Assembly (NCBI GenBank): GCA_037968875.1
Contig: JBBKWI010000139.1
Location: 884-64,883, forward strand
DNA from: Candidatus Sericytochromatia bacterium
Lineage (GTDB): Bacteria > Cyanobacteriota > Sericytochromatia > UBA7694
Reading direction: 5' to 3'
Length of the DNA stretch: 64,000 nucleotides
In this document: positions 1 through 64,000 of the stretch, one piece after another
How positions within the stretch are numbered: the stretch's first letter is position 1
Layout of the letters: each line of letters starts with the position of its first letter
The notes under the pieces: model-generated
The model's input: the letters and a program-made list of their open reading frames with translations, nothing else
The model's database searches: none
Told to the model about the DNA's origin: nothing
Translations under genes and position numbers: made by a program

Positions 1-1432
1 GGCCATTACTCAAGTGCTGACTATAAGCAGCGGCATAGGCGACTTGCTGAGTCTGTTGATAGGTGCGCACCCAGGCCCGCACGCCCTGACGGCCATCTAA
101 GCTATCATCGATTGCTAAGATCTGACTCTGGATCAGCTCTTCGCGCTGCTCACTCTGAATTGGCAAAGCCATCTGGCCGATGCGATCCATTCCCATGCGA
201 AAGAGCCGCCCAACCCAGCCAAAACCTGGTTGCCAATCTGGTGTGACCCGCAAGCTATAGGCTGCGGTCTGCTGATAAAAATCTTGTATCGCCAGAGGCA
301 ATAAGTCCGGCTCGAAATCCGGGCGGGCATAGCTAGCAAAGTCGGCAATTAATCCGGTCGGCTGAGCGAATCCTGGGGCGAATTGTTCAGGAACCGCACC
401 GATACGCTGAAAAAAATTGGGGCCAATAAAGTCACGGCCTCTGAGCTGACTCCAGGGCAGTACTTTGCTTGCGAGTCGGGGCTCAGGTTTTTCAAGTGCG
501 AAGGCCAGCAAGGCCGGCAAAGCAAAGCCGAGCACATTAAACAAGCCATGACGCCAGCCCATTTGCGGGATACTGACCCAGACCAGATTCAAATAAGTCG
601 CCACAGCATAGAGCAAAGCCCAGAACATCGACCACAAGATCGAGACCGAAGCCACACTGAGCAAAGCTTTGGCTAAACCCGAACGGATCTGGGGAAGCCC
701 CCAGGTTAAGATCAGCACCGACCAGACCAGCAAACTGGCCGCAAAGACACCGGCTGCGAGCACTTCTAAAGTCGCTGAAAACGTGATCCCGAGTGCCAAT
801 AAAGGAATACCCAGAATACTGCCCCAAACAACGGCACGATACAGTTTTTGTACCCAACGATCCTGAAACACGAACAAGCGTCCTGAAAGACCAATGATCA
901 GACAGGCTGCAAAACCCGCAAAATGAAAATGAACGGCCGTCAAAAAAACAATTGCTGGGCCAAAATCGATCGGGTTCAATCCCAGACGTGAAATCAAAAG
1001 CCAAATGCCACCGACAGCCACAAAAATCAAACCGAAATGAATGCAGACTTCTTCCCAGGCTTCGAAACCCTGGCGCAAGAGACGCAGGCCGCCCAGCAAG
1101 GCAATCGCAAAACAGATCGCAAGCCAGGGCAAGACATAGAGTCCGCTTAACCAGCCAGTATCCCAGATCAAGCCACTTAAGCACAGGCAAGCAGCAGGAA
1201 ACTCCCAGCGCAAGATCCATTGGTAAAGGACTGCTTCTTGCACAATGGTCAGGGTCGACAGACCCAGGCGCACCAGCAAAGCTGGCGCCAACGCAAAGAG
1301 CGCCAAAAATACAGCGGGAATATCAAAGCGCAACGGCAAGAGAGCAAAGCCCAACAGCAATGCCAACCACAGCCCCAGGCCAGCAGCCAGACGCCACAGG
1401 GGCAAATTCAGCGAATTGCGGATCGCATGCAT
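1..1432 (-). CDS. Polytopic membrane protein with C-terminal soluble domain, hypothetical; partial, C-terminus beyond window start
   Basis: ATG at 1432 on minus strand opens a frame (MHAIRNSLNLPLWRLAAGLGLWLALLLGF...) with no stop down to position 1. Codon-by-codon check of 1432..830 and 480..420 shows many hydrophobic TM segments. Not in the ORF track, which lacks ORFs without an in-window stop; the track ORF 537..1220 is a Cys-rich out-of-frame artefact. Confidence 0.7.
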   Translation of the reverse strand, partial: MHAIRNSLNLPLWRLAAGLGLWLALLLGFALLPLRFDIPAVFLALFALAPALLVRLGLSTLTIVQEAVLYQWILRWEFPAACLCLSGLIWDTGWLSGLYVLPWLAICFAIALLGGLRLLRQGFEAWEEVCIHFGLIFVAVGGIWLLISRLGLNPIDFGPAIVFLTAVHFHFAGFAACLIIGLSGRLFVFQDRWVQKLYRAVVWGSILGIPLLALGITFSATLEVLAAGVFAASLLVWSVLILTWGLPQIRSGLAKALLSVASVSILWSMFWALLYAVATYLNLVWVSIPQMGWRHGLFNVLGFALPALLAFALEKPEPRLASKVLPWSQLRGRDFIGPNFFQRIGAVPEQFAPGFAQPTGLIADFASYARPDFEPDLLPLAIQDFYQQTAAYSLRVTPDWQPGFGWVGRLFRMGMDRIGQMALPIQSEQREELIQSQILAIDDSLDGRQGVRAWVRTYQQTQQVAYAAAYSQHLSNG

Positions 1433-1518
1433 AGGGTCAGTCCTCAGTCTTCAGGTTCTGGAATCTGAGTCTAGCATATTCAAAGCCAGGGCCAAATTTG
1501 AGTACTAAAACGAGCAAT

Positions 1519-2679
1519 TTATTTGGGCAATGCCTGCATCGTATAGAGCTCCATTTCTGGGTTCCACTCCAGCACCGGATTCTGCCAGAAACGTACGAGA
1601 TCTTGACGACTGAGCGGCCGCTCCTGGATATAGTCCGGGTAACGGGCCTTGACGGCAGCGGTCGCTTTGCGCAGATGATACCAGGGAATCCGGGGGGCCA
1701 CATGGTGCACAACATGGTAATTAAAATCAAAGGCCAGAAACTCGATCAAACGCGGGAAGCGCACATTAAAGGTGCAGATAATATGGCCTCGAAAAGCGGT
1801 CCAATTGGCTTTCTCGAAGACCATCGTATCGGCATTGGTATGCTGCACCTGGGTGATCAAAGATCCCAGAATAAAACCAAAGAAACCGCCCATGGCGTAA
1901 TACTTAAAGACCGCCCAGAGCCCACCCCAGCTAAACAAAGCCAGCAATAAGCCGCCAGTACAGGCGAACATCAGCAAAGTTGAGAACAAGAGTTGTCTTT
2001 TAAAGCGCTGATTGAGATAAATTTGGCGGTAGCCCAGGGGTAAAAAGGTACGCCGGAAATTGCCAGCCATAAAGCCCACCAGCAGCCCCAATGAAGAAGC
2101 ATAGCCCACGCGAATATAGATTTTTTGAAAGAAATTCATTTGTTGATATTCTTCAGCTGTTGCCATTTTTTCAGGCCAGTCGGTGTCCAGATTGCGAATC
2201 TGAGAATAAGCGTGATGGTGATTATGAGAGATTTGCCAGTTGCGATAGCCCACCATCGTAAACGAGGTGCAAAGATAGCCGACCCAATCGTTAACCCAGC
2301 GTCGTTTCGCAAAAGCCCCATGGCCACAGTCATGGGCCAAAATAATCAGGCCAACCATTGCTGCGCCCTGGCAAACCCAAAGAAAAGTCGTCGCCGGTAG
2401 TTTCCAAAGCAGATTCAGATCCCAGCTTAAGGGCATTTGGAATAGCAAAAAAGCAATCAGAGCCAAAGCACCAAACGCCCGAAAGACACTCCAGACGGAA
2501 CGCCAGGGCGAGAAAACATAACAGTCTTCAGGAATAGCGGCTTTGATTTCTTTCATGCCGACGCCTTCGGCACGGCTTAAGGCATCTAATTCAATCGGCA
2601 ATAAAGGCACTTTGGTGACAGGCTCAGAATCTAATGCTGAATTCGGGGGCTGAGGTTTTAATTGACTAACTTGGCTCAT
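1519..2679 (-). CDS. Membrane-bound fatty acid desaturase (acyl-lipid/acyl-CoA type)
   Basis: Three histidine boxes HDCGHGAF, HNHHH, HVVHH plus several TM helices; 386 aa. Confidence 0.85.
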   Translation of the reverse strand: MSQVSQLKPQPPNSALDSEPVTKVPLLPIELDALSRAEGVGMKEIKAAIPEDCYVFSPWRSVWSVFRAFGALALIAFLLFQMPLSWDLNLLWKLPATTFLWVCQGAAMVGLIILAHDCGHGAFAKRRWVNDWVGYLCTSFTMVGYRNWQISHNHHHAYSQIRNLDTDWPEKMATAEEYQQMNFFQKIYIRVGYASSLGLLVGFMAGNFRRTFLPLGYRQIYLNQRFKRQLLFSTLLMFACTGGLLLALFSWGGLWAVFKYYAMGGFFGFILGSLITQVQHTNADTMVFEKANWTAFRGHIICTFNVRFPRLIEFLAFDFNYHVVHHVAPRIPWYHLRKATAAVKARYPDYIQERPLSRQDLVRFWQNPVLEWNPEMELYTMQALPK

Positions 2680-2813
2680 CGCTAAACTATCTCCTATTTG
2701 ATCTTTAGTTTACATCTTGTGAAGGCTTAAAGAATAGCTAAAGTCAAAAAAATCACTTTTTGTTAAACAAAATAGACACTGCAAGATTTTGAAAAATCCC
2801 TTATCATTAAAGC

Positions 2814-3737
2814 ATGTCAGACACCATTTTTGATTCACATGATTGGCCCGGACTCTTTATCGATCAGGATCCGAGCCAAGGACGCCGCATTATTTTGCCA
2901 GCTGAACTCCAGGCTTTTCAAAAAAAACTTCAAACGATGTCGGCCTCAGGGCTACCTGGCGACAAAATCAAGCTCTATTTGCAAAACTGGCAAATCCAGG
3001 CTCAGGACTTGCCCGAGCCGCTAAAGCAAAGCTTGACTGAGGCATTGGCCATCTATGACCAATGCCCCCGGATCCTTGATTTGCTTGGCCTTTTGTCTAC
3101 GGCCTGCTCAGCCATCGATCCAACAGATATCGAGCAAGATATCAAACAAATACAAGAGCTATTTTTGCCTCGCCTACAACAGCAAGAAACCCGCTTAAAG
3201 CAAGAGATTCTACAAATTTATCAACAGGGCCTGGCCGATACCAAGTGGCATTTTTTACCCTTTGTACTGGATGCTGATGTGCTGGGTCCCAAAACCCTGA
3301 AAGTCAGAGGCAGTCAAATCAGCGATCCAGAGCCACCGATCAGACAGACGCCACTCAGCTTGCCCCCTTTACACTGGTGGAGCTGGAATCCGATCAGTTT
3401 GATTTTGAACCGTCGCTATCTGCGGGTTTTGCGCCAGGCTGAAGCGCGCTTTGGCAGTTTAGACCATTTTTTCGAGCAATTTTCAGAGCTCAGTCGCAGC
3501 TTAGTTTTCAACTATATGGTCAATCTGGTGCGCGCGAGCTCAACAAGCCCATTAAACCCACAAACCGTCGAAAGCTGGAAAAAGGCCTTTGATCAGCTCT
3601 TTAGCTCAGACTATACTCAGCTCGATTCCATCGAAGCCGAGGCAGGCTATCTCTCTGGCCAGTACATTCACACGGTCGACCGCGCCCTGGATCTGCTGGT
3701 TGCCGCAGCCAACGGCCTGGAGCAAAACCGAATTTAA
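2814..3737 (+). CDS. Hypothetical protein
   Basis: 307-aa ORF with divergent promoter region shared with the desaturase; no recognisable motifs. Confidence 0.5.
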   Translation: MSDTIFDSHDWPGLFIDQDPSQGRRIILPAELQAFQKKLQTMSASGLPGDKIKLYLQNWQIQAQDLPEPLKQSLTEALAIYDQCPRILDLLGLLSTACSAIDPTDIEQDIKQIQELFLPRLQQQETRLKQEILQIYQQGLADTKWHFLPFVLDADVLGPKTLKVRGSQISDPEPPIRQTPLSLPPLHWWSWNPISLILNRRYLRVLRQAEARFGSLDHFFEQFSELSRSLVFNYMVNLVRASSTSPLNPQTVESWKKAFDQLFSSDYTQLDSIEAEAGYLSGQYIHTVDRALDLLVAAANGLEQNRI

Positions 3738-3741
3738 CGGG

Positions 3742-4758
3742 TTACTTTTTAAGCCAGGCTTGACGTGCAGCCAGGGCATCGTGCGTAAAGTCAGAAAACA
3801 CACCATCGACTCCCAGCTCAAAAAATTGTTGGTATTCGGCTGCAATCTGCCCTTTGTAATCTGCCGGTAGATATTCTGGATCTGAGCGAAAGGTAAAGGG
3901 ATGCACCTGTAGCCCCAGGGCATGGGCTTGCTGGATCAGTTGCGTAGGCGCTTGTAAATGGCCATTGACTTCGGGCACGATCCAACGTTTATACGGGCCG
4001 ATACCGCTGGCGTAGCTCTGTATACGACGCAAGCCCGCCGGCGTGACCATACTGGCATAGCTCATGGCTGTGCCCATGCTATCGGCGGGGAAGCCCACAT
4101 CATCAATCAACTGGATCCGTTTGACTGGGGACATACGTTGCAGCCACTGTAGATTATTGACCTCAAAAGATTGAATAAACACCGGCGCATCAGCCCGATC
4201 CAGGCCCCGATTACGCAAATGAGTCAATAAGCGCGGTTCAATCGCTAAGTTCAGACTGCGAAAATGGCTGGGGTGCTTGGTCTCAGGATAAATCCCAATC
4301 TCTCTCCCTGTTTCGGTTTGCTTGCGGGCCACCAGATCCAAGATCTCCTGAAAGGTCGGGATAGCATAGCGGCCATTGAAGCTCTGATTACGAAAAGACA
4401 GACGCTGGGTGGCCCGCAGGGTTTTGAGTTCGGCCAGGCTAAAGTCTTCGCTAAACCAGCCCTGGTGGTCTTTGCCGTCGATCACCTGGTGTCGCTTGCG
4501 CTCAGGGAACTTCTGAGCCACATCGGTCGTACCGCCGATTTCATTTTCATGACGGGCAATCAAATAGCCATCACGGCTCACCACCAAATCGGGTTCAATA
4601 AAATCCGCCCCCTGATCAATCGCGCGCTCATAAGCCGCCAGGGTATGCTCAGGCAAAAGCCCTGAAGCGCCCCGATGGGCAATCACGAGAGGGGCTGCCG
4701 GGCCCAGCGCCGGGGTCAATTGCAGAAGCAAAGCAGTCAGCAAGGGAGGTAAATACAT
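3742..4758 (-). CDS. glpQ: Glycerophosphodiester phosphodiesterase, secreted
   Basis: N-terminal signal peptide; GDPD motifs VIAHRGASGLLPEHTLAAYERA and ADFIEPDLVVSRDGYLIARHENEI. Confidence 0.85.
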   Translation of the reverse strand: MYLPPLLTALLLQLTPALGPAAPLVIAHRGASGLLPEHTLAAYERAIDQGADFIEPDLVVSRDGYLIARHENEIGGTTDVAQKFPERKRHQVIDGKDHQGWFSEDFSLAELKTLRATQRLSFRNQSFNGRYAIPTFQEILDLVARKQTETGREIGIYPETKHPSHFRSLNLAIEPRLLTHLRNRGLDRADAPVFIQSFEVNNLQWLQRMSPVKRIQLIDDVGFPADSMGTAMSYASMVTPAGLRRIQSYASGIGPYKRWIVPEVNGHLQAPTQLIQQAHALGLQVHPFTFRSDPEYLPADYKGQIAAEYQQFFELGVDGVFSDFTHDALAARQAWLKK

Positions 4759-4835
4759 ACAAACAGACCTTTCAAATGGGGCTCAGAATCTTTGTTTATA
4801 CTATGCCATATTTGAAAAAGAAACGAAAACCGGAG

Positions 4836-5054
4836 CTAAGATTTGACGCGCAAAAGCGTCTCGCCAGCGCTGAGGCTTTCTGTTACTGAAGTTGAATCGG
4901 GACTGGCCGGGCTACAGGTGCCACTGGCACAGCTGCCACATGCGGCTTGCTTGTTTTTGTAGGACTGGCTCATACGCAGCAAACGGCGCACGATATAGCT
5001 CCCCGAAGCCCCCAGCACGCCCAGTACAAAGAGATTCTCCCACATTAGCCCCAC
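4836..5054 (-). CDS. FeoB-associated Cys-rich small membrane protein
   Basis: 72 aa; one N-terminal TM helix then CGSCASGTC cluster; overlaps the feoB stop by 10 bp, the typical position for this family. Confidence 0.6.
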   Translation of the reverse strand: MGLMWENLFVLGVLGASGSYIVRRLLRMSQSYKNKQAACGSCASGTCSPASPDSTSVTESLSAGETLLRVKS

Positions 5055-7210
5055 CCCATCAGGCGTCCGACCTGAAAAACAATCATCGAGGCCACATAGG
5101 CTGTGCCCGTGGTAATCAGCAAGACAAATCCAAAATAGCGCCCGCCAAACTCCTGGACCATCGCCCCCACCACCGAAATACAGGAGAGTAAGAGCAGATT
5201 AAAAACCATATATGAAAAAGCCGACAGGGGCGTGAAGGTATTGCGCACGGCCTGGGTCAAGGCCGATTCCGTACTGGCTTCTAAGACAAAGGGTGTCGGC
5301 AAGATATTACTGACAACGGCTGCTCCCGAAGCAAACACCGCATCTTTTAAGCCGCTAATCTGTTGCCAGAGCTCAGCGCCCAGGGCGGGTGTCTCCTGAA
5401 TGCTATCAGGCTGCTGAACGCTCATCACGACCCCCAGTGTACCGACGACCATCTCTTTGGCCATAAAGCCTGGCAAAATCGCAGCAACGGGCTCCCAGCG
5501 CTCGCCAAAGCCCTGCGGTAAGAAGATCGGCGCCACTGCTCGCGCCGAATATCCTAACACGGTGCGTTCAGGGGGAGCCCCATAAGGTAGGTTTAAGAGC
5601 GCCCAGAGCAGAATCATACTGATCGCAATCACAGTGCCAGCCTGTTTGACAAAAGAACGAATTTTAAGTCCAATCGAGGCCCAGAGCGTTTTAAAAGTCG
5701 GAAAGCGATACGGGGGCAGCTCCATCACAAAAGCGGGAATTTCCGCTTTAAAACGGGTTTTACGCAAAATAATCGCCCAGATAATTGCCACGGCAACCCC
5801 GATCAGGTACATCGACATGATCACCAATGCTTGCTGACGCTGAAAAAAGACCGCTGTAAACAAAGCATAAATCGGCAACTTGGCACCACAGGACATAAAC
5901 GACATCACCGCCACGGTGATCTTACGATCGGTCTCGCTTTCGAGAGCACGGGTGGCATAAACAGCAGGTACATTGCAGCCAAAGCCCACCAATAAAGGCA
6001 CAAAGGATTTACCATGTAAGCCAAAGCGATACATAAAGCGATCCATCAAAAAGGCTGCCCGGGCCATATAGCCGCTTTCTTCGAGTAGAGCCAAAAACAG
6101 ATATAAAAAGAACAGCAAAGGAACAAAGGTCAGCACTAGCCCCACACCACCTATCACTCCTTCTTTGACCAGAGAAATCAGAGGTGCTGGTAGATACAGG
6201 GCTTCCAGACTCAGGCCAGCCCAACGTGCCAAAAACCCATTAAAGAAACCATCGATCCAATCAATAAAGGGCGTCGAGATATCAAAAGTAAGCTTAAAGA
6301 CGACAAACAAAATCGCCAAAAACGCAGGAATTCCCGTCCATTCATTGAGTAGCAGCCGATCCGTGAGATCGGTCCAGTCAGATTTAGGCTGCTCCGGAGG
6401 AATCACTAAATCGTGTACCAACTGAGACACATACTGCTGACGATGACGGCTTAAGCTGCGCCCCAGATCAGGAAAAACGGTCGCCAGAATCTCGCGGGAA
6501 CTGTGGCCAAAGTCAGATAAGTTTTGCGCATGCAATTCTTCTATTTTTTTTAGGGAATAGCTATCCTGCTCTAATAATTTAAGTGCCAACCAGCGGGGCG
6601 GGGCACCCTGAGCAAAATCAGCTCCCACAAAGTCAGCCTGAATCTGGAGCAATTCTTTTTCGACAGCTTCCGGGTAGAGCAAAGGAGCCGGTGCAGCCAG
6701 ATCCTTGCTTTGCAATAAAGCGTCTTTCAGCACATCTACGCCTTGCCCGGTGGGGCCAACAGTACATAAAACAGGCATACCCAAAGTTTCGGCTAATTTG
6801 ACGGCATCCAGAGAATAGCCGCGTTTTTCAAATTCATCCCACATATTCAAAACCAATAGCATCGGAATGTCCATTTCCATCAGTTGCAAAGTGAGGTAAA
6901 GGCTTTTTTCGAGATTACTGGCATCAATCACATTCACAATTAGATCGGGCGGTTCAGCCAGCAAAAAGTCACGGCAAACTTGCTCTTCGAGGGTGAAGGG
7001 ACTCAGACTATAGGTCCCTGGTAAATCAATCAATTGAAAGTTTGTGTTTTGGTATTGAAATCGAGCTTGTTTTTTTTCGACGGTGACCCCAGGCCAATTG
7101 CCCACTTTCAGGCGACTCTGAGCTATCGCATTGATCAGAGCAGTCTTGCCGACATTGGGGTTCCCGGCGAAGGCCACCACCCACTCAGCCTGTGCCGCAG
7201 ATGTGGTCAT
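5045..7210 (-). CDS. feoB: Ferrous iron transporter FeoB
   Basis: N-terminal G-protein domain (GNPNVGKTALINAI, DLPGTYSL) followed by a polytopic permease domain; 721 aa. Confidence 0.95.
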   Translation of the reverse strand: MTTSAAQAEWVVAFAGNPNVGKTALINAIAQSRLKVGNWPGVTVEKKQARFQYQNTNFQLIDLPGTYSLSPFTLEEQVCRDFLLAEPPDLIVNVIDASNLEKSLYLTLQLMEMDIPMLLVLNMWDEFEKRGYSLDAVKLAETLGMPVLCTVGPTGQGVDVLKDALLQSKDLAAPAPLLYPEAVEKELLQIQADFVGADFAQGAPPRWLALKLLEQDSYSLKKIEELHAQNLSDFGHSSREILATVFPDLGRSLSRHRQQYVSQLVHDLVIPPEQPKSDWTDLTDRLLLNEWTGIPAFLAILFVVFKLTFDISTPFIDWIDGFFNGFLARWAGLSLEALYLPAPLISLVKEGVIGGVGLVLTFVPLLFFLYLFLALLEESGYMARAAFLMDRFMYRFGLHGKSFVPLLVGFGCNVPAVYATRALESETDRKITVAVMSFMSCGAKLPIYALFTAVFFQRQQALVIMSMYLIGVAVAIIWAIILRKTRFKAEIPAFVMELPPYRFPTFKTLWASIGLKIRSFVKQAGTVIAISMILLWALLNLPYGAPPERTVLGYSARAVAPIFLPQGFGERWEPVAAILPGFMAKEMVVGTLGVVMSVQQPDSIQETPALGAELWQQISGLKDAVFASGAAVVSNILPTPFVLEASTESALTQAVRNTFTPLSAFSYMVFNLLLLSCISVVGAMVQEFGGRYFGFVLLITTGTAYVASMIVFQVGRLMGWG

Positions 7211-7213
7211 GGC

Positions 7214-7531
7214 TTAAGTACGAACAGCTTGAATCACAAAAGCTGAAGATAAGCGCAGAGCCAAACGGCTATGCTCGCATTTGAGCAACAAGCTCTGCCC
7301 CTGGCGTTTGAGAATATGGATCTGCTTACCTGGCAAGAGGCCCATCGATTCCAGACGTTGACAAAACTTATGTTCGCCCTGGACACCAACAATTTCGACC
7401 CAGGCACCGGCAGGAAAATTCTCGATAGCTTCGGCCTGATTCAGAGCGGGTGCAAATTCAGATAAATGTGAGTTGATAAACATCTTTTTATAACTAACTT
7501 TACGTTGCTTATTACTATTCAAAATAAGCAA
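7214..7531 (-). CDS. feoA: FeoA family protein
   Basis: FeoA SH3-like core (GKQIHILKRQGQSLLLKCEHSRLALRLSSAFVI); 3-bp gap to feoB. True start may be the internal Met (MFINSHL, about 7483) giving the usual 89 aa. Confidence 0.8.
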   Translation of the reverse strand: MLILNSNKQRKVSYKKMFINSHLSEFAPALNQAEAIENFPAGAWVEIVGVQGEHKFCQRLESMGLLPGKQIHILKRQGQSLLLKCEHSRLALRLSSAFVIQAVRT

Positions 7532-7884
7532 TCCAGCCCCTCACTGTCAACAAAGTTCCCAACATAAATTTGTGAATCCGCTCACTAATTATCTAATGAA
7601 CTAATAAAAAATTAATTATTGGGTGACTTAAAAAAAGTAAATTTGTTTACTTGACTGATTTTCCGCTATTTTATTGAGACAGGTTTAATACCCTGCTTAT
7701 TTTTTGATCTAAATCTTCTGATTTGCTCAAACAAACTAATTTTTAGTCGTCAAAATATTTAAATCAGGAGATACAATAATATTTATTAGGCTATAGGCTA
7801 ACTATAAAAATATGATCACACGAATAAATTATTATAACTAATCAAACAAAAGAATATTTACTCAACGTAATTAATACTTTTTTA

Positions 7885-7914
7885 TTGACAAAATCTTTTA
7901 TCGCTGATTAAGAT
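7885..7914 (+). promoter_or_regulatory. Putative sigma70-type promoter for the 7955 ORF
   Basis: TTGACA at 7885-7890, 18-bp spacer, TAAGAT at 7909-7914, inside a 420-bp AT-rich intergenic region; Shine-Dalgarno AAGGA lies 9 nt before the GTG at 7955. Confidence 0.35.
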
Positions 7915-7954
7915 AGGAGAAAGACTTCGATTTAATAGATAAGGAAACACCACC

Positions 7955-8272
7955 GTGAAACATGATTCTGTTTTTGTAGAGTCTGAAATTGGAACTGTCA
8001 GTTTCTGTGATGCCTGCCAACGGGCCAGCATTGGCTATGGCCCCGTGATGATTCCCCTCAAAGAAAAAAACTTTTCTGATTTTCTCCATTTTTTTGAACA
8101 AACCCTGAGCGAACAACGCAAAAAGAATGACTTCATGAGCTTCCGCTATTCTGAGCTCTACTTCCGGATTCCCTTTAGCGATGCAGACGACTTGCTGAGC
8201 TTGATCCAACAAGCCCAGACTGAAATTTGGCGCCATCGCTTAGAAAATCAATACCAGACCCTGGCCAATTAA
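7955..8272 (+). CDS. Hypothetical small protein (GTG start)
   Basis: 105-aa ORF with SD AAGGA upstream; no known motifs. Confidence 0.45.
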   Translation: MKHDSVFVESEIGTVSFCDACQRASIGYGPVMIPLKEKNFSDFLHFFEQTLSEQRKKNDFMSFRYSELYFRIPFSDADDLLSLIQQAQTEIWRHRLENQYQTLAN

Positions 8273-8427
8273 AGCGATTTATTCATATAGAAAAGTCCAC
8301 TCTCCAGGTGGATTTTTGTTTTTTGCAGAAATCAATCGCTGGACATCTCTTAATTTAGCCATCCCTGCAGTGCTGAACTGATATTGCTATAGTAGACAAA
8401 ACAGAAACTCTCAAAGGATCCTTATTC

Positions 8428-9282
8428 ATGTCTGCACCCCTTGCTTTTGTCAAATCCGTCGCCCTACTCAAAGATTTTGATACTGAAATTTTGGAATGTC
8501 TGGCAACCTTATTAGTCCCGCATCAAGTAGAGGACCAAGAGATTGTGATTGAAGAAGGCCAGGCGGGACACTCGCTGTTTTTTATTGCAGACGGTGTTTT
8601 TGAAATCAACAAACGAGGCAAACCAGCTCCCATCAACCAACTGAAGCGTGGGGACTATTTCGGGGAACTGGGCGTACTCTTTCACGAACCTCGCTCAGCC
8701 AGCGTCCGTGCTATCGGTCCCGGTCAGATTTATGAGCTCTCCGCTGAAATTTTTCGTGAGCTCTTTGAAGCCCACCAGGAGATAATGGATGAGGTTAAAA
8801 AAGAAGCTCGCAAGCGCAAATACTTTTTGAATCCCCAGCAAATCCGCACCAATGCCAACACTATATCCCGCATGAAAGCCAAAATTCTGGCCCAAAAATT
8901 GGCCTCACTCGATCTCTTTAGAGAAATCGAAATGGATATCTTAATTGACCTGGCCCTGAAACTCAACAAAGAAATGACTCGTAAAAACCAAATCATTTTC
9001 TCGCAGAACGATCCTGCTAAAGCCATGTATATTTTGGCCAAAGGCAGTGTTCAGGTGATTGATGAAGAGCAGCAAAGCGCCCTAAAAACCCTCTCAGCAG
9101 GAGATATTTTTGGTGAAATGGCCCTGATCCAGGAGTCACGCCGTAATGCAACGCTTCAAACCCTTGATTTTTGCGAGCTCTACCGCCTCGACAAAGCTGA
9201 CTTTAAGGCTGTAATCGATACCCACCCAGAAATTGCCTCTAAAATCTATCAGGTAGCCAAACAACGCAGCACAGATAGCTGA
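8428..9282 (+). CDS. Tandem cyclic-nucleotide-binding (CAP_ED) domain protein without effector domain
   Basis: Two cNMP-binding cassettes (DYFGELGVLFHEPRSASVRA and GDIFGEMALIQESRRNATLQT) separated by a linker; no HTH or other output domain. Confidence 0.8.
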   Translation: MSAPLAFVKSVALLKDFDTEILECLATLLVPHQVEDQEIVIEEGQAGHSLFFIADGVFEINKRGKPAPINQLKRGDYFGELGVLFHEPRSASVRAIGPGQIYELSAEIFRELFEAHQEIMDEVKKEARKRKYFLNPQQIRTNANTISRMKAKILAQKLASLDLFREIEMDILIDLALKLNKEMTRKNQIIFSQNDPAKAMYILAKGSVQVIDEEQQSALKTLSAGDIFGEMALIQESRRNATLQTLDFCELYRLDKADFKAVIDTHPEIASKIYQVAKQRSTDS

Positions 9283-9340
9283 TCTTCAGCGAGACCTGAG
9301 CCACAAGTTCTTTAAAAATTTCATTTTAAAACAAAAACAG

Positions 9341-9368
9341 AAAAAGCCGGGCATTGTGCCCGGCTTTT
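9341..9368. terminator. Bidirectional rho-independent terminator between the cNMP gene and acnA
   Basis: aaaaa-GCCGGGCA-ttg-TGCCCGGC-tttt: GC stem of 8 bp flanked by A-run and T-run, usable on both strands. Confidence 0.7.
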
Positions 9369-9383
9369 GTCATTAAACTCTAT

Positions 9384-12095
<2,712 letters not shown>

Positions 12096-12173
12096 GATGC
12101 GTCCTTTCCTTGGTAAGATGTATATAATCATGATACACAACTTGCCGCTCAGGCGGCGGAACAGGAATCAGAA

Positions 12174-12896
12174 ATGGCTCGCATTCTGATGGCCGATGAT
12201 GACCCCAGGATGATTGATTTTGTACGCTTAATTGTAGAGCTCGAAGGTCACCATCTGATCGCTGCCCACAATGGCCAGGCAGCCCTCGATAGTTTTGACG
12301 CTCAGAAGCCAGACCTGGTGCTCCTGGATATTATGATGCCGGGCATGTGTGGCATGGAAGTTTGCTCACGTTTGCGCGAACGCGACCCGCTGGTGCCGAT
12401 TCTGTTTTTGTCGGCCAAGCAGCAAGTCACCGATCGGATCCAGGGCTTGCACCAGGGAGCCGACGATTATATTATCAAGCCCTTCAATCGCCAGGAGCTG
12501 CTGGCACGAGTCGAAAGCGCCTGGCGTCGCAGTCAGGCCATTCGCAAGCAAACTGGCCTGACCACGCTTGAACGCCAGGTCAATGGCCTGGTGCTCAATG
12601 CTGACAGTCGCCAGACGCTTTATCACAGTGTGCCTTTGCAACTTTCACGCACCGAATTTGATTTGCTCTGGATTTTTTGTGAATATGCCGATCGGGTGCT
12701 GCAACGCGAGTTTTTGTTTGAGCAGGTCTGGGGTTATGCCTCAGACAGTCAGAGTCGCACTGTCGATAATTTCACTGGTCGCTTGCGCAAAAAGCTGCAA
12801 GCCGTCCAGAAGCTTAAACAGGTCTCTCACCCTACCATCGAGTCTGTCTATGGTGTCGGTTATCGACTGGTAAGCGCCCAGCAAGTTCCCAAATAA
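12174..12896 (+). CDS. OmpR/PhoB-family response regulator (orphan, no kinase in window)
   Basis: REC domain (DDD pocket, LLDIMMPGMCG, IIKPF) plus C-terminal winged-helix (RTVDNFTGRLRKKL). Confidence 0.85.
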   Translation: MARILMADDDPRMIDFVRLIVELEGHHLIAAHNGQAALDSFDAQKPDLVLLDIMMPGMCGMEVCSRLRERDPLVPILFLSAKQQVTDRIQGLHQGADDYIIKPFNRQELLARVESAWRRSQAIRKQTGLTTLERQVNGLVLNADSRQTLYHSVPLQLSRTEFDLLWIFCEYADRVLQREFLFEQVWGYASDSQSRTVDNFTGRLRKKLQAVQKLKQVSHPTIESVYGVGYRLVSAQQVPK

Positions 12897-13046
12897 GCAG
12901 ACTTTCAAAAACGACTTATTTTATCACTTTTTTTACAGAGGCTTTATTTTTTTTCTGCCTGGGCTGTGCTAACGTTGGATCCATTATGAACTGCAAAAAT
13001 TAAAATACTTGCAGCTAAATGGTTTTACACACAAGGAGAAGATCTT

Positions 13047-14741
13047 ATGAAAAGTAGCCTTCGCGTCCTGGCCAGCCTGGCCTTTATGAGTACTGTTATC
13101 GCCTGCCAACCCGCACCTCCGGTGGGCACCCCACCGGTGCCTTCAGCCTCGCCAACACCCGTGGTCACACCAACCCCGAGACCGACAGCACTCCCCACGC
13201 CAACTCCTGATCTCACCCCTACGCCAGTCCCGGGTCAGGAACGTCAGTTTGCAGCTATTTTGACGGGCAGCCAGGAAGTTCCTGCCGTCGGCGGCGCGGG
13301 TTATGGCACCTCACGCATCGTCTTAAATAAAGAAAGCAACACTGTTGAAATCTCCGTTGTGACCTCTGGTCTAAGCGGCCCGATCACCGGTGCTCATATT
13401 CATGCCGGCATCGCCGGTCAAAACGGCGACGTGGTCAAACCCCTCGCTATTCGTGGCAATGTTGTCACCGGCACCTGGCGTCTGAATGACACCGTCAGCC
13501 CGCTAACAGAAACCACCCTGGCCCAATTACTCAACGGCGAACTCTACGTCAATATCCACACCCAGGCCAATCCCGGGGGTGAAATCCGAGGTCAGGTTAC
13601 CGCGACTCAGGATGAGCTCTACCCCGTTTATCTGTCTGGCGATCAAGAAATTCCAGCGGTCGGCGGAGGTGCCATGGGTGCAGCCCTGGTGCGTATTGGC
13701 CCTGGCCAGAGCGAAGTCAAGATCGAAGGCTATGCCAATCAACTGACCTCAGAAATTATTGGCGCCCATATTCACAAAGGCGTTAAAGGTGCCAATGGTG
13801 CTGTAGTCAAGGCGTTAATTGTCGACAATAACAAGTTCTCAGTAACCTGGAAACGCAGCGATGCCACCAACCCACTGACTACAGAACTGCTGGCTGATTT
13901 GCGTGCAGGTAATTTGTATCTGAATGTACATACGCCCACCAATCCAGACGGAGAAGTGCGCGGTCAGGTGATGGCCTCTGCTCCATTGACCGTCAAAGCA
14001 GACAGTATGTTTGTGACTGAGCTCAGAGGCAGCAGCGAAGTCCCGGCGGTGAACAATGATGCTTATGGAGTCGCTGAACTCAAACTGAATGGCGATCGCG
14101 ACGAAGTTATGGTGGAAGTCACGACCTCTGGTCTGAGCGGCCCGATTACCGGCGCGCATATTCATAAAGGTCCGGCTAATGCCAATGGCGCAGTGGTCAA
14201 GCCTTTGACTATCAACGGCAATCGTTTGAGTGCCACTTGGAAAATGTCAGATAACCCCAACCCGCTGACCTTGACCCTCTTAAACGATCTCTTAACAGGG
14301 AATTTGTATCTCAATGCCCATACAGATGCCAATCCTGGCGGCGAAATTCGCGGTCAAATCATGAGTACCCAAAACAAAATCTACTCTGTGCTTTTAGAAG
14401 GTAATCAGGAAGTGCCTGCAGTCAATACCGACGCCAAAGGCTCAGCCTGGGTCATGATTTCACCAGATCACAGTCAGGTGACCGTTAAAGGTTACGCCCA
14501 TGGCTTAAGTGGCGTGATCACCGGCGCGCATATCCACGCTGGCCCACTGGGCTTAAGTGGCCCAGTCTTAAAACCACTGGTAGTCAATGGCAATGTCTAC
14601 GAGTTGACCTGGACCGCAACGGACGCCGTTGAACCTTTGACTGAAGAAAAAGTCAAAAAATTGATGAATGGCGAGTATTACATCAATGTACATACAGCAG
14701 CCAACCCCAATGGTGAGGTCCGCGCCCAAATCGTTGAATAA
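13047..14741 (+). CDS. Secreted lipoprotein with four tandem CHRD domains
   Basis: Signal peptide with lipobox (VIAC), Pro/Thr-rich linker, then four repeats of about 130 aa each carrying the CHRD signature (L.G.QEVPAV...GAHIH.G..G.NG.VVKPL...NLY.N.HT..NP.GE.RGQ). Confidence 0.8.
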   Translation: MKSSLRVLASLAFMSTVIACQPAPPVGTPPVPSASPTPVVTPTPRPTALPTPTPDLTPTPVPGQERQFAAILTGSQEVPAVGGAGYGTSRIVLNKESNTVEISVVTSGLSGPITGAHIHAGIAGQNGDVVKPLAIRGNVVTGTWRLNDTVSPLTETTLAQLLNGELYVNIHTQANPGGEIRGQVTATQDELYPVYLSGDQEIPAVGGGAMGAALVRIGPGQSEVKIEGYANQLTSEIIGAHIHKGVKGANGAVVKALIVDNNKFSVTWKRSDATNPLTTELLADLRAGNLYLNVHTPTNPDGEVRGQVMASAPLTVKADSMFVTELRGSSEVPAVNNDAYGVAELKLNGDRDEVMVEVTTSGLSGPITGAHIHKGPANANGAVVKPLTINGNRLSATWKMSDNPNPLTLTLLNDLLTGNLYLNAHTDANPGGEIRGQIMSTQNKIYSVLLEGNQEVPAVNTDAKGSAWVMISPDHSQVTVKGYAHGLSGVITGAHIHAGPLGLSGPVLKPLVVNGNVYELTWTATDAVEPLTEEKVKKLMNGEYYINVHTAANPNGEVRAQIVE

Positions 14742-14772
14742 GCCAAGTCACGCCGATTAACGATCAAATTAA

Positions 14773-14806
14773 GAGGAGAGCCTGAGGGTTCTCCTCTTTT
14801 GATTTT
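14773..14806 (+). terminator. Rho-independent terminator of the CHRD gene
   Basis: GAGGAGA-gcctgagggt-TCTCCTC followed by TTTTGATTTT. Confidence 0.75.
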
Positions 14807-14877
14807 CAGTCAATCACACCGCTTTCAGCCTGGACTGGCTATACTTAAAGAAAGACGCTACGAAAGAGAGACCGACC

Positions 14878-15108
14878 ATGTTAGAAGCCCAAGTGACCGA
14901 AATTGAGCACCGTCTGATGCGTTTAGAATCTCAATTGGCCTTTCAAGAAAACACGATTGCACAGCTCAATCAGGTCATTTATAGCCAACAACAAGAAATC
15001 GATTTGCTACAGCGTCAGTTCAAGCAAAAAAAAGAAGCCGAACAAAACCCAGTCGATGCGGGCATGATTCAAGATCTCTTGCGCCACGAAAAGCCCCCCC
15101 ATTATTAA
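14878..15108 (+). CDS. slyX: SlyX family protein
   Basis: 76-aa coiled-coil protein, RLESQLAFQENTIAQLNQVIYSQQQEIDLLQRQ matches the SlyX signature. Confidence 0.8.
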   Translation: MLEAQVTEIEHRLMRLESQLAFQENTIAQLNQVIYSQQQEIDLLQRQFKQKKEAEQNPVDAGMIQDLLRHEKPPHY

Positions 15109-15170
15109 CTGGAGCAAGCCCTCTCAAATCAAGCTAGCCCCCATTAAATAGCTATGGTATGCTATAGCTT

Positions 15171-15710
15171 ATGAAATGGACAAAATACTGCGTATCCGCT
15201 GCACTGGGCCTCAGCCTAAGTGCCTTACCACTGGTAGCACAAGCTCAGGTCTTTGATCAGATTCAAATCGATCAGATTCAACTGGATAGCTCTGTCACCG
15301 AACTGGCACAATTGGATCGCCGCAGCGGGCAACGTCTTGAAGATCTCAAACGGGATCCTGCCAAAGCAGCCCTGCTCTCAGCCCTCTATCCAGGCCTGGG
15401 CCATTTCTATATTGGCAACGATAATAACCGTGCCCTCTGGATCACTGGAGCAGGCACTCTGGTCATTGCCGGTAGTATTATCGGCTACGGCCTCTTAGCA
15501 GATCGCCCCGAAGAAGCCTCTGGCATGGGTAATACCCTGATCACCTTAGTCCTGGTGGGTTATCACCTCTGGAATGTGCGCGATGCCTATGTACAAACCG
15601 TGGACTATAACACCCTGCTCGAATCCCAAAATCGCCTCTCCTGGCTCGAACACCTGGATTTATCGATGCAACAAAACACCCTGTTCTTAACCTGGAAAAC
15701 CGTACTCTAA
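15171..15710 (+). CDS. Hypothetical secreted/membrane protein
   Basis: Signal peptide (ALPLVAQA), central hydrophobic block (LYPGLGHFYIGN...AGTLVIAGSIIGYGLL). Confidence 0.5.
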   Translation: MKWTKYCVSAALGLSLSALPLVAQAQVFDQIQIDQIQLDSSVTELAQLDRRSGQRLEDLKRDPAKAALLSALYPGLGHFYIGNDNNRALWITGAGTLVIAGSIIGYGLLADRPEEASGMGNTLITLVLVGYHLWNVRDAYVQTVDYNTLLESQNRLSWLEHLDLSMQQNTLFLTWKTVL

Positions 15711-15747
15711 ACCGCCACACCTAAAACGGCTACACCTGGAGCGATTC

Positions 15748-16980
15748 ATGAATCTAGATTTAATCAATATTGCAGAGTTACTCAGCTTTGACACCCCTGG
15801 TCAAAACGGCCCACTCAGCCCTTCACAATTAGAACATCATCAACCCTTGAAGCAAGCATTTGTATCGATCCGAGAGGGTAAAATCAGCGCCTATGGTCAG
15901 ATGACTGATTTTCAGGCTGAAGCCCAGACCCCACAAAAATCTCTGGTGGGTCAAACTGTCTTGCCTGGTTTTGTAGATCCCCATACCCATCTGGTCTTTG
16001 CAGGCTCCCGTGAGCACGAGTTGGTAGAACGTATTCAACGTCGCCGCGAGGTCAGCACAGGCCAACGCATGTCAGGTGGCATCAACTACACCGTCAGTCA
16101 AACCCGACAGGCTTCAGAAGCCGAACTGCTTGAGCTGGCTTGTCAGCGTTTGGATCGCATGCTGGCCCACGGGACAACAACGGCCGAAGCCAAAAGTGGC
16201 TACGGACTCTCCCTGGAGCAAGAGCTCAAGATTCTACGTGTCATGAAAGCAGCGAATCAACAACATGCCATCGATCTGGTGTCTACCTTTCTGGGCGCAC
16301 ACGCTGTCCCTCAGGGCACCGAAATGGCAGACTATGTTGAAGAGGTTCTGGCCATGATCCCAGTGGTGGCCGAACAAGGTCTGGCCGAATTTTGTGATGT
16401 TTTTTGTGAAGCGGGATTTTTCTCAGTCGAAGACAGCCGCCGGATCTTAAGCAAAGCAGCAGAGTATGGCCTGCGACTCAAGCTGCATGCTGACGAATTA
16501 GCCGCTTCTGGCGGCTCTGCCCTGGCAGCCGAGCTGGGTGCTGTTTCAGCTGATCACTTGCAATTTGCCGATCACGCCAGCCTCAGTGCCATGAAAGCGG
16601 CGGGCACGATTCCGGTCTTATTACCTGGGACTGCCTTCTATCTGGGGATCCCTTATGCCCAGACCGACCTGATGCGCGAGCTGGATATGCCCATGGCCGT
16701 GTCCACAGACCTCAATCCGGGGGGGTGCTACTGCGAGTCTCAGCTCTTTATGGTCGTGCTGGCCTGTACCCAAATGCAAATGCTGCCGATTGAAGCTCTG
16801 GCCGGGATTACACGCAATGCGGCTTATGCCATTGACCGGGGTGATCGTGCCGGTCAAATCGCCGTCGGGCGTGCTGCAGATCTGGTCGTAATGCAAACCC
16901 CCAGCGCCAATTATATTCCCTATCACTTTGGGGTCAATCTGGTCAAACAAGTGTATAAAAACGGGCTGGCACAGCTCTAA
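15748..16980 (+). CDS. hutI: Imidazolonepropionase
   Basis: Amidohydrolase fold with the HutI metal-binding pattern (VLPGFVDPHTHLVFAGSR, KLHADE, SDHL, STDLNPG); 410 aa. Confidence 0.85.
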   Translation: MNLDLINIAELLSFDTPGQNGPLSPSQLEHHQPLKQAFVSIREGKISAYGQMTDFQAEAQTPQKSLVGQTVLPGFVDPHTHLVFAGSREHELVERIQRRREVSTGQRMSGGINYTVSQTRQASEAELLELACQRLDRMLAHGTTTAEAKSGYGLSLEQELKILRVMKAANQQHAIDLVSTFLGAHAVPQGTEMADYVEEVLAMIPVVAEQGLAEFCDVFCEAGFFSVEDSRRILSKAAEYGLRLKLHADELAASGGSALAAELGAVSADHLQFADHASLSAMKAAGTIPVLLPGTAFYLGIPYAQTDLMRELDMPMAVSTDLNPGGCYCESQLFMVVLACTQMQMLPIEALAGITRNAAYAIDRGDRAGQIAVGRAADLVVMQTPSANYIPYHFGVNLVKQVYKNGLAQL

Positions 16981-17013
16981 ATAAAAGCGTGCCAATGCGC
17001 TGAAAGGAACACA

Positions 17014-17691
17014 GTGGCACTCATGCTCTTTAACGCCATCAACCTGTTGCTGTTTCTGGCTTTGTGCCTGATTGTCGGCTTTTGTTATTTGCTCGCTGGG
17101 CCGTCGTTACTGGCCCAGGTAACAGGAGGCGAGCACTGGTTTTTGCCTATCAACACAGCCAGCGGCCCGATCCCCGGATCAGAAATTTTGTTTCTTTTAT
17201 TAGTGGGGTTATTGCTAGCTTTCAGTCTTCAGATATTTAGTCAGGTCTTTCGCAGACAGTGGGATCTCAGCCTGCTACGCCGGGGCCTATCGCTCTGTCT
17301 AGGACTGATGCTCTGGGCGGTGATCGGTTATCAGGGATGGCTGCGACAGTCAGCCGCTGAGCAACAAATTAGCTGGTTGCAAGAACAGATAGAAGCCTTG
17401 CCCGCTCAGGCTAGCCCAGTACAGCTAGAGCAAGCTTTGGCTCCTTTTTTTAGTGCCCAGCCTCGTCTCAGTGCTTCGAGTTTATTACCCCTTGCCAATC
17501 AGAACAACGGACAATTACGCCTAAATCAGGGTTTGGCTGGCAGTTCTTTTTACGAAGTTCATACGCAGTTTAAAGCCCAAAAGCTCCAAAGCTGGCAAAT
17601 ACAGCATACACAGACCCTGAATCAGCAACGCCAATGTAATGTGATAGCCCCGGTGTCATCGGCAAAAACCACAGTCCAGACCTGCAAATAA
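17014..17691 (+). CDS. Hypothetical membrane protein
   Basis: Several TM helices in the N-terminal 130 aa, Gln-rich C-terminus. Confidence 0.45.
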   Translation: MALMLFNAINLLLFLALCLIVGFCYLLAGPSLLAQVTGGEHWFLPINTASGPIPGSEILFLLLVGLLLAFSLQIFSQVFRRQWDLSLLRRGLSLCLGLMLWAVIGYQGWLRQSAAEQQISWLQEQIEALPAQASPVQLEQALAPFFSAQPRLSASSLLPLANQNNGQLRLNQGLAGSSFYEVHTQFKAQKLQSWQIQHTQTLNQQRQCNVIAPVSSAKTTVQTCK

Positions 17692-17744
17692 ATTTGCTTT
17701 CGATAACCCGGAAATCAGCGGCACGGCCAAGCCCGAACAAATCT

Positions 17745-17832
17745 CACTCGCCAGAGCAAAAGCCTTTTCACCGATCACTGACGCCAAGTCTGGGATATCG
17801 GCAGGAGAATTGCGTTTTTTTTGCTCACATGC
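17745..17832 (-). pseudogene. Fragment homologous to the 3' end of the endonuclease I gene (duplicated gene end, no start codon)
   Basis: About 77% nucleotide identity to 18640..18727; translates to ...KRNSPADIPDLASVIGEKAF versus EndA C-terminus ...NRNPFVDIPDLASAIGEKAF. The reading frame is entered from a stop with no Met. Confidence 0.65.
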
Positions 17833-17835
17833 AGA

Positions 17836-18357
17836 CTAAAAGTTACCACTAAAGCTAATCACTGGCACTGAATAAATGTTATTTTGATTTGTGTCAACGC
17901 CATAACTAACATTGGTATTCTCTAAGCCGAGGCGTTTTCTCAAATCAGAATTATTCGTATTTGCATGCATTATTGGAGATACGACACCAATCACTCTTCC
18001 AATAGCATAAATCGGTATTGCCCATAGGGAGGCAAGCCCACTGAACCCACCTCCAGTTGATAGACCCATTCCTATCACAACCAGCGCAGCAATATCCACA
18101 ATAGAAATCAAGACTCCACCAATGGTGTCTCCTTGTTGAAACGAGCCTATTCCGAAAGGAAGGATATTGGTCAATACTGCTTGTAGGGGCTCTATTTTTT
18201 CAGCTTCATATCGTTTTAGAGCTGCTTGAGAGTCAATCTTTTGGTTCACAAAATCATTTTGAATGGTGATAACTTCAGATGCTGGATTCATCGTGCTAGC
18301 CCAGCCGGGTAAAGTGTACATAAGTACAAGGCTCAAACTGAGAATACATTTTTTCAT
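17836..18357 (-). CDS. Hypothetical lipoprotein with glycine-zipper segment, in a low-GC islet
   Basis: Signal peptide; GIGSF..GGVLISIVDIAALVVIGMGLSTGGGFSGLASLWAIPIYAIGRVIGV glycine-zipper; local GC clearly below the window average. Confidence 0.55.
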   Translation of the reverse strand: MKKCILSLSLVLMYTLPGWASTMNPASEVITIQNDFVNQKIDSQAALKRYEAEKIEPLQAVLTNILPFGIGSFQQGDTIGGVLISIVDIAALVVIGMGLSTGGGFSGLASLWAIPIYAIGRVIGVVSPIMHANTNNSDLRKRLGLENTNVSYGVDTNQNNIYSVPVISFSGNF

Positions 18358-18630
18358 AGCTGACTAAAACATCCGTTCCACAATATATATTTGGTTTTAA
18401 TAATTTTTTCGCTGTTGGAAGTGAAATTAGAAGCTTAAATTTCAATCCATGAGTGAATTGTATCGAATAAGTTACTGGATAAGTTGCATTTTGAATTTTC
18501 AGAAAGCAACACCGAAAAGCAATTCCTTTTTATTCTATTGCCGCTGTTATGCTGGGCCAGGTCATCCACATTTAAAACAAAAGCTTCGACCAAAATAATT
18601 GATCAAAGCTTTTGTTGGCAATAATGATTT

Positions 18631-19635
18631 TTAGAAGGTTTCTACAAAAGCCTTTTCGCCGATGGCTGAAGCCAGATCTGGAATATCGACAAAGGGATTA
18701 CGATTGTTTTGCTCACGGGCAATCTTCTCATGACGACTGCGCTCTTGGGCATCAACCGGATCAGCCTTGGCCCACTGGATATAAGTTTTGACCTGTTGAT
18801 CCCAGTAGACATCTTCTTTAAAGGCGCCTGTGCGAATATTCTCGTTGTGGTAGCGCAAGTAGAAGTAGAGCATGGCCCGAGCCGTATTGCCCTTTTGAAC
18901 ATCTGAGGGCTCAAAAATCGCCTGCAAGTCACGTCGCATGACGTCGTGTGGCTGCTGGTTCCAGGGCATATTGTACCATTGCTTGATATCCTGGGGATTG
19001 TGCTTACCAGTTTTGTCAATTACGCCCAGTTTAGAGCCATTGGCGGTTTGGTAGACAACGACACCTGTCGCCATGCCCAGGGGGTGGTTATTACGCATGC
19101 TATTGGGCTTGCTCAAGGTGGGGAAGAGGTGATGCATATCGGCTTTCATGGGAAGACGCTTGTCAAAGAAAGACTGGGGCCAGGTATGCTCGCAATTGAT
19201 AAAGTCGCCGCTCTGGCCATCGCGATTGGCATCGCCTTGCTCTTTGTAAGCATTGCCATTGTCACTGCGGCCGGGAATAAAAAGCTCTGAATAAGCGGCC
19301 ACCAAGCCTGGTGTCGTGCTGCTCTGAACCTGATCGGCATTACCATACATAAATGAGCGAGCGCCATTATACGAAGGTGTGCGACTGCCGTTGCTAATAA
19401 TCTTATGCATACTGGCAAACAAAGCATCACCCTGCTGACCCTGAGCCGCCTGATAATAGCTTTTCTGATCGGCTGGCAAGGGCGCAAACCAATCGCCTGT
19501 TGAAAAGCGTTGAAAATTTGCGGATTGGGCTTGTTGAGCAGACTGAAGGGGAGTGAAAGGACGCGGGGCAGAGCAAGAAACCAAAGTAAGGGCAAAAATA
19601 GAACTGGCAAATAAATGACGCAAAGCGAACTCCAA
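18631..19635 (-). CDS. endA: Extracellular endonuclease I (EndA/Vvn family)
   Basis: Signal peptide; endonuclease I motifs FINCEHTWPQSFF, HHLFP, and NTARAMLYFYLRY. Confidence 0.85.
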   Translation of the reverse strand: MEFALRHLFASSIFALTLVSCSAPRPFTPLQSAQQAQSANFQRFSTGDWFAPLPADQKSYYQAAQGQQGDALFASMHKIISNGSRTPSYNGARSFMYGNADQVQSSTTPGLVAAYSELFIPGRSDNGNAYKEQGDANRDGQSGDFINCEHTWPQSFFDKRLPMKADMHHLFPTLSKPNSMRNNHPLGMATGVVVYQTANGSKLGVIDKTGKHNPQDIKQWYNMPWNQQPHDVMRRDLQAIFEPSDVQKGNTARAMLYFYLRYHNENIRTGAFKEDVYWDQQVKTYIQWAKADPVDAQERSRHEKIAREQNNRNPFVDIPDLASAIGEKAFVETF

Positions 19636-19837
19636 TATTTGATTGTTAAATCTATATTAAGAGGTGAGCCCAGGTGATGTCAAGTAAAGAAAAACCGAAA
19701 GCCGTAATTAGAAATAGATTTAAATTACTGAAAATCAAAGAAAGTAACGAAAATAAAGCCCAGAAAGCGTATTTTAAACCGAGCTTAATGAGATGATTTT
19801 TCTCAGTTGAACTTTATTATCGAGCTGAGTTGTCAGC

Positions 19838-20692
19838 TCAGGCCGGATCGAGAACCAACTCCAATAGCTCCAGTTGATTGAGACTGCTATTGTTGATCAC
19901 ACTCGCTGAGAACGTCGTTTCCCGGGTTTTGAAACCGGCTTTGCTTGCTGTCAGGCGTAAAAAGACAGCGGTCGGTGCCTCAACTATCTCAAAGCGTCCG
20001 TTGGCATCGGATTTCAGCGAACTCAAATAGCCCAATTGGCCATCACGCTGTTTTAATGCAGCCCGAACCTCGACATCAGCTAAGGGTTGACCCTTTTGAT
20101 CGATAATACGGCCGAGCTGCCTAAAACTACGTTGGCAATCCAGACTTTTATTGACCCGAATCAAATCACTTGAATCCAGCCTGATCTCTGGTGTCTCAAT
20201 CACCCGAAAAAAGGGCGCTTTAGCAGTCAGCCCTGTCGTCAAACGATAGGTCTCGCTCAGGGAGCAACGGCCTTCTTGTTTTTTGCCTATCAGCAAAAGG
20301 GTATAAGAGTCCCCCGTCATCAATTCCGCCGGGTTGAGATTGACTTGCGCCGTCTCCAGCTGAAAAAAACGCTGACGATCACTGGGAGTGACTCCATCTA
20401 AACGTTCAAGAGGGCCTTTGTAAAGACTGATCTCAACGGGGTAATAAGGAGATAGCGGCAAGTCTATGGCATTTAATGCCAGCGTACTCACGGCCTGGGG
20501 AAGCGGAGTCGGAGTCGGAGCCGGGGTTGGCGTCGCTTCAGTGCTCACAGGTGAGGTATTGATATCCACCGTCGGCTGCGGATCAGGCTGGGTACCTGCA
20601 GGGGCGCCATTGCAAGCCAGCAGACTCAGGCCCAGTAAGACCATTCCCAGGCGGATCACGGGGTTAACAAATGCAGGGTGACGGTTTTTCAA
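19838..20692 (-). CDS. Lipoprotein with C-terminal carboxypeptidase-regulatory-like domain
   Basis: Lipobox LLACN, Pro/Thr linker, C-terminal GRIIDQKGQPLADVEV...DANGRFEI...ASKAGFK pattern. Confidence 0.55.
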   Translation of the reverse strand: MKNRHPAFVNPVIRLGMVLLGLSLLACNGAPAGTQPDPQPTVDINTSPVSTEATPTPAPTPTPLPQAVSTLALNAIDLPLSPYYPVEISLYKGPLERLDGVTPSDRQRFFQLETAQVNLNPAELMTGDSYTLLLIGKKQEGRCSLSETYRLTTGLTAKAPFFRVIETPEIRLDSSDLIRVNKSLDCQRSFRQLGRIIDQKGQPLADVEVRAALKQRDGQLGYLSSLKSDANGRFEIVEAPTAVFLRLTASKAGFKTRETTFSASVINNSSLNQLELLELVLDPA

Positions 20693-20888
20693 AAGCAGAG
20701 TCCTTCGCTAAAGCAATTATGAGTCAATATTGCTAAAGACGGTTCAGCATGAAATAAAGTTCCTGCTTCGGACCGCCACAAAGCCCTATTTTAACTGAAG
20801 TTTTATAGTCTTTTTACTGGCTTTTGAGCCCTCCTGGGCTAATCTATACTGAGATTCTATTTCTATTTATGAAACTGGAGAAAATGTC

Positions 20889-21422
20889 ATGTCAGAACCC
20901 AATAAGCACCTCAGCGCCGTCTTTGACAACCGCAAAACCGTACTGGAAGTCTTGCATCAATTGCAACAAGCAGGCATCGAGCAAGTCTCCGTGCGCTCCC
21001 GCGAGCCCCTGGAGCAGACTGCTGACGAGCTGAGAAATGATAACGGCAGCACTGAGAGCGCCCAGGCTTTGCGTGACAATACGCCCACCGAAGCCAACGA
21101 AGGCTTAGATCCGATTTCACTGTCGCTACCGCCAGTCAGTGAAGCCGAACACATAGAAGACGCAACCAGCCTGAGCGGACTCTACCGGGATCCGCTCACA
21201 GGCATGAGTTCAGAGACTGAGATCGATCGCGAAAGGCTGTCTTCTTTCCACCATATTTTAGAGCACAAGGGTCTAGACCATGCTCAGGCCGAAGCATATG
21301 AGAAGTCCTATGAAGCACACCACTATTTGCTATTGGTCGACGAGATCACCCACCCGGAGCGTCTCAAGCGCGCCAAAGAAATTATCCAGCAGAGCCAACC
21401 AAGTTTAAGCCATAGCTTTTGA
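20889..21422 (+). CDS. Hypothetical acidic protein
   Basis: 177-aa Glu/Asp-rich ORF, no motifs. Confidence 0.4.
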   Translation: MSEPNKHLSAVFDNRKTVLEVLHQLQQAGIEQVSVRSREPLEQTADELRNDNGSTESAQALRDNTPTEANEGLDPISLSLPPVSEAEHIEDATSLSGLYRDPLTGMSSETEIDRERLSSFHHILEHKGLDHAQAEAYEKSYEAHHYLLLVDEITHPERLKRAKEIIQQSQPSLSHSF

Positions 21423-21446
21423 GATTTTAAGCTTTTAGACTAGCGC

Positions 21447-22472
21447 TTAGTAGTAGAGCATCAACGGAATCTTGTTGAGATGGCGCAAGTCTGTATAAGT
21501 CAGGCTTTCCAGGGCCGCTGTGGGTGATAAATGATTAACCTGGGAAGAGATCATCGAAAAGATATCCTCAAAACCAGGTTGTGAATAATTTTTCACTTTG
21601 GCATCCTGACTGACCTTAGCGGCGGTTTTCAAGTCGGCCAGGGCCTGGTTATAGTCGCCCAATTTATCGAGCATTTTGTGTTTAAGGGCCTGGTTGCCTG
21701 TATAAATCCGGCCATCGGCCAGCTTGCGCACGTCAGGTAGAGGCATACTGCGACCTTCAGCCACAGCTTTTAAGAAATCCTGATAGGTGTCGTCAATCAG
21801 CGCTTGCAAGAGATTACGCTCGGCAGCAGTAGTGTCCCGAAAGGGAGAGCCAATGTCTTTGAACTCGCCACTCTTGATCACAGTGGTTTCAAGGCCGACT
21901 TTTTCAAATAAGCCTTTGACTTTGGTAAACTGGGCGATCACACCAATGCTGCCGGTTAAAGTCGCCGGGTTGGCATAGATTTTCTCAGCAGCACAGGCGA
22001 TATAGTACCCTCCGGAGGCGGCCACGTCTCCCATGGCAGCATAGACCTTAATGCCTTTTTTGCGAACACGCTGAATCTCATGGTAAACCGATTGACTGGC
22101 TGCAGCACTGCCACCGGGGCTATTGATTTTAAACAAAATGCCTTTGACACCATCTTTTTCGGCATCTCGGATCGCTTTCACAATACGATCGGCAGAACCA
22201 TTATTGGGGCCAGAAAAGCCTCCGCCGCCACTGGCATCATGTACGATCGTACCTTCGACTACAATCACAGCCATCTCAGATTTCTCTTGAAACATGGCTC
22301 CAAAACTAGAGCTTTCGGTTTCTTGGGTCGGCTGTGCTTTGGGACGAATGCCATAAACTAAATTGCCTACACCGGCGATCACACAGAAAATCAATAAACC
22401 CAGGGCCAGGCTCTGACTTTTTTTGTTGCGCTGCTCTAGAGAATCCGGCGCCAGGGGCGTTTGTTCCTGCAT
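21447..22472 (-). CDS. sppA: Signal peptide peptidase SppA (36K type, S49)
   Basis: N-terminal TM helix, S49 motifs GDVAASGGYYIACAAEKIYANPATLTGSIGV. Confidence 0.9.
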   Translation of the reverse strand: MQEQTPLAPDSLEQRNKKSQSLALGLLIFCVIAGVGNLVYGIRPKAQPTQETESSSFGAMFQEKSEMAVIVVEGTIVHDASGGGGFSGPNNGSADRIVKAIRDAEKDGVKGILFKINSPGGSAAASQSVYHEIQRVRKKGIKVYAAMGDVAASGGYYIACAAEKIYANPATLTGSIGVIAQFTKVKGLFEKVGLETTVIKSGEFKDIGSPFRDTTAAERNLLQALIDDTYQDFLKAVAEGRSMPLPDVRKLADGRIYTGNQALKHKMLDKLGDYNQALADLKTAAKVSQDAKVKNYSQPGFEDIFSMISSQVNHLSPTAALESLTYTDLRHLNKIPLMLYY

Positions 22473-22474
22473 AC

Positions 22475-23443
22475 TTATACCTTAGAGATCTGGAGTAGAG
22501 CATCCAGAAAATTCAAATTTTCGTTGCGTTTTTTGACCACCAGCATCGGGACGCCCAGGTTTGCCTGGATCAGTTTTTCGGTCAGACTGCCCAGAAAAAT
22601 CGCCGATAAATTGGTGCGTCCTTTGGAGCCCATTACCAATAACTGACAATTGAGCCGACGTAATTTCTCGCTAATCAGGGCCACTTTATTGTAATCTTTT
22701 TGGTCGACAAAGTGAGGTTGGACTTCATTGAGATCCATATTTTCAAGCTTGGCGATAAATTTTTGATAATCTTCTTCGGCGTAGCTTTCCATTTTGGCGC
22801 TGCATTCTTCGTAGGTTTCGCCCAGACGGTAATAGCCTGAGGGCACTGAATACAGATTCAAGAAGTGAATAATATCGCCATCAACGGCATTGGATAAACC
22901 CAATGCCATCTGAGCCGCCAGAGCCGAATGCTCTGAAAAATCAACAGGCACCAGAATATTTTGAATATCAAGGTCGTAGGTCTCAGGCACAAATAAAACT
23001 GAGCACAAAGCCCGGCGTGCCAATTTAGCGGACAGGATTTCCCGTGAACCCACCTGGTTGCGCTTGCCCACGATCAAGAGGTCAGACATTTTCAGCTTAG
23101 ACTGCTGCACCAGTACTTCCAGCACTTCGCCCTGCATGGCCTCAAAGTCCATCGCAATCTCACGCTCGCTCACAAAATGTTTACTGACCCGATCACGCAT
23201 GCTGGCCTCAAGCGTTTCATCTTTGGGTAAATTAGCGAGTTCTGGGTGATCTTTCAAAAAGCTTTCAGGCAGCTCGATATCTTCAGCCACATGCAAAAAA
23301 TAGATCTTGCTCACCGGCAGGGATCTGCAGACAAAGCTGGCATACTCCAAAATATTTGCATCTAATTCCGTTAGTTCCAGCGCAACGGTTAAGCGAATTT
23401 CCTGCATCTCTAATCCTGCCTTTGTATCGATCGTGTCCTTCAT
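22475..23443 (-). CDS. Tandem universal stress protein (UspA) domain protein
   Basis: Two Usp cassettes (LLIVGKRNQVGSREILSAKLARRALCSVLFV and LLVMGSKGRTNLSAIFLGSLTEKLIQANLGVPMLVV); 2-bp gap to sppA. Confidence 0.8.
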   Translation of the reverse strand: MKDTIDTKAGLEMQEIRLTVALELTELDANILEYASFVCRSLPVSKIYFLHVAEDIELPESFLKDHPELANLPKDETLEASMRDRVSKHFVSEREIAMDFEAMQGEVLEVLVQQSKLKMSDLLIVGKRNQVGSREILSAKLARRALCSVLFVPETYDLDIQNILVPVDFSEHSALAAQMALGLSNAVDGDIIHFLNLYSVPSGYYRLGETYEECSAKMESYAEEDYQKFIAKLENMDLNEVQPHFVDQKDYNKVALISEKLRRLNCQLLVMGSKGRTNLSAIFLGSLTEKLIQANLGVPMLVVKKRNENLNFLDALLQISKV

Positions 23444-23540
23444 TTTAGCAGAAGCCTAATCTTGAAGACAGAGCACAAGTCTGTGTCAGAGCAGATGATA
23501 TACTAAAAGCGATCATGAGCCTGCTGCTCTGGAGGTAAGA

Positions 23541-25400
23541 ATGTCTGGACCTTTGCGTTCTTTTTTAATTGGTCTGGGTCTTAGCTTATTTGTATTTTTG
23601 ACCCTGGGCAGCTGGTACTGGTTGCAGTTTAGGCAGCCACCGACCGAAGATCTGGCGCGTTTGCGGGCCCAATTGCCGCAATGGGTTGAGCTGCTTGAAA
23701 AGCAAGACGATCAGGCCCTGGAAGCCAGCCTGGATCAAGTGCCGATGCAAATCGTGGTGGCTGACGCCGGACAGCAGGCCCTGACCAGTAATCTGGCGGA
23801 TGGGCATCGTTTGCGCCAGCAACGGGGCCAGGATGCACTTAAGAATGGCGTGCTGACGCGCTTTATTGAAAAGAACGCCTATCGTTTTTATTATCAGCCG
23901 CCGCTGAACTGGCTAGACCTCAATTTACTATTCCCACTGATTTTTGGACTTTTGTTGGGATTGGCTGCTGCCCTCTGGGATCTCTATCAAAACCTGCGCT
24001 TAGAAGACCAGACCGACACCTTAATTTTGCTCTCACGAGGAGAAGATTCCAAGCAAAAAACCCAGGCCAAAATCGAAGCCAAGAGCGAAGCCCGCCTGGA
24101 TGCCCTGCGTGATCAAAACAATCAACTCAAAGCCCAGTTACTGGAGCTCAAAACTCGCCCTGAGCCGACAGTACAAAAATCGGTGTCGCTGCCAACAGCT
24201 AATCCAGCCGCCGCTTCTGCAGTGCTGGCTGAAACAGACCCGGCACTGGTCAGGCGCTTAGAGCAAGAGCTCAAGCAAGTCAAGCAAGAGCTGAATGATA
24301 GCAAACTGAAATTACAAAGCGCTCAGAAAACCGCTAGCCTGCAAAATCAAGAAAACCAGCAATTAAAAAAGCAGGTCGATGACCAGGACGATGAGCTCAA
24401 TCGCCTGCACCAGCATCACCAGGAGCTCAATCAGGAGCTAGAGAAAGTTCGCGAACGCATGCAGGAAGTCGAACAACAAGCAGCGCAATTGCCTGAAGCC
24501 TGGCAAGAGATCGAAAGCCTACGCAAAGAGCAAGAGCGTCTCTTAGAGAAAGAAGGTCGCTGGCAAGACGAAAAACGTCGCTTGATGGGACTTTTTCATG
24601 AAAAAGTCGAGCTGCTGCAAAAAAATCAAGAGCGTCTCAAAAATGCCCGCCAGAAAATTAACGAGCTCTCAATGGCTTACAAAAAACAGCTCGAAAAAAT
24701 TCTCCATCTGCCCGAAGACCTACAGCATGCCCAGGAGTTACTCGAAAGCCTGATCGACCAAAAAGACCTGATCGAGCATGACAATCTGCGCCTGCATTTG
24801 GAGCAGGCCGATAAGCAATCTGAGATCAAGCGCTTGCAAATCGAACTGCAAGTGCGTGCCGATCGCTTAGAGCATGCCCGACGCCTGATCGAAGAACTCT
24901 CTGGCAGCTTGCGCAGCAACCAACGGGAGCTCTCGCTACTGAGCGAAACCTTAGAAGACAAATTGCTCGATCTTGATCGCATCCAGGATCTGCACGATGG
25001 AGACAGTCAGGTGCTCGAAGAAGTCTTGCAAGAGCGAGATCAACTGCGCTTAGAGCTCAGTGAGCAAGAAGAAGTCATTGCCCAATTGCAAAGCGACAAG
25101 AGCCAGTTGCAAGCCCAAAAAGAGGCCGCTGAAGGCCAATTGCAAGATGTCGACATGCAATCTTATCAGCTCGAAGTTGAGCAATTACGCCAGTCTCTCA
25201 AATTGATGGGCTTGCAACAGCAGCGCCGTACCCAGACCGTTGAGAATCTCAAAACCAAGCTCGAAGAGAGCGAAGTACTCTATGGCAAGCTCAAGCGCCA
25301 TGCCGAAAAACAAGAGCGCGAAATTCACAATTTACAGGAAGATATCGACCGCCACCGCTCTGAAATTGAAATTTTAGAGACCAAACTCTACGGCGGCTAA
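23541..25400 (+). CDS. Membrane-anchored long coiled-coil protein
   Basis: N-terminal TM helix followed by about 450 aa of heptad-rich Q/E/L/K sequence. Confidence 0.6.
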   Translation: MSGPLRSFLIGLGLSLFVFLTLGSWYWLQFRQPPTEDLARLRAQLPQWVELLEKQDDQALEASLDQVPMQIVVADAGQQALTSNLADGHRLRQQRGQDALKNGVLTRFIEKNAYRFYYQPPLNWLDLNLLFPLIFGLLLGLAAALWDLYQNLRLEDQTDTLILLSRGEDSKQKTQAKIEAKSEARLDALRDQNNQLKAQLLELKTRPEPTVQKSVSLPTANPAAASAVLAETDPALVRRLEQELKQVKQELNDSKLKLQSAQKTASLQNQENQQLKKQVDDQDDELNRLHQHHQELNQELEKVRERMQEVEQQAAQLPEAWQEIESLRKEQERLLEKEGRWQDEKRRLMGLFHEKVELLQKNQERLKNARQKINELSMAYKKQLEKILHLPEDLQHAQELLESLIDQKDLIEHDNLRLHLEQADKQSEIKRLQIELQVRADRLEHARRLIEELSGSLRSNQRELSLLSETLEDKLLDLDRIQDLHDGDSQVLEEVLQERDQLRLELSEQEEVIAQLQSDKSQLQAQKEAAEGQLQDVDMQSYQLEVEQLRQSLKLMGLQQQRRTQTVENLKTKLEESEVLYGKLKRHAEKQEREIHNLQEDIDRHRSEIEILETKLYGG

Positions 25401-25405
25401 ACGTA

Positions 25406-26470
25406 TTAGTAGGGCGGCAAGAGACGGCGAAAGCCGTGTAAGAGTACCAGTACCAAAAAGATCAGATTGCGTAGAATCAAAACCGGGATATTCAAGAAAA
25501 CCTGCGACTCTTTTTGCCCCTGCTGATGCACCCGCGCCAAACGATAGGCCACCTTGCGCATCCAGGAGACCGAGCGCGGCCATTCCATCAGACCCTCAAC
25601 CCAGGCTTCAGGTAGCTCATGATAACCGACCCGCGCCCCCATAATCGCCCCCATAATCGCAGCTGTGGTATCCGTGTCCCCGCCGCAGCGAATCGTGGTT
25701 AAAACCGCTACCCGGAAATTATCCTGATAGGTCAGCCAGATATGAATCACGACCGGTACCGTATGCATAATAAAGCCGCTGACTCCATCCTCACAATTGA
25801 GACGCTTCACAAATTCTTCAATCGTTTCTTTGCGCTGCACCGAAACCACAGTTTTGCGCATCAGCACAATGAAGTCACTCTCATCATTCTGGCAGACTTT
25901 TTTGAGCGAAATATAAAAGGCCTCTGGATCAACAGCCTCTTTTTGCGAAGACATCCAGGCAGCTAGAGCAACAGCCATAGCACCATATTCGGCACGGGGA
26001 TCCGTATGGGTAATACGGGTCGAGGCCCGCACATATTCCCGCAATAATTGAAAGTCGAGGCCATAGACCACGCCCAAGATCGCTGCCCGCATGGCCGGGC
26101 CATTGCCCGCCGAAAAAACACCGCTTTTTTGGGGCGGGATCCCCAACCACAGACGCAGGCACGCTTTTAAGGTCGCCAACCCCGTGCCTACGGGCAAACC
26201 CAACAGCCAGAAACGCAGTTTCCAGGCCATTAAGTGGGTGAAATGCTGCGGATCGTCGGGGGCGCTAATCAGAGCCTGGGCCACCATGCAAGTGTGCTCT
26301 GTATCGTCAGAGACCATGCCCCGCTCTAAAAAGAAATGGTAATGCTCCAGATCAGGATAGATCAGCCATTGACGTTCGCGAGAAAGGCCTTCACAGACCA
26401 AACCGAGAGCATCTCCAATCGCCGTGCCAACCAAACAACCCGCCAGGGCATCCTCCAGGTCAAAGCTCAT
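25406..26470 (-). CDS. ADP-ribosylglycohydrolase family protein with C-terminal membrane anchor
   Basis: DraG/ARH signatures GCLVGTAIGDALG (N-terminal) and GGDTDTTAAIMGAIMGARVG (C-terminal); hydrophobic tail LILRNLIFLVLVLL. Confidence 0.8.
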   Translation of the reverse strand: MSFDLEDALAGCLVGTAIGDALGLVCEGLSRERQWLIYPDLEHYHFFLERGMVSDDTEHTCMVAQALISAPDDPQHFTHLMAWKLRFWLLGLPVGTGLATLKACLRLWLGIPPQKSGVFSAGNGPAMRAAILGVVYGLDFQLLREYVRASTRITHTDPRAEYGAMAVALAAWMSSQKEAVDPEAFYISLKKVCQNDESDFIVLMRKTVVSVQRKETIEEFVKRLNCEDGVSGFIMHTVPVVIHIWLTYQDNFRVAVLTTIRCGGDTDTTAAIMGAIMGARVGYHELPEAWVEGLMEWPRSVSWMRKVAYRLARVHQQGQKESQVFLNIPVLILRNLIFLVLVLLHGFRRLLPPY

Positions 26471-27534
26471 ACGGAAGAGGTATCAGGCATGCGGATTTGC
26501 TCCCCTTGCTGACTCAAGGCCTGATAGCCTCTGGGACTGGTATCTTCAGACCATTTTAAAATTTCTGAAATCCGCCAAACCGGAAAGGGATGACTGGATT
26601 GCGCCGCCAGCAACAGGGTCCAGAACTTATCTAAAAAATCATCCTGATAATTGCGATCAAACTCGCGGGCCTGCTCAATAAAAGCGTCCAGATTGAGTTC
26701 ACCCTTTAAATTGCCACCGGCCAATTTGGTCAGGGCCGTCATCACCACACGCGCATCTTGCACCACCAGCAAAGCCGTGCGATCACAACTCAGCTCCGAT
26801 TTGTGCATCCAGGTGATCAGCGCAATTTGAATCGGCAAGCCAATGGTTCTTAAAATCGCGCCCACTGGCGTTTTGCCCAGAGCCGTCTCCATCAATGTCA
26901 GCAAAGCAGTCGCCGCCGTGCGATAGAGCAAATGCTGACAATGAATATGGCCCATTTCATGGGCAATGACAGCCAATAGTTCTTCTTCTGACAATTGCTC
27001 AACCAGGCCAGCATACAAGACGATAAAAGGGTTTTCAACGCCAGTCGTAAAGGCATTGACTGACATGCCGCCAAATTGGTCGGTTAAAGAAACATAGAGT
27101 TCGGGTTTGGCTAAATTCAGGGTTTGGCAAACGACTTCCAACTTCTGATCCAAATGGGCATACTGATCTTTGCTGACCCGCACAGCACTGGCTTTGCTCA
27201 AAACCCGATGCATGCGTTCAATCGTCAAGCCCACCAATTTACGGATAATCAGGTCCACGCCGGGGATCGCGCGCAAAGCTTTCAAAGCCTGGCGATCCAG
27301 GGGGTGGATATAGGCATCAGCGTCTACTTGTGACCATTTTTGATGGCTGCGCTGATTCAGGGGCAAACGACAGCGGCGACAAGCTGGGGCTTTTTTAGCC
27401 GGCTTATTCTCAGCCGCTTTATTAGCGATAGTCTCCGTGGCTTCAAAAACCGTATTTAATTTATGGCAATAGCCACAACGCAGTCGCCGCCGCTCTGATT
27501 TTTCATCTGACGGGGTTTGATTCTCTTCACTCAT
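26467..27534 (-). CDS. M48-family zinc metalloprotease with N-terminal zinc ribbon
   Basis: HEMGH zinc site (VIAHEMGHIHCQH) and N-terminal CGYC...CRRC ribbon; 4-bp start/stop overlaps with both neighbours. Confidence 0.75.
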   Translation of the reverse strand: MSEENQTPSDEKSERRRLRCGYCHKLNTVFEATETIANKAAENKPAKKAPACRRCRLPLNQRSHQKWSQVDADAYIHPLDRQALKALRAIPGVDLIIRKLVGLTIERMHRVLSKASAVRVSKDQYAHLDQKLEVVCQTLNLAKPELYVSLTDQFGGMSVNAFTTGVENPFIVLYAGLVEQLSEEELLAVIAHEMGHIHCQHLLYRTAATALLTLMETALGKTPVGAILRTIGLPIQIALITWMHKSELSCDRTALLVVQDARVVMTALTKLAGGNLKGELNLDAFIEQAREFDRNYQDDFLDKFWTLLLAAQSSHPFPVWRISEILKWSEDTSPRGYQALSQQGEQIRMPDTSSV

Positions 27535-29549
27535 GCACTCTCTCCTTTGTGTTCACGATAGCAGGCGTATAAACTTTCAAACAGCGGGCTGACTTTATTC
27601 TGATAAATCCCAGCAGGCCGATTGGCTTCGCGAGAGCTTGTCAGAGACAAAAAGCGGCGAGCGCGGGTGATTGCCACATAGACCAGCCTGACGTTCTCTT
27701 GTTCTTCGGCTTCTTCGAGGGTATCGAGCAGGGTCTGATAAGGTAAGCCCTCTTGTAAACAGGTCAAGAGCAGACGCAGTTCACGATCGGCACTGCGAAA
27801 AGGCTGACCAAACTGAAACAGCGGCAATAAAACCCCGTCCCACTCCAGGCCTTTGGCTTTGTGAGCCGTCAACACATGCACCACCCCCGGCTCCGTCAAA
27901 CTTTCCTCGGATTCCGCCGGAATCAAAGCCTGGCGGATCTTGCGGCTGGCAGCCTGATCGAGCCATTGACGAAAGCGCTCCAGATCTTGAATCGGCTGCT
28001 GATGGGTTTGCAGCCAGAGACTATGTAAGAGACGCAATTGGGTGCGCTGCTCTAGTGCAAAAGCCAGCTTCTCGGTAATCCATTCCAGCAGATCACCGAT
28101 CGGGTAATAGAGATGCTCAACCAAAAACAAGAGGCTTTGGGCATGTTTAACCAGCAACGCATAGGCTTCCCCCGAGACCGTGGGGTGATAGATCAAACCC
28201 TGTGCCAGGGAACGCAATTGACTTGCCACCGGCAATTGGGGATCGAGCAGGGTCTTGATCAATTGGCGACTATGACCTAACTCAAGTAAAACTTGCTGCA
28301 GCAGATGAAATTGATCAGCCTGCAAGAGATAATCCAGCACCCGTTTAAGCAGACGCACCCCATTCGATTGGAAGAAATGCTCTGAGCGATCATGGTGTAG
28401 CACAGCAGGCAAATGGGCCGCTTGTAAATGCTCATAGAGCCACTGACAGCTTAAATTGGTACGACAGAGGATGGCCACCGAGAGATCTTGTTGCAAAAGG
28501 TTTTGGGCCGCTTGTAACACCGCTTCAAGCTCAGAGGCCGTATCCGGATAGAGTCGCGCCCAGATCCAGCCATCGTCGGGGTTTTTCACGCCTGGCGCCA
28601 GATAGACATCCGAAGGAAAGGCCGCAGCATGGCGTGCATGGTAACGGTTAGCCAGATCCATGATTTGCGGGCTAGAGCGATTGCTCTGCTGCATGGCAAA
28701 AGTCCCTTGCTCCTGGCCAAAACGGGTTAATTCCTGAAAGTCGGCCCCACTAAAGCTATAAATACTTTGATTGGGATCCCCTACCCGTAGCCAGTGGCCT
28801 TGCTCACCAGCCAGTAATTGCAAAAGCTGCGTTTGCATACGATTGGAATCCTGGGCTTCGTCTTCTAAGATATGGCTATAGCGCTGACGCAGACGCTCCA
28901 GGATCTCTGGACGCTGGCAGAGCAAGTCATAGGTCGCTGAGATCATCATATCGTAGTCGAGCAGGTTCTCCTGGGCCAGACGGGCTTCATAGAGCTCCAG
29001 CCAACGTGGCAAACCCATTAGCAATTCCGCATGCTCTGAGAGAACCCCTGTCCAGTCTTCAAGCTCAGCCGCTGATGTCGGCTGACGCAGAAAGGCCCGT
29101 TGGCGATAGCGAGGAATCAAAACATCGGCCAATAAGCGGGCATAGTCCAGATCACTACTCCAGAGTTTAGCTCCTTGCAAGATCTCGTCGAGTAAACGGT
29201 AACGTCGCTCTTCGCTGGCCAGTTGGCGATCACTAAAGCGCGCATCTAGCTGACGCAAGAGCCGATTGCAAAAACCATGAATGGTAGAAAACACGGGCGG
29301 TTCAATAAAGGGTGCTAATAAGCTCAAGGTACGCTGTTCGAACTCTCGGGCAGCTGACTCAGTAAAGGTCAGGACTAAGATACGTTGACTGGCCACTTGT
29401 TCGGTCTCTATCCAGTGAGCAATCAAGCGCGAGATCAGGGTGGTTTTACCGGATCCAGGGGCAGCTAGCACGGCTCGCTGACCTGCAGTGTACTGGTCCA
29501 AGACGGCCTGCTGATCGGCCATTAATCGGAAAGATTGTACTGGCATCAA
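27531..29549 (-). CDS. UvrD/Rep/PcrA-like superfamily 1 DNA helicase
   Basis: All SF1 motifs present: Walker A APGSGKTT, Ia TFTESAAREF, II ILEDEAQDSN, III GDPNQSIYSFSGA, V VLTAHKAKGLEWD, VI VYVAITRAR. Confidence 0.85.
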   Translation of the reverse strand: MMPVQSFRLMADQQAVLDQYTAGQRAVLAAPGSGKTTLISRLIAHWIETEQVASQRILVLTFTESAAREFEQRTLSLLAPFIEPPVFSTIHGFCNRLLRQLDARFSDRQLASEERRYRLLDEILQGAKLWSSDLDYARLLADVLIPRYRQRAFLRQPTSAAELEDWTGVLSEHAELLMGLPRWLELYEARLAQENLLDYDMMISATYDLLCQRPEILERLRQRYSHILEDEAQDSNRMQTQLLQLLAGEQGHWLRVGDPNQSIYSFSGADFQELTRFGQEQGTFAMQQSNRSSPQIMDLANRYHARHAAAFPSDVYLAPGVKNPDDGWIWARLYPDTASELEAVLQAAQNLLQQDLSVAILCRTNLSCQWLYEHLQAAHLPAVLHHDRSEHFFQSNGVRLLKRVLDYLLQADQFHLLQQVLLELGHSRQLIKTLLDPQLPVASQLRSLAQGLIYHPTVSGEAYALLVKHAQSLLFLVEHLYYPIGDLLEWITEKLAFALEQRTQLRLLHSLWLQTHQQPIQDLERFRQWLDQAASRKIRQALIPAESEESLTEPGVVHVLTAHKAKGLEWDGVLLPLFQFGQPFRSADRELRLLLTCLQEGLPYQTLLDTLEEAEEQENVRLVYVAITRARRFLSLTSSREANRPAGIYQNKVSPLFESLYACYREHKGESA

Positions 29550-29552
29550 GGG

Positions 29553-30746
29553 CTAAGAAGGAATTCCCGAAGAGCTATCTTCTCCCAGGCTTTGGCGCTC
29601 ATCATCACTCATTTCCAGATCCGTCATCGATTTGCCCATACGCCCACGATGCGCTGCGACATCATCGTCATCAGGTGGCTTGACTTGGCCGCCTTTTTGC
29701 TTCATTAGGTAGGCGATGATTTTGGCGATCGCGATATAGAAATCGGGGTGGACATACTCGCCCAGTTCACAAGCCCCATAGAGCCCACGGGCCAAAGGCG
29801 GATCTTCAAAAATCGGGATATCATGTTCTTTAGCGATTTCCTTGATGTAAATCGCTAACTCATCTCGGCCTTTGGCAACCACTTTGGGAGCTTCCATGCC
29901 ATCTTCATAACGAATGCCGACGGCATAGTGAGTTGGGTTCGAAACAACGGCCGACGCATCGGGTACTTCCTGGCGCACCTGCCCCATACTCATCTGACGC
30001 ATTTTTTGCTTTTGCTTGCCTTTGATTAAAGGGTCACCCTCGGTTTGTTTGTACTCGTCTTTGACTTCCTGCTTGGACATGCGCATCGATTTTTCGAATT
30101 CCCAGCGCTGGTAAAAATAATCAATAAAGGCGACCAGCAACATGGCTGCAGCAGTTTTTTTGGCGATCGTGATAATCAGGCCGCCGGCAATTACAAGCGC
30201 ATTGGCGATCGGATTGGTCAAACTGAAAATAATATTGGGAAGTTGATCCTGGATCGAGGTATAGACCACCCAGCCCACAATACTGGTTTTAATCGATGAT
30301 TTGATCAGCTCAACAACCGATTTTAATGAAAAAACACGTTTCAAGCCTTTGATCGGGTGAATTCGCTCTAACTGCGGTTTCAAGGGTTTGCCGGAGATCA
30401 AAATACCGATCTGAAGCACTTCAACCAGCAGGGCCGTAATAAAGACCACCCCAAAAATCGGCAGGACCATCGCACCCAGGGTTTTGACGGAGTAAATGCC
30501 CAGACCATAAAGATCTACAATCGTAAAATCCTTAATAAACCAGGGCATATCGTAAAAGTTAAACTGAATAAACTTAAAGATCGTTTTGTAGATATGCGGC
30601 CCAAACCAGTTCAGGGCATAGGCAGACATCAGAATCAAAATCGCAGTATTGACTTCTTTGGACTTGAGAATCTGGCCCTTTTGTCGTGCTTCGGCGCGTC
30701 GCTTGGGGGTCGCGTCTTCAGTTTTCGAGTCTTTGTCTTCGCTCAA
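29553..30746 (-). CDS. flhB: FlhB/YscU-family export-gate protein (full length, NPTH autocleavage site)
   Basis: N-terminal EDATPKRRAEARQKGQILKSKEV, four TM helices, cytoplasmic domain with NPTHYAV, acidic C-terminal extension. Confidence 0.85.
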   Translation of the reverse strand: MSEDKDSKTEDATPKRRAEARQKGQILKSKEVNTAILILMSAYALNWFGPHIYKTIFKFIQFNFYDMPWFIKDFTIVDLYGLGIYSVKTLGAMVLPIFGVVFITALLVEVLQIGILISGKPLKPQLERIHPIKGLKRVFSLKSVVELIKSSIKTSIVGWVVYTSIQDQLPNIIFSLTNPIANALVIAGGLIITIAKKTAAAMLLVAFIDYFYQRWEFEKSMRMSKQEVKDEYKQTEGDPLIKGKQKQKMRQMSMGQVRQEVPDASAVVSNPTHYAVGIRYEDGMEAPKVVAKGRDELAIYIKEIAKEHDIPIFEDPPLARGLYGACELGEYVHPDFYIAIAKIIAYLMKQKGGQVKPPDDDDVAAHRGRMGKSMTDLEMSDDERQSLGEDSSSGIPS

Positions 30747-30931
30747 GGAATCACTACCACCTTTCCGATGCCCGCAAAAAACAGGGATTTTACTCCATGA
30801 TAATATAGATGCGTCTATTTTTGCAGTCTTCTACTGCGCTTTCTTTGATTAAGATAGATCATTTGCTTGGGGTAGATCTGTTGCTAATGGTACATTGAAG
30901 GGCATTAAACTGAGTGAAAGAGGTGAATTTT

Positions 30932-31429
30932 ATGGCTAAAGAAAATTCTTTCGATATTGTTTCTGAGTTCGACTTCCAGGAATTGCGCAACGCGATTGAC
31001 CAGGTTCGCAAAGAAATCATCACCCGTTACGATTTTAAAAACGTCAAAGCAGAAATCGATCTGCAAGACGATCAGATTGTCGTCAAGACCGAAGATGAGA
31101 TGAAATTAGAAGCGATTCGGCAAATGTTGATCGCGCGTGTTATCGCTCGCAAGCTCGATCCCAAGATCATGAAATTTGAAGATCCTGAGACTTCTCTCGG
31201 CGGCAATATGAAACAATCGATCACCCTGATCAAATCGATGGACACTGAAACCGCCAAAAAAATCAGTAAAATGATTCGCGAACAGTTCAAAAAAGGTCCC
31301 AAACCGAACATTCAGGGTGATTCAGTGCGTGTCACTTCCAAAAGCCGTGACGAATTGCAACAAGTGATGAGTTTCTTAAAAGAACAAGAAGACTTCGAAG
31401 TGCCAATCCACTTCGATAATTTCCGTTAG
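30932..31429 (+). CDS. yajQ: YajQ family nucleotide/cyclic-di-GMP-binding protein
   Basis: MAKENSFDIVSEFDFQELRNAIDQ... matches the YajQ (UPF0234) N-terminus; SD GAAAGAGGTG before ATG 30932 (the track ORF starts at an upstream GTG). Confidence 0.85.
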   Translation: MAKENSFDIVSEFDFQELRNAIDQVRKEIITRYDFKNVKAEIDLQDDQIVVKTEDEMKLEAIRQMLIARVIARKLDPKIMKFEDPETSLGGNMKQSITLIKSMDTETAKKISKMIREQFKKGPKPNIQGDSVRVTSKSRDELQQVMSFLKEQEDFEVPIHFDNFR

Positions 31430-32610
31430 ACTCTGGCTTTAGCCCAGGCTGATAACGCTTCAATAGACTGGCTCAGGGTGTCCGGCTGCTTGCAAAAAGC
31501 CAGCCGGACCCAGGCCGCACGGTCATTTTTCTCCAAAAAAGCCGAACTGGGCACCGTTGCGACGCCAGCTTCACGGGTCAGTCGGTGGGCAAAGTACAAA
31601 ATGTTTTCATGAGGTCTTAAGTAGGCCGAAACATCTAATAAAACATAATAAGCCCCCTGAGGCCTCGAAAAAGTAAAGCCGGCCCTGGCCAACCCCCCAC
31701 AGAGAAGCTCTCGTCGTTGCTGGTAGCGGCTTAATAGTTCAGCGTAATAGCTGTCTGGCAAGCGCAAGGCCACAGCTGCAGCATGCTGCATCGGGTGCGG
31801 GGCTGAGATAGTCAAAAAGTCGTGTACCTTGCGAATAGCGGCGGTAATCTCTGGTGGCGCAATCGCCCAGGCCACCCGCCAACCGGTCGCGGCATAGCTT
31901 TTGGAAATCGAGCTGATCGTGATCGTGCGCGCCTGCAAGCCAGGAATGGTAGCTGGGGCAATATGCTGGCCCTGATAAACCAGATGCTCATAGGTTTCGT
32001 CTGTATAGACAAGTAAATCGTGGCGCTCACACAACGCGGCCATTTGCTCTAGTTCAGCCCGACTAAAGACTTTGCCCGTCGGGTTGTGAGGGGTATTGAT
32101 GATCAGACCTTTGGTGCGCCGACCACAGGCTTGCTCCAGGGCCGGCCAATCGATTTGATACTGCATCTCTGCGTCCAGACGCATTGGCACAAAAACAGCC
32201 TGAGCCCCCGCCATCATCAGCTCTGCCCGATAATTCTCATAATAAGGCGAAAGCACCAGCACCTGATCGCCGGGGTCAAGGGTCGCTAAAAAAGCCGCCA
32301 TCATCGCTTCGGTGCCCCCACAGCAAATCGTCGTCCAGCTCTCTGGATCAAATGTAAGCCCATAATAGCCCTGCATTTTCTCAGCGAGGGCCTTCCCCAG
32401 TTCAGGAATGCCATAAGTACGGGCGTACTGGTTATAACCGGCCTGAATTGCCTCTATACAGGCTGTTTTTAAGACCTCTGGGGTATCGTCTTCGGGCAAG
32501 CCCTGAGCCAGATTCAAAGCCCCATGCTCCTGGCAGACGAGTGACATATTGCGAATAATCGATTCACGAAAATGCTGAGTACGCTGGGCGATCCGGGGAG
32601 TTTTTTGCAT
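31426..32610 (-). CDS. PLP-dependent aminotransferase, class I/II (YbdL/MalY-like)
   Basis: NLAQGLP N-terminal motif, SISKSYAATGWRVAWAI lysine box; start at MQKTPR with SD AGAGAGG (track ORF extends to 32703). Confidence 0.8.
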   Translation of the reverse strand: MQKTPRIAQRTQHFRESIIRNMSLVCQEHGALNLAQGLPEDDTPEVLKTACIEAIQAGYNQYARTYGIPELGKALAEKMQGYYGLTFDPESWTTICCGGTEAMMAAFLATLDPGDQVLVLSPYYENYRAELMMAGAQAVFVPMRLDAEMQYQIDWPALEQACGRRTKGLIINTPHNPTGKVFSRAELEQMAALCERHDLLVYTDETYEHLVYQGQHIAPATIPGLQARTITISSISKSYAATGWRVAWAIAPPEITAAIRKVHDFLTISAPHPMQHAAAVALRLPDSYYAELLSRYQQRRELLCGGLARAGFTFSRPQGAYYVLLDVSAYLRPHENILYFAHRLTREAGVATVPSSAFLEKNDRAAWVRLAFCKQPDTLSQSIEALSAWAKARV

Positions 32611-32764
32611 AATGGCCTCTCTATTTGGGGATGACATTTTAAAGGTATTTGAAAATTTAGTGACTGCTATTAAAGCAAAACATGCTTTACAGATCAATGA
32701 CAAGAAAAGCCCATGTTATGATTTGAGAGTTTCCGATAGGCTTGATTTCAGAAAGGATACAGCC

Positions 32765-33520
32765 ATGCTCCCCACCACGATAGCTTCTCAGCCCCCTGCT
32801 GTTCAACATGAGCTCATCTCGTTTAGCATGCTGCAGGCCTTCTGGTGCTGCCCCCGCCTCTATCACTATCGCTATCTTGAACGCTTACCAGGTCTCTCCA
32901 GCGACAGTCTTAGCAGCCAGGTTGGCAGGCGCATTCATGAACAATTGCATCATGATTTTTTGGGTCTAAAAACGCCCCTGAGCACAGAGCCTGAGCAGGC
33001 ACCGCTCTGGCAAAAGTACCAGGCGGCGATCGCGCCCTATCAAGCCTGGCAAGGTCGTAGCGAATGGAGCGGCCACTTGCCGTTTGCTGCAGGTGAGCAA
33101 ACGATCTGGCTGGTCGCTCAAATCGATCGGCTGTATTTTGACTCCGAGCGATTGCTGATCCTGGATTGGAAAACCGGTCAGTCGGGAAAGTCCAGGCAGT
33201 CCGGGCTGGCCCAATTGCAAATGCAGTTTTACGCCTGGCTGCTGTGGCAACACAAAGCGCACTTTGCCGACTCTATTCAGCAGATTGAAACCCAATTGCA
33301 TTATCTCAATGGCGATCTCAATAGTGAAGAACCAGTCATCAGCCAGTGCTACGACGCCAGCCGAATCGCTGACTTAGATACGCAGTTTAACGAACTGATT
33401 CAAAATTTTTTAGGCAGCTCACACCCGGAAGTGCCTGCGCCCCGTTCCGTGCAGGGGGATCTCTGGTGTAAGATGTGTGAATACAACCGACTCTGTCCTG
33501 AAGGAAGAAACCATGCTTGA
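32765..33520 (+). CDS. Cas4/RecB-like PD-(D/E)XK nuclease with Fe-S cluster cysteines (DUF83-like)
   Basis: One N-terminal Cys (FWCCPRLYHYRY), PD-(D/E)XK core ILDWKTG, three C-terminal Cys CKMCEYNRLC. Start ATG 32765 with SD AAAGGA. Confidence 0.65.
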   Translation: MLPTTIASQPPAVQHELISFSMLQAFWCCPRLYHYRYLERLPGLSSDSLSSQVGRRIHEQLHHDFLGLKTPLSTEPEQAPLWQKYQAAIAPYQAWQGRSEWSGHLPFAAGEQTIWLVAQIDRLYFDSERLLILDWKTGQSGKSRQSGLAQLQMQFYAWLLWQHKAHFADSIQQIETQLHYLNGDLNSEEPVISQCYDASRIADLDTQFNELIQNFLGSSHPEVPAPRSVQGDLWCKMCEYNRLCPEGRNHA

Positions 33521-34895
33521 TGATATGCAAAAACTAATCTCACTCTGCAAACGCCGGGGCCTGATTTTTCAGGGCTCTGAAATTTATGGCGGCCTTGCCA
33601 ATACCTGGGATTACGGCCCAATTGGGGTTGAGCTCAAAAAGAAAATTAAAGACCACTGGTGGAAGTCTTTTGTACAAGATCGCGAAGATATCCTCGGTCT
33701 CGATTCGTCGATTTTGCTAAACCCCAAAGTCTGGGAAGCTTCCGGTCACGTCGGTAATTTTGATGATTACCTGATGGACTGCCGCAAATGTAAATCACGC
33801 TTTCGTCCCGATAAAATGATCGAAGAACTGCTCTTTGCCAATGGCGAAAACGCTGATGAAGTCGGTGCCTGGCCCAAAGAGCAGCTTGAAAGTTTTATGC
33901 AAGAGCGCAGTGTTAAATGCCCGGACTGTGGCGCCCAGGATTTCACAGAAATGCGCCAGTTTAATATGATGTTTCAAACCAATCAGGGCGTGGTCGCTGA
34001 TTCGACAACTTCAATCTATTTGCGCCCCGAGACTGCCCAGGGCATTTTCATTAATTTCCGCAATATCATGAACACCCTGCGTCCGCGCCTGCCCTTTGGC
34101 GTCGGCCAGATCGGCAAATCCTTCCGTAATGAAATCACGCCCGGCAACTTTATATTCCGCACCCGTGAATTTGAACAAATGGAAATGGAATATTTTTGCC
34201 ACCCGGATGAGTCGATGGCGCATTACCAGAGCTGGCAGACATTCTGCTGGGAATGGCTGCTGTCACTGGGCATCAAAAAAGAAAACCTGCGCATGCGCGA
34301 ACACAGTGCCGAAGAATTGTCGCACTATTCCAAAGCCACTTCAGATATCGAGTATAAGTTCCCATTCGGTTGGGGCGAGCTCTGGGGCGTGGCCCATCGT
34401 GGTGATTTTGACTTGACCCAGCACCAGGAGCACTCGGGCACGGATCTGAGCTATCAGGATCCCCATACCCAGAAAAAACTGATTCCGCACGTGATCGAGC
34501 CGGCACTGGGCCTCGATCGCCTCTTGCTGACAATCTTAGTCGATGCTTACGACGAAGACGAAGTCAACGGTGAAACCCGCAGCGTCTTGCGTCTGCACCC
34601 GCGCATTGCGCCGATTCAGGTCGCTGTTTTGCCTCTGTCTAAAAAGCTCAATGATGATGCCCATAAGGTCTATAAACAACTTCAGAAGCAATTTGTCTGC
34701 GACTTTGACGTCACCCAGAGTATCGGCAAGCGCTACCGTCGTCAGGACGAAATAGGCACCCCCTGCTGCATTACTTTTGACTTTGATAGCTTAGAAGATC
34801 AGGCCGTCACGATCCGCGATCGCGATAGCATGCAGCAAGAGCGTGTCAAAATCGAGGATTTGCTGCCTTATCTCAACACCCGGTTGAACGTTTAA
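33513..34895 (+). CDS. glyQS: Glycine--tRNA ligase, alpha2 (dimeric) type
   Basis: Class II aaRS, eukaryote/archaeal-like GlyRS signature (LANTWDYGPIGVELKKKIKDHWWKSF, FRNEITPGNFIFRTREFEQMEMEYFC); SD GAAGGAAG before ATG 33513. Confidence 0.9.
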   Translation: MLDDMQKLISLCKRRGLIFQGSEIYGGLANTWDYGPIGVELKKKIKDHWWKSFVQDREDILGLDSSILLNPKVWEASGHVGNFDDYLMDCRKCKSRFRPDKMIEELLFANGENADEVGAWPKEQLESFMQERSVKCPDCGAQDFTEMRQFNMMFQTNQGVVADSTTSIYLRPETAQGIFINFRNIMNTLRPRLPFGVGQIGKSFRNEITPGNFIFRTREFEQMEMEYFCHPDESMAHYQSWQTFCWEWLLSLGIKKENLRMREHSAEELSHYSKATSDIEYKFPFGWGELWGVAHRGDFDLTQHQEHSGTDLSYQDPHTQKKLIPHVIEPALGLDRLLLTILVDAYDEDEVNGETRSVLRLHPRIAPIQVAVLPLSKKLNDDAHKVYKQLQKQFVCDFDVTQSIGKRYRRQDEIGTPCCITFDFDSLEDQAVTIRDRDSMQQERVKIEDLLPYLNTRLNV

Positions 34896-35215
34896 TGCTG
34901 CTTGAGTTTTTTCGGGCGATGCTGAATAAACCAGCGCCGATCGTCTCCCAGGGACCGGCGCAAGATCAGCAAGGGCAGAACCATCAATTGATCTTGTATA
35001 AGTTTGATGCCTGCCCCTATTGTCAGCGGGTGATGACGGTGGTGCGTGAATTGCAAGTGCCGATGCAGTTCAAAGACATTCGTCGAAAGCCTGAGTATCG
35101 CCAGGAGCTGATCCAAATCGGCGGCAAGGCCACCACACCCTGCCTGCTGATCGACGGTCAACCGATGTATGAGTCAGCGGATATTAACGCTTATTTGCGC
35201 AAGCATTATTCCTGA
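34895..35215 (+). CDS. Glutaredoxin-family protein (CPYC active site)
   Basis: YKFDACPYCQRV and conserved TTP...GG glutathione-binding elements. Confidence 0.75.
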   Translation: MLLEFFRAMLNKPAPIVSQGPAQDQQGQNHQLILYKFDACPYCQRVMTVVRELQVPMQFKDIRRKPEYRQELIQIGGKATTPCLLIDGQPMYESADINAYLRKHYS

Positions 35216-35331
35216 CAACGGGTATCAGCAGATCGATGTCCCTGACTCAGATAAGCTCTGATTTGGCAAGATTTACAAAATTATGAGAAAATAGTGACAC
35301 TCAAATCACTTTTACAAACAAGGACTAAACA

Positions 35332-35682
35332 ATGAAAAAAATTATTTTAAGCAGCGGACTCTTTCTGGTTCTGCTAACCCTTAGCGCGTGCCCGGCACCC
35401 AATGCAGCCGATGGCAGTAGCAATGGCTCTACTGATGGCAGTACCTCTGGTAATGTCAATGTTGGTGTCGACGGCAATTTACAAGCCACCAGTCTGACCA
35501 AAGCCCAATATATTCAAATTTTGACCTGTGCCAAAGGCAAAAACCCAGCGGCAGCCGTCGCATTTGATGCACAAATCAATGCGATCAATTCTATCCCTGA
35601 GTCCAGCTGGGCAGTCATTGCCTCTCAGGCTCAGTTTCAGGCCAGCCTGAACCAGGCTGTCGCAGCTGCCTGCGGCGTCTAA
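35332..35682 (+). CDS. Small lipoprotein, paralogue of 36160..36486
   Basis: Lipobox LSAC, Gly/Ser linker, shared NVNV...AQ..Q.ITC..G.. pattern with the convergent neighbour. Confidence 0.6.
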   Translation: MKKIILSSGLFLVLLTLSACPAPNAADGSSNGSTDGSTSGNVNVGVDGNLQATSLTKAQYIQILTCAKGKNPAAAVAFDAQINAINSIPESSWAVIASQAQFQASLNQAVAAACGV

Positions 35683-35699
35683 ATCCGATTTTCAAGCAA

Positions 35700-35733
35700 G
35701 GGCCGTCAGTTACAAATACTGACGGCCCTTTTC
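35700..35733 (+). terminator. Rho-independent terminator
   Basis: GGGCCGTCAGT-tacaaat-ACTGACGGCCC followed by TTTT. Confidence 0.8.
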
Positions 35734-35959
35734 AGTTAGGCCTACTCAAAGCGATAGACTTCAGACTGGGTCTCGAAGGAGCCGTTGGCCGAATACACGC
35801 CACCGGTTAACAAATAAGTCTGTCCACCAGCCTCCACAAAGCTCCACTTGACCTTCCCCCGAAAAAGTGGACACCTGAGAATAAAGGATGACACTTAAAA
35901 AAAGAGTTACAATAGACTTTAGATATTAAGCTTTAACTCAGATTGCGATTCAGTTATAA

Positions 35960-36174
35960 TCTCATGAGAGGTGCTTTATTACGATTCAAGATAACAAATT
36001 GCTCTCTGAGTTTCATTCTCTTGCGGAAGAAGAGCAGAGCCAAGTTATTGATTTCATTGCATTTTTGAAAACAATAACACAAGTAAAAAATTAGAGAAGC
36101 AGCGTTCTTTTGGCGTTTTAAAAAGCGAAGTGTGGATCTCTGAAGATTTTAATAAGCCCTTAGAGGCACTCTAA
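35960..36174 (+). pseudogene. Frameshifted remnant of a DUF2281/VapB-like antitoxin gene
   Basis: Frame 2 encodes ...LSEFHSLAEEEQSQVIDFIAFLKTITQVKN then stop at 36092. Frame 1 continues ...KQRSFGVLKSEVWISEDFNKPLEAL stop at 36172. Together these match the DUF2281 antitoxin N- and C-terminal signatures. There is no in-frame ATG, and no toxin gene follows. Confidence 0.55.
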
Positions 36175-36486
36175 ACCATAATCCACTTGTGACGTCAGCA
36201 GGGTTTTAGCTGTGTTTTGCAAACGGGCTTTGGCGTCGGTTTCGGCATCGTCAGCTTCAAGCAAAACCTTGAGCGAAGCAGCCAGGGCGACCGCATCGGC
36301 GTTGTCGCTTTTCTCAAAGCAAGTGATCGCCTGTTGGACCTGCGCTTCGGTATATTGCTCGACATTGACATTCGCTGAACCGGATTCAAGGATCTCTTCG
36401 CGACTGTTGCCTGTTGAAGCTGTCGGGGAAGGGGTACAGGCAGCTAAGCTGAGTGCCAGTACAGAAATTAAGAATACGCTTTTCAT
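36160..36486 (-). CDS. Small lipoprotein, paralogue of 35332..35682
   Basis: Lipobox LAAC, NVNVEQYTEAQVQQAITC pattern. Confidence 0.6.
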   Translation of the reverse strand: MKSVFLISVLALSLAACTPSPTASTGNSREEILESGSANVNVEQYTEAQVQQAITCFEKSDNADAVALAASLKVLLEADDAETDAKARLQNTAKTLLTSQVDYGLECL

Positions 36487-36528
36487 TTGAGTCTCCTGTT
36501 GGGTCAGTTTTAATTCAGGGCTGAGAGC

Positions 36529-37422
36529 TTAGAGTCTTTTCGCTGTGCGCGGGTCAATCAAGTCACGCAGGCCATCACCCATCAGGTTAAAGGCCACCAC
36601 GACCATCGTGATCGCGATACCCGGGAAGAAGAGTGTCCAGGGCGCCGTGCGGATAAAGTCTTTGCCCTGAGAGAGCATCGTGCCCCATTCGGGAGTCGGC
36701 GGCTGTGCGCCCAGGCCCAAAAAGCTCAGGCCAGCGGTTTCTAAGATCGCCGCACCAATGCCCAGGGTCGCTTGTACGATCAAAGGCGAAAGGCAATTGG
36801 GTAGAATATGGTGAAAGATAATTCGGGTATGGCTGGCACCCATCGCATGGGCCGCTTCAATAAATTCATTATTGCGCACCTGCAACGAAGTCGAGCGCAA
36901 GAGTCGGGCATAAATTGGGATATTGACGATCCCGATCGCGATCATCGCATTAATCAGTCCTGGCCCTAAGATCGCGACAATTAAGATCGCCAGCAGAATG
37001 CTGGGGAAGGCCAATACGATGTCGATTCCGCGCATTAGGACTTCGCCAACGGTGCCCCCAAAATAACCGGCAATAACCCCGATTAAGGAACCAATAATCA
37101 GGGCGATGCCGACGGACAGCAAACCCACCATCAGAGATGTCTGCGCGCCATAAACAACACGGGCATAGATATCTCGACCTAAATCATCGGTACCAAACCA
37201 GTGCGTGGCCGAAGGAGTCATCAAGCGCTCCGAAAGGTTGTTTTCGATCGGACTATAATGGGTGAACAATTGCGGCACAATCGCTAACATTAAAAACATC
37301 AAAACGACGATGCCGCCAAATACAAAAGCCCGATTCCGCAGGACCCGGCGTCCAATTACCAGCAAAGAACCCTGTTCAGTGGGTGCTTGTAAACTTGAGG
37401 TCACCAGATCCTTGGTAATCAT
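36529..37422 (-). CDS. ABC transporter permease, DppC/OppC family (orphan)
   Basis: Six TM helices, EAA-like loop (EAAHAMGASHTRIIFHHILPN), DppC-type N-terminus; start at MITKDLV (37422), abutting the PNP stop. Confidence 0.75.
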   Translation of the reverse strand: MITKDLVTSSLQAPTEQGSLLVIGRRVLRNRAFVFGGIVVLMFLMLAIVPQLFTHYSPIENNLSERLMTPSATHWFGTDDLGRDIYARVVYGAQTSLMVGLLSVGIALIIGSLIGVIAGYFGGTVGEVLMRGIDIVLAFPSILLAILIVAILGPGLINAMIAIGIVNIPIYARLLRSTSLQVRNNEFIEAAHAMGASHTRIIFHHILPNCLSPLIVQATLGIGAAILETAGLSFLGLGAQPPTPEWGTMLSQGKDFIRTAPWTLFFPGIAITMVVVAFNLMGDGLRDLIDPRTAKRL

Positions 37423-37423
37423 T

Positions 37424-38239
37424 TTAGATTTGCTCCATGATGCCGCGCACCAGGCCTTTGAAAACCGTTGAGCTTTCGTTGACCACACGCAGAACGTCTT
37501 CGCCAGTGGCATGGACGCCACCATCAGGGATCGCCATATCTGAAATCAGGGCCAGACCGAGCACTTTCATGCCACGGTGTACAGCCAGAATCACTTCAGG
37601 CACTGTCGACATGCCAATCGAATCGGCACCCCACTGCATCAGCATACGCAATTCAGCCGGTGTAAAGAAAACCGGACCGGTAATGCCGCAGTGCACACCC
37701 TCATGAATTTTGAGGCTTTGAGAGAGGGCCACTTTGTGGGCCAGGTCGCGTAGCTCAGGGGTATAGGCGTCAAACATCACCGGGAAGCGAGGCCCTTGAT
37801 CTTCATCATTGGCTCCGACCAAAGGGTTGCTGCCTGTGAAATTGATATGATCACGGATGATCATAATATCGCCCGCTTTTTGATTATAGTTCAGGCCGCC
37901 GCTGGCGCAGGTCACGATCAGGGTGTGAGCACCCAGTTCTTGCATCACCGCTACAGGCAAAGTAACTTGCTGTTGGGTATAGCCTTCATAGGTATGAAAG
38001 CGACCTTGCATCATCACGACAGACTTGCCGGCTAATTTACCCAGTACCAAATTACCGGCATGGCCCGGAGCGGTTGCTTCGGGGAACTCAGGGATTTCAC
38101 TATAAGGAATAACGGTCGCGTCTTCGACTTCTTCAGCCAAAACGCCCAGGCCTGAACCGAGGATCATGGCATACTCAGGTTTAATCTGACTATGGGCGCG
38201 GATCGTATCCGCAATTTTTTTGATATCTGCTTGTTGCAT
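37424..38239 (-). CDS. Purine nucleoside phosphorylase (PNP/MTAP family, trimeric type)
   Basis: 271 aa; PNP family-2 motifs (ILGSGLG, VMMQGRFHTYEGY, TVPE). Confidence 0.8.
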   Translation of the reverse strand: MQQADIKKIADTIRAHSQIKPEYAMILGSGLGVLAEEVEDATVIPYSEIPEFPEATAPGHAGNLVLGKLAGKSVVMMQGRFHTYEGYTQQQVTLPVAVMQELGAHTLIVTCASGGLNYNQKAGDIMIIRDHINFTGSNPLVGANDEDQGPRFPVMFDAYTPELRDLAHKVALSQSLKIHEGVHCGITGPVFFTPAELRMLMQWGADSIGMSTVPEVILAVHRGMKVLGLALISDMAIPDGGVHATGEDVLRVVNESSTVFKGLVRGIMEQI

Positions 38240-38364
38240 CGTTGCCTTTCTTACGCTGTCATCGCGAGACAGCAGAGCCGCCAGCAGAGCTGGGGCATGC
38301 TAAAATTACACTGGATTATACCACAGCCAGCGCCGCCTGAGCAGTGCTGCCAGCAGTCGTCGCC

Positions 38365-39120
38365 CTAGAGTAAAATTGCGGCCAGATCCATGCTCAATGC
38401 CACTCCCCAATGCAAAGCGGCTCCGCCCCAGATCGAGCGACTTTTATAGGCCAAATACGACAAAACAATCCCGGCAATGATCGCGCCAAAAGACTCCCCC
38501 AGCGGTTTTGAGAAATGGATCATGCAATAGGGAATACTCGTCAGAAAAAAGGTATAGGCCCCCAGGCGGGGATACAAGCCAAAGAGCAAAAAACCGCGAA
38601 AGAAAAACTCCACAGCAGCAAATTGCAGGCCATAGGCCACTTGCCAGATCACAAACAAGAGCCAGGATGTGCGCACATACTTAAAAAAGGGATACATTTG
38701 CTGAAAAGCTGGGGTGCTAGCTGCAATCAAGAGCGGCACCAGCATCAGCCCAAACAAAATCAGGTAAGGCCGGTAATGGGAGCCTAGCCCCCGAAAAGAA
38801 AGTCCATAATCCGCCAGCGACTGATTAAAGCCCCACTTGACCACTGCCAGTGGCACCCCCCAATAGAGCAAGACAATACTGGCACACCAGCCCAGAGAGC
38901 CCCAGATTTCGAGCTGCTCAGCTGCCACCCAGGGCTGGAGCCAACCTGAAATCACGCGATAGCTTGCAAAATAATGCTGCAGGGTCAGCATCACGGCCGC
39001 CACCAGACAAATAATCAGCACGCGCCGATCGAGTTGCTGCCGCAAATGAAGCAGATCTTGCCGCCAGGAACTGCTGGACGTGATAAGCGAGGGGCTATGC
39101 GAAGCTTGATTTTCTGACAT
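38365..39120 (-). CDS. CPBP family intramembrane metalloprotease (CAAX protease / Abi)
   Basis: Motifs AAVEFFFRG (EExxxR), MIHFSKP (FxxxH) and ALHWGVA (HxxxN/D type) within a polytopic membrane protein; start at MSENQAS. Confidence 0.7.
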   Translation of the reverse strand: MSENQASHSPSLITSSSSWRQDLLHLRQQLDRRVLIICLVAAVMLTLQHYFASYRVISGWLQPWVAAEQLEIWGSLGWCASIVLLYWGVPLAVVKWGFNQSLADYGLSFRGLGSHYRPYLILFGLMLVPLLIAASTPAFQQMYPFFKYVRTSWLLFVIWQVAYGLQFAAVEFFFRGFLLFGLYPRLGAYTFFLTSIPYCMIHFSKPLGESFGAIIAGIVLSYLAYKSRSIWGGAALHWGVALSMDLAAILL

Positions 39121-39403
39121 GCTGTCAATATACCGGAAACACGCAAAAAAAACAGTGCCTGAATTTTTGTATACTCCCCGCCCTATAACCAAAGCACACT
39201 AAAAGCAGCGAAGTTTTGTCTTGCACCTAATGAGTTAAATTAATCGTTTTTAATTTAATTCATCATTCAATCGGTTAGAATTAGGTAAGAACGAACATTG
39301 GATTTTAATTGCTATTTAGCTAGAGTCAACTTTAAAAAACGCCTTTGCATAACAAATTAACTATGTTCAACACACCCGTTATCGATTAGTTTTGGAGTAA
39401 ATA

Positions 39404-41170
39404 ATGGACCTACAAGATCAACAAGAGATACACAACGAACAAGTAGAAGATGAACTGTACCGTGCCTATTTAGACTGCTTATTTTTAGACCGCGAACAAA
39501 TCCAGGATATTCTGGCACAGACTCAGACCTATGAAAGCGCTTACCAGGCAGCCATTAATCTCTTAGAGCACATGAAGCTCGATCCCAACCTGGCTTCTCT
39601 GAATCTGCCAGACACTCAAACATTGACCCCCAAGCAATTGCCCCTGTACCTGGACTCTTTGCACCGTGCCCTCTGGCGCCTCTACAAGCGAGGCAAACAG
39701 GTCGACTTTTTGCAATCGATTCAACAAGAGCTCTCTTATTTATTACCCAAGCTCTGGCAAGCGCCTCAGGAACAAAACCAACAACTCAAAAAATTAAAGT
39801 CTCATCTATTAGAGAATGCCGAGCGTTTTGGTAATCGTTCTCTGGCAGCAACCTTAAATCTGCCAACAGAGACTGGCTTTTCCACTATCTTAAAAGCTGT
39901 TGATCAATCTCTGGCCAAAGCCTGGCCCAAACAATTGGGCCTGATCATAAGCCAGGATCAAGCCTTGATCCAACAGATTCTCGCCAATAGCAATGTCTCT
40001 GGTATTGACTGGCAAGTCTTTAGCAACGTCAGCGAAGCTCTGCAAGGAAAATTTTACCAGGATCCCAGCATGCTGATCATTACTTTAGACCAGCCGCGCT
40101 TTTCTTTGGATCGTTTACTCGATACCTTTTCATACTCTGAAGCAATCGCCGTCGTACACGATATGGCCAGCGTACAAGAAAAAATGCTACCTGGCCGCAT
40201 CAGCCATATCCTCGAAGAAAAATGGCTCTCGCGTTTTCTGAGCGGTCTGATTCAACGCAATCTGCTGCAACGCTGGCGTGATGCTCGCTTCCGTAAGCTG
40301 GATTTTTTAACAGGCTTGTCGTCTTTGATTGGCATCAGCGAAAAATACCAGCAATTGCAAGAACTCGTGGCCCGTTTAAAAGGTCCCATGTGTGTCGCCA
40401 TTTTGGATCTGCCGCTCTTGTCTGAGATCGAAAAGCAAGAAGGCCCTTACTTAACAGGCGAATGGCTCAAATCCTTTGGTCGATTTTTGGGCGGTAGCCT
40501 GCGTGGCTCTGATTGGGTCGGACACTGGTCACCAGATAAATTTATATTGCTCTTGCCCCAGACCAATATCCAGGGAGCCGTGATAGCCCTCGAGCGCACC
40601 CTCGACAAAATGAAACGTGAGCACCCCTTACCACTGGATGGCGACGATCCCCAGCGCGTCTTATTCCGAGCCGGCATTACCATGGCCGATAGCCAAATGA
40701 GCTTTGAGCAAGTCTTATTTGAAGGTTATCAACAACTCAAACAGGCGCGTAGCCAGCCAGCAAATCAGATCCTGGCCTATGACGCTAATGCCCTCGAAAC
40801 CGCCTTGCGACCGCATATTTTATTACTTGATGACGATACCATCATCCAGGAAATGCTGCGCTTTATCTTCTCGCGTGAAGGCTACGAAATCACCCAATTA
40901 ATGGACGGCTCTCAGGTACTCGAAACCCTGGAGAAAAAGCCCGTTTCACTGGTGGTGCTCGATCTCAAGATGCCCGGCATGGATGGCTTTGAGGTTTTAG
41001 AGAAAATTCGCTCTCAGCGTCAATATGACAATCTGCCAGTGGTAATACTGTCGTCAATGAAAGGCGAAAGCGATCTCGAACGCGGCTTTGAACTCGGTGC
41101 TGATGATTTTATTCACAAGCCTTTTTCACCGACTGAGTTGGTGATTCGCGCCAAGCGTTTTTTACGTTAG
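39404..41170 (+). CDS. Three-domain protein: unknown N-terminal domain, degenerate GGDEF domain with intact I-site, C-terminal receiver (REC) domain
   Basis: GGDEF fold recognisable (DFLTGL, RGSD-WVGH-WSPDKF in place of RxxD-xxxx-GG[DE]EF, AGITMA). REC with DDD pocket, phosphoacceptor D in VVLDLKMPG, SSMKG, HKPF. Confidence 0.8.
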   Translation: MDLQDQQEIHNEQVEDELYRAYLDCLFLDREQIQDILAQTQTYESAYQAAINLLEHMKLDPNLASLNLPDTQTLTPKQLPLYLDSLHRALWRLYKRGKQVDFLQSIQQELSYLLPKLWQAPQEQNQQLKKLKSHLLENAERFGNRSLAATLNLPTETGFSTILKAVDQSLAKAWPKQLGLIISQDQALIQQILANSNVSGIDWQVFSNVSEALQGKFYQDPSMLIITLDQPRFSLDRLLDTFSYSEAIAVVHDMASVQEKMLPGRISHILEEKWLSRFLSGLIQRNLLQRWRDARFRKLDFLTGLSSLIGISEKYQQLQELVARLKGPMCVAILDLPLLSEIEKQEGPYLTGEWLKSFGRFLGGSLRGSDWVGHWSPDKFILLLPQTNIQGAVIALERTLDKMKREHPLPLDGDDPQRVLFRAGITMADSQMSFEQVLFEGYQQLKQARSQPANQILAYDANALETALRPHILLLDDDTIIQEMLRFIFSREGYEITQLMDGSQVLETLEKKPVSLVVLDLKMPGMDGFEVLEKIRSQRQYDNLPVVILSSMKGESDLERGFELGADDFIHKPFSPTELVIRAKRFLR

Positions 41171-41182
41171 CTTTAGAGCCCG

Positions 41183-42601
41183 CTAGGTAGCTTTTTCAAA
41201 GCCCTGGCGGGTCATTTTGCCCCAGCTATGCTTACGTGAGAACAGGCGTTTGATCATGCCGCGCACGCGCCAAACCGTTAGCAATTGCCGGTAGCCAAAA
41301 CTTTCGAGAATGGCGGTTAGCATCAAAATCATTAAATCCTTAACATTTTGATAGCGGCGAAAGGTCAGCTCTTCTAAAGCCACCGCAAAGACCGAAATAA
41401 TGCTGCCATAAACAAAGGCTATCAAAAAGAAGGCCAGGGCAAAGCGAGGCGATAAGCCACCGGTCAGCAACAAACCAATCACAGCGATATAACCGACAAT
41501 CTCTAAGAGAGGACCTAACATTTCAAAGAAAAAGTAAAAAGGGAAAGCCAGCATGCCCACACGGCCATAACGCGGGTTAAACAACATGCGGCGGTGTTTG
41601 AGCAAAGCCTCCATCAACCCCCGCTGCCAGCGATCGCGCTGATTACCCAGAATCGCAGGACTTTCGGGGCACTCGGTCCAGGCGACGGGATCCGGGATAA
41701 AAGCAATATCATAGGGAATTTTTTGCTCGATCGCATGGCGGTGCAAGCGCACAATCAATTCCATATCTTCACCAACGGTTTTGCTATCATAGCCCCCGGC
41801 CTGTGCGACAAGATTTCGGCGAAAGAGGCCAAAGGCACCCGAAATAATAATCGTCCCCCCAAGCACACTCCATCCCATACGACCCGATAAAAAGGCCCGC
41901 AAATATTCCAGGACTTGAAAACGAGCCCAAATCGACTGAGGCAGACGGACTTCAACCACTTCACCCCGATTTACTTTACAGCCATTGGCGATACGCACAA
42001 TCCCACCAGCAGCAATCGTCTCACCGTTCTCCAGGAAGGGGCGTACCACGCGCAAAAGGGCGTCGCGCTCAAGTAAGCTATCGGCGTCAATTGCACAAAA
42101 AAGCGGCGTATGTGAAAAATTGATCCCCACATTCAAGGCATCTGCCTTGCCGCCATTCTCTTTATCGATCACCCATAAATTGGGGAAGCGTTCACTGCGA
42201 TAAACCCGTTTGATCGGCTGGGTAGGAATATCTGTGAGTGGCATACGTGAAATGGGCTCAAGTTGGTAAGCTTCTTTGAGGCGTTGCAAGGTAGCGTCTT
42301 TAGAACCATCGTTGATCACCAAAATTTCATAATCTGGATACTGCAGATTCAATAAAGCGCGAATCGAATCAATGCAGGTACTTTCCTCATTGAATGACGG
42401 CACCAGCAAAGAAATCGGCGGTGCACCGGCTGAATTGAGCAATTGCTCAATATTAATCGACTTTAAACGCCGTGAATAACGCCGCAAAGCACCAAATGAG
42501 ATCAAACTGGTCAGCAAATAAACCGAGTTAAGCACAAACAAGTAAACCAGGTTCAAAACATTCATAACAATCAAAAAAGTGGTTAACATAAACGCAGGCA
42601 A
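41183..42601 (-). CDS. Processive family-2 glycosyltransferase, PgaC/IcaA-like polysaccharide synthase
   Basis: Two N-terminal and three C-terminal TM helices; DDGSKD, DAD, GEDMELIVRL and Q-R-D-R-W (NQRDRWQRG) motifs of processive beta-glycan synthases. Confidence 0.85.
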   Translation of the reverse strand: MPAFMLTTFLIVMNVLNLVYLFVLNSVYLLTSLISFGALRRYSRRLKSINIEQLLNSAGAPPISLLVPSFNEESTCIDSIRALLNLQYPDYEILVINDGSKDATLQRLKEAYQLEPISRMPLTDIPTQPIKRVYRSERFPNLWVIDKENGGKADALNVGINFSHTPLFCAIDADSLLERDALLRVVRPFLENGETIAAGGIVRIANGCKVNRGEVVEVRLPQSIWARFQVLEYLRAFLSGRMGWSVLGGTIIISGAFGLFRRNLVAQAGGYDSKTVGEDMELIVRLHRHAIEQKIPYDIAFIPDPVAWTECPESPAILGNQRDRWQRGLMEALLKHRRMLFNPRYGRVGMLAFPFYFFFEMLGPLLEIVGYIAVIGLLLTGGLSPRFALAFFLIAFVYGSIISVFAVALEELTFRRYQNVKDLMILMLTAILESFGYRQLLTVWRVRGMIKRLFSRKHSWGKMTRQGFEKAT

Positions 42602-42730
42602 GCCTTTACAAACGATAAGATTAAAAGAAATAATCGCAAAATAGCAGCCCCTTAAGGCTGAAATTTTGATAGCATAGACTAGAGTATATCAGGCTCTGAA
42701 ACGAAAGAAACAAAACGGTACTCTTAATCA

Positions 42731-44326
42731 ATGTGGTTTGAAGAATTAATCCAGTGGCTTTGGAAAAACCCCCTCCTACTCGGACTGGCGGCCTATATTG
42801 CAGTCTTGCTTAGCGTGGCTTTGGCATTGTTTTTGATGACCCTCAGCCTACATCGGGCCAATGAGCGCAAGGCAAAGCAATGGCAAATGATGGAAGATCG
42901 CTGGCAGCCTCTGATGATGAAAGTACTCTCTGGTGAAAAATGGCCGGACTATATTCACAGTCAGATCAAATCCCATGAAGTTTTCTTTTTTATCGATTTT
43001 CTGATGCGCTATGCTGAAAAGCTGCAAGGTAACGCCCGCGAAATGGCGACACAACTGGCAGCGCCTTATCTTGGGCTCTTACTTAAGCGCATGAACAGAG
43101 GGGACGCCGAACAGCGAGCACGGGCCATTTTGACCCTGAGTATCCTGGCTCCTGAGCAGCACAATGAACGCCTGGCACATGCTCTGGAAGACGAATCCCC
43201 CCTGGTCGCGATGCTGGCTGCCCGATCACTTTCTGAAAATCAATCCCTGGAATATTTGAAACCCATTTTAGACAAAATGCCCCGCTTTCGTTCCTGGAGT
43301 CAAAACTTTTTGATTTCCATGCTCAAATCTCTGGCACAAGAGCAGCCGGAAGCCTTACGAGAGGCCCTGCTGGATCCCAGCCAACCCGATTGGGTTAAGA
43401 CGGTAATTTTAAAGGCCTTAACAGAGCTAAGTGATTGGCAAGCCCTGCCCCTGGCAACCCAATTTTTAGAAGAGAATGGTGATCGCGAATTACAGGCTGC
43501 TGCGCTGCAGTTTATTGCACGCATCGGCCACGCGGGCCTGGTTGACTTGGTGCGTAAAAAGATCAGCAACCCTGACTTTGTCATTCGTTTAAACGCCGTG
43601 AAAGCGCTCTCCAGCCTGGGTGATTTATCCGATGGCAAACAATTGATTGCGCTCTTAAAAGACGATAGCTCCCAATGGATCGCTTATCAGGCAGCCCAGG
43701 CCTTAAAGATCACCAAAAATTTAGAGCCCCTCTACGAAGTCGCCTCTAGCCAGCATCCCCGCAAAGAGCTTGCCAAAGAAGTTTTATATGACCTCGATAG
43801 CTGGGAAACAATTGAATTCTTGATCCGTTTGCCAGGCTTTGTTGAATTTGTCCCGCAATGGATCCGCTCAGTCAAACGGCGAGATGTGCGGGATGTCTGG
43901 AAACAAGTCCAAAACGCTTTGCTCTCACCTCAGGCCCATAATGATGTGAAGCAAAAAATTGCTTATGAATTAGACAACAAAGCACCCGAGTGGCTTTTTG
44001 GAGCGCTCTCAGATGCCTTTTTGGAGCACCGCAACGCCCCTCCAAAATATTTAAATCAGGCCCTGATCAATACCAATTCGGAACAGGCTGCGGAGCTTTT
44101 TATGACCTGGTTTTATGAAATCGATGCAGCCGATGCGCAGTACCATGTTTTCTGTTTGCTCGCCGAGCACCCGCGCTCTGAGTCTGCCGGCTTTTTTAAA
44201 CAGCTCCAAAAAAAGATCAAGGAGCAACCCGATCGTTTCGCTCAGCACAGCAAAGCCAATCAAAAAGACATTCAGGCCAAAACCGACCGAGCCATTCATC
44301 AAAGTTTATTAAATACGAGTACTTAA
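42731..44326 (+). CDS. Membrane-anchored HEAT-repeat (PBS-lyase-like) protein
   Basis: N-terminal TM helix; multiple HEAT/PBS repeats (ARAILTLSILAP...PLVAMLAARSL, RLNAVKALSSLGD...WIAYQAAQAL). Confidence 0.7.
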   Translation: MWFEELIQWLWKNPLLLGLAAYIAVLLSVALALFLMTLSLHRANERKAKQWQMMEDRWQPLMMKVLSGEKWPDYIHSQIKSHEVFFFIDFLMRYAEKLQGNAREMATQLAAPYLGLLLKRMNRGDAEQRARAILTLSILAPEQHNERLAHALEDESPLVAMLAARSLSENQSLEYLKPILDKMPRFRSWSQNFLISMLKSLAQEQPEALREALLDPSQPDWVKTVILKALTELSDWQALPLATQFLEENGDRELQAAALQFIARIGHAGLVDLVRKKISNPDFVIRLNAVKALSSLGDLSDGKQLIALLKDDSSQWIAYQAAQALKITKNLEPLYEVASSQHPRKELAKEVLYDLDSWETIEFLIRLPGFVEFVPQWIRSVKRRDVRDVWKQVQNALLSPQAHNDVKQKIAYELDNKAPEWLFGALSDAFLEHRNAPPKYLNQALINTNSEQAAELFMTWFYEIDAADAQYHVFCLLAEHPRSESAGFFKQLQKKIKEQPDRFAQHSKANQKDIQAKTDRAIHQSLLNTST

Positions 44327-44397
44327 GAGATTTGAGAAAAGCTTAACTCTCTGCTATCATAAAAAACCAACACATTAAAATATTCTAATTTGGTAAC

Positions 44398-45681
44398 ATG
44401 TTTAAACTTATTTTAGCTGCTTTAGCAGCGACACAGCTACAACAGGCCCAGGACGCTTTACAAAGCAAAGATTATACCAAAGCCACAGCGATTTATCAGA
44501 CGATCTTACAAGAAGATCAACAATCTTACGAGGCGCTCTATGGTCTGGCCCGCTCTCAGGCTTTTGCAGGTGACTATGCCACTGCTGTGGAAACCTATAC
44601 CCAGGTTTTGGCACTTTACCCCGATGACCCGGATGCCTTATTTGGTCGTGGTCAGGCTTATATCTGGCTCAAGCAAGATGATTTAGGCCAGACAGACTTA
44701 AGAAATGTTCTACTCAAGAATCCCGGCTACCAGGATGCCTGGCAGGGCCTCGCCAATCTATACCGTTGGCGGGAGCGCACAGATGACGCCATCGCCCTTT
44801 ACGAAGAATGGCTAATTGCTCACCCCGATCGTTCGGAGCCACTGGTCTCACGTGCCTATTGGTATTTTCAACAACGCCAGTTTAATTTGGCCCGAACAGA
44901 TCTGATTCAGGCCCGAGAACTCGGCGCCAATGCGGAGCAAGTCGATCCTTTACTGACACGCCTCAACCGCCAACCAGGGGCTCTACCCTGGGAAGTGCGC
45001 GCGATTTATGAGTTTCAGGCTTTTTCCGAAAACAATGTACCCTGGCATACAGGGACAGGAGCCGTGCAGTACACCTTTGATCGCGGCAGCGTCTCCTTAG
45101 AAGGACTGGCGACCCAGCGCTTTGGCAAAAACGATCAAGGGCTGGCAGTCGATAGCTTTTTAGATCTCTGGCCAGGGGCCTATGGTAACTTCCGTGTGCA
45201 AGGCGTGCTGGATGCCGAGGTCATGCCTCAATGGGATCTGTTAGGCGAAATTTATCAGAGCTTTTTAGATACCTGGGAAGTCTCGGGCGCGTATCGCTTA
45301 ATGAATTACCCCACGAACAATGTGCATATTATTCATGGCAGTGTCGGCAAATATATCGGAAATTGGTATCTCAGAGCCCAGCCGCAATTAATTTTATCTC
45401 CTGAGGGTCCCGGCGGAATTATGACTCTCTGGGGCCGGTACTACTATAATACAGTTGATGATTTTGTCGAGTTACGCACAGGCTTTGGTCGACGTATCGC
45501 GGTCATTGGCAGCGACGATGGCGGCGCCCAATTGCAGGGTCAAAGTAATATCTTTGGCGTCCTCACCGGGCAGTATTTTATCAACCCTCAATTGGGCTTC
45601 CTGGGAACTCTCAACTATAATCATGATGATTTGTTTCCCAATCGTTTTGGCTTCAGTCTAGGGACCAAATATCGCTTTTAA
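44398..45681 (+). CDS. Outer membrane protein: N-terminal TPR repeats plus C-terminal YaiO/PgaA-like beta-barrel
   Basis: Signal peptide; about 4 TPR units (AIYQTIL..., AVETYTQVLALYPDDPDALFGRGQAY..., AWQGLANLYR...); C-terminal amphipathic beta-strand region ending in FGFSLGTKYRF (terminal Phe). Confidence 0.75.
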   Translation: MFKLILAALAATQLQQAQDALQSKDYTKATAIYQTILQEDQQSYEALYGLARSQAFAGDYATAVETYTQVLALYPDDPDALFGRGQAYIWLKQDDLGQTDLRNVLLKNPGYQDAWQGLANLYRWRERTDDAIALYEEWLIAHPDRSEPLVSRAYWYFQQRQFNLARTDLIQARELGANAEQVDPLLTRLNRQPGALPWEVRAIYEFQAFSENNVPWHTGTGAVQYTFDRGSVSLEGLATQRFGKNDQGLAVDSFLDLWPGAYGNFRVQGVLDAEVMPQWDLLGEIYQSFLDTWEVSGAYRLMNYPTNNVHIIHGSVGKYIGNWYLRAQPQLILSPEGPGGIMTLWGRYYYNTVDDFVELRTGFGRRIAVIGSDDGGAQLQGQSNIFGVLTGQYFINPQLGFLGTLNYNHDDLFPNRFGFSLGTKYRF

Positions 45682-45760
45682 AGCAGCGCCAGGGCTTTAA
45701 AACTTTGGTAATAAACAAATAAATGCAGCGCCGCATTGCTATAATTAAAACCACAAATGA

Positions 45761-47083
45761 TTGGGATGGTTTTTTATGCGGCGTTTTTATTTTGCTTTGA
45801 CTTTTGTTTTACTTGCTTGCAATATGAATCCGAGCCCGACGACTACCCCGCAAACCTCTCCGTCACCAGGTTCCACTCCTGAGCCCATTGTAACCAGCCC
45901 GAGCTCCAATCCAGCTCCTGACCAAACCCCTCTGCCGCCCCAAATTGTGAACAATCTGCTGGCGAATCCCGGCGTCGAAAGCAGCGCCGATGGCATCAAT
46001 CCCTTGCACTGGCAGCATGACAGTTTTGGCTCCAACCAGACGCAATTTGCACTCAAAAGTGGAGATGCCTTTGAAGGTAAACATTACCTGTCGATCCAAA
46101 TGGCTTCTTATCAAAACGGTGATGCCAAGTGGGTCTTTGACCCCTTGCCTTTAAAAGAAGATGAATGGTACGAATACAGCACCGCTTATCGCGCAGATGG
46201 GCGCAATCGGCTGATTTGGTCTTGTACGCATTCTGATGGCTCCCGTCGTTTTCGCACCAATAGCCAAAGCCATGCTAATGCAAGCTGGGAAACAAAAAAA
46301 ATCAGATTTTATCTGCCACCAGCAAGTGACTGCAAGGTCTCTGTTTTGCATGTGATCGATCGAGCTGGCTATCTTGATACAGACGCCCATGCGCTCTATA
46401 AAGTCCAGGCCCGTCCATTGGCTCAGCCTTATGTGAGTATTAGCTTTGATGATATCTGGGCCACAGCAGCCACCGTTGGGGCTCCTGAGCTCGAAAAACG
46501 CGGCTGGAAGGGTAGCTTTTATGTTACTGGCGTCTATGCCCGTAACAGCGATACCGACTACGCCAAAGTCGATCAGATCAAAACCCTGATTGCCACCGGT
46601 CATGAGATTGGTTCTCACGCCGAAAACCATATCGCAATGTCTAAATTAGATATTACAGGCCTGGATGATCAATACCGTAATAACCAGGCCTACCTTAAGT
46701 TTTTAGGTGCTGAGCCCCTGGGCATTGCCTATCCCTTTGGTGATTTTGACGGTCAGGTCGAAATCGAAGGCCATCGCTTTCACAACTACGCGCGCACCAG
46801 CTTAGAGGGTTTAAACGATGCCGGCTTCGACCCTTTCCGTCTGCAAATTTTCCCGATCACCAATGAAACCACCGTCGCTGAAGTTAAGCAGTATATTGAT
46901 GATGCCAAGCGCACCTCAACCTGGCTGATCTTGCTCTATCATGATCTCAAAGAAAGCGGTGGCGATCCCAATTACACCACTTCAGTCAATGATTACCGAG
47001 AAGTTTTAGATTATTTGCAAAAACAAGAAATGACGGTCAAACCCGTCAAGGATGTTTTAAAAGCTCTCGGTAAACTCAACTAG
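45761..47083 (+). CDS. Polysaccharide deacetylase (CE4/NodB-homology) lipoprotein
   Basis: Lipobox LLACN, Pro-rich linker, N-terminal beta-rich domain, CE4 motifs ISFDDIW and GHEIGSHAENH. Confidence 0.75.
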   Translation: MGWFFMRRFYFALTFVLLACNMNPSPTTTPQTSPSPGSTPEPIVTSPSSNPAPDQTPLPPQIVNNLLANPGVESSADGINPLHWQHDSFGSNQTQFALKSGDAFEGKHYLSIQMASYQNGDAKWVFDPLPLKEDEWYEYSTAYRADGRNRLIWSCTHSDGSRRFRTNSQSHANASWETKKIRFYLPPASDCKVSVLHVIDRAGYLDTDAHALYKVQARPLAQPYVSISFDDIWATAATVGAPELEKRGWKGSFYVTGVYARNSDTDYAKVDQIKTLIATGHEIGSHAENHIAMSKLDITGLDDQYRNNQAYLKFLGAEPLGIAYPFGDFDGQVEIEGHRFHNYARTSLEGLNDAGFDPFRLQIFPITNETTVAEVKQYIDDAKRTSTWLILLYHDLKESGGDPNYTTSVNDYREVLDYLQKQEMTVKPVKDVLKALGKLN

Positions 47084-47180
47084 ATGTTAGCTCACGTCAA
47101 ACGGGGATACATAAGCAAAGATTGAGCCACTGTTATAATCAATTCAAGTTAATGAATTCGATTTTCAGAAGGAGCCCGCG

Positions 47181-48524
47181 ATGCGAACGCCCCCCCATTA
47201 TGTGATTATTGGCGGCGGATTTGGCGGCCTGTACACAGCCCAAAATCTACGTTATGCCGACGCCAAAGTCACCCTAATTGATCGGCGCAATTTTCATTTG
47301 TTCCAACCTTTGCTTTATCAGGTGGCCACTGGTGCCTTGTCTCCAGCCAATATCGCAGCCCCTTTGCGCGCAATTCTCAAAAAACAAAAAAATACTGAAG
47401 TGGTGCTGGCCGAAGTCAGTGGAATTGATCCCCAGCAGCAACAACTCCGTTTTACAGACGGGCACACAATCGCCTATGACGCTCTAATCGTAGCCACCGG
47501 TGCCAGTCATAATTATTTTGGCAATAGCCATTGGGAGCAGTTTGCACCTGGCTTAAAAACAATTGAAGACGCGACCGAAATCCGACGCAAAGTCTTATTG
47601 GCTTTTGAAACCGCCGAACGCGAATCGGATCCCGAGAAACAAAGAGCCTGGCTGCGCTTTGTCGTCGTCGGTGGCGGCCCGACCGGTGTGGAGCTGGCCG
47701 GCGCTCTGGGCGAAATAGCGCACCAAACCCTGAAAAACAATTTCCGTCAGATTGATCCCGCCCAGGCTGAGATTTTATTGGTCGAGGCCATGGATCGGGT
47801 CTTGATGCCTTATGCCCCCGAACTCTCAGACAAAGCCCAACAGTATTTGGCGGAATTGGGCGTCAAAGTCATGACCGAGACGATGGTGACGGATATTCAA
47901 GCCGACCGTTTTACTTTCAAAACAGGAGATCAAGAGCAAACCCTGATGACCCATACAGTCCTCTGGGGGGCCGGCGTCCAGGCTTCTCCCCTGGGTAAAG
48001 TTCTGCAAGAGAAAACCGGCGTAGAGCTGGATCGGGCGGGACGCGTGATCGTTGAGTCTGATTTAAGCATCAAGGGCTATCCCAATTTATTTGTAATTGG
48101 CGATCTCAGCCATTTTTCCCACAATACCGAACGGCCTTTGCCTGGCGTGGCCCCGGTCGCCATGCAGCAAGGCAAATATATCGCCCGACTGCTGAAGCAA
48201 CGGATCGCAGAGCCGGGCGTTGCAGCTGAAGCGCCCTTTAAGTATTTTGACAAGGGCAGCATGGCAACGATTGGCCGCTCACGAGCGGTAGCTGAAGCGG
48301 GTCCGATCAAATTTTCTGGTCTATTGGCCTGGCTCGCCTGGCTTTTTATTCACCTCTTGTTTTTGGTGGAATTTGAAAACCGCCTGCAAGTCCTGATGCA
48401 GTGGTTTGGCAATTACCTGACACGTAATCGCGCGGCGCGATTGATTACCGGTGAGCAAGCCGAGCGCATGCCGCGGGTCACGCATCAGCAAGACCTGCAA
48501 CATAACCACCCTGGCCAGGACTAA
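47181..48524 (+). CDS. ndh: Type II NADH dehydrogenase (NDH-2)
   Basis: Two Rossmann dinucleotide motifs (IIGGGFGGLYTA, VVVGGGPTGVELAG) and C-terminal membrane-anchoring segment. Confidence 0.85.
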   Translation: MRTPPHYVIIGGGFGGLYTAQNLRYADAKVTLIDRRNFHLFQPLLYQVATGALSPANIAAPLRAILKKQKNTEVVLAEVSGIDPQQQQLRFTDGHTIAYDALIVATGASHNYFGNSHWEQFAPGLKTIEDATEIRRKVLLAFETAERESDPEKQRAWLRFVVVGGGPTGVELAGALGEIAHQTLKNNFRQIDPAQAEILLVEAMDRVLMPYAPELSDKAQQYLAELGVKVMTETMVTDIQADRFTFKTGDQEQTLMTHTVLWGAGVQASPLGKVLQEKTGVELDRAGRVIVESDLSIKGYPNLFVIGDLSHFSHNTERPLPGVAPVAMQQGKYIARLLKQRIAEPGVAAEAPFKYFDKGSMATIGRSRAVAEAGPIKFSGLLAWLAWLFIHLLFLVEFENRLQVLMQWFGNYLTRNRAARLITGEQAERMPRVTHQQDLQHNHPGQD

Positions 48525-48545
48525 GGTTGAAGGCCCTGCTTATAA

Positions 48546-48989
48546 TTAAGGCGTGCTCGTCGGGATCGTGGTCTGGCTGGGCAAGACTTGTACGCTAAAG
48601 CTTCTCTGGGTTGTCACGGGCGGCTGATCTGCTAAGGGCGCTTGCTCAAAAGTCAGATCCGTTTGCCCGACAGCCAGGGTCTTAAAAGTAAAGATCCGAT
48701 TGGGTGCATAACCCGGTGGAGCCTGTGCAGGAAACTCTGAAGGCGCCTCGCGCTCTGCACTAAATTGAATCGTGCTCTCGTCATAGCCCGTTTGCAAGAC
48801 CCATTGGTACTGAGCGCCTGCGCCCAGGCTGGGCAAAACCACTTCAAAATCGCGGCCATTGATAGCCTGAATCTGACTTCTATCCGGGGTGACCAGAGGG
48901 GTTTTCAAGACCGTTCGATTGGGTTGATTACAGGCCATAGGCGAGCCACAGATCCCAATCAACAAAAGCAGACGGATAAAAATTCTCAT
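48546..48989 (-). CDS. Secreted lipoprotein, possible chagasin-family (I42) protease inhibitor
   Basis: Lipobox (GICGS...MAC), about 110-aa beta domain with GAGAQYQW (resembles NPTTGYSW) and FTFKTLAVGQTDLTF. Confidence 0.35.
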   Translation of the reverse strand: MRIFIRLLLLIGICGSPMACNQPNRTVLKTPLVTPDRSQIQAINGRDFEVVLPSLGAGAQYQWVLQTGYDESTIQFSAEREAPSEFPAQAPPGYAPNRIFTFKTLAVGQTDLTFEQAPLADQPPVTTQRSFSVQVLPSQTTIPTSTP

Positions 48990-49600
48990 TGGCGATCGGG
49001 TCGGGGGAAGTCAAAACGATCGCTGGTCGTGCACCAGTCTTCTCCGCCCATGCGGCCCACGGCTTGCAACAATGCCGGGTCAATTTTGCCGTCGTTGATA
49101 ACCGCTTCATCGATGTGAATCAGTCGAATTTCGCCAACAATCAAGTGCCCGGCTCCACCTTCGGAGCCATAAGAACGAATTTCTAAGAGACGGCATTCGA
49201 TATTGACGGGCGATTCTTTGACCAGAAAGCCATTCACCAACTCTGCTTTGACAGGAGTCAGACCCACTTTTTCAAATTCATTGACCCCATATTCAAAGGG
49301 AGCAGAGGCCTGATTAACTTGCTCAGCGATGCTTTTAGTAACCGTGGCAATTACAAATTCCGGGTGCTTTTCAATATTTCTAAGGGTATCTTTTTTCTGA
49401 CCACTGCGCCCTGATATTTGTGGGCAAAAGGCCAGCAAAGGCGGGTTACAGGAGATCAGGTTATAAAACGAAAAGGGCGCCAAGTTGGGCCCACCCTCGG
49501 GGTCTAAGGTCGAGGCCAGGGCAATCGGTCGAGGCTGAATAATTTCTGTCAGGCGGGCATAAGCCACGCGCCAATCCTGGGTCTGGGTATCTATTTTCAT
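48986..49600 (-). CDS. Flavin reductase-like FMN-binding protein
   Basis: Flavin_Reduct fold signature (RPIALASTLDPEGGPNLAPFSFYNLISCNPPLLAF, NIECRL). Confidence 0.8.
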   Translation of the reverse strand: MKIDTQTQDWRVAYARLTEIIQPRPIALASTLDPEGGPNLAPFSFYNLISCNPPLLAFCPQISGRSGQKKDTLRNIEKHPEFVIATVTKSIAEQVNQASAPFEYGVNEFEKVGLTPVKAELVNGFLVKESPVNIECRLLEIRSYGSEGGAGHLIVGEIRLIHIDEAVINDGKIDPALLQAVGRMGGEDWCTTSDRFDFPRPDRQ

Positions 49601-50766
49601 TTTTTAATCCAACTCATCTGATAATCTTGTTCTTCAATTTTACTGGCCCGTTGCGAGGGGTAGAGCGGTTTAAAGGTATCTACCATCACAGCCATTTCTG
49701 AGGTTTCGCGGTGACCAATCGAGGCTTCATAAGTCCCCGGATGCGGCCCATGGGGCAAGCCCGCCGGGTGCAGCGAAATCGAACCGGGGCCGACCCCTTT
49801 GCGGCTGGTGAAATTGCCTTCGATATAGAATAAAAATTCGTCACAGTCCACAGAGGAATGTGGGTAAGGGCAAGGGATTGCCTGCGGGTGAAAGTCGACC
49901 ACCCGCGGCACAAAAGAGCAGATCAAAAATCCGCCACCGGCAAAATTGCCATGAATCGTGGGTGGCAAATGGGTCAGTCCAGCTTTGGGCTCAAAGCAGC
50001 GAATCGGGAAAACAAAGGGCCAGAGTTGGCCATCCCAACCGACAACATCAAAAGGGTGATTGACATAACATTGGCGTGTCAGGTAATTTTGGCGCTTAAC
50101 CAGGACTTCACGGGGGTGATCCGCGACCTGATCTGCTTGCCAGTCTGGGCTGCGGAAATCACGGTGACAAAAAGGAGCATCCATGCGTAATTGCCCAGAG
50201 GCATTGCGAAACTGTTTGGGAATATCAATCCAGGAACGGCCTTCCATGATCAACAGACGACTGGGACTATCGGGCACCCAGCGGTGTACGACACCACGAG
50301 GAATAAAGACATAGTCTTCTTTTTTGTAGGGCAATTTGCCAAACGGCGTATAGACCGTGCCAGAGCCACTAAAAACATAGACCATTTCATCGCCGTCCAT
50401 ATTGCAGGCCAACGCCGGGTCAGGCTGATCGGCCACGGCAAACCAGATTCCGATGTCGGCATTGCTCATAATCAGCTCACGCCCCAAAAAGGCCGTGCCG
50501 CCATTGGGCAACTGGTCCGAAATAAAATGGCGTCTCAAAGGGCGCGCGATGGGCTCGGGTTCAGAATAACCGGGGTGCAAGCCCATGTCTTCTTCGTTTT
50601 CGATATAGTGCGGTGGCTGGGGGTGATAAAAAATGGCGTAGGTGCCATCAAAGCCCTGACGGGTAAAGCAATGCTCATACATCAGCTGGTCATTTTGGTA
50701 AAAAGCAATGTGGGGCTTGGCAGGAATAGCTCCGGCCTGCAGACGGTGCATCATAATAGTCTCCAC
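49597..50766 (-). CDS. hmgA: Homogentisate 1,2-dioxygenase-like cupin dioxygenase
   Basis: About 390 aa; C-terminal region FHPQAIPCPYPHSSVDCDEFLFYIEGNFTSRKGVGPGSISLHPAGLPHGPHPGTYEASIG resembles the HGD active-site region; identification from memory only. Confidence 0.5.
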   Translation of the reverse strand: METIMMHRLQAGAIPAKPHIAFYQNDQLMYEHCFTRQGFDGTYAIFYHPQPPHYIENEEDMGLHPGYSEPEPIARPLRRHFISDQLPNGGTAFLGRELIMSNADIGIWFAVADQPDPALACNMDGDEMVYVFSGSGTVYTPFGKLPYKKEDYVFIPRGVVHRWVPDSPSRLLIMEGRSWIDIPKQFRNASGQLRMDAPFCHRDFRSPDWQADQVADHPREVLVKRQNYLTRQCYVNHPFDVVGWDGQLWPFVFPIRCFEPKAGLTHLPPTIHGNFAGGGFLICSFVPRVVDFHPQAIPCPYPHSSVDCDEFLFYIEGNFTSRKGVGPGSISLHPAGLPHGPHPGTYEASIGHRETSEMAVMVDTFKPLYPSQRASKIEEQDYQMSWIKK

Positions 50767-50942
50767 GGAGGTGTGTTGCGCCTGTATTATAGCACTACAT
50801 CAGGCTTATACCTGCTGAGCTACTAGTTTGCGGCTTCAGGATTTGATAAGATTTAAATAGCTATTCACCCACTTTTTAATTGCGAACGCTTTAAACTAAC
50901 TCTGTTAAACTGAATTAAATTCTTGAAAACAGAGGTCTCTCT

Positions 50943-51275
50943 ATGCCCTTGATCGTTATATTAATTGTCGCTATTGTGGGCCTGATGGTTAGTTTTTGGC
51001 TTGTGGGTGCTGTCTTTAGCTTGCTCTGGTCCTTATTGATTGGTTTTATTGCGGGTGCGATCGCCAAGTTTGTCATGCCGGGCCATGATGGCGGCGGCTT
51101 CTTAACCACTGCTCTGCTGGGTATTGCCGGTTCTCTGGTTGCCAGTTTATTAGGCCGGATCAGCGGTTGGTATCAACCGGGTGAAGCTGCTGGTTTCATT
51201 GCCGCGATTGTCGGTGCGATTATTATTCTGGCCGTTTACCGGGTCTTCAAGTCCAGCAAAGCCTCCGTCGCTTAA
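50943..51275 (+). CDS. GlsB/YeaQ/YmgE family stress-response membrane protein
   Basis: Three TM helices with GxxxG-rich segments (IGFIAGAIAKFVMPG, LLGIAGSLVASLLG). Confidence 0.8.
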   Translation: MPLIVILIVAIVGLMVSFWLVGAVFSLLWSLLIGFIAGAIAKFVMPGHDGGGFLTTALLGIAGSLVASLLGRISGWYQPGEAAGFIAAIVGAIIILAVYRVFKSSKASVA

Positions 51276-51372
51276 AGCATCGAAAATGATCGGGCGACAA
51301 ACGTCAAAAAGACTGGCGTTTTGTCGCCCAAATCACCTATACTCATAACAAAGACAATCAAAGGGGAACCCT

Positions 51373-51552
51373 ATGAATATTTCAACTAACTCTTCCGCAT
51401 CATTATTGGACGCGGTGATTGCCAAACAAGACTTACAAAACCAAGTTCAAACCAAAGTCCTTAAAACGGTTCAGGACGTCGCCAAAGCCCAGGGCGAAGC
51501 TGCCGTAAGCCTGATTGAATCCGCAGCTTCTATCATCGACGTGCGGGCCTAG
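51373..51552 (+). CDS. YjfB-like small protein (putative motility protein family), 59 aa
   Basis: MNISTNSSASLLDAVIAKQDLQNQVQTKVLKTVQDVAKAQGEAAVSLIESAASIIDVRA; SD AAGGGG 6 nt upstream. Below the 60-aa cutoff of the ORF track. Confidence 0.5.
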   Translation: MNISTNSSASLLDAVIAKQDLQNQVQTKVLKTVQDVAKAQGEAAVSLIESAASIIDVRA

Positions 51553-51681
51553 AGCTTGAGGGTCTCCATTCTGCATTAATAACGCAGAGGAAGCAAATCT
51601 ATTCCAAATAATCGCCTGCCTTTGCCTATCCCTGGCTTTCGAATGGAGCAAAAGCACAATCATTTTGACTCCAAAAGCTAT

Positions 51682-52488
51682 TTAGTGACGCAAACCCGCT
51701 GGCAATTGAGACACCAGTCGGCAGGGCTCACAGCAAAAATCATAGCGTTCTAGCAAGGGGACTTCGAGCCACCAGCGCGAGCCACACTCAGGGCAAGATC
51801 GGCTGCGGGCCTGGGTCAGGCTAAATTCAACTTCCGTTAAATCAGCCAAAAAATAATAGATTGGAGAACCCGTCAAAAACTCCAGACGCCGGGTCAGATC
51901 CATGCCCTGCTCAGTCAGTTCGCTATCGACCTCACTTAATTCTTCGCACATTTGATCTTCACAGAGCCCCTGAAACCACAGACCCATGACCGACTCATAA
52001 GCCTGACGCCAGAGAAAAACATCATCATAGCCATCCCCTGAAAAACTGGTTTCGTTCTGGGGATTATAGGTCTCAGGTAAGGTGTAGAGCGGTACAAATT
52101 TGCCACAGTCGAGACAGCGCACCGGCGAATAGACATCGTATTCGCCATCCAAGACATAAGAAGGGGCCTCACAGCCACAGGCAGTGTCCATATTGACCCG
52201 TTCCTGGCCCAGAGACTTGAGTACCGGCTCCTGCTTGTCAATGACCAGTAATTCTTGCCAGGTTTTGCTTAAGCTCGATTTATAATGCTTCGGATCCAGG
52301 GCATCGGCTGTGACCGCATTCAAAAACATGCGTATGCTACCGGCCCGTTCAGGGATCGGCACATGACGCGACAGAGTATGCCCCTGGCGATAGAGACTAT
52401 CAGCCAGATTAACAAAGAGGCGATAGGCTTTATCGATCTGTGGGGCGTCTGCAGCAATCAGCGTGAGCTTGAGTTCAAAGATATGCAC
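51682..52488 (-). CDS. Zn-ribbon-containing protein (DUF2310-like)
   Basis: Cys clusters CGCE...CLDCGKF and CPECG...CCEPC. Confidence 0.55.
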   Translation of the reverse strand: MHIFELKLTLIAADAPQIDKAYRLFVNLADSLYRQGHTLSRHVPIPERAGSIRMFLNAVTADALDPKHYKSSLSKTWQELLVIDKQEPVLKSLGQERVNMDTACGCEAPSYVLDGEYDVYSPVRCLDCGKFVPLYTLPETYNPQNETSFSGDGYDDVFLWRQAYESVMGLWFQGLCEDQMCEELSEVDSELTEQGMDLTRRLEFLTGSPIYYFLADLTEVEFSLTQARSRSCPECGSRWWLEVPLLERYDFCCEPCRLVSQLPAGLRH

Positions 52489-52506
52489 AAGTATTAGCTC
52501 AGAGAG

Positions 52507-53349
52507 CTAAGAAGCCACTTGAGCCTGCTTGGCCCGCTCTTGCTGCTCGGCATGCTCCTGTCGAATCGCTTTGAGTTGGTCGTGCAAACTATTAAAATCT
52601 TTCAGCAGTTTTTGATACTCTCGGTTGAGAATCTCGAAGTCTTCCAGATTTTTGTAACGCTGGACAATCATGCTGTCCATAACTTCAAATTGATCGTCGG
52701 AATTGATTGTACCTGCTGCTGTGAAGCACTGCATGCACTCATTGGCCTTTTGATTCAGCACATGGCGATCTTTGATGATTTGATCCCAGGTGTCTTGCAC
52801 TTTTTCGGCCAGATGCTGGGATTTTTCTAGCTCATCCATCTGATCGAAGCTTTTTTTGGACTGCTTCATCTTTTCGATTTCAGCCCGCTGGACTTCCCGC
52901 TCAGCTGCCAATAATTGTGGCGTCACGTATTGATGCGGATCGACATAAAAAGCACCACAATTCGGGCAATAACCGTCGTGGTCATCGACCATGGTCAGCT
53001 CTTCACACTCGCGACAACGGATCTTGACCTGCTCGCGAGGCGTACCCTCAGGGAACTCTGATTTGGCTTCGCTTGCACTGGCTGTCTCATGAGGCCCTGG
53101 CGGACCACTGACGACAGGAGTAGATGCTGAAGCCGAATAGGTCGACTCAGGCGCTTCATTTTTGCTGCCAAAGAGTGAGGAAAAGAGGCCGCCGCTTTTT
53201 TTCTTTTCAGGCTTAGGCCGGGCAGTCGCTTGTCCCACCAGGGCGTCATCCACAATGTCCAAAGGCTCAACATACATGGCGCCACAATCGGAACAAAAGC
53301 CTTCATTTTTTTTCGAAACAAAGGCGCATTCTTTACAACGTACTGCCAC
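52507..53349 (-). CDS. Double zinc-ribbon plus coiled-coil protein, translationally coupled to ftsH
   Basis: CKEC...CSDCG and CREC...CPNCG ribbons, C-terminal heptad region; start overlaps the ftsH stop. Confidence 0.55.
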   Translation of the reverse strand: MAVRCKECAFVSKKNEGFCSDCGAMYVEPLDIVDDALVGQATARPKPEKKKSGGLFSSLFGSKNEAPESTYSASASTPVVSGPPGPHETASASEAKSEFPEGTPREQVKIRCRECEELTMVDDHDGYCPNCGAFYVDPHQYVTPQLLAAEREVQRAEIEKMKQSKKSFDQMDELEKSQHLAEKVQDTWDQIIKDRHVLNQKANECMQCFTAAGTINSDDQFEVMDSMIVQRYKNLEDFEILNREYQKLLKDFNSLHDQLKAIRQEHAEQQERAKQAQVAS

Positions 53350-55334
53350 TAGACTTTTTCCTCTTTTTCTTCAGTTTCTACTTTTTTATTACTGTCACCG
53401 GCCTGGGTGTCTGCTTTCTTGGCTTCTGCGTCGTCAGCAGAGGTAGCAACAGTTTCCACGATCACATTATCAGGTGTCACGATCAGCTTGGCCTGCCATT
53501 TGGCATAGACGCGCTCTGGCTTGGGAGGTGGAGCTTTCCCTTCCAATTGAGTCAAGAGCTCATTCAATTGCTCCGTATCGAGGGTTTCTTTTTCAATCAA
53601 AACCGCCGAAATCTCATGCAAGGAATTTTTATGTGCTTCCAATAAATTTTTAGCGCGAGTGTAATTATCGTCCAGAATCCGGCGAATTTCCGTGTCAATT
53701 TCAGCGGCTATTTCTTCGCTATAATTGCGCACTTCGCCAAAGTCACGGCCCATAAAGACCTGTTCGTTTTTCTTGCCCACCGTACGGGGACCAATTTTGT
53801 CGCTCATGCCATACTGGGTAACCATTTTGCGAGCCAGGTCGGTGGCGCGTTCAATATCGTTAGAGGCACCCGTCGTCATTTCGCCAAAGATCAGCTCTTC
53901 AGCAATCCGACCGCCGAGTAGCATGGCGATTTGGTCATTCAGGTAAGCCCGTGAGGCTGAGACCCGGTTTTCAGGCAGAGACATGGTCAAGCCCAGCGCC
54001 ATCCCGCGCGGAATGATCGTGACTTTATGAATCGGATCACAGTTTTCCATAAAGATTCCGACCAGAGTATGGCCCATTTCGTGGTAAGCCGTGATCGTTT
54101 TTTCGTTTTCAGTGATCAGCTTGCTCTTTTTCTCAGGGCCAGCGATCACACGATCGAGGGCTTCATCGAGATGCCGCATGCCAATTTCAGTCTGATTTTC
54201 GCGGGCTGCTAAGAGCGCCGCCTCATTGGTCAAATTGGCCAGATCCGCTCCTGTAAAACCAGGGGTCCGTTTGGCCAGAGTTTCCATCTTAATATCTTTG
54301 GCGAGCGGCTTGTTTTTGATATGCACTTGCAAGATCTGCTCACGGCCTTCGACATCCGGGCGATCAACAATCACCTGGCGGTCAAAACGACCGGGACGCA
54401 AAAGAGCTGCATCCAAAATATCTGGACGGTTGGTTGCTGCAATGACGATCGTGCTGTGATTTTCCTCAAAGCCATCCATCTCAATTAATAATTGATTCAG
54501 GGTTTGCTCACGCTCATCGTGACCGCCGCCCATTCCCGCGCCACGTTGGCGACCGACAGCATCAATTTCATCAATAAAGATCAGACAAGGGGCATGCTTT
54601 TTGGCTTGTTCAAACAAATCGCGCACCCGAGAAGCACCGACACCGACAAACATCTCTACAAACTCAGAACCGGAGATGCTAAAGAAAGGTACCGAGGCCT
54701 CACCAGCAACAGCTTTGGCCAGCAAAGTTTTACCGGTACCCGGTGGGCCAACCAATAGGACCCCTTTGGGAATCTTCGCACCCAGAGCCTGATATTTATC
54801 TGGAGATTTTAAGAAATCAACAATTTCTTCGAGCTCTTCTTTGGCCTCATCAGCACCGGCCACATCATCAAAAGACATTTTGGGCTTGTTTTCAACCAAC
54901 ATTTTGGCTTTACTTTTGCCAAAGGCCATGGCCTGGCTGCCGCCGCTCTGGGCTTGCCGTATGACAAAAACCCAAAGAATAATAACAATCAATAAGGGGA
55001 GTAGAATCGGCGAAAGAAGTGAAAACCACCAACTTGATTCCTGAGGCTTCTCCACTTCAATATTGACATTGCGTTTTTTTAGTGTTGGGATCAGTTCCGG
55101 ATCATTGTCGGGAATGCTGACTTTGATACGCTCATTTGATTGAGAAGAGCGCGCCAGCAATGAGCCTTCTTTGAGCTCAACATCGGTGATTTGACCCGCT
55201 TCTACTTGCTGTAGAAATTCGGTATATGTCGGGGTCTTTTCAGTGTTGTTTTGCCGATACAGAGAAGATATGAAAATAATCCCGGTTAAAATCAGCAAAA
55301 TATAGATGCCGACAGTTCTTGTATTCTTGTTCAA
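53349..55334 (-). CDS. ftsH: ATP-dependent zinc metalloprotease FtsH
   Basis: Two TM helices, AAA module ([36 protein letters not shown]), HEMGH zinc site. Confidence 0.95.
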
Positions 55335-55501
55335 AACGCCCTACCTTGTAATGCTGACTAATGTGAATGAATACTCAGGGCCTGCTGGTTTGTAAGCTCA
55401 TAAATGTTTTCATTAAGCTACAATATAACAACACCCAAAGGTTTCACAAAAGTAGTTCTTTTTATCTATGATACAGGAGAACAAAGGACAGATCGAGTAG
55501 A

Positions 55502-56437
55502 ATGATGCCCAAGCAAACCCCAATCCCAGAAGTACTCCCATTAACAGAGCAACAAAACCCGGCCAGTCTGAGCCTGGATCAATTGGATCTAGCCCAGGCT
55601 GTCGAGCTCATGCACCAGCAAGATTATCAGGTGCTCGAAGCCATCAAGCAGGCCCAACCAGCGATTACAGCCACAATCAAACGCCTGATTAATTGTCTGC
55701 AACAAGGCGGGCGTTTATTTTATACCGGTGCTGGCACCAGTGGCCGCCTGGGCGTACTGGACGCCAGTGAATGCCCCCCCACTTTTGGAACACCTCCGGA
55801 GCTGATCCAGGGAATTATCGCCGGGGGTACCCGCGCCCTTTATCAGGCCGTGGAAGGTGCTGAAGATCATCCTGAAGCTGCTATCACAGATCTACAAGCC
55901 CGTGAACTCACAACCGCAGATATGGTGATCGGAATTGCTGCCAGCGGAAGCACACCTTACGTTCGCTCTTCCTTGCGTTACGCCCATTCATTAGGTTGCC
56001 AAACCGCCCTCTTGGCCTGTACACCGGTGCCTCAAGATGACTCGGCGATTGATGAATATATTATTTTGCCTGTAGGCCCGGAAATCGTGACCGGCTCGAC
56101 TCGTCTCAAAGCCGGAACGGCTACCAAAATGGTCTTAAATATGATCACAACCCTGGCAATGGTGCAAATGGGGAAAGTCTATGGCAATTTAATGGTTGAT
56201 CTCAATATTAGCAACGCCAAATTGGTCAAGCGCGCCCAGCGCATGCTGCAACAATTGACAGGCCTATCTGACCCTGAAGCCACCGACCAACTGCTGGCTG
56301 CTGCCCAGGGCGAAGTCAAAACAGCCGTCTTAATGCACCAGGCCCAGCTGACGTATGAACAAGCCCAGGCCGTCTTGCAGGCCAACGGCGGACAATTGCG
56401 TCAAGCTCTCACAGCCAGTGGGGTATCAGCAATATGA
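55502..56437 (+). CDS. murQ: N-acetylmuramic acid 6-phosphate etherase
   Basis: SIS-domain protein with MurQ signature (RLFYTGAGTSGRLGVLDASECPPTFG, GSTRLKAGTATKMVLN). Confidence 0.85.
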   Translation: MMPKQTPIPEVLPLTEQQNPASLSLDQLDLAQAVELMHQQDYQVLEAIKQAQPAITATIKRLINCLQQGGRLFYTGAGTSGRLGVLDASECPPTFGTPPELIQGIIAGGTRALYQAVEGAEDHPEAAITDLQARELTTADMVIGIAASGSTPYVRSSLRYAHSLGCQTALLACTPVPQDDSAIDEYIILPVGPEIVTGSTRLKAGTATKMVLNMITTLAMVQMGKVYGNLMVDLNISNAKLVKRAQRMLQQLTGLSDPEATDQLLAAAQGEVKTAVLMHQAQLTYEQAQAVLQANGGQLRQALTASGVSAI

Positions 56438-57108
56438 CGACTCCTGGATTAAGTTCTTCCTGGGGATTGATTCTGGACCTGGGCGACGATATTAATGACG
56501 AAACAGTGCAAGCAATCAATCAGCGGATCTGGTCACTACCTGAGTTTGAAGGCCCTGACCAAAAAATGGGTCAGTTTCAAACTAGCTTTCGAGCGGCTGA
56601 AGGCAGCCTATCTCTGGCTAATCAAAGTGCCAAAACCTATACCAAGTTTGAACAAGACAGTCTGGGCTACCCGCCAGGCTGGCAGGTCCCGCTATCGCTA
56701 CATATTAGCATCTATCAATTGACCCCGGCCCTGCCAGAGAATGCTGAAGCCCAGGCCTTTTTATTGCAGTTGGCCCGTGACTTACTCACAATTGTCGATT
56801 ACCGCCTGGCGATTATCGGGGATCTGGGCATGTATTATTGTAATGCGGACATGGTGACGCCTGACTGGCTCAATCTACATCAAGCAGGCCTATTGCAGCT
56901 AATCATGAGTCTGAAGCACCCCCTGACCCGCCAACTCTCCGGCCAACCCTTTGGAGACAAACATACTCAGTTTGCACAAGCCCAATTCATTCCTTTCTGG
57001 ACAAACGAAGATAATCAAACCCGTTATCTGCGCTATAAGCAAACAATTTCGAAGGCTTTGCACAGCGAGACCCTCAGTCTGGAATGGGAACAAAGCAACG
57101 AAAATTAA
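56434..57108 (+). CDS. Hypothetical protein, translationally coupled to murQ
   Basis: 224-aa ORF with ATGA start/stop overlap; no motifs. Confidence 0.45.
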   Translation: MTTPGLSSSWGLILDLGDDINDETVQAINQRIWSLPEFEGPDQKMGQFQTSFRAAEGSLSLANQSAKTYTKFEQDSLGYPPGWQVPLSLHISIYQLTPALPENAEAQAFLLQLARDLLTIVDYRLAIIGDLGMYYCNADMVTPDWLNLHQAGLLQLIMSLKHPLTRQLSGQPFGDKHTQFAQAQFIPFWTNEDNQTRYLRYKQTISKALHSETLSLEWEQSNEN

Positions 57109-57176
57109 GCTGAGTTAAATATTCGCTTTTATGCTACTATAATTGGAAAAAACAAACCTGGACACAGATAATCACT

Positions 57177-58295
57177 ATGCAAGAAATGATGAATTCCCTC
57201 CAACCGATCTCCAGCTGGCTTCCGGATCTCAATGGCCCATTAGTGATCGCTGGCCCCTGCAGTGCTGAAAGTGAAAGCCAGGTCTTAAAAACGGCACAGG
57301 CTTTGAAGCAAATCCCCCAGGTTCGTTTGTTGCGGGCTGGTATCTGGAAGCCGCGCACCCGACCCAATACCTTTGAAGGTGTCGGCGAAGCCGGCTTACC
57401 CTGGCTCAAATTGGCCCGCCAGGAAACAGGTTTACCTGTCAGTACCGAAGTTGCCAATGGACGCCATGTGGAATTGGCTCTCAAATATGAAGTCGATGTC
57501 TTGTGGATCGGCGCTCGCACCACAGCCAGTCCTTTTGCCGTACAAGAAATTGCCGATGCCTTAAAAGGCGTCGATATCCCGGTACTGGTCAAAAATCCGA
57601 TCAATGCCGATTTGGCTTTATGGCTGGGTGCACTAGAGCGATTAGCCACCGTGGGCCTCACCAAACTGGGCGCCATTCACCGAGGCTTCTCGTCATATCA
57701 AACCAGCAAATATCGCAATTTACCCCTCTGGAAGATCCCAATGGAATTAGAGCGCCGCTTCCCGAACTTGCCCTTGATTTGCGATCCCAGCCATATAGCA
57801 GGAGCTCGAAGTATGATTTACGAGGTTTCACAAAAAGCACTTGATCTGGGCATGCAGGGTATTATGATTGAAACCCACCCGGATCCAGATAACGCTCTCA
57901 GCGATGCTCAGCAACAGGTCACCCCGGCTCGCTTGCAGGAGATTATCAAGGCTCTGGCTGTGCGCACCCCTTCTGTCGACAGCCCCGGTTTTCAGCAAGA
58001 ACTTGACGAATTGCGGGGCCAAATTGACCGCATCGACCATGAAATCATGGAAGCCCTCTCTCATCGCATGCAAGTCGTCCATAAAATTGGCGACGCCAAA
58101 GTTCGCCATGGGGTAACAGCTTTACAAGTCAAACGAATGGATCAGATTATTCAAAAGCAAATGAAACTGGCTGAAGATTTGGACTTACGTCCAGACTATG
58201 TGCAAGACATTTATCGCACCGTGCATGAAGAATCTGTTCGCACCCAGACCGAAATGATGCACCAGGCAGGCCATGATGTGGGCAACAAAGCATGA
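57177..58295 (+). CDS. Bifunctional DAHP synthase (type I-beta, KDO8PS-like) / chorismate mutase (AroQ) fusion
   Basis: N-terminal LVIAGPCSAESESQ...CDPSHIAG TIM-barrel DAHPS core; C-terminal LDELRGQIDRIDHEIMEALSHRMQVVHKIGDAK chorismate mutase helix. Confidence 0.85.
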   Translation: MQEMMNSLQPISSWLPDLNGPLVIAGPCSAESESQVLKTAQALKQIPQVRLLRAGIWKPRTRPNTFEGVGEAGLPWLKLARQETGLPVSTEVANGRHVELALKYEVDVLWIGARTTASPFAVQEIADALKGVDIPVLVKNPINADLALWLGALERLATVGLTKLGAIHRGFSSYQTSKYRNLPLWKIPMELERRFPNLPLICDPSHIAGARSMIYEVSQKALDLGMQGIMIETHPDPDNALSDAQQQVTPARLQEIIKALAVRTPSVDSPGFQQELDELRGQIDRIDHEIMEALSHRMQVVHKIGDAKVRHGVTALQVKRMDQIIQKQMKLAEDLDLRPDYVQDIYRTVHEESVRTQTEMMHQAGHDVGNKA

Positions 58296-58325
58296 TCAGG
58301 GTGACTGAAGAATGATCGACTTGCA

Positions 58326-59051
58326 ATGAAAATTGGCATCATTGGCTTTGGACGTCTGGGGCAATTGCTGACTCGTTATTTGGCCCAGGATTTCCATGTT
58401 CTAGTCTATGAACCGTTAGACAAACGGTCCGAGATTGAAGCCTTGGGTGCTGAGGTTGCCAGCCTGGAAACCTGTTGTCAGCAAAGTGTGGTGATCCCGA
58501 TGGTGCCTATTTCGGCCTTTGATGCAGTGATCGCTCAGATTGCACCCCTGTTGCTCCCAGAGGCTCTCGTGATTGACTGCTGCTCTGTCAAAATCAAGCC
58601 TGTGGAAAGCATGTTGAAACATCTTCCCCAGAGTGTCTCTATTCTGGCAACTCACCCCATGTTTGGCCCGGACTCTGCGCGTGAGACCTTGTTTGGCTCT
58701 AAATTAGTACTCTGCCCGGTGCGTATTTCAGAGAGTCGTTATCGTGACCTCTATTTATATCTCGAAAAACATGGAATCAAGTTAATTGAGTCCACCCCCG
58801 AAGCACACGATCGTCAAATTTCACGCTCGCTGTTTCTGGCTCATTTTTTAGGCCGCACCCTGATTGAATTAGAAGCTCAGCCTCTAGAAATTGATACCAA
58901 AGGCTATCGCCGACTCATGAAAATCTTATTAACTGTTGAAAACGATAGCCTGCAATTATTTGAAGATATGTATCATTACAACCCTTATTCGAAAGACGTC
59001 AAGGATCAGTTTTTAGCAGCAGTACAAGCCGTTGAGCAGCGTCTATTATGA
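58326..59051 (+). CDS. tyrA: Prephenate/arogenate dehydrogenase
   Basis: N-terminal Rossmann IGIIGFGRLG, TyrA core (ATHPMFGP). Confidence 0.8.
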   Translation: MKIGIIGFGRLGQLLTRYLAQDFHVLVYEPLDKRSEIEALGAEVASLETCCQQSVVIPMVPISAFDAVIAQIAPLLLPEALVIDCCSVKIKPVESMLKHLPQSVSILATHPMFGPDSARETLFGSKLVLCPVRISESRYRDLYLYLEKHGIKLIESTPEAHDRQISRSLFLAHFLGRTLIELEAQPLEIDTKGYRRLMKILLTVENDSLQLFEDMYHYNPYSKDVKDQFLAAVQAVEQRLL

Positions 59052-59890
59052 AAATTGCCTTTCAAGGAGTCCGCGGGGCCAATAGTGAAGTCGGCATCCG
59101 TCAGCATTATGGCCCCGATGTCGATGCTATGGGCTTCCCTTTCTCTGAGCAGGTCTTTGAAGCCGTGCTCACAGGCACCGCCAATTTAGGTTTTATTCCT
59201 GTCGAAAACACGATTGCAGGTAATGTCGCTATCAATATGGATTTGCTTTTGCGTCATCCGGTGGCCATTATTGCTGAGGACTATGTCTTTATCCACCACC
59301 ATCTGCTGGCCCATCCGGATGCCAATTTACAAGATATTCAGCGGGTCTATTCCCACCCGGTCGCTCTAGAACAATGCCGTCCTTTTTTAAATCAACTCAA
59401 TTTGATCCCTGTACCTGATTTTGATACGGCCGGTGCTGCCGCAGCCGTCAGTGAGCGCCAGAGTAAAACAGAGGCAGCGATAGCCCCTGTACTCTGTGCT
59501 GAGTATTATGATCTCAAAATTATTCACCACCGTATTCAGCAGATCAAGTGCAATATCACACGCTTTGTCAGCTTTGTACGGTCCGATCGCATTCCTGAGG
59601 CCATAGCCCGTCAAAAAACCAGCCTGGCTTTTAATACCCGCCATGAGCCCGGTGCCCTGGTGCGTTGCCTGGAGCAATTTGCACGGCATGGCATCAATCT
59701 CACGCGCTTAGAATCGCGTCCTGTGCCTGAAAACCCCTTTGCGTATACCTTCTTTGCTGATTTTAGCGGCGCACCTTCTCAGCAACACGTGCAACAATGC
59801 CTGACAGCCATGAGTCGCGATACCTTACGCATTAAAATTTTAGGATCTTACCCGCAGGACGATCAAGCGGCCTTTCGCGAAGAAAATTAA
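59048..59890 (+). CDS. pheA: Prephenate dehydratase with ACT domain
   Basis: PDT domain (IAFQGVRGANSE, TRF) and ACT regulatory domain (TSLAFNTRHEPGALVRCLEQFARHGINLTRLESRP); 4-bp overlap with tyrA. Confidence 0.85.
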   Translation: MKIAFQGVRGANSEVGIRQHYGPDVDAMGFPFSEQVFEAVLTGTANLGFIPVENTIAGNVAINMDLLLRHPVAIIAEDYVFIHHHLLAHPDANLQDIQRVYSHPVALEQCRPFLNQLNLIPVPDFDTAGAAAAVSERQSKTEAAIAPVLCAEYYDLKIIHHRIQQIKCNITRFVSFVRSDRIPEAIARQKTSLAFNTRHEPGALVRCLEQFARHGINLTRLESRPVPENPFAYTFFADFSGAPSQQHVQQCLTAMSRDTLRIKILGSYPQDDQAAFREEN

Positions 59891-60016
59891 ACTAAGTTAT
59901 TATTCAGGTTAACTTTAATTTAATTCGACCTAAAAACCCACAAGATCCTCTTTTTACCCCTCTAAACAATAGATATGAGTATCGTAGAGAACAGTTTTCG
60001 TAGGGAGAGAAGTCTA

Positions 60017-61060
60017 ATGAGTCAATTCAATCGTGTGGTTCTCGGCACCATCTGTGCCGTAAGTTTAATTTCTACTGTCGGTTGCGGCCGTCGCGTCCCC
60101 CAAGCAGATCCTTGTGCTCCAGCTGAAGTGGCTGCTGAGCGCTATCGTAGAATGGCTGCCGCTCCTGGTCTGACTCGTTTTGCCGCTGATGCCCCTGCCG
60201 ATTGTCCAGGCACTCCTGCCGATCCAGGTGCTCCGGCTAATCCAGGCGCTCCTGCACCAGGACCAGCTCCGATTGCTCCAGCTCCAATTGATCCAGGTCC
60301 GGCTCCGATTTATCCTCCTGGACCAGGTCCTGACCCCATCATTCCTAACCCTATTAATAACCCACCTGCTCCGGGTCCTGATCAGCCAGCGCCCCCTGCC
60401 CCTCCTGCTCCAGGCCCTGATCAGCCTGTCAAACCTGAGCCCGTTAAACCTGAGCCTGAGCCGCCAAAGCCCAGCCCTGAAGATCTCTTCTTGCAAAAAA
60501 TGTCTAAAATTGGTTTCTTGAGCCCCAAAAGCGTTGTCGATGCGATTCAGAAAAATGTACGTCTGCGTCCTGTCGGTTGGACCAAGGGTAAATACGAAAC
60601 CCCTGAGAAAAATATCGAAGCGATGTGGGATGCAACCAAGATCTTGTTTCAAAAGATTCCTGAAACCCCACAAGAGTATCAGGCACGCAGCATGGGCTTT
60701 GTCGAAAGCGTCTACCCAGCAGATCTGATGTACTATGTCGACCTCAAAACCTCTGAGGAGCGTCAAGACTTGTATGTGATGCGCTTCCACCCTGCCAGTA
60801 CCCAAATCGTTGGTGTCAAAGTGGGCGATACAGCCTACGCTCCGATTGGTGCTCAGTCAGCTTATCGCAGCGCTTCTTCAGGTGAAGCCCAGATTTTCTT
60901 TTACGGTGAAGAGCGTGGCCGCTATATCACCTCTGACCGCTTCATTGCAGTGCCTCCCAAGCTGCTTTACCCCGACTGGGAAAAGCGCATGGAAGCACAA
61001 CGCGTTCAAAGCCAGGCTTTCAGCTATAACGCCTACCAGGCACCTGTCTACAGACGCTAA
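60017..61060 (+). CDS. Proline-rich lipoprotein, hypothetical
   Basis: Start MSQFNRVV with SD GGGAGAG; lipobox STVGC; about 110-aa P/A/G-rich linker (PAPGPAPIAP...KPEPVKPEPEPPKP) then globular C-terminal domain. Confidence 0.6.
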   Translation: MSQFNRVVLGTICAVSLISTVGCGRRVPQADPCAPAEVAAERYRRMAAAPGLTRFAADAPADCPGTPADPGAPANPGAPAPGPAPIAPAPIDPGPAPIYPPGPGPDPIIPNPINNPPAPGPDQPAPPAPPAPGPDQPVKPEPVKPEPEPPKPSPEDLFLQKMSKIGFLSPKSVVDAIQKNVRLRPVGWTKGKYETPEKNIEAMWDATKILFQKIPETPQEYQARSMGFVESVYPADLMYYVDLKTSEERQDLYVMRFHPASTQIVGVKVGDTAYAPIGAQSAYRSASSGEAQIFFYGEERGRYITSDRFIAVPPKLLYPDWEKRMEAQRVQSQAFSYNAYQAPVYRR

Positions 61061-61116
61061 AGCTAAATAGCTATTGATTAGCTAGCTAATTTTTAATTCT
61101 CTCTACTCTCTACGCG

Positions 61117-61150
61117 CCGGGCATTCATTGCCCGGTTTTATTTTTTTTGT
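61117..61150 (+). terminator. Rho-independent terminator
   Basis: CCGGGCA-ttcat-TGCCCGG followed by TTTTATTTTTTTT. Confidence 0.8.
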
Positions 61151-61420
61151 CTAACGTCATAAACTTCGCCATCTGATTTAGGCCTTAAGTATTGATCCAA
61201 GTCACTCAGCCTTTTATAACAGTTTATTATTGGATTAACTGGGCGAGAGTGAATAGCAACAAGAGGGCATCATCGCTCTGAGACACAACAACTTCCCTTG
61301 GAACAAACTCGCAAACACGACTTTAAAAGGCAAGCCTCCAAAGCTCTATTTCCTGGTCCTTCCTCTACAGATGCTCCTGGCATCTCTCAGCTTACAATAC
61401 CTGGCACTAAATTCAGCCAA

Positions 61421-61447
61421 TAAAAAAGACCGGCGCTATGCCGGTCT
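61421..61447 (-). terminator. Rho-independent terminator of the Kelch/Ig-like surface protein gene
   Basis: AGACCGGC-gctat-GCCGGTCT with T-run on the minus strand (TTTTTA). Confidence 0.75.
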
Positions 61448-61466
61448 TTTAAAGGCTATTTAAAAC

Positions 61467-64000
61467 TTAGAGATCGCCTCTGAAGTTGGTATTGGTGCTA
61501 TCACCACTCGTGTTTTCGCCACCAATCACATAGACCCGTGAGGAAAGCGCCTCTACAGCTGCACCGCTGCGAGCTGAAGGCAAAGAGCGCAGGGTACGCC
61601 AGGTATTGGCTACCGGATCATACTCATAGACACCATCTGATTCATTGCCGTTTTGGTCTTCACCACCAGCAATAATAATTTTATTATTAATCAGCGTGGC
61701 TGTGATTTTACGCAATTTTTTAGGCATAGGAGTTAAGCTCGAAATCCACTTATCATCTTCAACATCATAGGCAGTGATGCGATCCTCAGCATCGTCTTCG
61801 CCGCCGCCGATCACATAAATTTTGCCATTGAAAACCGCAGAAGCGGCATCATAACGACGCGACGGTGAATTTTGTTTCAGTGTCCACTCATCGCTATCAG
61901 GATTATACTCTTCTACTATACGGCCATCTGAACCGGTCCCACCAATCAGGTAAATCTTACCGCGATAAGCTTCCGCAACAGCACCAATGTGGCTATTGCC
62001 TGAGTTTTTACGCTGGGTCCAGGCATTGCTATCGGGATCATAACGATCCAGGCGATTGGAATCACCACTGCCACCCATGGCATACAATAAATCATCCAGA
62101 ATCACGGTGGCCAGTCGACTACGCTCGGTGGGCAAACTGGCTTTAACACTCCAGGTATTATCGTTCACATCATAGACTTCCAAACGATCTGAGGAAGAGT
62201 TTTGGAAACCGCCCAGGACGTAAATTTTGCCGCTGATGCGCTCGGCTTTGGCACCGGCTCGAGAAGTCGGAGCGGCCAATTTTTCTGACCAATTGGGAAT
62301 ACTGGCACCGGCCAATTCAAACTCTCTGAAATTAGAGAGTTGGCCTTTAACACGTACCGAGACATTGACTTTACTGGTCAAGCTTGCAGGCACACGTACC
62401 TGCATACTCGAAGAGGTGATATTGATCGGATTGCTGGCCCGTTGTGAACCGAAAAAGACGGCGTTATGGGCCGGGTTATCCGTTGAAAAATGCTGCCCCG
62501 TAATGGTCACTAAATCCCCCTCATTGGCAGTATTAGGTATAACACTGTCCAATCTGGGGGAAATCACAAAAGGGATGCCGTTTCCCCGCTTTCCGTCAGC
62601 ACTGATATTAATAAAGCCCGTAAAAGCTCCCACAGGGACGGTGACCAGCATCGAAGTCGTCGTCGAAGAGACCACATTGGCTTTAATTCCATTAAACAGA
62701 ATTTCATTGCTGGTGGGATTCAAAGCAAAGTTTTCACCATTTAAGGTAATGGTTTGCCCTGGAATCAGTGGTGCGTTCGCCGGAGAAAAGCTAGCAATAA
62801 AAGGAACATTATCAGCGACAGTCATCGGAAAGGTCGAGGTTTGATTCGAAATCACATCCCGAACCGTGACCTGTGTGGTGCCTGGCTTATCCGCTCTAAA
62901 GACCACGGTGGGGGTGATGCCGTTAATACTGGTGTCCTGAGTTAAAAAAGACCCAATACTGGAATCACTCAAAGAAAAGTTGAAGGCAGTTCCAACAGTG
63001 TTATTGCCAGCATCTAGGGCCAAAATTTGCACAGGCTGGGTGCGACCGGTCAAAACCGTTGGGTTTTGAGGGGCCGCTTCAATCAAAAAAGTAGAGGATG
63101 ACTCAACAGTCAAGCTCACGCTGGTAGAGAAAGAACGAGCCCGTGCGGTAATATCCGCTCGCCCAGGTTGTAGGGGGTTTAAGATCCCGTTGGCATCGAC
63201 ACTAGCCACAAAGCTATTGCTAAGCTCCCAGGTCGGTGTCACAGTGACCGTATTGCCTTTTTCATCCGTGCCTTCAGCACGCAATTCAAAGCGCTGGCCC
63301 GTGCTTAAGGTCAAATCAGTATCAGGCACCAACCTCAAAGACTTTAAGTCGCCATCAGTCACAGTGATCGTAATCGATTTGGTCAAATTGCCAAAGCTAG
63401 CCTGATAAGTAAAGGTTCCTGCCGAACTGGGAGTGAAAACACTATCGGAACCCAAATTACCCTGCCCCGTGGTATTTTGTAACGTCCAGAGCACAGAGAG
63501 TTCTTTTTCTTGGTTTTGATCATTGACGCCAGCGACCCACAGTTTTAATGAGGTGTCTTTGGCAATCGTCAGGTTCTCACCTGGCTTAATCAATAAGCGT
63601 GTGGGCGAAAATGCAGTAGAAGGAACAGGAGTGGGGACCACTGTCGGTCCCGGAGTCGGTGTGGGGCCAGTGCTCGGGGTTGCTGAAGGCACCGGTTGAT
63701 TTTGTAGAATCGCCTCAATCGCAGGCAAGACTTCATCAATGGTTTGCAAAAGTTTGGGAGCTTCTGTCACATTCACAGTAATCGCATCAATCGGAGTCGC
63801 CAGAATCTCTTGTAAAATCGCCTGCACACGACTGCGGTAAATCGCAAGCAGGGCATTCACTTTCACACTATCGACAGGCGCATTGACGATCACTCCACGC
63901 CCCTGGGCAGCCGCACGGATATAAATTAAATCCAGAGCGGTGGATTCGATATCCAAATTTACGATCGTTTCGAGTTCTTTTTGAGACTCAGGGACATCAA
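61467..64000 (-). CDS. Large surface protein with Ig-like (Big_2/IPT-TIG) domains and C-terminal Kelch beta-propeller; partial, N-terminus beyond window end
   Basis: Frame stays open upstream of the in-window TTG at 63956 through position 64000. Pro/Thr linker, repeated Ig-like beta domains, six Kelch-type blades (GKIYVLGG..., LYAMGG..., GKIYLIGG..., GKIYVIGG..., NKIIIAGG..., SRVYVIGG...). Confidence 0.75.
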   Translation of the reverse strand, partial: DVPESQKELETIVNLDIESTALDLIYIRAAAQGRGVIVNAPVDSVKVNALLAIYRSRVQAILQEILATPIDAITVNVTEAPKLLQTIDEVLPAIEAILQNQPVPSATPSTGPTPTPGPTVVPTPVPSTAFSPTRLLIKPGENLTIAKDTSLKLWVAGVNDQNQEKELSVLWTLQNTTGQGNLGSDSVFTPSSAGTFTYQASFGNLTKSITITVTDGDLKSLRLVPDTDLTLSTGQRFELRAEGTDEKGNTVTVTPTWELSNSFVASVDANGILNPLQPGRADITARARSFSTSVSLTVESSSTFLIEAAPQNPTVLTGRTQPVQILALDAGNNTVGTAFNFSLSDSSIGSFLTQDTSINGITPTVVFRADKPGTTQVTVRDVISNQTSTFPMTVADNVPFIASFSPANAPLIPGQTITLNGENFALNPTSNEILFNGIKANVVSSTTTSMLVTVPVGAFTGFINISADGKRGNGIPFVISPRLDSVIPNTANEGDLVTITGQHFSTDNPAHNAVFFGSQRASNPINITSSSMQVRVPASLTSKVNVSVRVKGQLSNFREFELAGASIPNWSEKLAAPTSRAGAKAERISGKIYVLGGFQNSSSDRLEVYDVNDNTWSVKASLPTERSRLATVILDDLLYAMGGSGDSNRLDRYDPDSNAWTQRKNSGNSHIGAVAEAYRGKIYLIGGTGSDGRIVEEYNPDSDEWTLKQNSPSRRYDAASAVFNGKIYVIGGGEDDAEDRITAYDVEDDKWISSLTPMPKKLRKITATLINNKIIIAGGEDQNGNESDGVYEYDPVANTWRTLRSLPSARSGAAVEALSSRVYVIGGENTSGDSTNTNFRGDL

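Follow-up and report, generated by a model that had tools for sequence, protein, structure and literature searches.

A degenerate second endA 3′ end joined to a P13-family gene in a Sericytochromatia genome

Behind the endonuclease I gene endA of this bacterium lies a second, degenerate copy of the end of that same gene, and between the two stands a single gene of low GC content. How a gene end came to be present twice, in the same orientation and on either side of unrelated coding sequence, is the question that this locus raises in the Sericytochromatia, a poorly sampled lineage of non-photosynthetic relatives of cyanobacteria. We refer here to the whole 64-kb stretch of DNA analysed as the window. 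The locus is very probably a recombination scar holding no active element, in which a compositionally foreign, complete P13-family gene has been joined at its stop codon to a dead endA end; the route by which the scar arose can be proposed only tentatively.

The live endA gene and its repeated end

Occupying positions 18631–19635 on the minus strand is the live endA, the product of which matches PF04231 (Endonuclease_1) with 128.9 bits (gathering score 25) over profile positions 8–234 of 235, and is predicted to be a periplasmic or extracellular endonuclease I. EndA itself carries a lipobox, LTLVSC, within a lipoprotein-type signal, and is 73% identical to the Sericytochromatia orthologue at locus L001. 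The corresponding NCBI gene call (P0122, 330 aa, 100% identical) starts four codons later. The gene is intact, ending in its own stop codon and, beginning 15 nt past it, its own hairpin terminator (18576–18616, minus strand), composed of an 18-bp stem followed by UUUUAAAU. This hairpin has a fold energy of −26.4 kcal/mol (z −3.7), with none of 200 shuffles equally stable, and no repeated family of it was found. A compositional step inside endA, marking a foreign 3′ portion, was considered and is not significant: GC3 of the last 30 codons is 0.40, a value reached by 8% of genomic 30-codon windows.

The end of endA recurs downstream in direct orientation and in frame, positions 17757–17833 aligning with 18645–18721 over 77 nt at 78% identity, with a start-to-start spacing of 888. 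Blastn recovers the pair at 79% over 72 nt (E 1e-12) and tblastn at 72% over 25 aa (E 2e-5), and the window contains just one other direct-repeat family of 40 nt or more. The direct repeat of about 77% identity proposed in the initial annotation is thereby borne out; the intervals given for it (18640–18727 and 17745–17832) lie in the right region but are out of register by about 7 nt, with an offset of 895 rather than 888, and are slightly too long. The copies agree without interruption over at most 13 nt (GAAAAGGCTTTTG), the next longest run being 10 nt (GTGAGCAAAA, at the 5′ edge); such lengths would in principle be enough for a crossover core, and conserved codons also predict them. An assembly chimera was rejected, because a shared stretch of at most 13 identical bases is, we infer, too short for an assembler to have joined the copies.

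Copy A of the repeat (18646–18723, minus strand) comprises codons 305–330 of the live endA (IAREQNNRNPFVDIPDLASAIGEKAF), after which the gene continues with VETF and its stop codon; this copy contains the invariant motif QxNRNPF[VI]D[IVA]P, as do all homologues. Copy B (17758–17835, minus strand) is a dead endA 3′ fragment of 26 codons (SACEQKKRNSPADIPDLASVIGEKAF), lying 795 nt (17836–18630) downstream of the live stop codon, with strand and reading frame in agreement. It has no start codon, in agreement with its earlier description as an EndA-like C-terminus lacking one, and directly upstream of it in the same frame is the stop codon of the P13 gene. All 16 homologue tails covering the motif read NRNPF; in copy B it is destroyed (KKRNSPA, the motif position reading RNSPA), and the fragment is therefore dead.

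Beyond the fragment the frame continues through 17656–17757 (minus strand) as ALASEICSGLAVPLISGLSKANLFAGLDCGFCR and then reaches a stop; this continuation does not resemble the tail of the live endA, and it shares 36 nt with the 3′ end of the convergent gene. In homologues, the tail beyond the motif is about 4 to about 30 aa long. Neither a terminator nor significant RNA structure (z 0.19) was found in the fragment region. The window holds no second intact endA, just this fragment of 25–26 codons; nothing resembling the 5′ 90% of the gene was found besides the live copy.

Copy B matches the live end at 58 of 75 nt and the L001 orthologue at 50 of 75, and shares with the live end GEKAF together with TCA and CCA codons that are absent from the orthologues; with L001–L003 as outgroups, most of the derived changes fall on copy B. 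Over all 26 codons the two copies differ with pS 0.50 and pN 0.17 (P = 0.016). In codons 13–26 there are six synonymous differences and one nonsynonymous (P = 0.001), and seven of the eight nonsynonymous changes fall in the 11 codons nearest the junction (P = 0.018). Synonymous divergence (pS 0.5–0.6) is about that between orthologues of different genera. All of these rate estimates are noisy, only 26 codons being usable, and from those 26 codons they argue that copies A and B diverged under purifying selection, as working genes. The confinement of divergence almost to synonymous sites shows that two endA ends, both presumably functional, coexisted or were exchanged.

The P13-family gene between the copies

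Placed between the two endA ends is a complete gene for a 173-aa protein with a Sec signal peptide (17836–18357, minus strand). The sole Pfam family matched at E ≤ 0.01 is PF05628, the Borrelia-P13 family (44 bits against a cut-off of 25); NF033724 is matched with 45.6 bits, under its equivalog cut-off of 100. Borrelia plasmid P13 paralogues are about 31% identical over 84–92% of the length of the gene, the N64, P67, S72, G76 and D77 columns are present, and the gene is complete to the family-invariant C-terminal F. Judged by these matches, the product is a full-length P13-family porin homologue and a putative porin. The label of glycine-zipper lipoprotein that it had initially received does not hold, as the N-terminus MKKCILSLSLVLMYTLPGWAS is a Sec-type signal without an L-x-x-C lipobox and the assignment is to PF05628 rather than to any glycine-zipper family. 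The NCBI call for the gene drops the signal peptide.

The P13 gene has a GC content of 0.404 and a GC3 of 0.345, the lowest GC3 among 54 ORFs (mean GC 0.500, s.d. 0.030; mean GC3 0.527, s.d. 0.048). It appears compositionally foreign, albeit less securely given that low GC3 is also a feature of the P13 homologues of two out of four other genomes: those of L035 and L004 are GC3-poor relative to their neighbours, and those of L037 and L039 are not. As proof of transfer of the gene, GC3 is weakened by the same two homologues. The islet had been described as low in GC. The dip exists but varies along the islet: the P13 gene stands out, the spacer between it and endA (18358–18630) has a GC content (0.326) inside the intergenic range of the window (0.26–0.53), and the fragment region (17692–17835) has a coding-like GC content of 0.50.

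The AT-rich spacer holds the endA terminator and presumably also the P13 promoter. Its earlier characterization as promoter-like finds no backing in a sigma-70 scan, which returned seven sites where 4.6 would be expected; in the spacer a single one lies on the minus strand, a weak match (9/12) that overlaps the terminator. Bounding the islet on the other side is a convergent ORF for a 225-aa membrane protein (17014–17691, plus strand), of normal composition (GC3 0.527), with no Pfam, NCBIfam or PHROG match and absent beside hutI in relatives.

An indexed search for a P13 donor returned the window's own protein as its sole match, and an exhaustive HMMER search gave no homologue exceeding 44% identity across the part that aligned. 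Within the Sericytochromatia, P13 homologues are ordinary chromosomal genes in plain contexts, and donors therefore exist within the class. The stop codon of the P13 gene abuts copy B in frame, with the junction within 0–2 nt of the stop, and this in-frame junction is explained by no model.

Origin of the scar

The initial annotation proposed that an element had integrated into the 3′ end of endA while supplying a replacement gene end, and called the result a classic footprint. Two components of that proposal are in place, namely a dead endA end in direct orientation and one compositionally foreign gene between the copies, and the almost purely synonymous divergence of the 14 best-conserved codons resembles that of icd and icdC at the e14 prophage (PMC13626634). 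To make the footprint classic it would take at least one of a recombinase, a demonstrable attachment core, an empty site or the same element elsewhere, and none of these was found in the window or in relatives no closer than about 74% in protein identity. The accompanying remark that no integrase is left agrees with the Pfam search: among the ORFs of 100 aa or more in the window, none has an integrase or transposase domain. Searches of the window also gave no tRNA or tmRNA gene, no Rfam family, no phage DNA similarity and no PHROG match. No viral contig carries the pattern NRNPF[VI]DIP[DN]L, and at the 58 other endA- or P13-bearing loci there is neither a stand-alone endA end nor an insertion at the endA 3′ end.

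Across species-representative genomes, metagenome contigs and protein searches, the closest EndA and HutI proteins are about 74% identical. With the two best HutI relatives synteny extends over the gene at 15171 and hutI and no further, and nothing downstream of endA or of the fragment aligned with the DNA of orthologues L001–L003. These closest orthologous loci have a single endA each. Same-orientation tandem pairs of endA with short spacers are found at L018, L047/L048, L050, L052 and L053, in more distant relatives that are 41–46% identical, and the 273-bp spacer seen here fits their range; at L051 the 3′ end of an upstream endA at the edge of a short contig is consistent with another such pair. 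A second endA paralogue had been named at the outset as an explanation that would overturn the reading of the repeat as an element footprint. None is intact in the window, but the tandem genes of related genomes make it a live rival.

Our leading, though still doubtful, explanation is that the scar arose from a tandem endA pair, the downstream member of which was truncated on replacement by the P13 gene. The lineage would once have borne two tandem endA genes, as several related genomes still do, the downstream one a putative second full-length copy. Both would have been functional for a long time, and we propose that the best-conserved codons differ almost only synonymously because of this. 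An illegitimate replacement would then, in this presumed order of events, have put the low-GC P13 gene in place of roughly 305 codons at the start of the downstream copy, leaving a stranded end that would have begun to decay and lost NRNPF. Speaking for such a truncation are a real and rare repeat, a fragment that is a pseudogene piece closest to the live end, divergence of the kind left by purifying selection, tandem pairs in relatives, a P13 gene of low GC3 that is complete to its C-terminal F, donors within the class, and the lack of any integrase, transposase, tRNA gene, Rfam or phage signal in the window. It needs two events, a duplication and a replacement, although a single insertion would give the same layout; the closest loci have one endA and the arrays occur in the 41–46% identical relatives; and no remnant is seen of the 5′ 90% of the second copy. 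It also leaves the clustering of nonsynonymous changes towards the junction (seven of eight, P = 0.018) to chance or error-prone junction repair, and gives no account of a junction in frame and 0–2 nt from the P13 stop codon.

That single insertion could have been made by an integrative element that hit the 3′ end of a lone endA site-specifically, supplied a surrogate end and terminator (18631–18721) and displaced the original end to 17758–17835, subsequently losing everything but P13 to leave a 0.89-kb, CIME-like remnant with attachment sites. The geometry would be exactly that of icd, e14 and icdC as laid out in PMC13626634, decayed elements with surviving attachment sites are frequent in streptococci at gene 3′ ends (PMC7563491), and either the 10-nt run GTGAGCAAAA or the 13-nt run could act as the core. 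Synonymous-only divergence in codons 13–26 would suit a host-derived end opposite a surrogate one. With a crossover near codons 12–14, fragment codons 6–12 would be element DNA that was never expressed, which would explain the clustering of nonsynonymous changes (P = 0.018), and in a circularized form the P13 gene would regain a hairpin terminator about 110 nt downstream. We nevertheless consider this origin unlikely, given the lack of a recombinase in the islet or the 64 kb, an islet smaller than every gene-carrying CIME of PMC7563491, the 58 other loci without an insertion, the lack of a viral contig with the motif or of any phage DNA or PHROG match, and the plain chromosomal contexts of P13 homologues elsewhere. 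A displaced original end would, moreover, provide EndA with a tail of 33 aa, the codons of which overlap the convergent gene. More improbable still is a variant in which the islet is itself a minimal, integrase-less mobile cassette of about 0.9 kb (promoter, P13, endA-like attachment segment and terminator), moved in trans by a recombinase encoded elsewhere and both targeting and repairing the endA 3′ end.

Similarly unlikely, in our estimate, is a one-sided homologous event such as homology-facilitated illegitimate recombination, in which DNA of a related bacterium carrying endA, a terminator and the P13 gene was anchored in endA and closed by an illegitimate joint at about resident codon 305, installing the donor end with P13 and stranding the resident end. 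One event would suffice and no recombinase would be needed, joints of this type forming at 3–10 bp of microhomology in transformable bacteria (PMC6382021). Such an insertion would explain why homology between the copies begins exactly at the joint and, with one donor and one resident end, why the two resemble long-diverged functional alleles; the lineage-specific features common to fragment and live end are those that a closely related donor predicts. Yet no known genome has P13 directly downstream of endA (at L004 it is 8 kb away on the opposite strand), endA has no compositional step, no P13 homologue exceeds 44% identity in the aligned part, and the process presupposes competence, which is putative for the Sericytochromatia. 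A recent local duplication of the endA 3′ end, through a long target-site duplication or a replication-slippage insertion with one copy decaying neutrally, would yield direct repeats flanking an insertion and is very improbable: the synonymous excess argues against it, 22% divergence with that excess (P = 0.001 in codons 13–26) being unlike neutral decay, and pS of 0.5–0.6 is about that of orthologues from different genera. Known target-site duplications fall far short of 77 nt, which also counts against it.

For closer relatives, truncation of a tandem copy would predict two full endA genes with the second ending ...DIPDLASVIGEKAFALASE, whereas the explanations in which an original end was displaced would predict one endA ending ...DIPDLASVIGEKAFALASE and followed by the convergent 225-aa gene. 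Should closer genomes appear, the locus would serve to test site-specific elements against recombination between endA paralogues as a route of gene acquisition in the Sericytochromatia. Its present value is mainly one of annotation, with 17758–17835 to be marked as an endA pseudogene fragment and its neighbour as a full-length P13-family porin homologue. It is a small, clean example of how a gene-end scar may date and orient a gene acquisition in a poorly sampled lineage, and neither opens nor settles a larger question. If the mobile-cassette reading were true, this would be the first integrative-element footprint described in the Sericytochromatia, with outer-membrane P13 porins as mobile cargo.

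Comparison with known systems

The closest likeness in layout is icd, e14 and icdC of Escherichia coli K-12 (Hill et al. 1989), where foreign DNA separates an intact gene, provided with an alternative 3′ end, from a C-terminal pseudogene fragment in direct orientation; according to PMC13626634, most differences between the two ends are synonymous or conservative, and e14 spans 15 kb, encodes recombination functions of its own and is excised on SOS induction. The islet here, in contrast, is 0.89 kb long with one cargo gene and no recombinase, and the NRNPF part of its fragment is degenerate.

Streptococcal CIMEs, decayed ICEs or IMEs at the 3′ ends of rpmG, rpsI, fda, rplL and tRNA-Lys genes, likewise consist of integrase-less cargo DNA bounded by direct repeats, one of them in a gene 3′ end. 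Decayed elements without recombination genes measure 1.2–13 kb, and microCIMEs 130–220 bp; they are identified through attachment sites common to intact ICEs or IMEs at the same site, often in tandem (PMC7563491). For endA or the Sericytochromatia no such element family is known, the repeats are only 78% identical, and neither the 58 loci nor the viral contigs revealed an element of any kind at the 3′ end of endA. In homology-facilitated illegitimate recombination of naturally transformable bacteria (de Vries and Wackernagel 2002, via PMC6382021), as in the one-sided event considered above, foreign DNA enters through one homologous and one illegitimate joint, and part of a resident gene can be stranded; the products known have mainly been obtained in laboratory selections.

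The gene between the copies resembles Borrelia P13 (PF05628 / NF033724) in its near full-length match, N-terminal signal, Gly-rich membrane core and conserved C-terminus, albeit at about 30% identity and below the equivalog cut-off; it is chromosomal, comes from a non-photosynthetic cyanobacterial relative, and encodes a putative porin. The tandem endonuclease-I arrays at L018, L047, L050, L052 and L053, which belong to Sericytochromatia and to related metagenomic contigs, have a second endA coding sequence downstream in the same orientation after a short spacer, whereas here just the last 26 conserved codons of a putative second copy are present, with an unrelated gene in place of the rest.

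A repeated endA end

The live endA gene (18631–19635, minus strand) encodes a 334-residue endonuclease I (PF04231, 128.9 bits), whose signal is of lipoprotein type (LTLVSC). The final conserved codons of the gene (18645–18721) are repeated at 17757–17833 in direct orientation, without gaps, over 77 nt and with 78% identity (blastn E value of 1e-12; tblastn 72% over 25 residues, E value of 2e-5), the fragment reading SACEQKKRNSPADIPDLASVIGEKAF and the live gene end IAREQNNRNPFVDIPDLASAIGEKAF. The existence and direct orientation of this repeat, as described in the initial annotation, are borne out; apart from a register shift of about 7 nt, the coordinates given there are right. No other direct repeats in the 64-kb window reach 40 nt except internal CHRD-domain repeats at 13–16 kb; their source is a plus-strand gene (13047–14741) for a 564-residue protein with a weak Cu/Zn-SOD-like stretch in addition to its four CHRD domains.

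A 273-bp spacer separates endA from the next gene on this strand, the P13-like gene described below. At its start, 15 nt past the endA stop codon, is a hairpin with an 18-bp stem followed by a U-run (z of −3.7), and the live gene thus has its own terminator and a complete end. Directly 5′ of endA, in intergenic DNA of 32% GC, is a near-consensus sigma-70-type promoter (TTGACA, 18 nt, TAATAT; 19654–19683, minus strand).

The listed homologue tails share the conserved motif Q(N/G)NRNPF(V/I)D(I/V/A)P, with NRNPF invariant in all 16 tails that span it; the fragment has QKKRNSPADIP at this position and, owing to this replacement, is nonfunctional. Its frame stays open for 33 further codons past GEKAF (17656–17757, minus strand), overlapping by 36 nt the 3′ end of a convergent 225-residue ORF, and this extension may be the vestige of a long EndA tail or a coincidence.

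Over 26 codons the copies differ by 9 synonymous and 10 nonsynonymous changes (pS of 0.50, pN of 0.17; synonymous excess P = 0.016), and over codons 13–26 (DIPDLAS.IGEKAF) by 6 and 1 (pS of 0.60, pN of 0.03; P = 0.001). Judged from these counts, the copies have not diverged neutrally. Their synonymous divergence is near that of orthologues from different genera (pS of 0.68 between the live gene and L001, one of the three closest endA orthologue loci) and, together with the synonymous excess, indicates that, for most of the time since they separated, the two ends belonged to functional genes. This pattern excludes recent local duplication with subsequent decay.

With the closest orthologues (L001–L003) as outgroups, most derived changes fall on the fragment side. 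Nonsynonymous changes are clustered, 7 of 8 lying within 11 codons beside the junction with the neighbouring P13-like gene (P = 0.018). The fragment is nearest to the live end (58/75 nt, compared with 50/75 to L001), and the two have in common GEKAF and TCA and CCA codons that the orthologues lack; this closeness points to a lineage-born paralogue or the endA of a fairly close relative as its source.

The P13-like gene

Between the copies is a gene for a P13-family membrane-protein homologue of 173 residues (17836–18357, minus strand; PF05628, 44 bits; cut-off 25), whose NCBIfam P13_porin match of 45.6 bits is under that model's equivalog cut-off of 100. Borrelia plasmid P13 paralogues share about 31% identity with it over 84–92% of its length. 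Labelled a glycine-zipper lipoprotein in the initial annotation, the protein instead has a Sec-type signal peptide without a lipobox, and PF05628 is its sole Pfam family at E ≤ 0.01. The NCBI gene call (P0121, 161 residues) begins at Met13, cutting off the signal peptide MKKCILSLSLVL; a start at 18357, giving the 173-residue ORF, yields a proper Sec signal.

The protein reaches a terminal phenylalanine that is invariant in 18/18 aligned family members, so the gene is complete and its stop codon (17836–17838) its own. Directly abutting this codon, with zero gap and in the same frame, is the endA fragment. In the 18 aligned proteins the terminal phenylalanine is mostly accompanied by an aromatic residue four positions before it, a combination that, as sequence, resembles an outer-membrane targeting signal.

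The gene has the lowest GC (0.404) and GC3 (0.345) among 54 ORFs, for which the means are 0.500 (s.d. 0.030) and 0.527 (s.d. 0.048), and was probably acquired. The GC3 anomaly may partly be a family property, since GC3 is also below that of the neighbours in homologues at two of four other Sericytochromatia loci (L035, 228–725 and L004, 18919–19452, as opposed to L037, 8001–8549 and L039, 8001–8474). The spacer (GC 0.326) is inside the usual intergenic range of the genome (0.26–0.53), and the fragment region (GC 0.50) is coding-like. Homologues of this ('Borrelia') porin family are widespread as chromosomal genes in Sericytochromatia, in ordinary neighbourhoods, and some bear the NCBI name 'P13 family porin [Candidatus Sericytochromatia bacterium]'. 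Located 3′ of the P13 gene in L035 and L039 is a co-oriented gene of 215–235 codons belonging to no known family.

Genomic setting and relatives

Surrounding the islet are housekeeping genes: aconitase, a response regulator, hutI, an S49 peptidase, Usp and UvrD. Window ORFs of at least 100 residues contain no Pfam domain of integrase, transposase or phage-related type, and there was no PHROG match for the four local proteins, no Rfam family at 16.5–20.5 kb, and no tRNA or tmRNA gene or phage DNA similarity. The coding pattern NRNPF[VI]DIP[DN]L is absent from the viral contigs searched.

By its EndA and HutI proteins the window belongs to Candidatus Sericytochromatia, although the best matches reach only 73–74% protein identity. 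The two nearest HutI-bearing contigs (L030 and L033; HutI 71–74% identical) share the gene at 15171 and hutI with the window, diverge immediately after hutI (from 16981 in the window), and lack the 225-residue gene, the P13 gene, endA and the CarboxypepD_reg-domain gene; in the nearest endA loci, endA is the only gene in common. Adjoining hutI in L030 (3385–6498) are genes for FliH and a type III secretion-type ATPase, and the window carries an FlhB/YscU-family export-apparatus gene (29553–30746, minus strand); both sets resemble the genes of flagella or type III secretion systems, here in a non-photosynthetic cyanobacterial lineage.

Endonuclease I genes are frequently paired in these bacteria: same-orientation tandems separated by short spacers are present in L018 (10001–12156), L047/L048 (L047 1535–3699), L050 (44–2125; downstream copy cut by the contig end), L052 (256–2089) and L053 (71–1907), and the short contig L051 has at its edge an upstream endA 3′ end consistent with a further pair. 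The upstream copies of L018 and L047 carry C-terminal tails of about 25–30 residues, and the downstream copies carry short tails. Dispersed paralogues can number three or more in one genome (L001, L004 and L022, from one MAG). None of the 58 fetched loci has another isolated endA C-terminal fragment or insertion at an endA 3′ end.

Origin of the scar

We tentatively regard the fragment as the remnant of a truncated tandem paralogue. A second endA would have stood downstream of the first, as in several relatives, and an incoming P13 gene would have replaced its first ~305 codons. The tandem arrays are direct precedent, two functional ends would have coexisted for long, and a recombinase is unnecessary; however, two events are required, endA is single in the closest orthologous loci, and the 5′ part of the second copy has left no remnant. 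Homology-facilitated illegitimate recombination (PMC6382021) with a relative's DNA carrying endA, a terminator and a P13 gene would need one event and no recombinase, and would account for homology starting exactly at the joint, but is unlikely, as no donor with such an arrangement is known and endA has no compositional step. Similarly improbable are other routes, for example recombination involving a dispersed endA paralogue from another part of the genome. The in-frame coincidence of the joint with the P13 stop codon is explained by no model.

The initial annotation proposed integration of an element that supplied a surrogate gene end and then decayed to an integrase-less remnant. Site-specific integration of this kind is seen for icd/e14/icdC (PMC13626634), and CIMEs (PMC7563491) are comparable remnants. 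The geometry is identical to that of icd/e14/icdC, a single insertion is enough, stretches of 10 and 13 identical nt are a possible core, and a crossover near codons 12–14 would make the clustered degenerate codons never-expressed element DNA. What stands of this proposal is a gene-end scar beside a probably acquired gene; we consider the element itself doubtful, as neither a recombinase, nor a related element, nor a second case at any endA was found. An integrative element is no more likely than a paralogue-based origin, and the fragment is about equally likely to be the end of a lost second copy or the displaced original end. The locus is a new instance of a familiar genomic scar, of modest annotation value and small wider significance. 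The islet is smaller than the gene-carrying CIMEs described (PMC7563491), a difference that counts against integration and decay.

Follow-up and report, generated by a model that had tools for sequence, protein, structure and literature searches.

Probable remnants of a DUF2281/VapB-type antitoxin gene and of an IS3-family element in the spacer between two convergent lipoprotein genes

The spacer between two convergent lipoprotein genes in the window, the 64-kb stretch of DNA analyzed here, is very probably a graveyard of mobile DNA without a working gene, in which a DUF2281/VapB-type antitoxin pseudogene and the tip of an IS3-family insertion sequence (IS) lie at a junction of variable content. 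The window is 89% coding, with its longest genes reaching 918 aa. No tRNA genes were found in it, and an Rfam scan of the window returned nothing at the gathering threshold. The spacer between the two ORFs measures 477 bp, in agreement with the gap of about 480 bp noted in a preliminary description of this DNA, and the flanking genes are, as that description held, paralogues (30% identity, E 3e-9), both encoding a signal peptide that ends in a lipobox Cys. The features of the region are as follows.

35332-35682, plus strand: lipoprotein paralogue A, 116 aa, from the ORF list; left flank of the spacer.
35698-35730, plus strand: intrinsic terminator hairpin of paralogue A, a perfect 13-bp stem with a 7-nt loop, then TTTT.
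35731-35848, no strand assigned: 118-bp stretch with a host-like G+C of 52%, holding the 3' two-thirds of the minus-strand ORF.
35742-35894, minus strand: chimeric 50-codon ORF with a GTG start; codons 1-17 come from the IS end, and codons 18-50 from the 118-bp stretch.
35849-35907, plus strand: apparent solo left end of an IS3-family IS, 59 nt, interior facing right.
35933-35960, plus strand: promoter-like site TTAACT-16-TATAAT, from a consensus scan (10/12 matches), upstream of the antitoxin relic.
35965-35980, plus strand: Shine-Dalgarno sequence GAGAGGTG, then ATT (35978-35980) where homologues have ATG.
35978-36094, plus strand: N-terminal half of the putative DUF2281 pseudogene, 38 codons and then TAG, located by tblastn with P0005.
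36085-36090, plus strand: A6 run, where a 1-nt deletion shifting the frame by -1 is placed most parsimoniously.
36085-36174, plus strand: C-terminal half of the putative DUF2281 pseudogene, in the -1 frame and truncated, located by tblastn with P0005.
36160-36486, minus strand: lipoprotein paralogue B, 108 aa, intact; right flank of the spacer; ends ...VDYGLECL as in its orthologues.

The terminator hairpin of paralogue A begins 15 nt past the paralogue A stop and has a folding energy of -24.7 kcal/mol (z -5.7); an equivalent hairpin, different in sequence, is present at the corresponding place in relatives. A sub-threshold Rfam match to Mu-gpT-DE (36484-36520, minus strand, 22.5 bits vs a gathering threshold of 49, E 0.029) falls within the 5' leader of paralogue B, outside the spacer, and is probably due to chance.

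The plus-strand relic at 35978-36174 reads as a DUF2281/VapB-type antitoxin pseudogene. Frame 1 translates over 35969-36094 as RCFITIQDNKLLSEFHSLAEEEQSQVIDFIAFLKTITQVKN followed by a stop; when read from the ATT it gives ITIQDNKLLSEFHSLAEEEQSQVIDFIAFLKTITQVKN and ends at TAG 36092-36094, and the -1 frame carries ...KKLEKQRSFGVLKSEVWISEDFNKPLEAL up to a stop at 36172-36174. Addition of one A to the A6 run yields a single 65-codon ORF, the 65-aa product of which scores 31.4 bits against Pfam DUF2281 (PF10047), above the gathering score of 26.5. The unrepaired C-terminal half reaches 18.2 bits, below threshold, and the unrepaired N-terminal half has no Pfam match. When 1.84 billion representatives were searched with HMMER, 16 matches were obtained at E<=1e-3, all of them small DUF2281 proteins, the best being P0005 (E 4.5e-10). 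A word-indexed search of 5.8 billion proteins and a search of the plasmid collection returned no match for the repaired protein. In the reverse direction, tblastn with P0005 against the 64-kb window found both halves in two frames and nothing else (E 6e-10), with 48% identity over 29 aa in the N-terminal half and 73% over 22 aa in the C-terminal half, and all seven invariant columns of the family alignment are kept in the relic. We regard this tblastn reverse test as not circular and the DUF2281 match as far beyond chance. The DUF2281-type antitoxin in two frames claimed in the preliminary description is borne out by the repaired Pfam score and the tblastn result, and the likeness of the translated pieces to DUF2281 proteins, on which that claim turned, is found in Pfam and among the 16 HMMER matches alike.

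DUF2281 antitoxins pair with PIN/VapC toxins in Synechocystis (ssl0385/sll0205 and ssr8013/slr8014; PMC4963859); a VapC/DUF2281 pair has been validated experimentally, and orphan DUF2281 genes have been reported (PMC12654330). The relic resembles the DUF2281 (PF10047, COG5559)/VapB antitoxins in domain and length class (65-70 aa) and shares with them the N-terminal L(P/A)xExQxEVxDFxxFLK and C-terminal FGxLKGxxxxSxDFDEPL motifs. Its layout of promoter, Shine-Dalgarno sequence and start is that of the nearest homologue, in which the next gene is a PIN toxin; the TATAAT-SD-start geometry is identical in the intact P0005 homologue gene (L086). The relic differs from DUF2281/VapB modules in its ATT start, its -1 frame, the lack of a DFxEYM tail and the lack of a toxin gene. 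It also differs in sequence, as its nearest relative is 51% identical and it stays below the equivalog cut-off of NCBIfam TA_VapB (NF050009; 49.7 bits vs 60 for the repaired product, E 3.9e-13).

Both P0005 and P0012 have a PIN gene directly downstream, and a third homologue, P0007, is not followed by one. In the window, the gene after the antitoxin relic is the convergent lipoprotein gene, not a PIN (VapC) toxin, and tblastn with P0005's partner PIN detected no PIN remnant anywhere in the 64 kb (best E 4.8), which upholds the earlier remark that no toxin gene follows.

Three lesions distinguish the relic from an intact gene. First, an ATT occupies the position of the homologues' ATG at 35978, 7 nt past the Shine-Dalgarno sequence; the alignment places ITIQDNK of the relic opposite M-FQDKQ and M-IQNNQ of the homologues, and the relic has no in-frame ATG. 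Second, the frame changes by -1, and homology confines the shift to 36071-36091. Third, the C-terminal tail ...PLEDFxEYM is gone, and about four of the last family positions are absent: the Pfam DUF2281 profile is covered from 1 to 60 of its 64 positions in the relic and up to position 64 in intact homologues. The last 15 nt of the relic, TTAGAGGCACTCTAA, are the reverse complement of the final four codons plus the stop of paralogue B, whose orthologues, known from a few metagenome contigs only, keep that ending (...VDYGLxCL). Intact members score 63-67 bits in Pfam, roughly twice as much as the relic, which also has Ser in place of the almost invariant Gly in the LKG motif. The stop, the frame change and the missing in-frame ATG had all been described correctly from the letters. 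Taken as one part of a scar comprising the whole spacer, a reading in which we have high confidence, the antitoxin gene appears to be dead. Its decay would be recent or incomplete, because the promoter-like site and the ribosome-binding site are intact and the conserved residues mostly so.

Two repeats surround the start of the relic. An 11-nt direct repeat, ATT[G/A]CGATTCA, occurs at 35942-35952, in the promoter spacer, and at 35978-35988, at the start codon of the relic; an imperfect 16-nt inverted repeat pairs 35935-35950 with 35997-36012. These could represent a former operator or chance.

Retention of so many signals raises the alternative that an orphan antitoxin or small regulator is still alive here, either because the assembly shows A6 where the genome has A7 or because the ribosome or RNA polymerase slips by -1 on A_AAA_AAU before the UAG. 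Starting at ATT (35978) or TTG (35999), such a gene would produce a DUF2281 protein of about 60-65 aa. The sequence gtA AAA AAT TAG formally fits the slippery pattern X_XXY_YYZ, with the stop codon directly after it; the promoter-like site, a strong Shine-Dalgarno sequence and all invariant family residues are kept; and orphan DUF2281 genes do exist, as P0007 and those in PMC12654330 illustrate. However, all three independent lesions would have to be bypassed, no stimulatory structure follows the slippery site (z +0.5), and no internal Shine-Dalgarno sequence precedes it. Programmed frameshifting at A_AAA_AAT was judged unlikely because stimulators are lacking and the other lesions are present. 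The halved score, the Ser in the LKG motif, the absent DFxEYM motif, in whose place the ORF continues into the complementary strand of the gene next to it, and the absence of a cognate toxin from the window speak against a live antitoxin as well, and so does the want of homopolymer-error signs in the window. A systematic homopolymer artefact at A6 is unlikely, since 105 of the 126 homopolymer runs of at least 6 bases in the window lie inside long intact ORFs; the arrangement is known from one contig. Even a restored A7 would, to judge by the remaining lesions, leave no normal gene, with an ATT start, no DFxEYM tail and no PIN partner. We consider survival of the antitoxin, by either route, extremely improbable.

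Another possibility is that the relic has been co-opted, the promoter at 35933-35960 firing toward the 108-aa lipoprotein gene so that antisense RNA or transcriptional interference tunes that gene. The promoter-like site does match the consensus at 10 of 12 positions, no terminator-like site stands between it and the convergent gene, and the 3' ends of the antitoxin relic's ORF and of paralogue B share 15 nt. This reading is purely positional, though, and promoter-like hexamers are to be expected in DNA of 34% G+C (4 found in the region vs 1.4 expected); we rate it very unlikely. As a joint proposition, that the relic is alive (by predicted promoter and ribosome-binding site, ATT start and -1 slip) or that its promoter has been exapted for an antisense transcript is given a very small chance; were it true, the organism would have domesticated a leftover of a toxin-antitoxin module for use as a small regulator. 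Residual low-level expression of the relic, or antisense transcription into the lipoprotein gene, may occur, and nothing supports either. The DNA of the spacer is most likely an extended 3' untranslated spacer only.

The second relic came to light in a metagenome scan with the peptide of the minus-strand ORF, which returned two contigs (L097 and L098) with the match limited to residues 3-17. At the nucleotide level, 35849-35907 is identical at 56 of 59 positions (95%, E 7e-21) to the orfA-proximal end of a complete IS in L097 and L098. The reference element (L097:804-2040) is 1,237 bp long, with 25-nt inverted repeats that start TGACC at 804-828 and 2016-2040, and its two genes, OrfA (HTH_Tnp_1) and OrfB (rve), overlap by 4 nt; OrfB scores 365.8 bits against the NCBIfam IS3 family transposase model (cut-off 160). 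The terminal inverted repeat of the relic, TGACCTTCCCCCGAAAAAGTGGACA (35849-35873), is identical in 25 of 25 positions to the IRL of the L097 element and, like it, starts 5'-TG; the 34 nt of leader past the repeat are about 91% identical. The relic extends to just short of the orfA ribosome-binding site and start, where similarity ends. It differs from the reference element in keeping 59 of 1,237 bp, with no transposase and no second inverted repeat. No transposase remnant was detected in the 64-kb window by tblastn (OrfA best E 0.59; OrfB no match), and no second inverted repeat was found there at <=3 mismatches. We interpret 35849-35907 as a solo IS3-family left end that has lost its transposase genes and its other end. 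The plasmid collection contained no close relative of the L097 IS, and viral contigs gave no match to the IS tip. In L097, the element adjoins an IS630-family transposase ORF (17-784).

The minus-strand ORF overlaps this IS end. Its peptide runs ...VYSANGSFETQSEVYRFE to the stop and ends ...EVYRFE, with a terminal Glu; codons 18-50 correspond to 35745-35848. The preliminary description had placed at about 35775..35880 a minus-strand stretch resembling the C-terminal strand of a beta-barrel outer-membrane protein (OMP). An open frame is indeed present, those coordinates being approximate, and the resemblance does not hold. The OMP C-terminal sorting signal consists of a terminal aromatic residue and alternating hydrophobic residues; the peptide ends in E, not F, and its first 17 codons are IS DNA. 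No match to it was found in Pfam, NCBIfam, PHROGs, PDB or the 5.8-billion-protein index, and no Shine-Dalgarno sequence lies upstream of the GTG. An OMP reading was rejected for want of a significant family match, as was a Kelch or PQQ-like beta-propeller fragment. From these searches, the 50-codon ORF appears to be no gene.

It could still be argued that about 35745-35848 on the minus strand represents the 3' part of a true gene, for an OMP or any other protein, that was cut by the IS insertion. Among the six frames this one has the best codon-usage score (0.08), the G+C is host-like, and the stop lies 11 nt short of the hairpin (35730-35698 on this strand), a sensible end for a gene; there is also a resemblance to beta-propeller repeat motifs, which is insignificant (E 1.2). 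Yet the score of 0.08 lies between those of coding windows (0.31+-0.15) and stop-free off-frame windows (-0.20+-0.23), 8.6% of the latter score equally high, and an open stretch of 33 codons can easily arise by chance. Furthermore, none of the libraries or collections searched yielded a homologue or family match, this position is free of genes in the closest relatives, and an OMP end is contradicted by the terminal Glu and by hydrophobic residues that do not alternate at -5 and -7. At the nucleotide level, 35731-35848 showed no similarity to relatives, the rest of the window, the L097 IS, plasmids or phages. We regard a cut gene as unlikely and leave these 118 bp unassigned.

Comparison with relatives bears on the origin of the spacer. 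An alignment search with the lipoprotein found no relative in GTDB representatives or JGI metagenomes, and exact look-ups of the lipoprotein and GlyRS of the window gave no record; metagenome contigs with related lipoproteins have the following junctions.

Window: 477 bp, with both relics (antitoxin and IS end).
L001, L002 and L004 (lipoprotein 81% identical): convergent genes 61 bp apart, with one common hairpin.
L005 (lipoprotein 81% identical): about 185 bp of unrelated sequence.
L089-L092 (lipoprotein 74% identical): a 91-aa ORF matching positions 63-146 of the 146 of Lipocalin_2.

L001, L002 and L004 have the gene order of the window, namely GlyRS, glutaredoxin-like protein, lipoprotein A, lipoprotein B, permease and PNP, and paralogue A is syntenic in L001, L002 and L005. 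Neither relic is present at the junction of L001, L002, L004 or L005. The ORF in the more distant contigs (L089:475-750, also in L090-L092) is a 5'-truncated Blc-like lipocalin that overlaps the lipoprotein stop by 4 nt, so that a different lineage also has a decayed gene at this junction. DNA homology between the window and L001 and L005 ends at 35682-35685 and resumes at 36158-36176, leaving about 420 extra bases at the junction vs the close relatives. The G+C content falls to 29-37% across 35850-36150 vs about 50% for the window and the relatives, and the AT-rich block that carries the promoter-like site, the ribosome-binding site and most of the antitoxin coding sequence has 34% vs the same 50%. 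At the nucleotide level the spacer DNA resembles neither the spacers of relatives nor any other part of the window, and the plasmid and phage collections contained no match for it. Because homology to the flanks breaks off, G+C drops and relatives lack the DNA, we conclude that the extra junction DNA was acquired. No direct or inverted repeats flank it, and a MITE, or a unit bounded by a target duplication, was rejected on that ground. The junction varies between lineages, four lineages having four contents. The preliminary description had proposed remnants of a toxin-antitoxin module and of another gene at an insertion or recombination hotspot; decayed accessory DNA, the antitoxin relic and a site that varies among relatives are all recovered, and the OMP gene is not.

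We propose that a VapBC-like module and an IS3-family element landed at, or recombined into, the convergent-terminator junction. One deletion, reaching as far as the lipoprotein stop codon, would then have removed the toxin gene along with the antitoxin 3' end; joint removal of the antitoxin tail and the toxin would avoid the lethality of antitoxin loss alone, and a candidate 6-nt microhomology, TTAGAG, possibly marks the antitoxin/lipoprotein joint. A further deletion, with one endpoint at nucleotide 60 of the IS and the other somewhere ahead of the antitoxin promoter, would have taken the remainder of the element. Left without its toxin, the antitoxin gene would subsequently have drifted, with ATG turning into ATT and a base dropping out of the A-run. 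We infer the order and number of these deletions from the present arrangement. Like other orphan or pseudogenised toxin-antitoxin components and IS scars between convergent genes, the spacer comprises AT-rich foreign DNA at a terminator junction, is absent from sister lineages, and decays by deletion and point mutation; it is typical in these respects, with nothing unusual, and is an ordinary new example of known genomic debris. As such it illustrates, cleanly and on a small scale, the arrival of IS elements and toxin-antitoxin cargo at convergent-terminator junctions and their piecemeal loss afterwards, and a single deletion of toxin gene plus antitoxin tail would be a plausible safe exit from addiction. 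For annotation, a DUF2281/VapB pseudogene and an IS3-family end remnant should be recorded, not genes, and no gene should be called for the 50-codon ORF on the minus strand.

The IS end connects a poorly sampled, flagellated lineage to IS in other metagenomes. The GlyRS of the window has <=61% identity to any relative returned by the scan, and its source lineage looks poorly sampled; FlhB is encoded in the window, which indicates that the organism is flagellated. Two further observations concern neighbouring ORFs. The 331-aa permease ORF (36529-37524, minus strand) overlaps the purine-nucleoside phosphorylase ORF (37424-38239, minus strand) by about 100 nt, and since its orthologues are called at 297 aa, the true start of the permease is probably internal. 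On the other side of the spacer, a PD-(D/E)XK, Cas4-like protein is encoded at 32612-33520 on the plus strand (NCBIfam cas4, 34.6 bits, below the cut-off), and this ORF ends within the mechanical start of the GlyRS ORF (33477-34895, plus strand).

Follow-up and report, generated by a model that had tools for sequence, protein, structure and literature searches.

A predicted exopolysaccharide synthesis and export locus with a HEAT-repeat synthase partner in a Sericytochromatia bacterium

The question addressed here was whether five adjacent genes in a 64,000-nucleotide stretch of DNA from a Candidatus Sericytochromatia bacterium (the whole stretch analysed, referred to as the window) form a single polysaccharide system and, if so, of which kind. 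A previous sequence-only reading had described them as a coherent synthase-dependent exopolysaccharide locus, PNAG-like, controlled by c-di-GMP and of a composition not seen before. The five genes form a real locus, with the predicted function of producing a surface polysaccharide and exporting it, and that reading's combination of a processive GT2 synthase, an exporter with TPR and beta-barrel parts and a regulator of GGDEF type was recovered. A "PNAG-like" product and a "c-di-GMP receptor" are hypotheses.

Table 1. Features of the locus, in window coordinates.
Feature	Coordinates	Strand	Length	Evidence
GGDEF/REC regulator gene	39404..41170	+	588 aa	Response_reg 99.7 bits, GGDEF 45.8 bits (Pfam)
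Membrane GT2 synthase gene	41183..42601	-	472 aa from TTG	Glyco_tranf_2_3 83.4 bits, Glycos_transf_2 73.3 bits
Divergent intergenic region, synthase vs HEAT-YaiO-CE4 genes	42602..42730	none		sequence
HEAT-repeat partner gene	42731..44326	+	531 aa	HEAT_2 70.5 bits
TPR + YaiO barrel exporter gene	44398..45681	+	427 aa	YaiO 89 bits, TIGR04390 119.4 bits, many TPR models
CE4 deacetylase lipoprotein gene	45761..47083	+	440 aa	Polysacc_deac_1 54.8 bits

Open reading frames were rechecked in the window, and the coordinates and strands of all five were as previously claimed (Table 1). Proteins were searched with Pfam and NCBIfam models, and every domain call exceeded its curated cutoff. The regulator and synthase genes are convergent, with 12 bp separating their stop codons. 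The database gene call for the synthase begins at ATG 42589, four codons inside the TTG start, and yields 468 aa; this ATG is likely the true start, which lengthens the divergent spacer to about 141 bp: the divergent layout first described stands, its length of 130 bp does not. Gaps on the plus strand are short (71 bp between the HEAT and YaiO genes, 79 bp between the YaiO and CE4 genes) and contain no terminator-like site, as had been noted. The divergent region presumably holds the promoters of both transcription units. It contains a single sigma-70-like match, at 42605-42634, and a single hairpin, at 42645-42660, neither exceeding shuffled expectation, and no Rfam match and no c-di-GMP riboswitch was found between 42602 and 42730.

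The synthase comprises an N-terminal TM helix, a GT-A domain and hydrophobic helices at residues ~343-454, and carries the motifs DGS (98-100), DAD (172-174), GED (277-279) and QRDRW (321-325). An alignment of 14 sequences from several phyla contained 133 invariant columns, the catalytic motifs included, and identity within the family was ~60% across Gemmatimonadota, Marinimicrobia, Fidelibacterota, Omnitrophota and Sericytochromatia. The AF2 model was of moderate confidence (pLDDT 78.7); its best PDB matches in Foldseek were the hyaluronan synthases Cv-HAS and XlHAS1 (TM 0.60-0.68, with 0.64-0.68 for Cv-HAS), followed by BcsA and Chs1 at about 0.5, and the list also included PcManGT and GtrB-like proteins. 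The processive GT2 assignment with QxxRW and DxD motifs was upheld by these invariant motifs and by the HAS-, BcsA- and Chs-like fold, both of which are those of the membrane-embedded processive synthase of synthase-dependent exopolysaccharide systems. On the combined grounds of sequence, fold and conserved synteny, the protein is an inner-membrane processive synthase of hyaluronan/cellulose/chitin-synthase architecture with a predicted translocation channel. An invariant W460-G-x-M-x-R465-x-x-F468 element forms its C-terminus. The gating-loop motif of HAS/CHS is WGT(S)GR (PMC11750622), and the WGxMxR tail may, by analogy, have the gating role that the WGTR loop plays in those enzymes. Among characterised families PgaC_IcaA scored best (E 2e-40), with models for XrtG-associated, NodC, CelA and chitin-synthase proteins matching as well. 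Assignment as a PgaC equivalog was ruled out: the TIGR03937 match was partial (model positions 97-296) and reached 139 bits against a cutoff of 422.3, and identity to E. coli PgaC in BLASTP was 27% over 320 aa (E 4e-29).

Conservation of the gene neighbourhood was surveyed in 82 genome loci from at least 6 phyla, all homologs of the module coming from metagenome-assembled genomes; at least 526 hits were obtained in one-genome-per-species contigs. The arrangement GGDEF/REC-HEAT-GT2(-YaiO) recurs in the 82 loci and several phyla, far beyond chance, which bears out the expectation that the neighbourhood is conserved. When neighbours were clustered, GT2, HEAT and REC proteins were the only widely conserved ones. 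The HEAT gene adjoins GT2 in 78-79 of the 82 loci, as expected of a genuine synthase partner and not of a chance neighbour, and the GGDEF/REC gene adjoins HEAT in most of them. A YaiO barrel gene, with or without TPR, lies directly after GT2 in 29 of the 82 (at least 5 phyla), often overlapping it at the stop and start codons, and does so in every Sericytochromatia member with a sufficiently long flank; in about two thirds of the loci examined, most of them from Gemmatimonadota, a neighbouring barrel gene is absent. Conserved glycoside hydrolases or lyases were not found in the 82 neighbourhoods, the one instance being a GH5 fragment at Omnitrophota locus L092. Operons of other phyla carry their own hybrid kinase, Hpt and single-REC genes. 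As for the supposed novelty of the combination, no published description of the HEAT-GT2 module was found in the literature searched, but the locus is not peculiar to this genome, being a variant of a widespread module.

The HEAT-repeat protein has a single TM helix (residues 15-40) followed by a basic patch, HRANERKAK (41-49), that is retained in the conservation map. Its solenoid is conserved across phyla up to about residue 355, and the C-terminal extension of ~175 aa is specific to Sericytochromatia; a profile search returned 382 clusters at E<=1e-30, mostly of 340-370 aa. In natural variants the TM helix is preceded by a signal peptide and an SH3_3 ectodomain, an order that supports an N-out/C-in topology. 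Judged by sequence, fold and conserved synteny, the protein is an obligate single-pass membrane-anchored cytoplasmic solenoid partner of GT2.

The regulator, a cytoplasmic protein, is composed of an N-terminal region of ~290 aa, a degenerate GGDEF domain and an intact C-terminal REC domain. The N-terminal region is Sericytochromatia-specific, with a helical part and a probable pseudo-receiver, and no Pfam match was obtained for its 294 aa. In the window protein SPDKF (376-380) replaces GGDEF, DxLTGLxNR is altered to DFLTGLSS (300-307), and RGSD (367-370) forms an RxxD that precedes the former active site by five residues; the best NCBIfam match was PleD, at 110 bits against a cutoff of 474. 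The REC pocket is intact (D477/D478, D520, S550, K572). The degenerate-GGDEF/REC assignment therefore stands for the window and its lineage, where 8/8 Sericytochromatia orthologs have SPD(K/R)F, an invariant RxxD and invariant active-site residues in REC, but degeneracy is not a feature of the system as a whole. Orthologs in Marinimicrobia and Fidelibacterota are intact (RxxD and GGEEF), and most of those in Gemmatimonadota have a degenerate GGDEF and have lost RxxD also; c-di-GMP is therefore no universal input for the family.

The strict conservation of the RxxD I-site and receiver in a dead cyclase makes a sensor of both c-di-GMP and phosphorylation the most likely identity of the window regulator. 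PelD and PopA are I-site receptors with a decayed catalytic motif and a retained RxxD, and with GG(D/E)EF lost and RxxD kept the window protein has the same sequence pattern. It is also possible, though on balance doubtful, that the protein is a phosphorylation-controlled adaptor that does not sense c-di-GMP, with the receiver as its sole input and the GGDEF domain reduced to a structural role or to docking on the HEAT-synthase complex. REC is indeed the most conserved part of the regulator and its phospho-acceptor pocket is invariant, phosphorelay genes are found in operons of other phyla, and the gene stays beside HEAT-GT2 in the Gemmatimonadota that have lost both motifs. Retention of RxxD in all eight Sericytochromatia proteins while catalytic and GTP-binding residues decayed is nevertheless the pattern expected for an I-site receptor, and the intact RxxD cyclases of Marinimicrobia and Fidelibacterota tie the module to c-di-GMP.

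The exporter consists of a short signal peptide, also found in orthologs, 11 helices (~5 TPR repeats) and a 14-stranded YaiO-family barrel (198-426), as an outer-membrane barrel with periplasmic TPR repeats should according to both HMMs and the AF2 model (pLDDT 91.2; nearest structures Omp33, OmpG, CymA and FadL). The YaiO part of the earlier "YaiO/PgaA-like" label was retained, with 89 bits for PF19413 (cutoff 23.9) and 119.4 for TIGR04390 (cutoff 32, model positions 1-230/230); the PgaA part was dropped, TIGR03939 giving 29.9 bits against a cutoff of 366.65 from the TPR repeats only.

Translation of the CE4 gene probably begins at ATG 45776, giving MRRFYFALTFVLLAC with a lipobox, LLAC at 17-20, which is followed by a Pro/Ser/Thr-rich linker, a domain at ~60-215 and a CE4 (NodB-type) domain at 220-333 or beyond. 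The motifs FDD (229-231), H286-x3-H290 and YPFG are present, the first two aligning with the metal-binding motifs of chitin deacetylases. Assignment as a CE4 lipoprotein was thereby sustained (PF01522, Polysacc_deac_1, 54.8 bits over a cutoff of 23.1), the activity being predicted. Against the HfsH model the protein reached 90.6 bits, far under the cutoff of 400, and matches in the PDB were weak, to chitin and peptidoglycan deacetylases. The inclusion of CE4 in a conserved system had to be abandoned: the window CE4 is absent from 82/82 surveyed loci and from relatives with GT2 73-79% identical, and only L083 and L084, the closest relatives (GT2 83-94% identical), carry its gene after that for YaiO. 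A Gemmatimonadota subclade (L019/L025/L042/L093) carries an unrelated CE4, recruited independently. The window protein is a recent, lineage-specific accessory, which probably removes part of the polymer's acetyl groups in the periplasm. Separately, the PgaC/IcaA match of the synthase and the two independent recruitments of CE4 proteins hint at an acetylated sugar.

These data bear on the proposal that the locus is a divergent pgaABCD making genuine PNAG (poly-beta-1,6-GlcNAc), with GT2 as PgaC, the TPR-YaiO protein for PgaA, CE4 for PgaB and HEAT for PgaD, a proposal that was judged unlikely. It draws on PgaC_IcaA as the top characterised family, on the similarity to E. coli PgaC, on the CE4 lipoprotein gene coming after the exporter gene and on the second CE4 recruitment. 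Against this, the equivalog model matched the GT core alone and other synthase models matched too, the barrel is of the YaiO family with 14 strands, and CE4 is missing from nearly all family members, gave no significant BLASTP similarity to E. coli PgaB (best E 0.16) and has no GH153-type domain. No PgaD-type small two-TM ORF occurs in 39404-47083, and linkage type is not predictable from sequence. The "PNAG-like" label was accordingly not kept, the scores for GT2 and porin lying far below their cutoffs and CE4 having no significant PgaB similarity.

Retention of the GT2-HEAT product in the cell as a membrane glycolipid, periplasmic glucan or cell-envelope polymer, with YaiO and CE4 as mere neighbours, is very improbable: the loci without an adjacent barrel, the absence of a conserved hydrolase or lyase and the existence of non-processive membrane GT2s with similar Pfam matches (PcManGT and GtrB-like proteins in the Foldseek list) would fit it, but YaiO directly follows GT2 in 29 loci of at least five phyla, the synthase bears the full processive signature (QRDRW, GED and a multi-helix C-terminal membrane domain) and matches polymer-translocating synthases best, and E. 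coli likewise pairs YaiO with a membrane GT2.

The locus thus probably specifies a so far uncharacterised type of synthase-dependent exopolysaccharide machine, for which the following mechanism is proposed. GT2 would polymerise a UDP-sugar, most likely an N-acetyl-hexosamine, and thread the chain through its own membrane channel. The HEAT protein, placed at the cytoplasmic side of the membrane, would link regulator and synthase; a further possible role is for its TM helix to complete the synthase channel, in the manner of PgaD with PgaC. The chain would be received by the periplasmic TPR domain and released by the YaiO barrel. In the ancestral form, kept in other phyla, a hybrid kinase/Hpt/REC phosphorelay would drive the active REC-GGDEF-REC cyclase of the same operon; in the window's Sericytochromatia lineage the kinase genes are gone and the cyclase is catalytically dead, the regulator most likely sensing c-di-GMP and phosphorylation and switching the synthase on.

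The four-gene core of regulator, HEAT partner, synthase and outer-membrane pore is apparently an undescribed machine conserved across many phyla. A broader reading is offered tentatively, as somewhat less probable than its negation: that there is a previously unrecognised, phylum-spanning class of synthase-dependent machines in which a HEAT solenoid co-synthase physically couples a dedicated phosphorelay-driven GGDEF-REC protein (in some lineages an active cyclase, in others a dead I-site sensor) to a GT2 distant from PgaC, the exit pore being a 14-strand barrel of YaiO, a family with no assigned function, and the polymer not being made by Bcs, Pga, Pel, Alg or Nfr.

Among known systems, PgaABCD shares with the window a membrane GT2 with D/DxD/ED/QxxRW (PgaC being the nearest characterised relative at 27% identity), a TPR and beta-barrel outer-membrane protein, a CE4-superfamily deacetylase lipoprotein, a membrane partner for the synthase and c-di-GMP-linked control, here predicted. 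Where Pga has the small two-TM PgaD, the window family has a cytoplasmic HEAT solenoid of 355-530 aa; CE4 differs from PgaB in architecture and is not conserved in the window family, and the regulator is a separate GGDEF-REC protein, whereas the c-di-GMP site of Pga lies at the interface of PgaC and PgaD. The barrels of PgaA (16 strands), BcsC and AlgE have 16-18 strands, against 14 in the window exporter, and Bcs, Pga, Pel and Alg systems have a glycoside hydrolase or lyase, for which the HEAT-GT2 module has no conserved counterpart. The E. coli phage N4 glycan receptor system NfrB-NfrA-YbcH also pairs a GT2 with a TPR outer-membrane exporter (RefSeq annotation), a synthase-dependent layout in its minimal form. 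It is c-di-GMP-activated, NfrB having its own C-terminal c-di-GMP-binding domain, whereas in the window this input is predicted only; it has no HEAT partner, NfrB is marginally similar to the window GT2 (22% identity, E 5e-5), and NfrA (990 aa) showed no significant similarity to the window exporter. In Pel, PelD is a degenerate GGDEF c-di-GMP receptor with RxxD, PelB a TPR-porin and PelA a deacetylase, and all three have counterparts in the window, where the receptor role is predicted. PelF, however, is a soluble GT4, unlike the membrane GT2 of the window, and PelD combines GAF with GGDEF in an inner-membrane protein that lacks REC; nothing in the window corresponds to PelE or PelG, nor anything in Pel to the HEAT protein.

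HAS, chitin synthase and BcsA resemble the window GT2 in fold and in QxxRW on an interface helix, at a sequence identity of just 14-18%. The window W-G-x-x-x-R element resembles the HAS/CHS gating-loop motif but lies at the extreme C-terminus with no TM helices beyond it, unlike HAS/CHS, and the window GT2 has no PilZ domain. We know of no obligatory HEAT partner for any of these synthases. The E. coli K-12 yaiS-yaiP-yaiX-yaiO cluster likewise groups a deacetylase with a YaiO barrel (PF19413) and a membrane GT2 (25% identity and E 3e-10 against the window GT2); its YaiO lacks a TPR domain, its deacetylase is of PIG-L and not CE4 type, its acyltransferase gene is interrupted by IS2, and it includes neither a HEAT nor a GGDEF gene. 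Mentions of yaiO in the literature searched were limited to its use as a PCR marker and to gene lists. PleD/WspR-type cyclases, finally, resemble the window regulator in joining REC and GGDEF with an RxxD I-site in one polypeptide, and differ from it in domain order, that of the window being (pseudo-REC)-GGDEF-REC with the active receiver at the C-terminus and a degenerate SPDKF between.

The four-gene core of regulator, HEAT-repeat partner, GT2 synthase and YaiO outer-membrane barrel constitutes a variant of synthase-dependent secretion that is old, widespread and uncharacterised; this is the more important finding of the analysis. Open reading frames were called in 82 loci and searched using the separate domains of the window proteins as queries, and all neighbours were clustered all-against-all. 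The sequence-only reading had called for a search for gene-neighbourhood conservation, and such conservation was found: the HEAT gene adjoins the GT2 gene in 78-79 of the 82 loci, a REC-containing protein adjoins HEAT in 76 (with a GGDEF domain recognised by iterative search in 61 of these), and a YaiO barrel gene lies directly after GT2 in 29. The module is strongly conserved, the synthase being about 60% identical across phyla (55-62% in Gemmatimonadota, Neomarinimicrobiota, Fidelibacterota, Omnitrophota, Rhodothermales, Nitrospirae and Lentisphaeria); the closest named relatives among the matches listed, from Candidatus Sericytochromatia/Blackallbacteria, are 68-79% identical. Using one genome per species and two family-specific peptide patterns, at least 526 synthase relatives were confirmed. 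Several hundred species-level genomes at the least carry the module; they come from abundant yet little-studied lineages, among them Gemmatimonadota, Marinimicrobia, Fidelibacterota, Omnitrophota and Sericytochromatia.

Outside Sericytochromatia the gene order is regulator, HEAT, GT2, YaiO on a single strand; the GT2 gene is inverted in Sericytochromatia, the window included. A hybrid histidine kinase, an Hpt protein and a single REC protein are encoded upstream on the same strand in many loci. Clustering of the neighbours in the 82 loci revealed no further widely conserved family, in particular no hydrolase or lyase. The sole candidate polymer hydrolase found beside the module was a GH5 gene fragment in an Omnitrophota locus (L092). 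When a GH5 fragment, YaiS and the PgaB N-domain were used as phmmer/jackhmmer queries, no counterparts were found in the 82 loci, barring one PIG-L protein.

An ORF check of the window confirmed the presence, position and strand of all five genes of the sequence-only reading, and HMM searches upheld its domain assignments (GGDEF, Response_reg, GT2, HEAT_2, YaiO/TPR and Polysacc_deac_1). The GT2 start in the database gene call is the ATG at 42589, and the CE4 start is probably the ATG at 45776, which would yield the lipobox LLAC. The limits first drawn for the locus were also correct, because the flanking genes (Rce1-like protease and NDH-2) are housekeeping genes unrelated to it by Pfam and its GC content is that of the remaining window; a horizontal-transfer island was rejected on the same grounds. 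An Rfam scan of the window gave no match, c-di-GMP riboswitches included, and promoter and terminator scans remained at shuffled expectation and were uninformative. Elsewhere in the window, an FlhB-family gene suggests that the Sericytochromatia-like genome probably has the genes for a flagellum or for a type III export apparatus related to it, and one protein has a TIG/IPT and Kelch architecture that is better known from eukaryotes.

Coordinates of the locus genes and of other features in the window and in related loci
Feature	Sequence	Position	Strand	Matches and remarks
Regulator	window	39404-41170	+	GGDEF 45.8 bits; Response_reg 99.7 bits
GT2 synthase	window	41183-42601	-	Glyco_tranf_2_3 83.4, Glycos_transf_2 73.3, Glyco_trans_2_3 55.7 bits
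HEAT protein	window	42731-44326	+	HEAT_2 70.5 bits
Exporter	window	44398-45681	+	YaiO PF19413 89 bits; TIGR04390 119 bits, full length; many TPR models
CE4 deacetylase	window	45761-47083	+	Polysacc_deac_1 54.8 bits
AT skew	window	1-2000		0.29, highest in window
564-aa protein	window	13047-14741	+	four CHRD domains, 378.7 bits total; Cu/Zn-SOD-like stretch, sub-threshold
619-aa ORF	window	23541-25400	+	N-terminal membrane segments, then ~450 aa Q/E/L/K-rich predicted coiled coil; no Pfam match; coincides with strong local AT skew, 0.27
FlhB-family export-gate gene	window	29553-30746	-	400 bits
829-aa protein	window	61467-63956	-	TIG/IPT domains, then Kelch beta-propeller
~730-aa lipoprotein	L003	271-2460	+	convergent to YaiO; no Pfam match
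~730-aa lipoprotein	L004	4819-7017	+	convergent to YaiO; no Pfam match
620-aa protein	L093	10232-12094	-	CE4 domain 26.9 bits (cutoff 23.1)
GH5 'Cellulase' gene fragment	L092	11087-11495	+	after TPR-YaiO, at contig end

The assignment of a processive GT2 was borne out by the motifs DAD (172-174), GED (277-279) and QRDRW (321-325), which are accompanied by DGS (98-100), and an alignment of 14 synthase sequences has 133 invariant columns. A sequence search of the PDB with the GT2 gave only remote matches at the level of BcsA. The closest structural matches of the AF2 model (pLDDT 78.7, pTM 0.77) were the hyaluronan synthases of a Chlorella virus and of Xenopus (TM 0.60-0.68), with BcsA and chitin synthases next, and the enzyme is accordingly modelled as a membrane-integrated, polymer-translocating synthase. 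Its invariant C-terminal element W460-G-x-M-x-R465 is similar to the gating loop WGT(S)GR, which is essential to hyaluronan synthase (PMC11750622). As no TM helices follow this element, the TM helix of the HEAT protein might, hypothetically, complete the synthase channel.

The HEAT protein evolves much faster than the synthase: in the relative with 94% identity in GT2, the HEAT proteins share only 77%. A core of roughly 355 aa, comprising one TM helix, a basic patch and then HEAT repeats, is kept across phyla, and Sericytochromatia proteins carry about 175 additional C-terminal residues without a Pfam match. Among 1.84 billion representatives, a profile search yielded 382 clusters at E<=1e-30; almost all are 340-370 aa long and align over their whole length. 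By the positive-inside rule the predicted solenoid lies in the cytoplasm, a topology supported by natural variants in which the TM helix is preceded by a signal peptide and an SH3_3 ectodomain. The HEAT protein is best read as a coupling or scaffold subunit, since it would be a cytoplasmic, membrane-tethered solenoid encoded between regulator and synthase.

In the window regulator, SPDKF (376-380) replaces GGDEF and DFLTGLSS replaces DxLTGLxNR, and RGSD (367-370) lies exactly five residues upstream of SPDKF. The C-terminal receiver has the full acid pocket, the phospho-acceptor Asp, Ser and Lys, and the N-terminal 294 aa have no Pfam match. All eight Sericytochromatia orthologs combine an invariant RxxD I-site with (S/A/I/Q)P(D/N)(K/R)F and an invariant receiver pocket. 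Marinimicrobia and Fidelibacterota regulators have the RxxD I-site and GGEEF, an intact PleD-like cyclase by sequence; in most Gemmatimonadota regulators the I-site is absent and the signature is GGAEF, GGSEF, GGGDF or similar. PelD and PopA are precedents for I-site receptors in which catalysis has been lost and the I-site kept, and the Sericytochromatia pattern is as expected of such a receptor, a putative reading that applies to this lineage only. Because most Gemmatimonadota regulators have neither the GGDEF motif nor an I-site, c-di-GMP, judged from these motifs, cannot be a universal input of the family.

The CE4 deacetylase, initially counted within the five-gene set, proved to be peripheral. 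No counterpart was detected in the 82 loci by phmmer or jackhmmer, the CE4 of relative L084 as query giving the same result, and the gene for this CE4 comes after YaiO in just the two closest relatives, L083 (GT2 94% identical) and L084 (83%); it is absent from L003 (79%), L004 (76%) and L087 (73%). The protein is thus a predicted accessory to the four-gene core. It weakly resembles chitin and peptidoglycan deacetylases and has the Asp-His-His motifs; its similarity to PgaB is not significant, and its N-terminal domain has no Pfam match. The CE4-less Sericytochromatia relatives L003 and L004 encode the conserved lipoprotein listed in the table. An unrelated CE4-domain protein of 620 aa is encoded convergently after GT2 and YaiO in L019, L025, L042 and L093, a Gemmatimonadota-type subclade in which it stands beside a small GT2; phmmer/jackhmmer found this type in 3 of the 82 loci. 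That a deacetylase was recruited twice independently hints, short of proof, at an acetylated sugar, probably an N-acetyl-hexosamine, and PgaC/IcaA as the top characterised-family match of the GT2 fits.

The exporter model (pLDDT 91.2) has 11 helices and 14 strands. By BLASTP the exporter had no significant match to E. coli NfrA or YaiO; the relationship is visible only by HMMs and fold. TPR repeats accompany YaiO in Marinimicrobia, Fidelibacterota, Omnitrophota and Sericytochromatia and are missing in several Gemmatimonadota. In E. coli K-12, an uncharacterised cluster (NC_000913.3 379500-387000) encodes a PIG-L deacetylase (yaiS), a membrane GT2 (yaiP), an acyltransferase interrupted by IS2 (yaiX) and an outer-membrane barrel (yaiO). 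Like the window locus it combines a YaiO barrel, a membrane GT2 (25% identical to that of the window) and a deacetylase, although the latter is PIG-L rather than CE4. By analogy, the yai cluster looks like a cryptic, decayed polysaccharide synthesis/export locus, and its pairing of YaiO with a membrane GT2 links YaiO barrels independently to glycan synthases. In the literature, incompletely covered, no YaiO function was found, and mentions of yaiO were confined to gene lists and its use as a PCR marker.

To our knowledge, few synthase-dependent exopolysaccharide systems are understood (cellulose, PNAG, Pel, alginate and Nfr), and these shape most thinking about biofilm matrices and c-di-GMP control. 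An NfrB-type system was rejected, since there is no MshEN-like extension and the similarity of NfrB to the window GT2 is marginal; that of NfrA to the exporter is not significant. Among E. coli enzymes the GT2 is closest to PgaC (27% identity), and the locus has none of the four Pga-specific features (PgaC/IcaA equivalog, PgaD co-synthase, PgaA porin, PgaB two-domain deacetylase). The sequence-only reading, in which the locus has a non-canonical composition and serves c-di-GMP-linked, synthase-dependent exopolysaccharide production, was largely right, except that no membership test supports the label PNAG-like and that CE4 is peripheral. No description of a HEAT/GT2/GGDEF/YaiO module was found in the literature, which, coverage being incomplete, is absence of evidence only. 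If the present reading is true, the YaiO outer-membrane family, E. coli YaiO included, would gain its first functional context, the HEAT-repeat protein would be confirmed as a synthase partner of a new type, and the regulators, as active cyclase, I-site-only sensor or neither, would form a natural series for the evolution of local c-di-GMP signalling modules. Compared with the known systems, two core components are without precedent, namely HEAT as a co-subunit and the YaiO pore with its 14 strands.

Follow-up and report, generated by a model that had tools for sequence, protein, structure and literature searches.

A TM-HEAT protein as candidate subunit linking a REC/GGDEF regulator to a hyaluronan synthase-like GT2 in Sericytochromatia and other bacterial phyla

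Gene complement of the locus

The gene examined here encodes a 531-aa protein on the plus strand (42731..44326) of the window, the whole 64,000-nucleotide stretch of Candidatus Sericytochromatia DNA that was analyzed. The ORF, its translation, Pfam matches, AF2 model and relatives mark the product as a transmembrane (TM)-HEAT protein, and by sequence comparison it is clearly a real gene rather than a chance ORF, since its full-length relatives number 20 (38-77% identity) and remoter ones run into the hundreds. The preliminary description of this DNA had taken the protein to be membrane-anchored by a single N-terminal TM helix, which is borne out by the Pfam HEAT_2 match, the AF2 solenoid and hydropathy. 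It had also placed the gene divergently from a GT2 synthase, and this arrangement stands: the GT2 gene lies on the minus strand (41183..42601, with the likely start ATG at 42589), separated from the HEAT gene by a spacer of 129 bp. On the evidence of Pfam, an AF2 model and fold matches, it specifies a membrane-integrated processive synthase. Beyond it, a further plus-strand gene (39404..41170) codes for a soluble regulator with an N-terminal region of ~295 aa, a degenerate GGDEF domain and a C-terminal receiver (Pfam GGDEF and Response_reg; motif alignments). This REC/GGDEF protein is a third invariant partner that the preliminary description missed.

On the other side of the HEAT gene, after a gap of 71 bp, a plus-strand gene (44398..45681) encodes a protein combining TPR repeats with a YaiO-type β-barrel, a candidate for outer-membrane export (Pfam YaiO, E=4.9e-25, and TPR families; TIGR04390, 119 bits against a cut-off of 32). 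This is followed after 79 bp, again on the plus strand, by the gene for a probable lipoprotein CE4 polysaccharide deacetylase (45761..47083), which displays a Polysacc_deac_1 match (E=1.2e-14), the lipobox VLLAC and a P/T/S-rich linker. The CE4 deacetylase is a lineage-specific addition to the module: within the cluster it is confined to the window and the nearest relative, locus L101, with a weak CE4 match in L099. Because the CE4 deacetylase gene is adjacent, the polymer probably contains N-acetylhexosamine in the window genome.

The TM-HEAT protein and its family

The protein belongs to the HEAT_2/PBS-type superfamily (PF13646), with a Pfam match above the gathering threshold (E=1.5e-19) and an AF2 model (pLDDT 89.5) in which tandem helical hairpins form an all-α solenoid. 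Its fold matches are adaptor-type proteins only, namely solenoids of the HEAT/ARM type that occur in intracellular assemblies, or else designed repeat proteins, with strong matches to the designed alphaRep proteins. The single N-terminal TM helix spans aa ~14-38 (42770..42844, plus strand; hydropathy 2.6 in the window protein). Across the family its N-terminal flank carries on average 0.9 lysines and arginines versus 3.9 in the C-terminal flank, the latter being the more positive in 98% of 265 members. Taking the positive-inside rule as the one basis for topology, we predict that the N-terminus faces out and the HEAT domain is cytoplasmic. Two variants, P0038 and P0172, have an SH3_3 domain preceding the TM helix, and P0038 additionally begins with a signal-peptide-like segment.

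A profile search and alignment conservation delineate a family core of aa 1-356 (42731..43798, plus strand), composed of the TM helix, a juxtamembrane helix and ~9 HEAT hairpins. The remainder, aa 357-531 (43799..44323, plus strand), is a C-terminal extension of more α-helical hairpins recognized from column occupancy and the AF2 model, in which its helices mostly have a pLDDT above 85; it has no Pfam match, even at E<=10. In an alignment of 277 family sequences, column occupancy drops below 10% beyond aa 360, and the extension is limited to the type seen in Sericytochromatia and Blackallbacteria. All 20 relatives of this window type are likewise from Candidatus Sericytochromatia/Blackallbacteria, while aa 1 to ~356 place the protein in a much larger family, whose TM-HEAT members are ~355 aa long and form 383 representative clusters (E<1e-30). 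In the profile search, positions ~10-355 match such ~355-aa proteins with E-values of 1e-98 to 1e-67, and those with a named source are from Marinimicrobia/Fidelibacterota, Planctomycetes, Gemmatimonadetes, Nitrospirae and Omnitrophota. Every family member derives from a MAG or a metagenome. There is no curated model for the family, Pfam and NCBIfam giving generic HEAT matches only; we define it here by the N-terminal single TM, the conserved juxtamembrane helix, the ~9 HEAT hairpins, and GT2 and REC/GGDEF neighbors. By both architecture and neighbors, the window protein is a member of this synthase-partner family.

The juxtamembrane helix is marked by conserved residues at R/H41, N44, W51, E55, W58 and P60 in the 277-sequence alignment. 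The conserved positions outside the generic repeat consensus are W51, E55, W58, P60, F87, G100, P112, F186 and W189, such that family-specific conservation is concentrated in the juxtamembrane and first-repeat region. Most of the residues conserved throughout (R129, D154, R286, D312, W316 and others) belong to the PBS-HEAT structural consensus, as the strong alphaRep matches show. They are no sign of a binding site, and the invariant Arg, Asp and Trp were accordingly rejected as a ligand site. No BcsB, PgaD or carbohydrate-binding domain was recovered in the protein with Pfam (nor PgaD with NCBIfam), and searches of both collections found no known c-di-GMP-binding motif or domain. An enzymatic HEAT protein of the bilin lyase, deoxyhypusine hydroxylase or AlkD type was also rejected: equivalog scores are far under the cut-offs, as with NblB/CpcE (35 versus 300 bits for the window protein and 25 versus 330 bits for the family member P0030), and the alignments, on reading, contain no conserved His/Glu metal motif.

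The synthase and the regulator

The GT2 protein matches the Pfam models Glyco_tranf_2_3, Glycos_transf_2 and Chitin_synth_2, and the motifs DGS, DAD, GEDMEL, QRDRW and SWGKMTR can be read from its sequence. Together with a transmembrane channel, DGS, DAD, GED and QRDRW supply the GT-A signature (D, DxD, (T/G)ED and QxxRW) of the class that includes HAS, chitin synthase and BcsA. The best Foldseek match of its AF2 model (pLDDT 86.9, pTM 0.86) is the Chlorella virus hyaluronan synthase, with a full-length TM of 0.70; HAS1, BcsA and chitin synthases (Chs1) rank next. One long N-terminal helix is all that lies ahead of the GT domain, and neither PilZ nor any other receptor domain was found with Pfam. 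The GT2 thus models as a self-contained HAS-like synthase-translocase, and the lack of a receptor domain along with the complete HAS-like model speaks for the HEAT protein as a regulator or adaptor rather than as part of a channel. The best NCBIfam match is PgaC_IcaA (TIGR03937), at 139 bits against a cut-off of 422. With a sub-cut-off PgaC score and the best structural match to hyaluronan synthase, the synthase is not a PgaC equivalog, and it is premature to call the module PNAG machinery.

The window regulator has SPDKF in the place of the GG[DE]EF motif of active diguanylate cyclases but keeps the RxxD five residues upstream, as RGSD at the I-site position; its receiver domain is apparently intact. 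The GGDEF motif is likewise degenerate in all Sericytochromatia regulators. A canonical motif is present in just 8 of 57 loci, the remainder having decayed along many independent routes with the gene always retained. Many of the degenerate linked domains have also lost RxxD, while in some modules the neighboring gene specifies an active GGEEF cyclase complete with I-site. This retention of the gene after the decay of its GGDEF domain is consistent with a role in protein-protein contact, for which a docking partner would be required, and the regulator is probably the key to the mechanism. Its N-terminal ~295 aa have no Pfam match at E<=10. In the Sericytochromatia proteins this region aligns collinearly, though without significance, with the Hpt-REC N-termini found in other phyla (hhalign probability 0.12, E=0.48); that it represents a degenerate Hpt-REC is no more than a guess.

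Conservation of the gene neighborhood

In Sericytochromatia, the GT2 gene adjoins the HEAT gene in 12/12 distinct loci with flanking sequence. A metagenome scan run with a 30-sequence HEAT alignment yielded 77 loci, and the GT2 gene is directly downstream of the HEAT gene in 61 of the 62 with flank; in the sole apparent exception, L092, the contig is 1.4 kb long and the HEAT gene is cut short. In the reverse direction, the HEAT gene adjoins the GT2 gene in all three loci seeded on GT2. This is the co-conservation on which the preliminary description had made its link to the synthase depend. The gene for the REC/GGDEF protein is directly upstream in 61/61 metagenome loci. Across the loci sampled, which come from at least six bacterial phyla, all three core genes are orthologous, with identities across phyla of 32-41% for the HEAT protein, 58-60% for the GT2 and 32-36% for the GGDEF-REC protein; the window GT2 is 58-79% identical to its orthologs in other phyla. 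In most loci an ortholog of the regulator borders the module. L001, a locus of Blackallbacteria, does not have the GGDEF-REC gene beside its HEAT-GT2 pair, and the pair can therefore be encoded without the regulator nearby.

Outside Sericytochromatia, the genes are arranged on a single strand in the order GGDEF, HEAT, GT2 and YaiO, the HEAT and GT2 genes either overlapping by 4 bp or lying 5-11 bp apart. The YaiO gene is found 3' of the module in several other phyla and in 15 of the 33 metagenome loci with enough flank. The divergent HEAT-GT2 layout is specific to Sericytochromatia. Hence, the reported position of the HEAT gene at the head of a porin/deacetylase operon is true of the window, but it is a lineage-specific rearrangement and not the ancestral order. 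Conserved nucleotide-sugar pathway genes were not seen in the module neighborhoods examined, and neither were equivalents of BcsQ, BcsR and BcsB in the module.

Relationship to known polysaccharide systems

The synthase-dependent systems for cellulose, PNAG, alginate and Pel are the main models of the biofilm matrix, and each has an accessory subunit coupling a signal to the synthase. That HEAT proteins are absent from the described PNAG, Pel and cellulose systems, as had been noted at the outset, agrees both with general knowledge of these systems and with a negative literature search: the present gene combination was not described in the literature searched, a coverage outside which subscription journals mostly fall. 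The initial proposal had further drawn analogies to PgaD, BcsB and PelE. BcsB is anchored by a C-terminal TM and has a large domain in the periplasm, whereas the TM of the HEAT protein is N-terminal and its domain is predicted to be cytoplasmic by the positive-inside rule, so the BcsB part of the comparison is not supported; cytoplasm-facing partners of the PelE, PgaD and BcsF type are the better analogy.

The cluster shares with PgaABCD a four-part logic of a GT2, an inner-membrane partner, a TPR-containing outer-membrane porin and a lipoprotein CE4 deacetylase. However, the porin is of the YaiO type, its barrel scoring 29.9 bits with the PgaA model (TIGR03939; cut-off ~366-367), the PgaC score is likewise below its cut-off, and the deacetylase, present only in the window lineage, is best matched by an HfsH-like model (90 bits; cut-off 400). 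PgaD, a small inner-membrane protein with two TM helices, is said to bind c-di-GMP jointly with PgaC, a finding attributed to Steiner et al. in 2013. In contrast, the HEAT protein does not match the PgaD family and has one TM and a ~490-aa solenoid predicted to be cytoplasmic.

In the Pel system, the synthase PelF is a soluble GT4 with export via PelG, and PelE is an inner-membrane protein with two TM helices and a cytoplasmic α-helical TPR-like domain thought to scaffold the complex. The resemblance of our module to PelD/PelE is one of architecture only, namely an inner-membrane repeat protein with a degenerate-GGDEF partner. The differences are a single TM, HEAT rather than TPR repeats, a GT2 synthase and a soluble receiver-bearing regulator; there is no sequence relationship and there are no pel genes nearby. 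PelD itself is a degenerate-GGDEF I-site c-di-GMP receptor, and in cellulose synthesis BcsE (REC*-GGDEF*, with RxxD) is recruited to the membrane by the single-pass BcsF encoded downstream of it (PMC7439463). The module has a similar arrangement in most phyla, with the gene of a REC/GGDEF protein, usually degenerate in its GGDEF domain, followed by that of a single-pass membrane protein, here TM-HEAT, and then the synthase. Nevertheless, BcsF is short, without HEAT repeats and unrelated in sequence, BcsA carries its own PilZ domain while the window GT2 has none, and the regulator here is a degenerate GGDEF-REC protein with an apparently intact C-terminal receiver.

In the uncharacterized yaiS-yaiP-yaiX-yaiO cluster of E. 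coli K-12, YaiO likewise has a GT2-type glycosyltransferase (YaiP) and a putative deacetylase (YaiS) for neighbors, but the cluster contains neither a HEAT nor a GGDEF gene. YaiP and the window GT2 share 25% identity across 331 aligned positions. E. coli YaiO is without a TPR domain and has no BLAST-level similarity to the window protein. Finally, the PBS-lyase-type HEAT proteins (CpcE/F, NblB, alphaRep) are soluble, whereas the window protein is membrane-anchored and synthase-linked, and the host lineages here are mostly non-photosynthetic.

Proposed role of the HEAT protein and alternatives

We lean, with moderate confidence, to the view that the HEAT protein is an obligate inner-membrane, cytoplasm-facing subunit that docks the REC/GGDEF regulator onto the synthase of an undescribed exopolysaccharide module. 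The core of this module would be the REC/GGDEF protein, the TM-HEAT protein and the HAS-like GT2, encoded by three genes that travel together, with the TPR-YaiO outer-membrane barrel usually joined to it and, in the window organism, the lipoprotein CE4 deacetylase as well. The GT2 would both polymerize the polymer and translocate it. The TM and the conserved juxtamembrane helix may keep the solenoid close to the synthase on the cytoplasmic side of the membrane, where it could act as a platform on which the soluble regulator docks and so reaches the enzyme. Polymer synthesis would then be turned on when the receiver is phosphorylated and, wherever an I-site or active GGDEF domain is retained, also by c-di-GMP. 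Such a scheme would resemble the way BcsF brings BcsE, with its degenerate REC and GGDEF domains, to cellulose synthase. More speculatively, the synthase could be two-component-gated and largely independent of c-di-GMP, the GGDEF domain having been exapted for protein interaction and the TM-HEAT protein transducing regulator phosphorylation to the gating of the GT2. In this form, which we hold only tentatively, the system would be widespread in uncultured phyla and c-di-GMP would be just an optional, lineage-specific input.

Gene order leaves an adaptor, a co-catalytic subunit, a stabilizer and an inhibitor indistinguishable. We consider it rather unlikely that the HEAT protein is a PgaD-like co-subunit, whose TM packs into the synthase bundle such that the HEAT-GT2 pair forms an allosteric site, possibly for c-di-GMP, with the REC/GGDEF protein only supplying or buffering the ligand and not docking on the HEAT domain. 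The GT2 is indeed the tightest neighbor, with overlapping genes and near-invariant adjacency, only one long helix precedes its GT domain and it has no receptor of its own, some modules have the active GGEEF cyclase and I-site next to it, and PgaC-PgaD reportedly sets a precedent for a small membrane partner sensing c-di-GMP jointly with a GT2. Yet the linked GGDEF domains have mostly lost their catalytic motif, and many of them RxxD too, so c-di-GMP cannot be the universal signal; moreover, the HEAT protein has no detectable motif or domain for binding it, the GT2 on its own already models much like a full HAS-type synthase, and a solenoid of ~320 aa far exceeds the need of a helix-donating subunit. 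Somewhat more doubtful still is a scaffold for assembly or localization without signaling, which would oligomerize synthases, bring in enzymes that supply precursors, or position the synthases, for example at a septum or pole. HEAT solenoids serve generally as scaffolds for protein-protein contacts, in keeping with the adaptor-type fold matches, L001 has the pair without an adjacent regulator gene, and the Sericytochromatia-specific extension shows that the solenoid surface is evolutionarily plastic. This reading has to contend with the regulator gene, immediately upstream in 61/61 metagenome loci, whose retention despite catalytic decay is hard to explain unless its product acts through the module proteins, and with the lack of conserved nucleotide-sugar pathway genes nearby.

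The lead position of the HEAT gene in the window, ahead of porin and deacetylase, would also suit a periplasmic BcsB-like co-polymerase or guide passing the nascent chain to the YaiO porin. We regard this as very improbable: the positive-inside rule puts the domain of nearly all members in the cytoplasm, there is no BcsB or carbohydrate-binding domain, the matching solenoids are those of intracellular assemblies or designed proteins, and elsewhere the gene sits between those of the cytoplasmic regulator and the synthase rather than with the porin. Least credible of all is a generic HEAT protein lying beside a synthase by chance. HEAT_2 proteins are abundant and mostly uncharacterized (14,140 representatives match the HEAT profile at E<=0.001), but the pair is adjacent in virtually all loci from at least six phyla, whichever of the two genes the search starts from, and with overlapping stop and start codons, and these neighborhood statistics refute a chance association.

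If the HEAT protein does dock the regulator onto the synthase, the module would add to the known synthase-dependent systems one with a HEAT membrane subunit, absent from those of cellulose, PNAG, alginate and Pel, and with a pairing of a HAS-like GT2, a YaiO-type porin and a GGDEF protein mostly without catalysis. It would be spread over at least six phyla, sampled here almost entirely through metagenome-derived genomes and including the non-photosynthetic sister lineage of cyanobacteria. A function would thereby be assigned to part of the large unannotated pool of bacterial HEAT proteins and a role suggested for the orphan YaiO barrel family, and the three- or four-gene cassette would offer a means of studying the control of polymer secretion by pseudo-cyclase response regulators.

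As to the control of the genes themselves, a generic promoter and terminator scan of 39-49 kb returned counts at chance level. Within the divergent GT2/HEAT intergenic region (42602..42730), alignment with the orthologous loci L101, L006, L008 and L015 reveals a conserved block at ~42660-42693.

Domain architecture of the HEAT protein and its operonic context

The HEAT ORF (42731-44326, plus strand, ATG start) encodes a protein of 531 aa that matches the Pfam HEAT_2 model over three stretches (70.5 bits, E=1.5e-19; cut-off 27.7), and no curated family model in Pfam or NCBIfam describes it. Its AF2 model, built from 20 homologues (mean pLDDT 89.5, pTM 0.71), is an unbroken α-solenoid in which a long N-terminal helix (aa 14-66), containing the sole strongly hydrophobic segment of the protein (aa ~14-38), is followed by ~14 helical hairpins. 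A profile search of PDB sequences recovered the alphaRep proteins (best E 7e-32), and the repeats are hence of the PBS-lyase HEAT type. The GT2 synthase gene (41183-42601) lies on the opposite strand across a 129-bp spacer, and the other neighbors are genes for a protein combining TPRs with a YaiO β-barrel (44398-45681) and a Polysacc_deac_1 protein (45761-47083, plus strand). The ORF, Pfam and AF2 analyses thus bear out both the gene and these neighbors as given in the preliminary description. Beyond the synthase gene is that of the regulator (39404-41170, plus strand), which unites a GGDEF domain bearing an SPDKF signature with a C-terminal receiver.

The GT2-HEAT intergenic region contains a block of ~30 nt (~42660-42693; gaaattttgatagcatagactagagtatatcagg) shared with the orthologous regions of loci L101, L006, L008 and L015. 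It is retained even though the flanking HEAT proteins are only ~55% identical in the last three (77% in L101), and may serve the HEAT-YaiO operon as promoter or operator. Elsewhere, the AT skew is unusually high relative to the rest of the window at 1-2000 (0.29) and 24001-26000 (0.27).

Phyletic distribution and conserved gene-neighborhoods

Only 20 full-length relatives of the HEAT protein (38-77% identity) emerged when 5.8 billion proteins were searched by word index; one of them carries the name Candidatus Blackallbacteria. Likewise, scanning GTDB with a single genome per species yielded nine loci, each in a MAG of Candidatus Sericytochromatia or Blackallbacteria. These belong to the non-photosynthetic sister lineage of the cyanobacteria, which is therefore the most likely source of the window. 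When the window's neighboring proteins were compared with these close-family loci by tblastn, a divergent GT2 gene (68-79% identity) was found next to HEAT in all loci whose upstream flank is available, with the GGDEF-REC protein present in most (35-60% identity) and the TPR-YaiO protein in about half. The deacetylase was detected in none of them other than L101, the nearest relative, which is fully syntenic with the window as far as the NDH-2 gene. As it accompanies the module only in these two genomes, the deacetylase is a lineage-specific addition.

The wider family extends well beyond this clade. An exhaustive HMMER search of 1.84 billion representative proteins identified 383 clusters matching the HEAT profile at E<1e-30, nearly all comprising ~355-aa proteins aligned to profile positions ~10-355 (E 1e-98 to 1e-67). 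All cluster members examined are MAG- or metagenome-derived. Going by the record names of a few MAGs, the named ones belong to Marinimicrobia/Fidelibacterota, Planctomycetes, Gemmatimonadetes/Longimicrobiales and Nitrospirae; all are annotated merely as "HEAT repeat domain-containing protein", and NCBIfam has no specific model for the family. In contigs from Planctomycetes, Gemmatimonadetes, Nitrospirae and Marinimicrobia, the genes occur on one strand in the order (Hpt-)REC-GGDEF-REC, HEAT, GT2 and (TPR-)YaiO, with the HEAT-GT2 spacing ranging from a 4-bp overlap to an 11-bp gap. The Gemmatimonadetes contig (L018) is without the YaiO gene, and phosphorelay genes precede the module in three of the four, the exception being the Nitrospirae contig (L019). 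Identities to the window proteins (GT2 58-60%, HEAT 32-41%, GGDEF-REC 32-36%) indicate that all three genes are orthologous across these phyla.

A metagenome scan added 77 further module loci. Of the 62 that extend 250 bp or more downstream, 61 have the GT2 gene directly 3' of the HEAT gene on the same strand; in the lone exception, the HEAT gene is truncated and the contig is 1.4 kb long. A REC/GGDEF protein is encoded directly 5' in 61/61 with at least 400 bp upstream, and a YaiO-like gene in at least 15 of the 33 with enough flank (tblastn; a lower bound). In the reverse direction, the three loci chosen from a GT2-seeded search, one of them from Omnitrophota, all have the HEAT gene immediately 5' of GT2, as well as a YaiO gene. 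The HEAT protein is therefore co-conserved with the synthase, as was expected of the scaffold or co-polymerase role first proposed for it: the adjacency recurs in both search directions, in the metagenome, GT2-seeded and close-family loci alike, and a lack of co-conservation can be set aside. This linkage is among the tightest that can be expected for non-fused genes.

Accessory genes vary by lineage, hinting at lineage-dependent differences in the polymer or in how it is processed. A fragment of a GH5 "Cellulase" (L098, 9087-9495) adjoins the module on an Omnitrophota contig; in L099 (8232-10792), the module lies beside a weak CE4 protein and a second small GT2.

Conservation and predicted membrane topology of the TM-HEAT family

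An alignment of 277 sequences places the common core at aa 1-356 of the window protein, with the last 175 aa (aa 357-531; 43799-44323) forming a helical extension exclusive to the Sericytochromatia/Blackallbacteria type. In the same lineage, the regulator has lost detectable similarity to Hpt/REC in its N-terminal region, and HEAT and GT2 have become divergently oriented; these three changes possibly reflect co-adaptation. Most invariant positions follow the PBS-HEAT structural consensus, as judged from the alphaRep matches, and we accordingly rejected them as a ligand site. Outside the generic repeat consensus, W51, E55, W58, P60, F87, G100, P112, F186 and W189 are conserved and family-specific. 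They cluster in the juxtamembrane helix and first repeats, which we consider the candidate synthase interface.

In 265 family members, the mean Lys+Arg count is 0.9 for the 15 residues preceding the TM helix and 3.9 for the 15 following it, and the C-flank is the more positive side in 98%. By the positive-inside rule, this predicts an external N-terminus and a cytoplasmic HEAT domain. In two variants, P0038 (locus L022) and P0172, an SH3_3 domain precedes the TM helix; the former additionally starts with a signal-peptide-like segment. Such an arrangement is typically extracytoplasmic. These variants fit the predicted orientation and would imply that an adaptor otherwise located in the cytoplasm has a sensor or anchor domain in the periplasm. 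The predicted topology rules out the analogy with the periplasmic BcsB that had been suggested earlier, leaving cytoplasm-facing partners as models.

The regulator, synthase and export components

The GGDEF gene is retained in all 57 orthologous loci, and GG[DE]EF is found in only 8 of the 57 module-linked proteins; the others have decayed in many independent ways (AADEF, ATDEL, GGGDF, AGATF, SPDKF and others). The regulator is thus kept for a role other than making c-di-GMP. In the window protein, RGSD occupies the I-site position five residues upstream of SPDKF. The RxxD motif is present in all Sericytochromatia and some other lineages and lost in many, so that c-di-GMP sensing is not its universal role. 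By eye, the window receiver has the acidic pocket, phospho-acceptor Asp, Ser and Lys all present. In L001, a convergent hybrid histidine kinase (PAS-HisKA-HATPase-REC-Hpt; 9527-11869) directly follows the HEAT gene where YaiO would be, and tblastn detected only the receiver segment of such a kinase 3' of the HEAT gene in L011, L013, L014 and L016. This kinase of the Blackallbacteria-like clade is a candidate cognate kinase of the regulator.

The GT2 protein contains the motifs D, DxD, GED and QRDRW as well as a C-terminal SWGKMTR, which we take to resemble (S/T)WGT(R/K), a motif known from chitin and hyaluronan synthases. Its AF2 model (pLDDT 86.9, pTM 0.86) can be superposed in full on Chlorella virus hyaluronan synthase (TM 0.70); the next fold matches are HAS1 of vertebrates, BcsA and the chitin synthases of fungi. 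Given this superposition, the modeled protein looks like a self-contained HAS-like synthase-translocase; it has no PilZ or other receptor domain. The TPR-YaiO protein (TIGR04390, 119 bits; cut-off 32) is a plausible export porin. The deacetylase combines a lipobox (MRRFYFALTFVLLAC) with a CE4 domain and looks like a lipoprotein; a Pro/Thr/Ser-rich linker and a ~150-aa domain without assignment precede the CE4 domain.

Functional predictions and relationship to known systems

With essentially no exceptions, the predicted cytoplasm-facing anchored solenoid is encoded between a response-regulator-like soluble pseudo-cyclase and a complete HAS-like synthase. We propose that the solenoid acts as an adaptor or co-subunit docking the regulator onto the synthase, such that receiver phosphorylation, and c-di-GMP too where the I-site or catalysis survives, would gate polymer synthesis. 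The polymer would then exit via the YaiO barrel and, in the window genome, be partly de-N-acetylated in the periplasm. The gene order is also compatible with two other readings: the HEAT protein may be a PgaD-like co-subunit forming a joint allosteric site with GT2, or it may serve as an assembly scaffold independent of signalling. For the HEAT-regulator pair, BcsE-BcsF is the closest analogy with experimental support.

The HEAT protein is not a homologue of PgaD, BcsB, BcsF or PelE. The window cluster corresponds part for part to PgaABCD, with the same synthase-dependent exopolysaccharide logic, but falls outside PgaC, PgaA and PgaD in membership tests; PgaC_IcaA, the best NCBIfam match of GT2, scores 139 bits (cut-off 422). 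The combination of genes in the module was not found in the full-text literature searched, a scope to which most subscription-journal papers do not belong. On computational grounds, we classify it as a synthase-dependent secretion module whose accessory subunit is of a new type and whose GGDEF regulator is mostly pseudo-enzymatic. In E. coli, the name-giving yaiO is likewise beside genes for a glycosyltransferase and a putative deacetylase, but the proteins of that cluster are only remotely related, if at all, to those of the window. In E. coli K-12 (L102; NC_000913.3, 380069-384616), yaiO occurs with yaiP (glucosyltransferase), yaiS (deacetylase) and yaiX, an acyltransferase pseudogene split by IS2, in a polysaccharide-like cluster.
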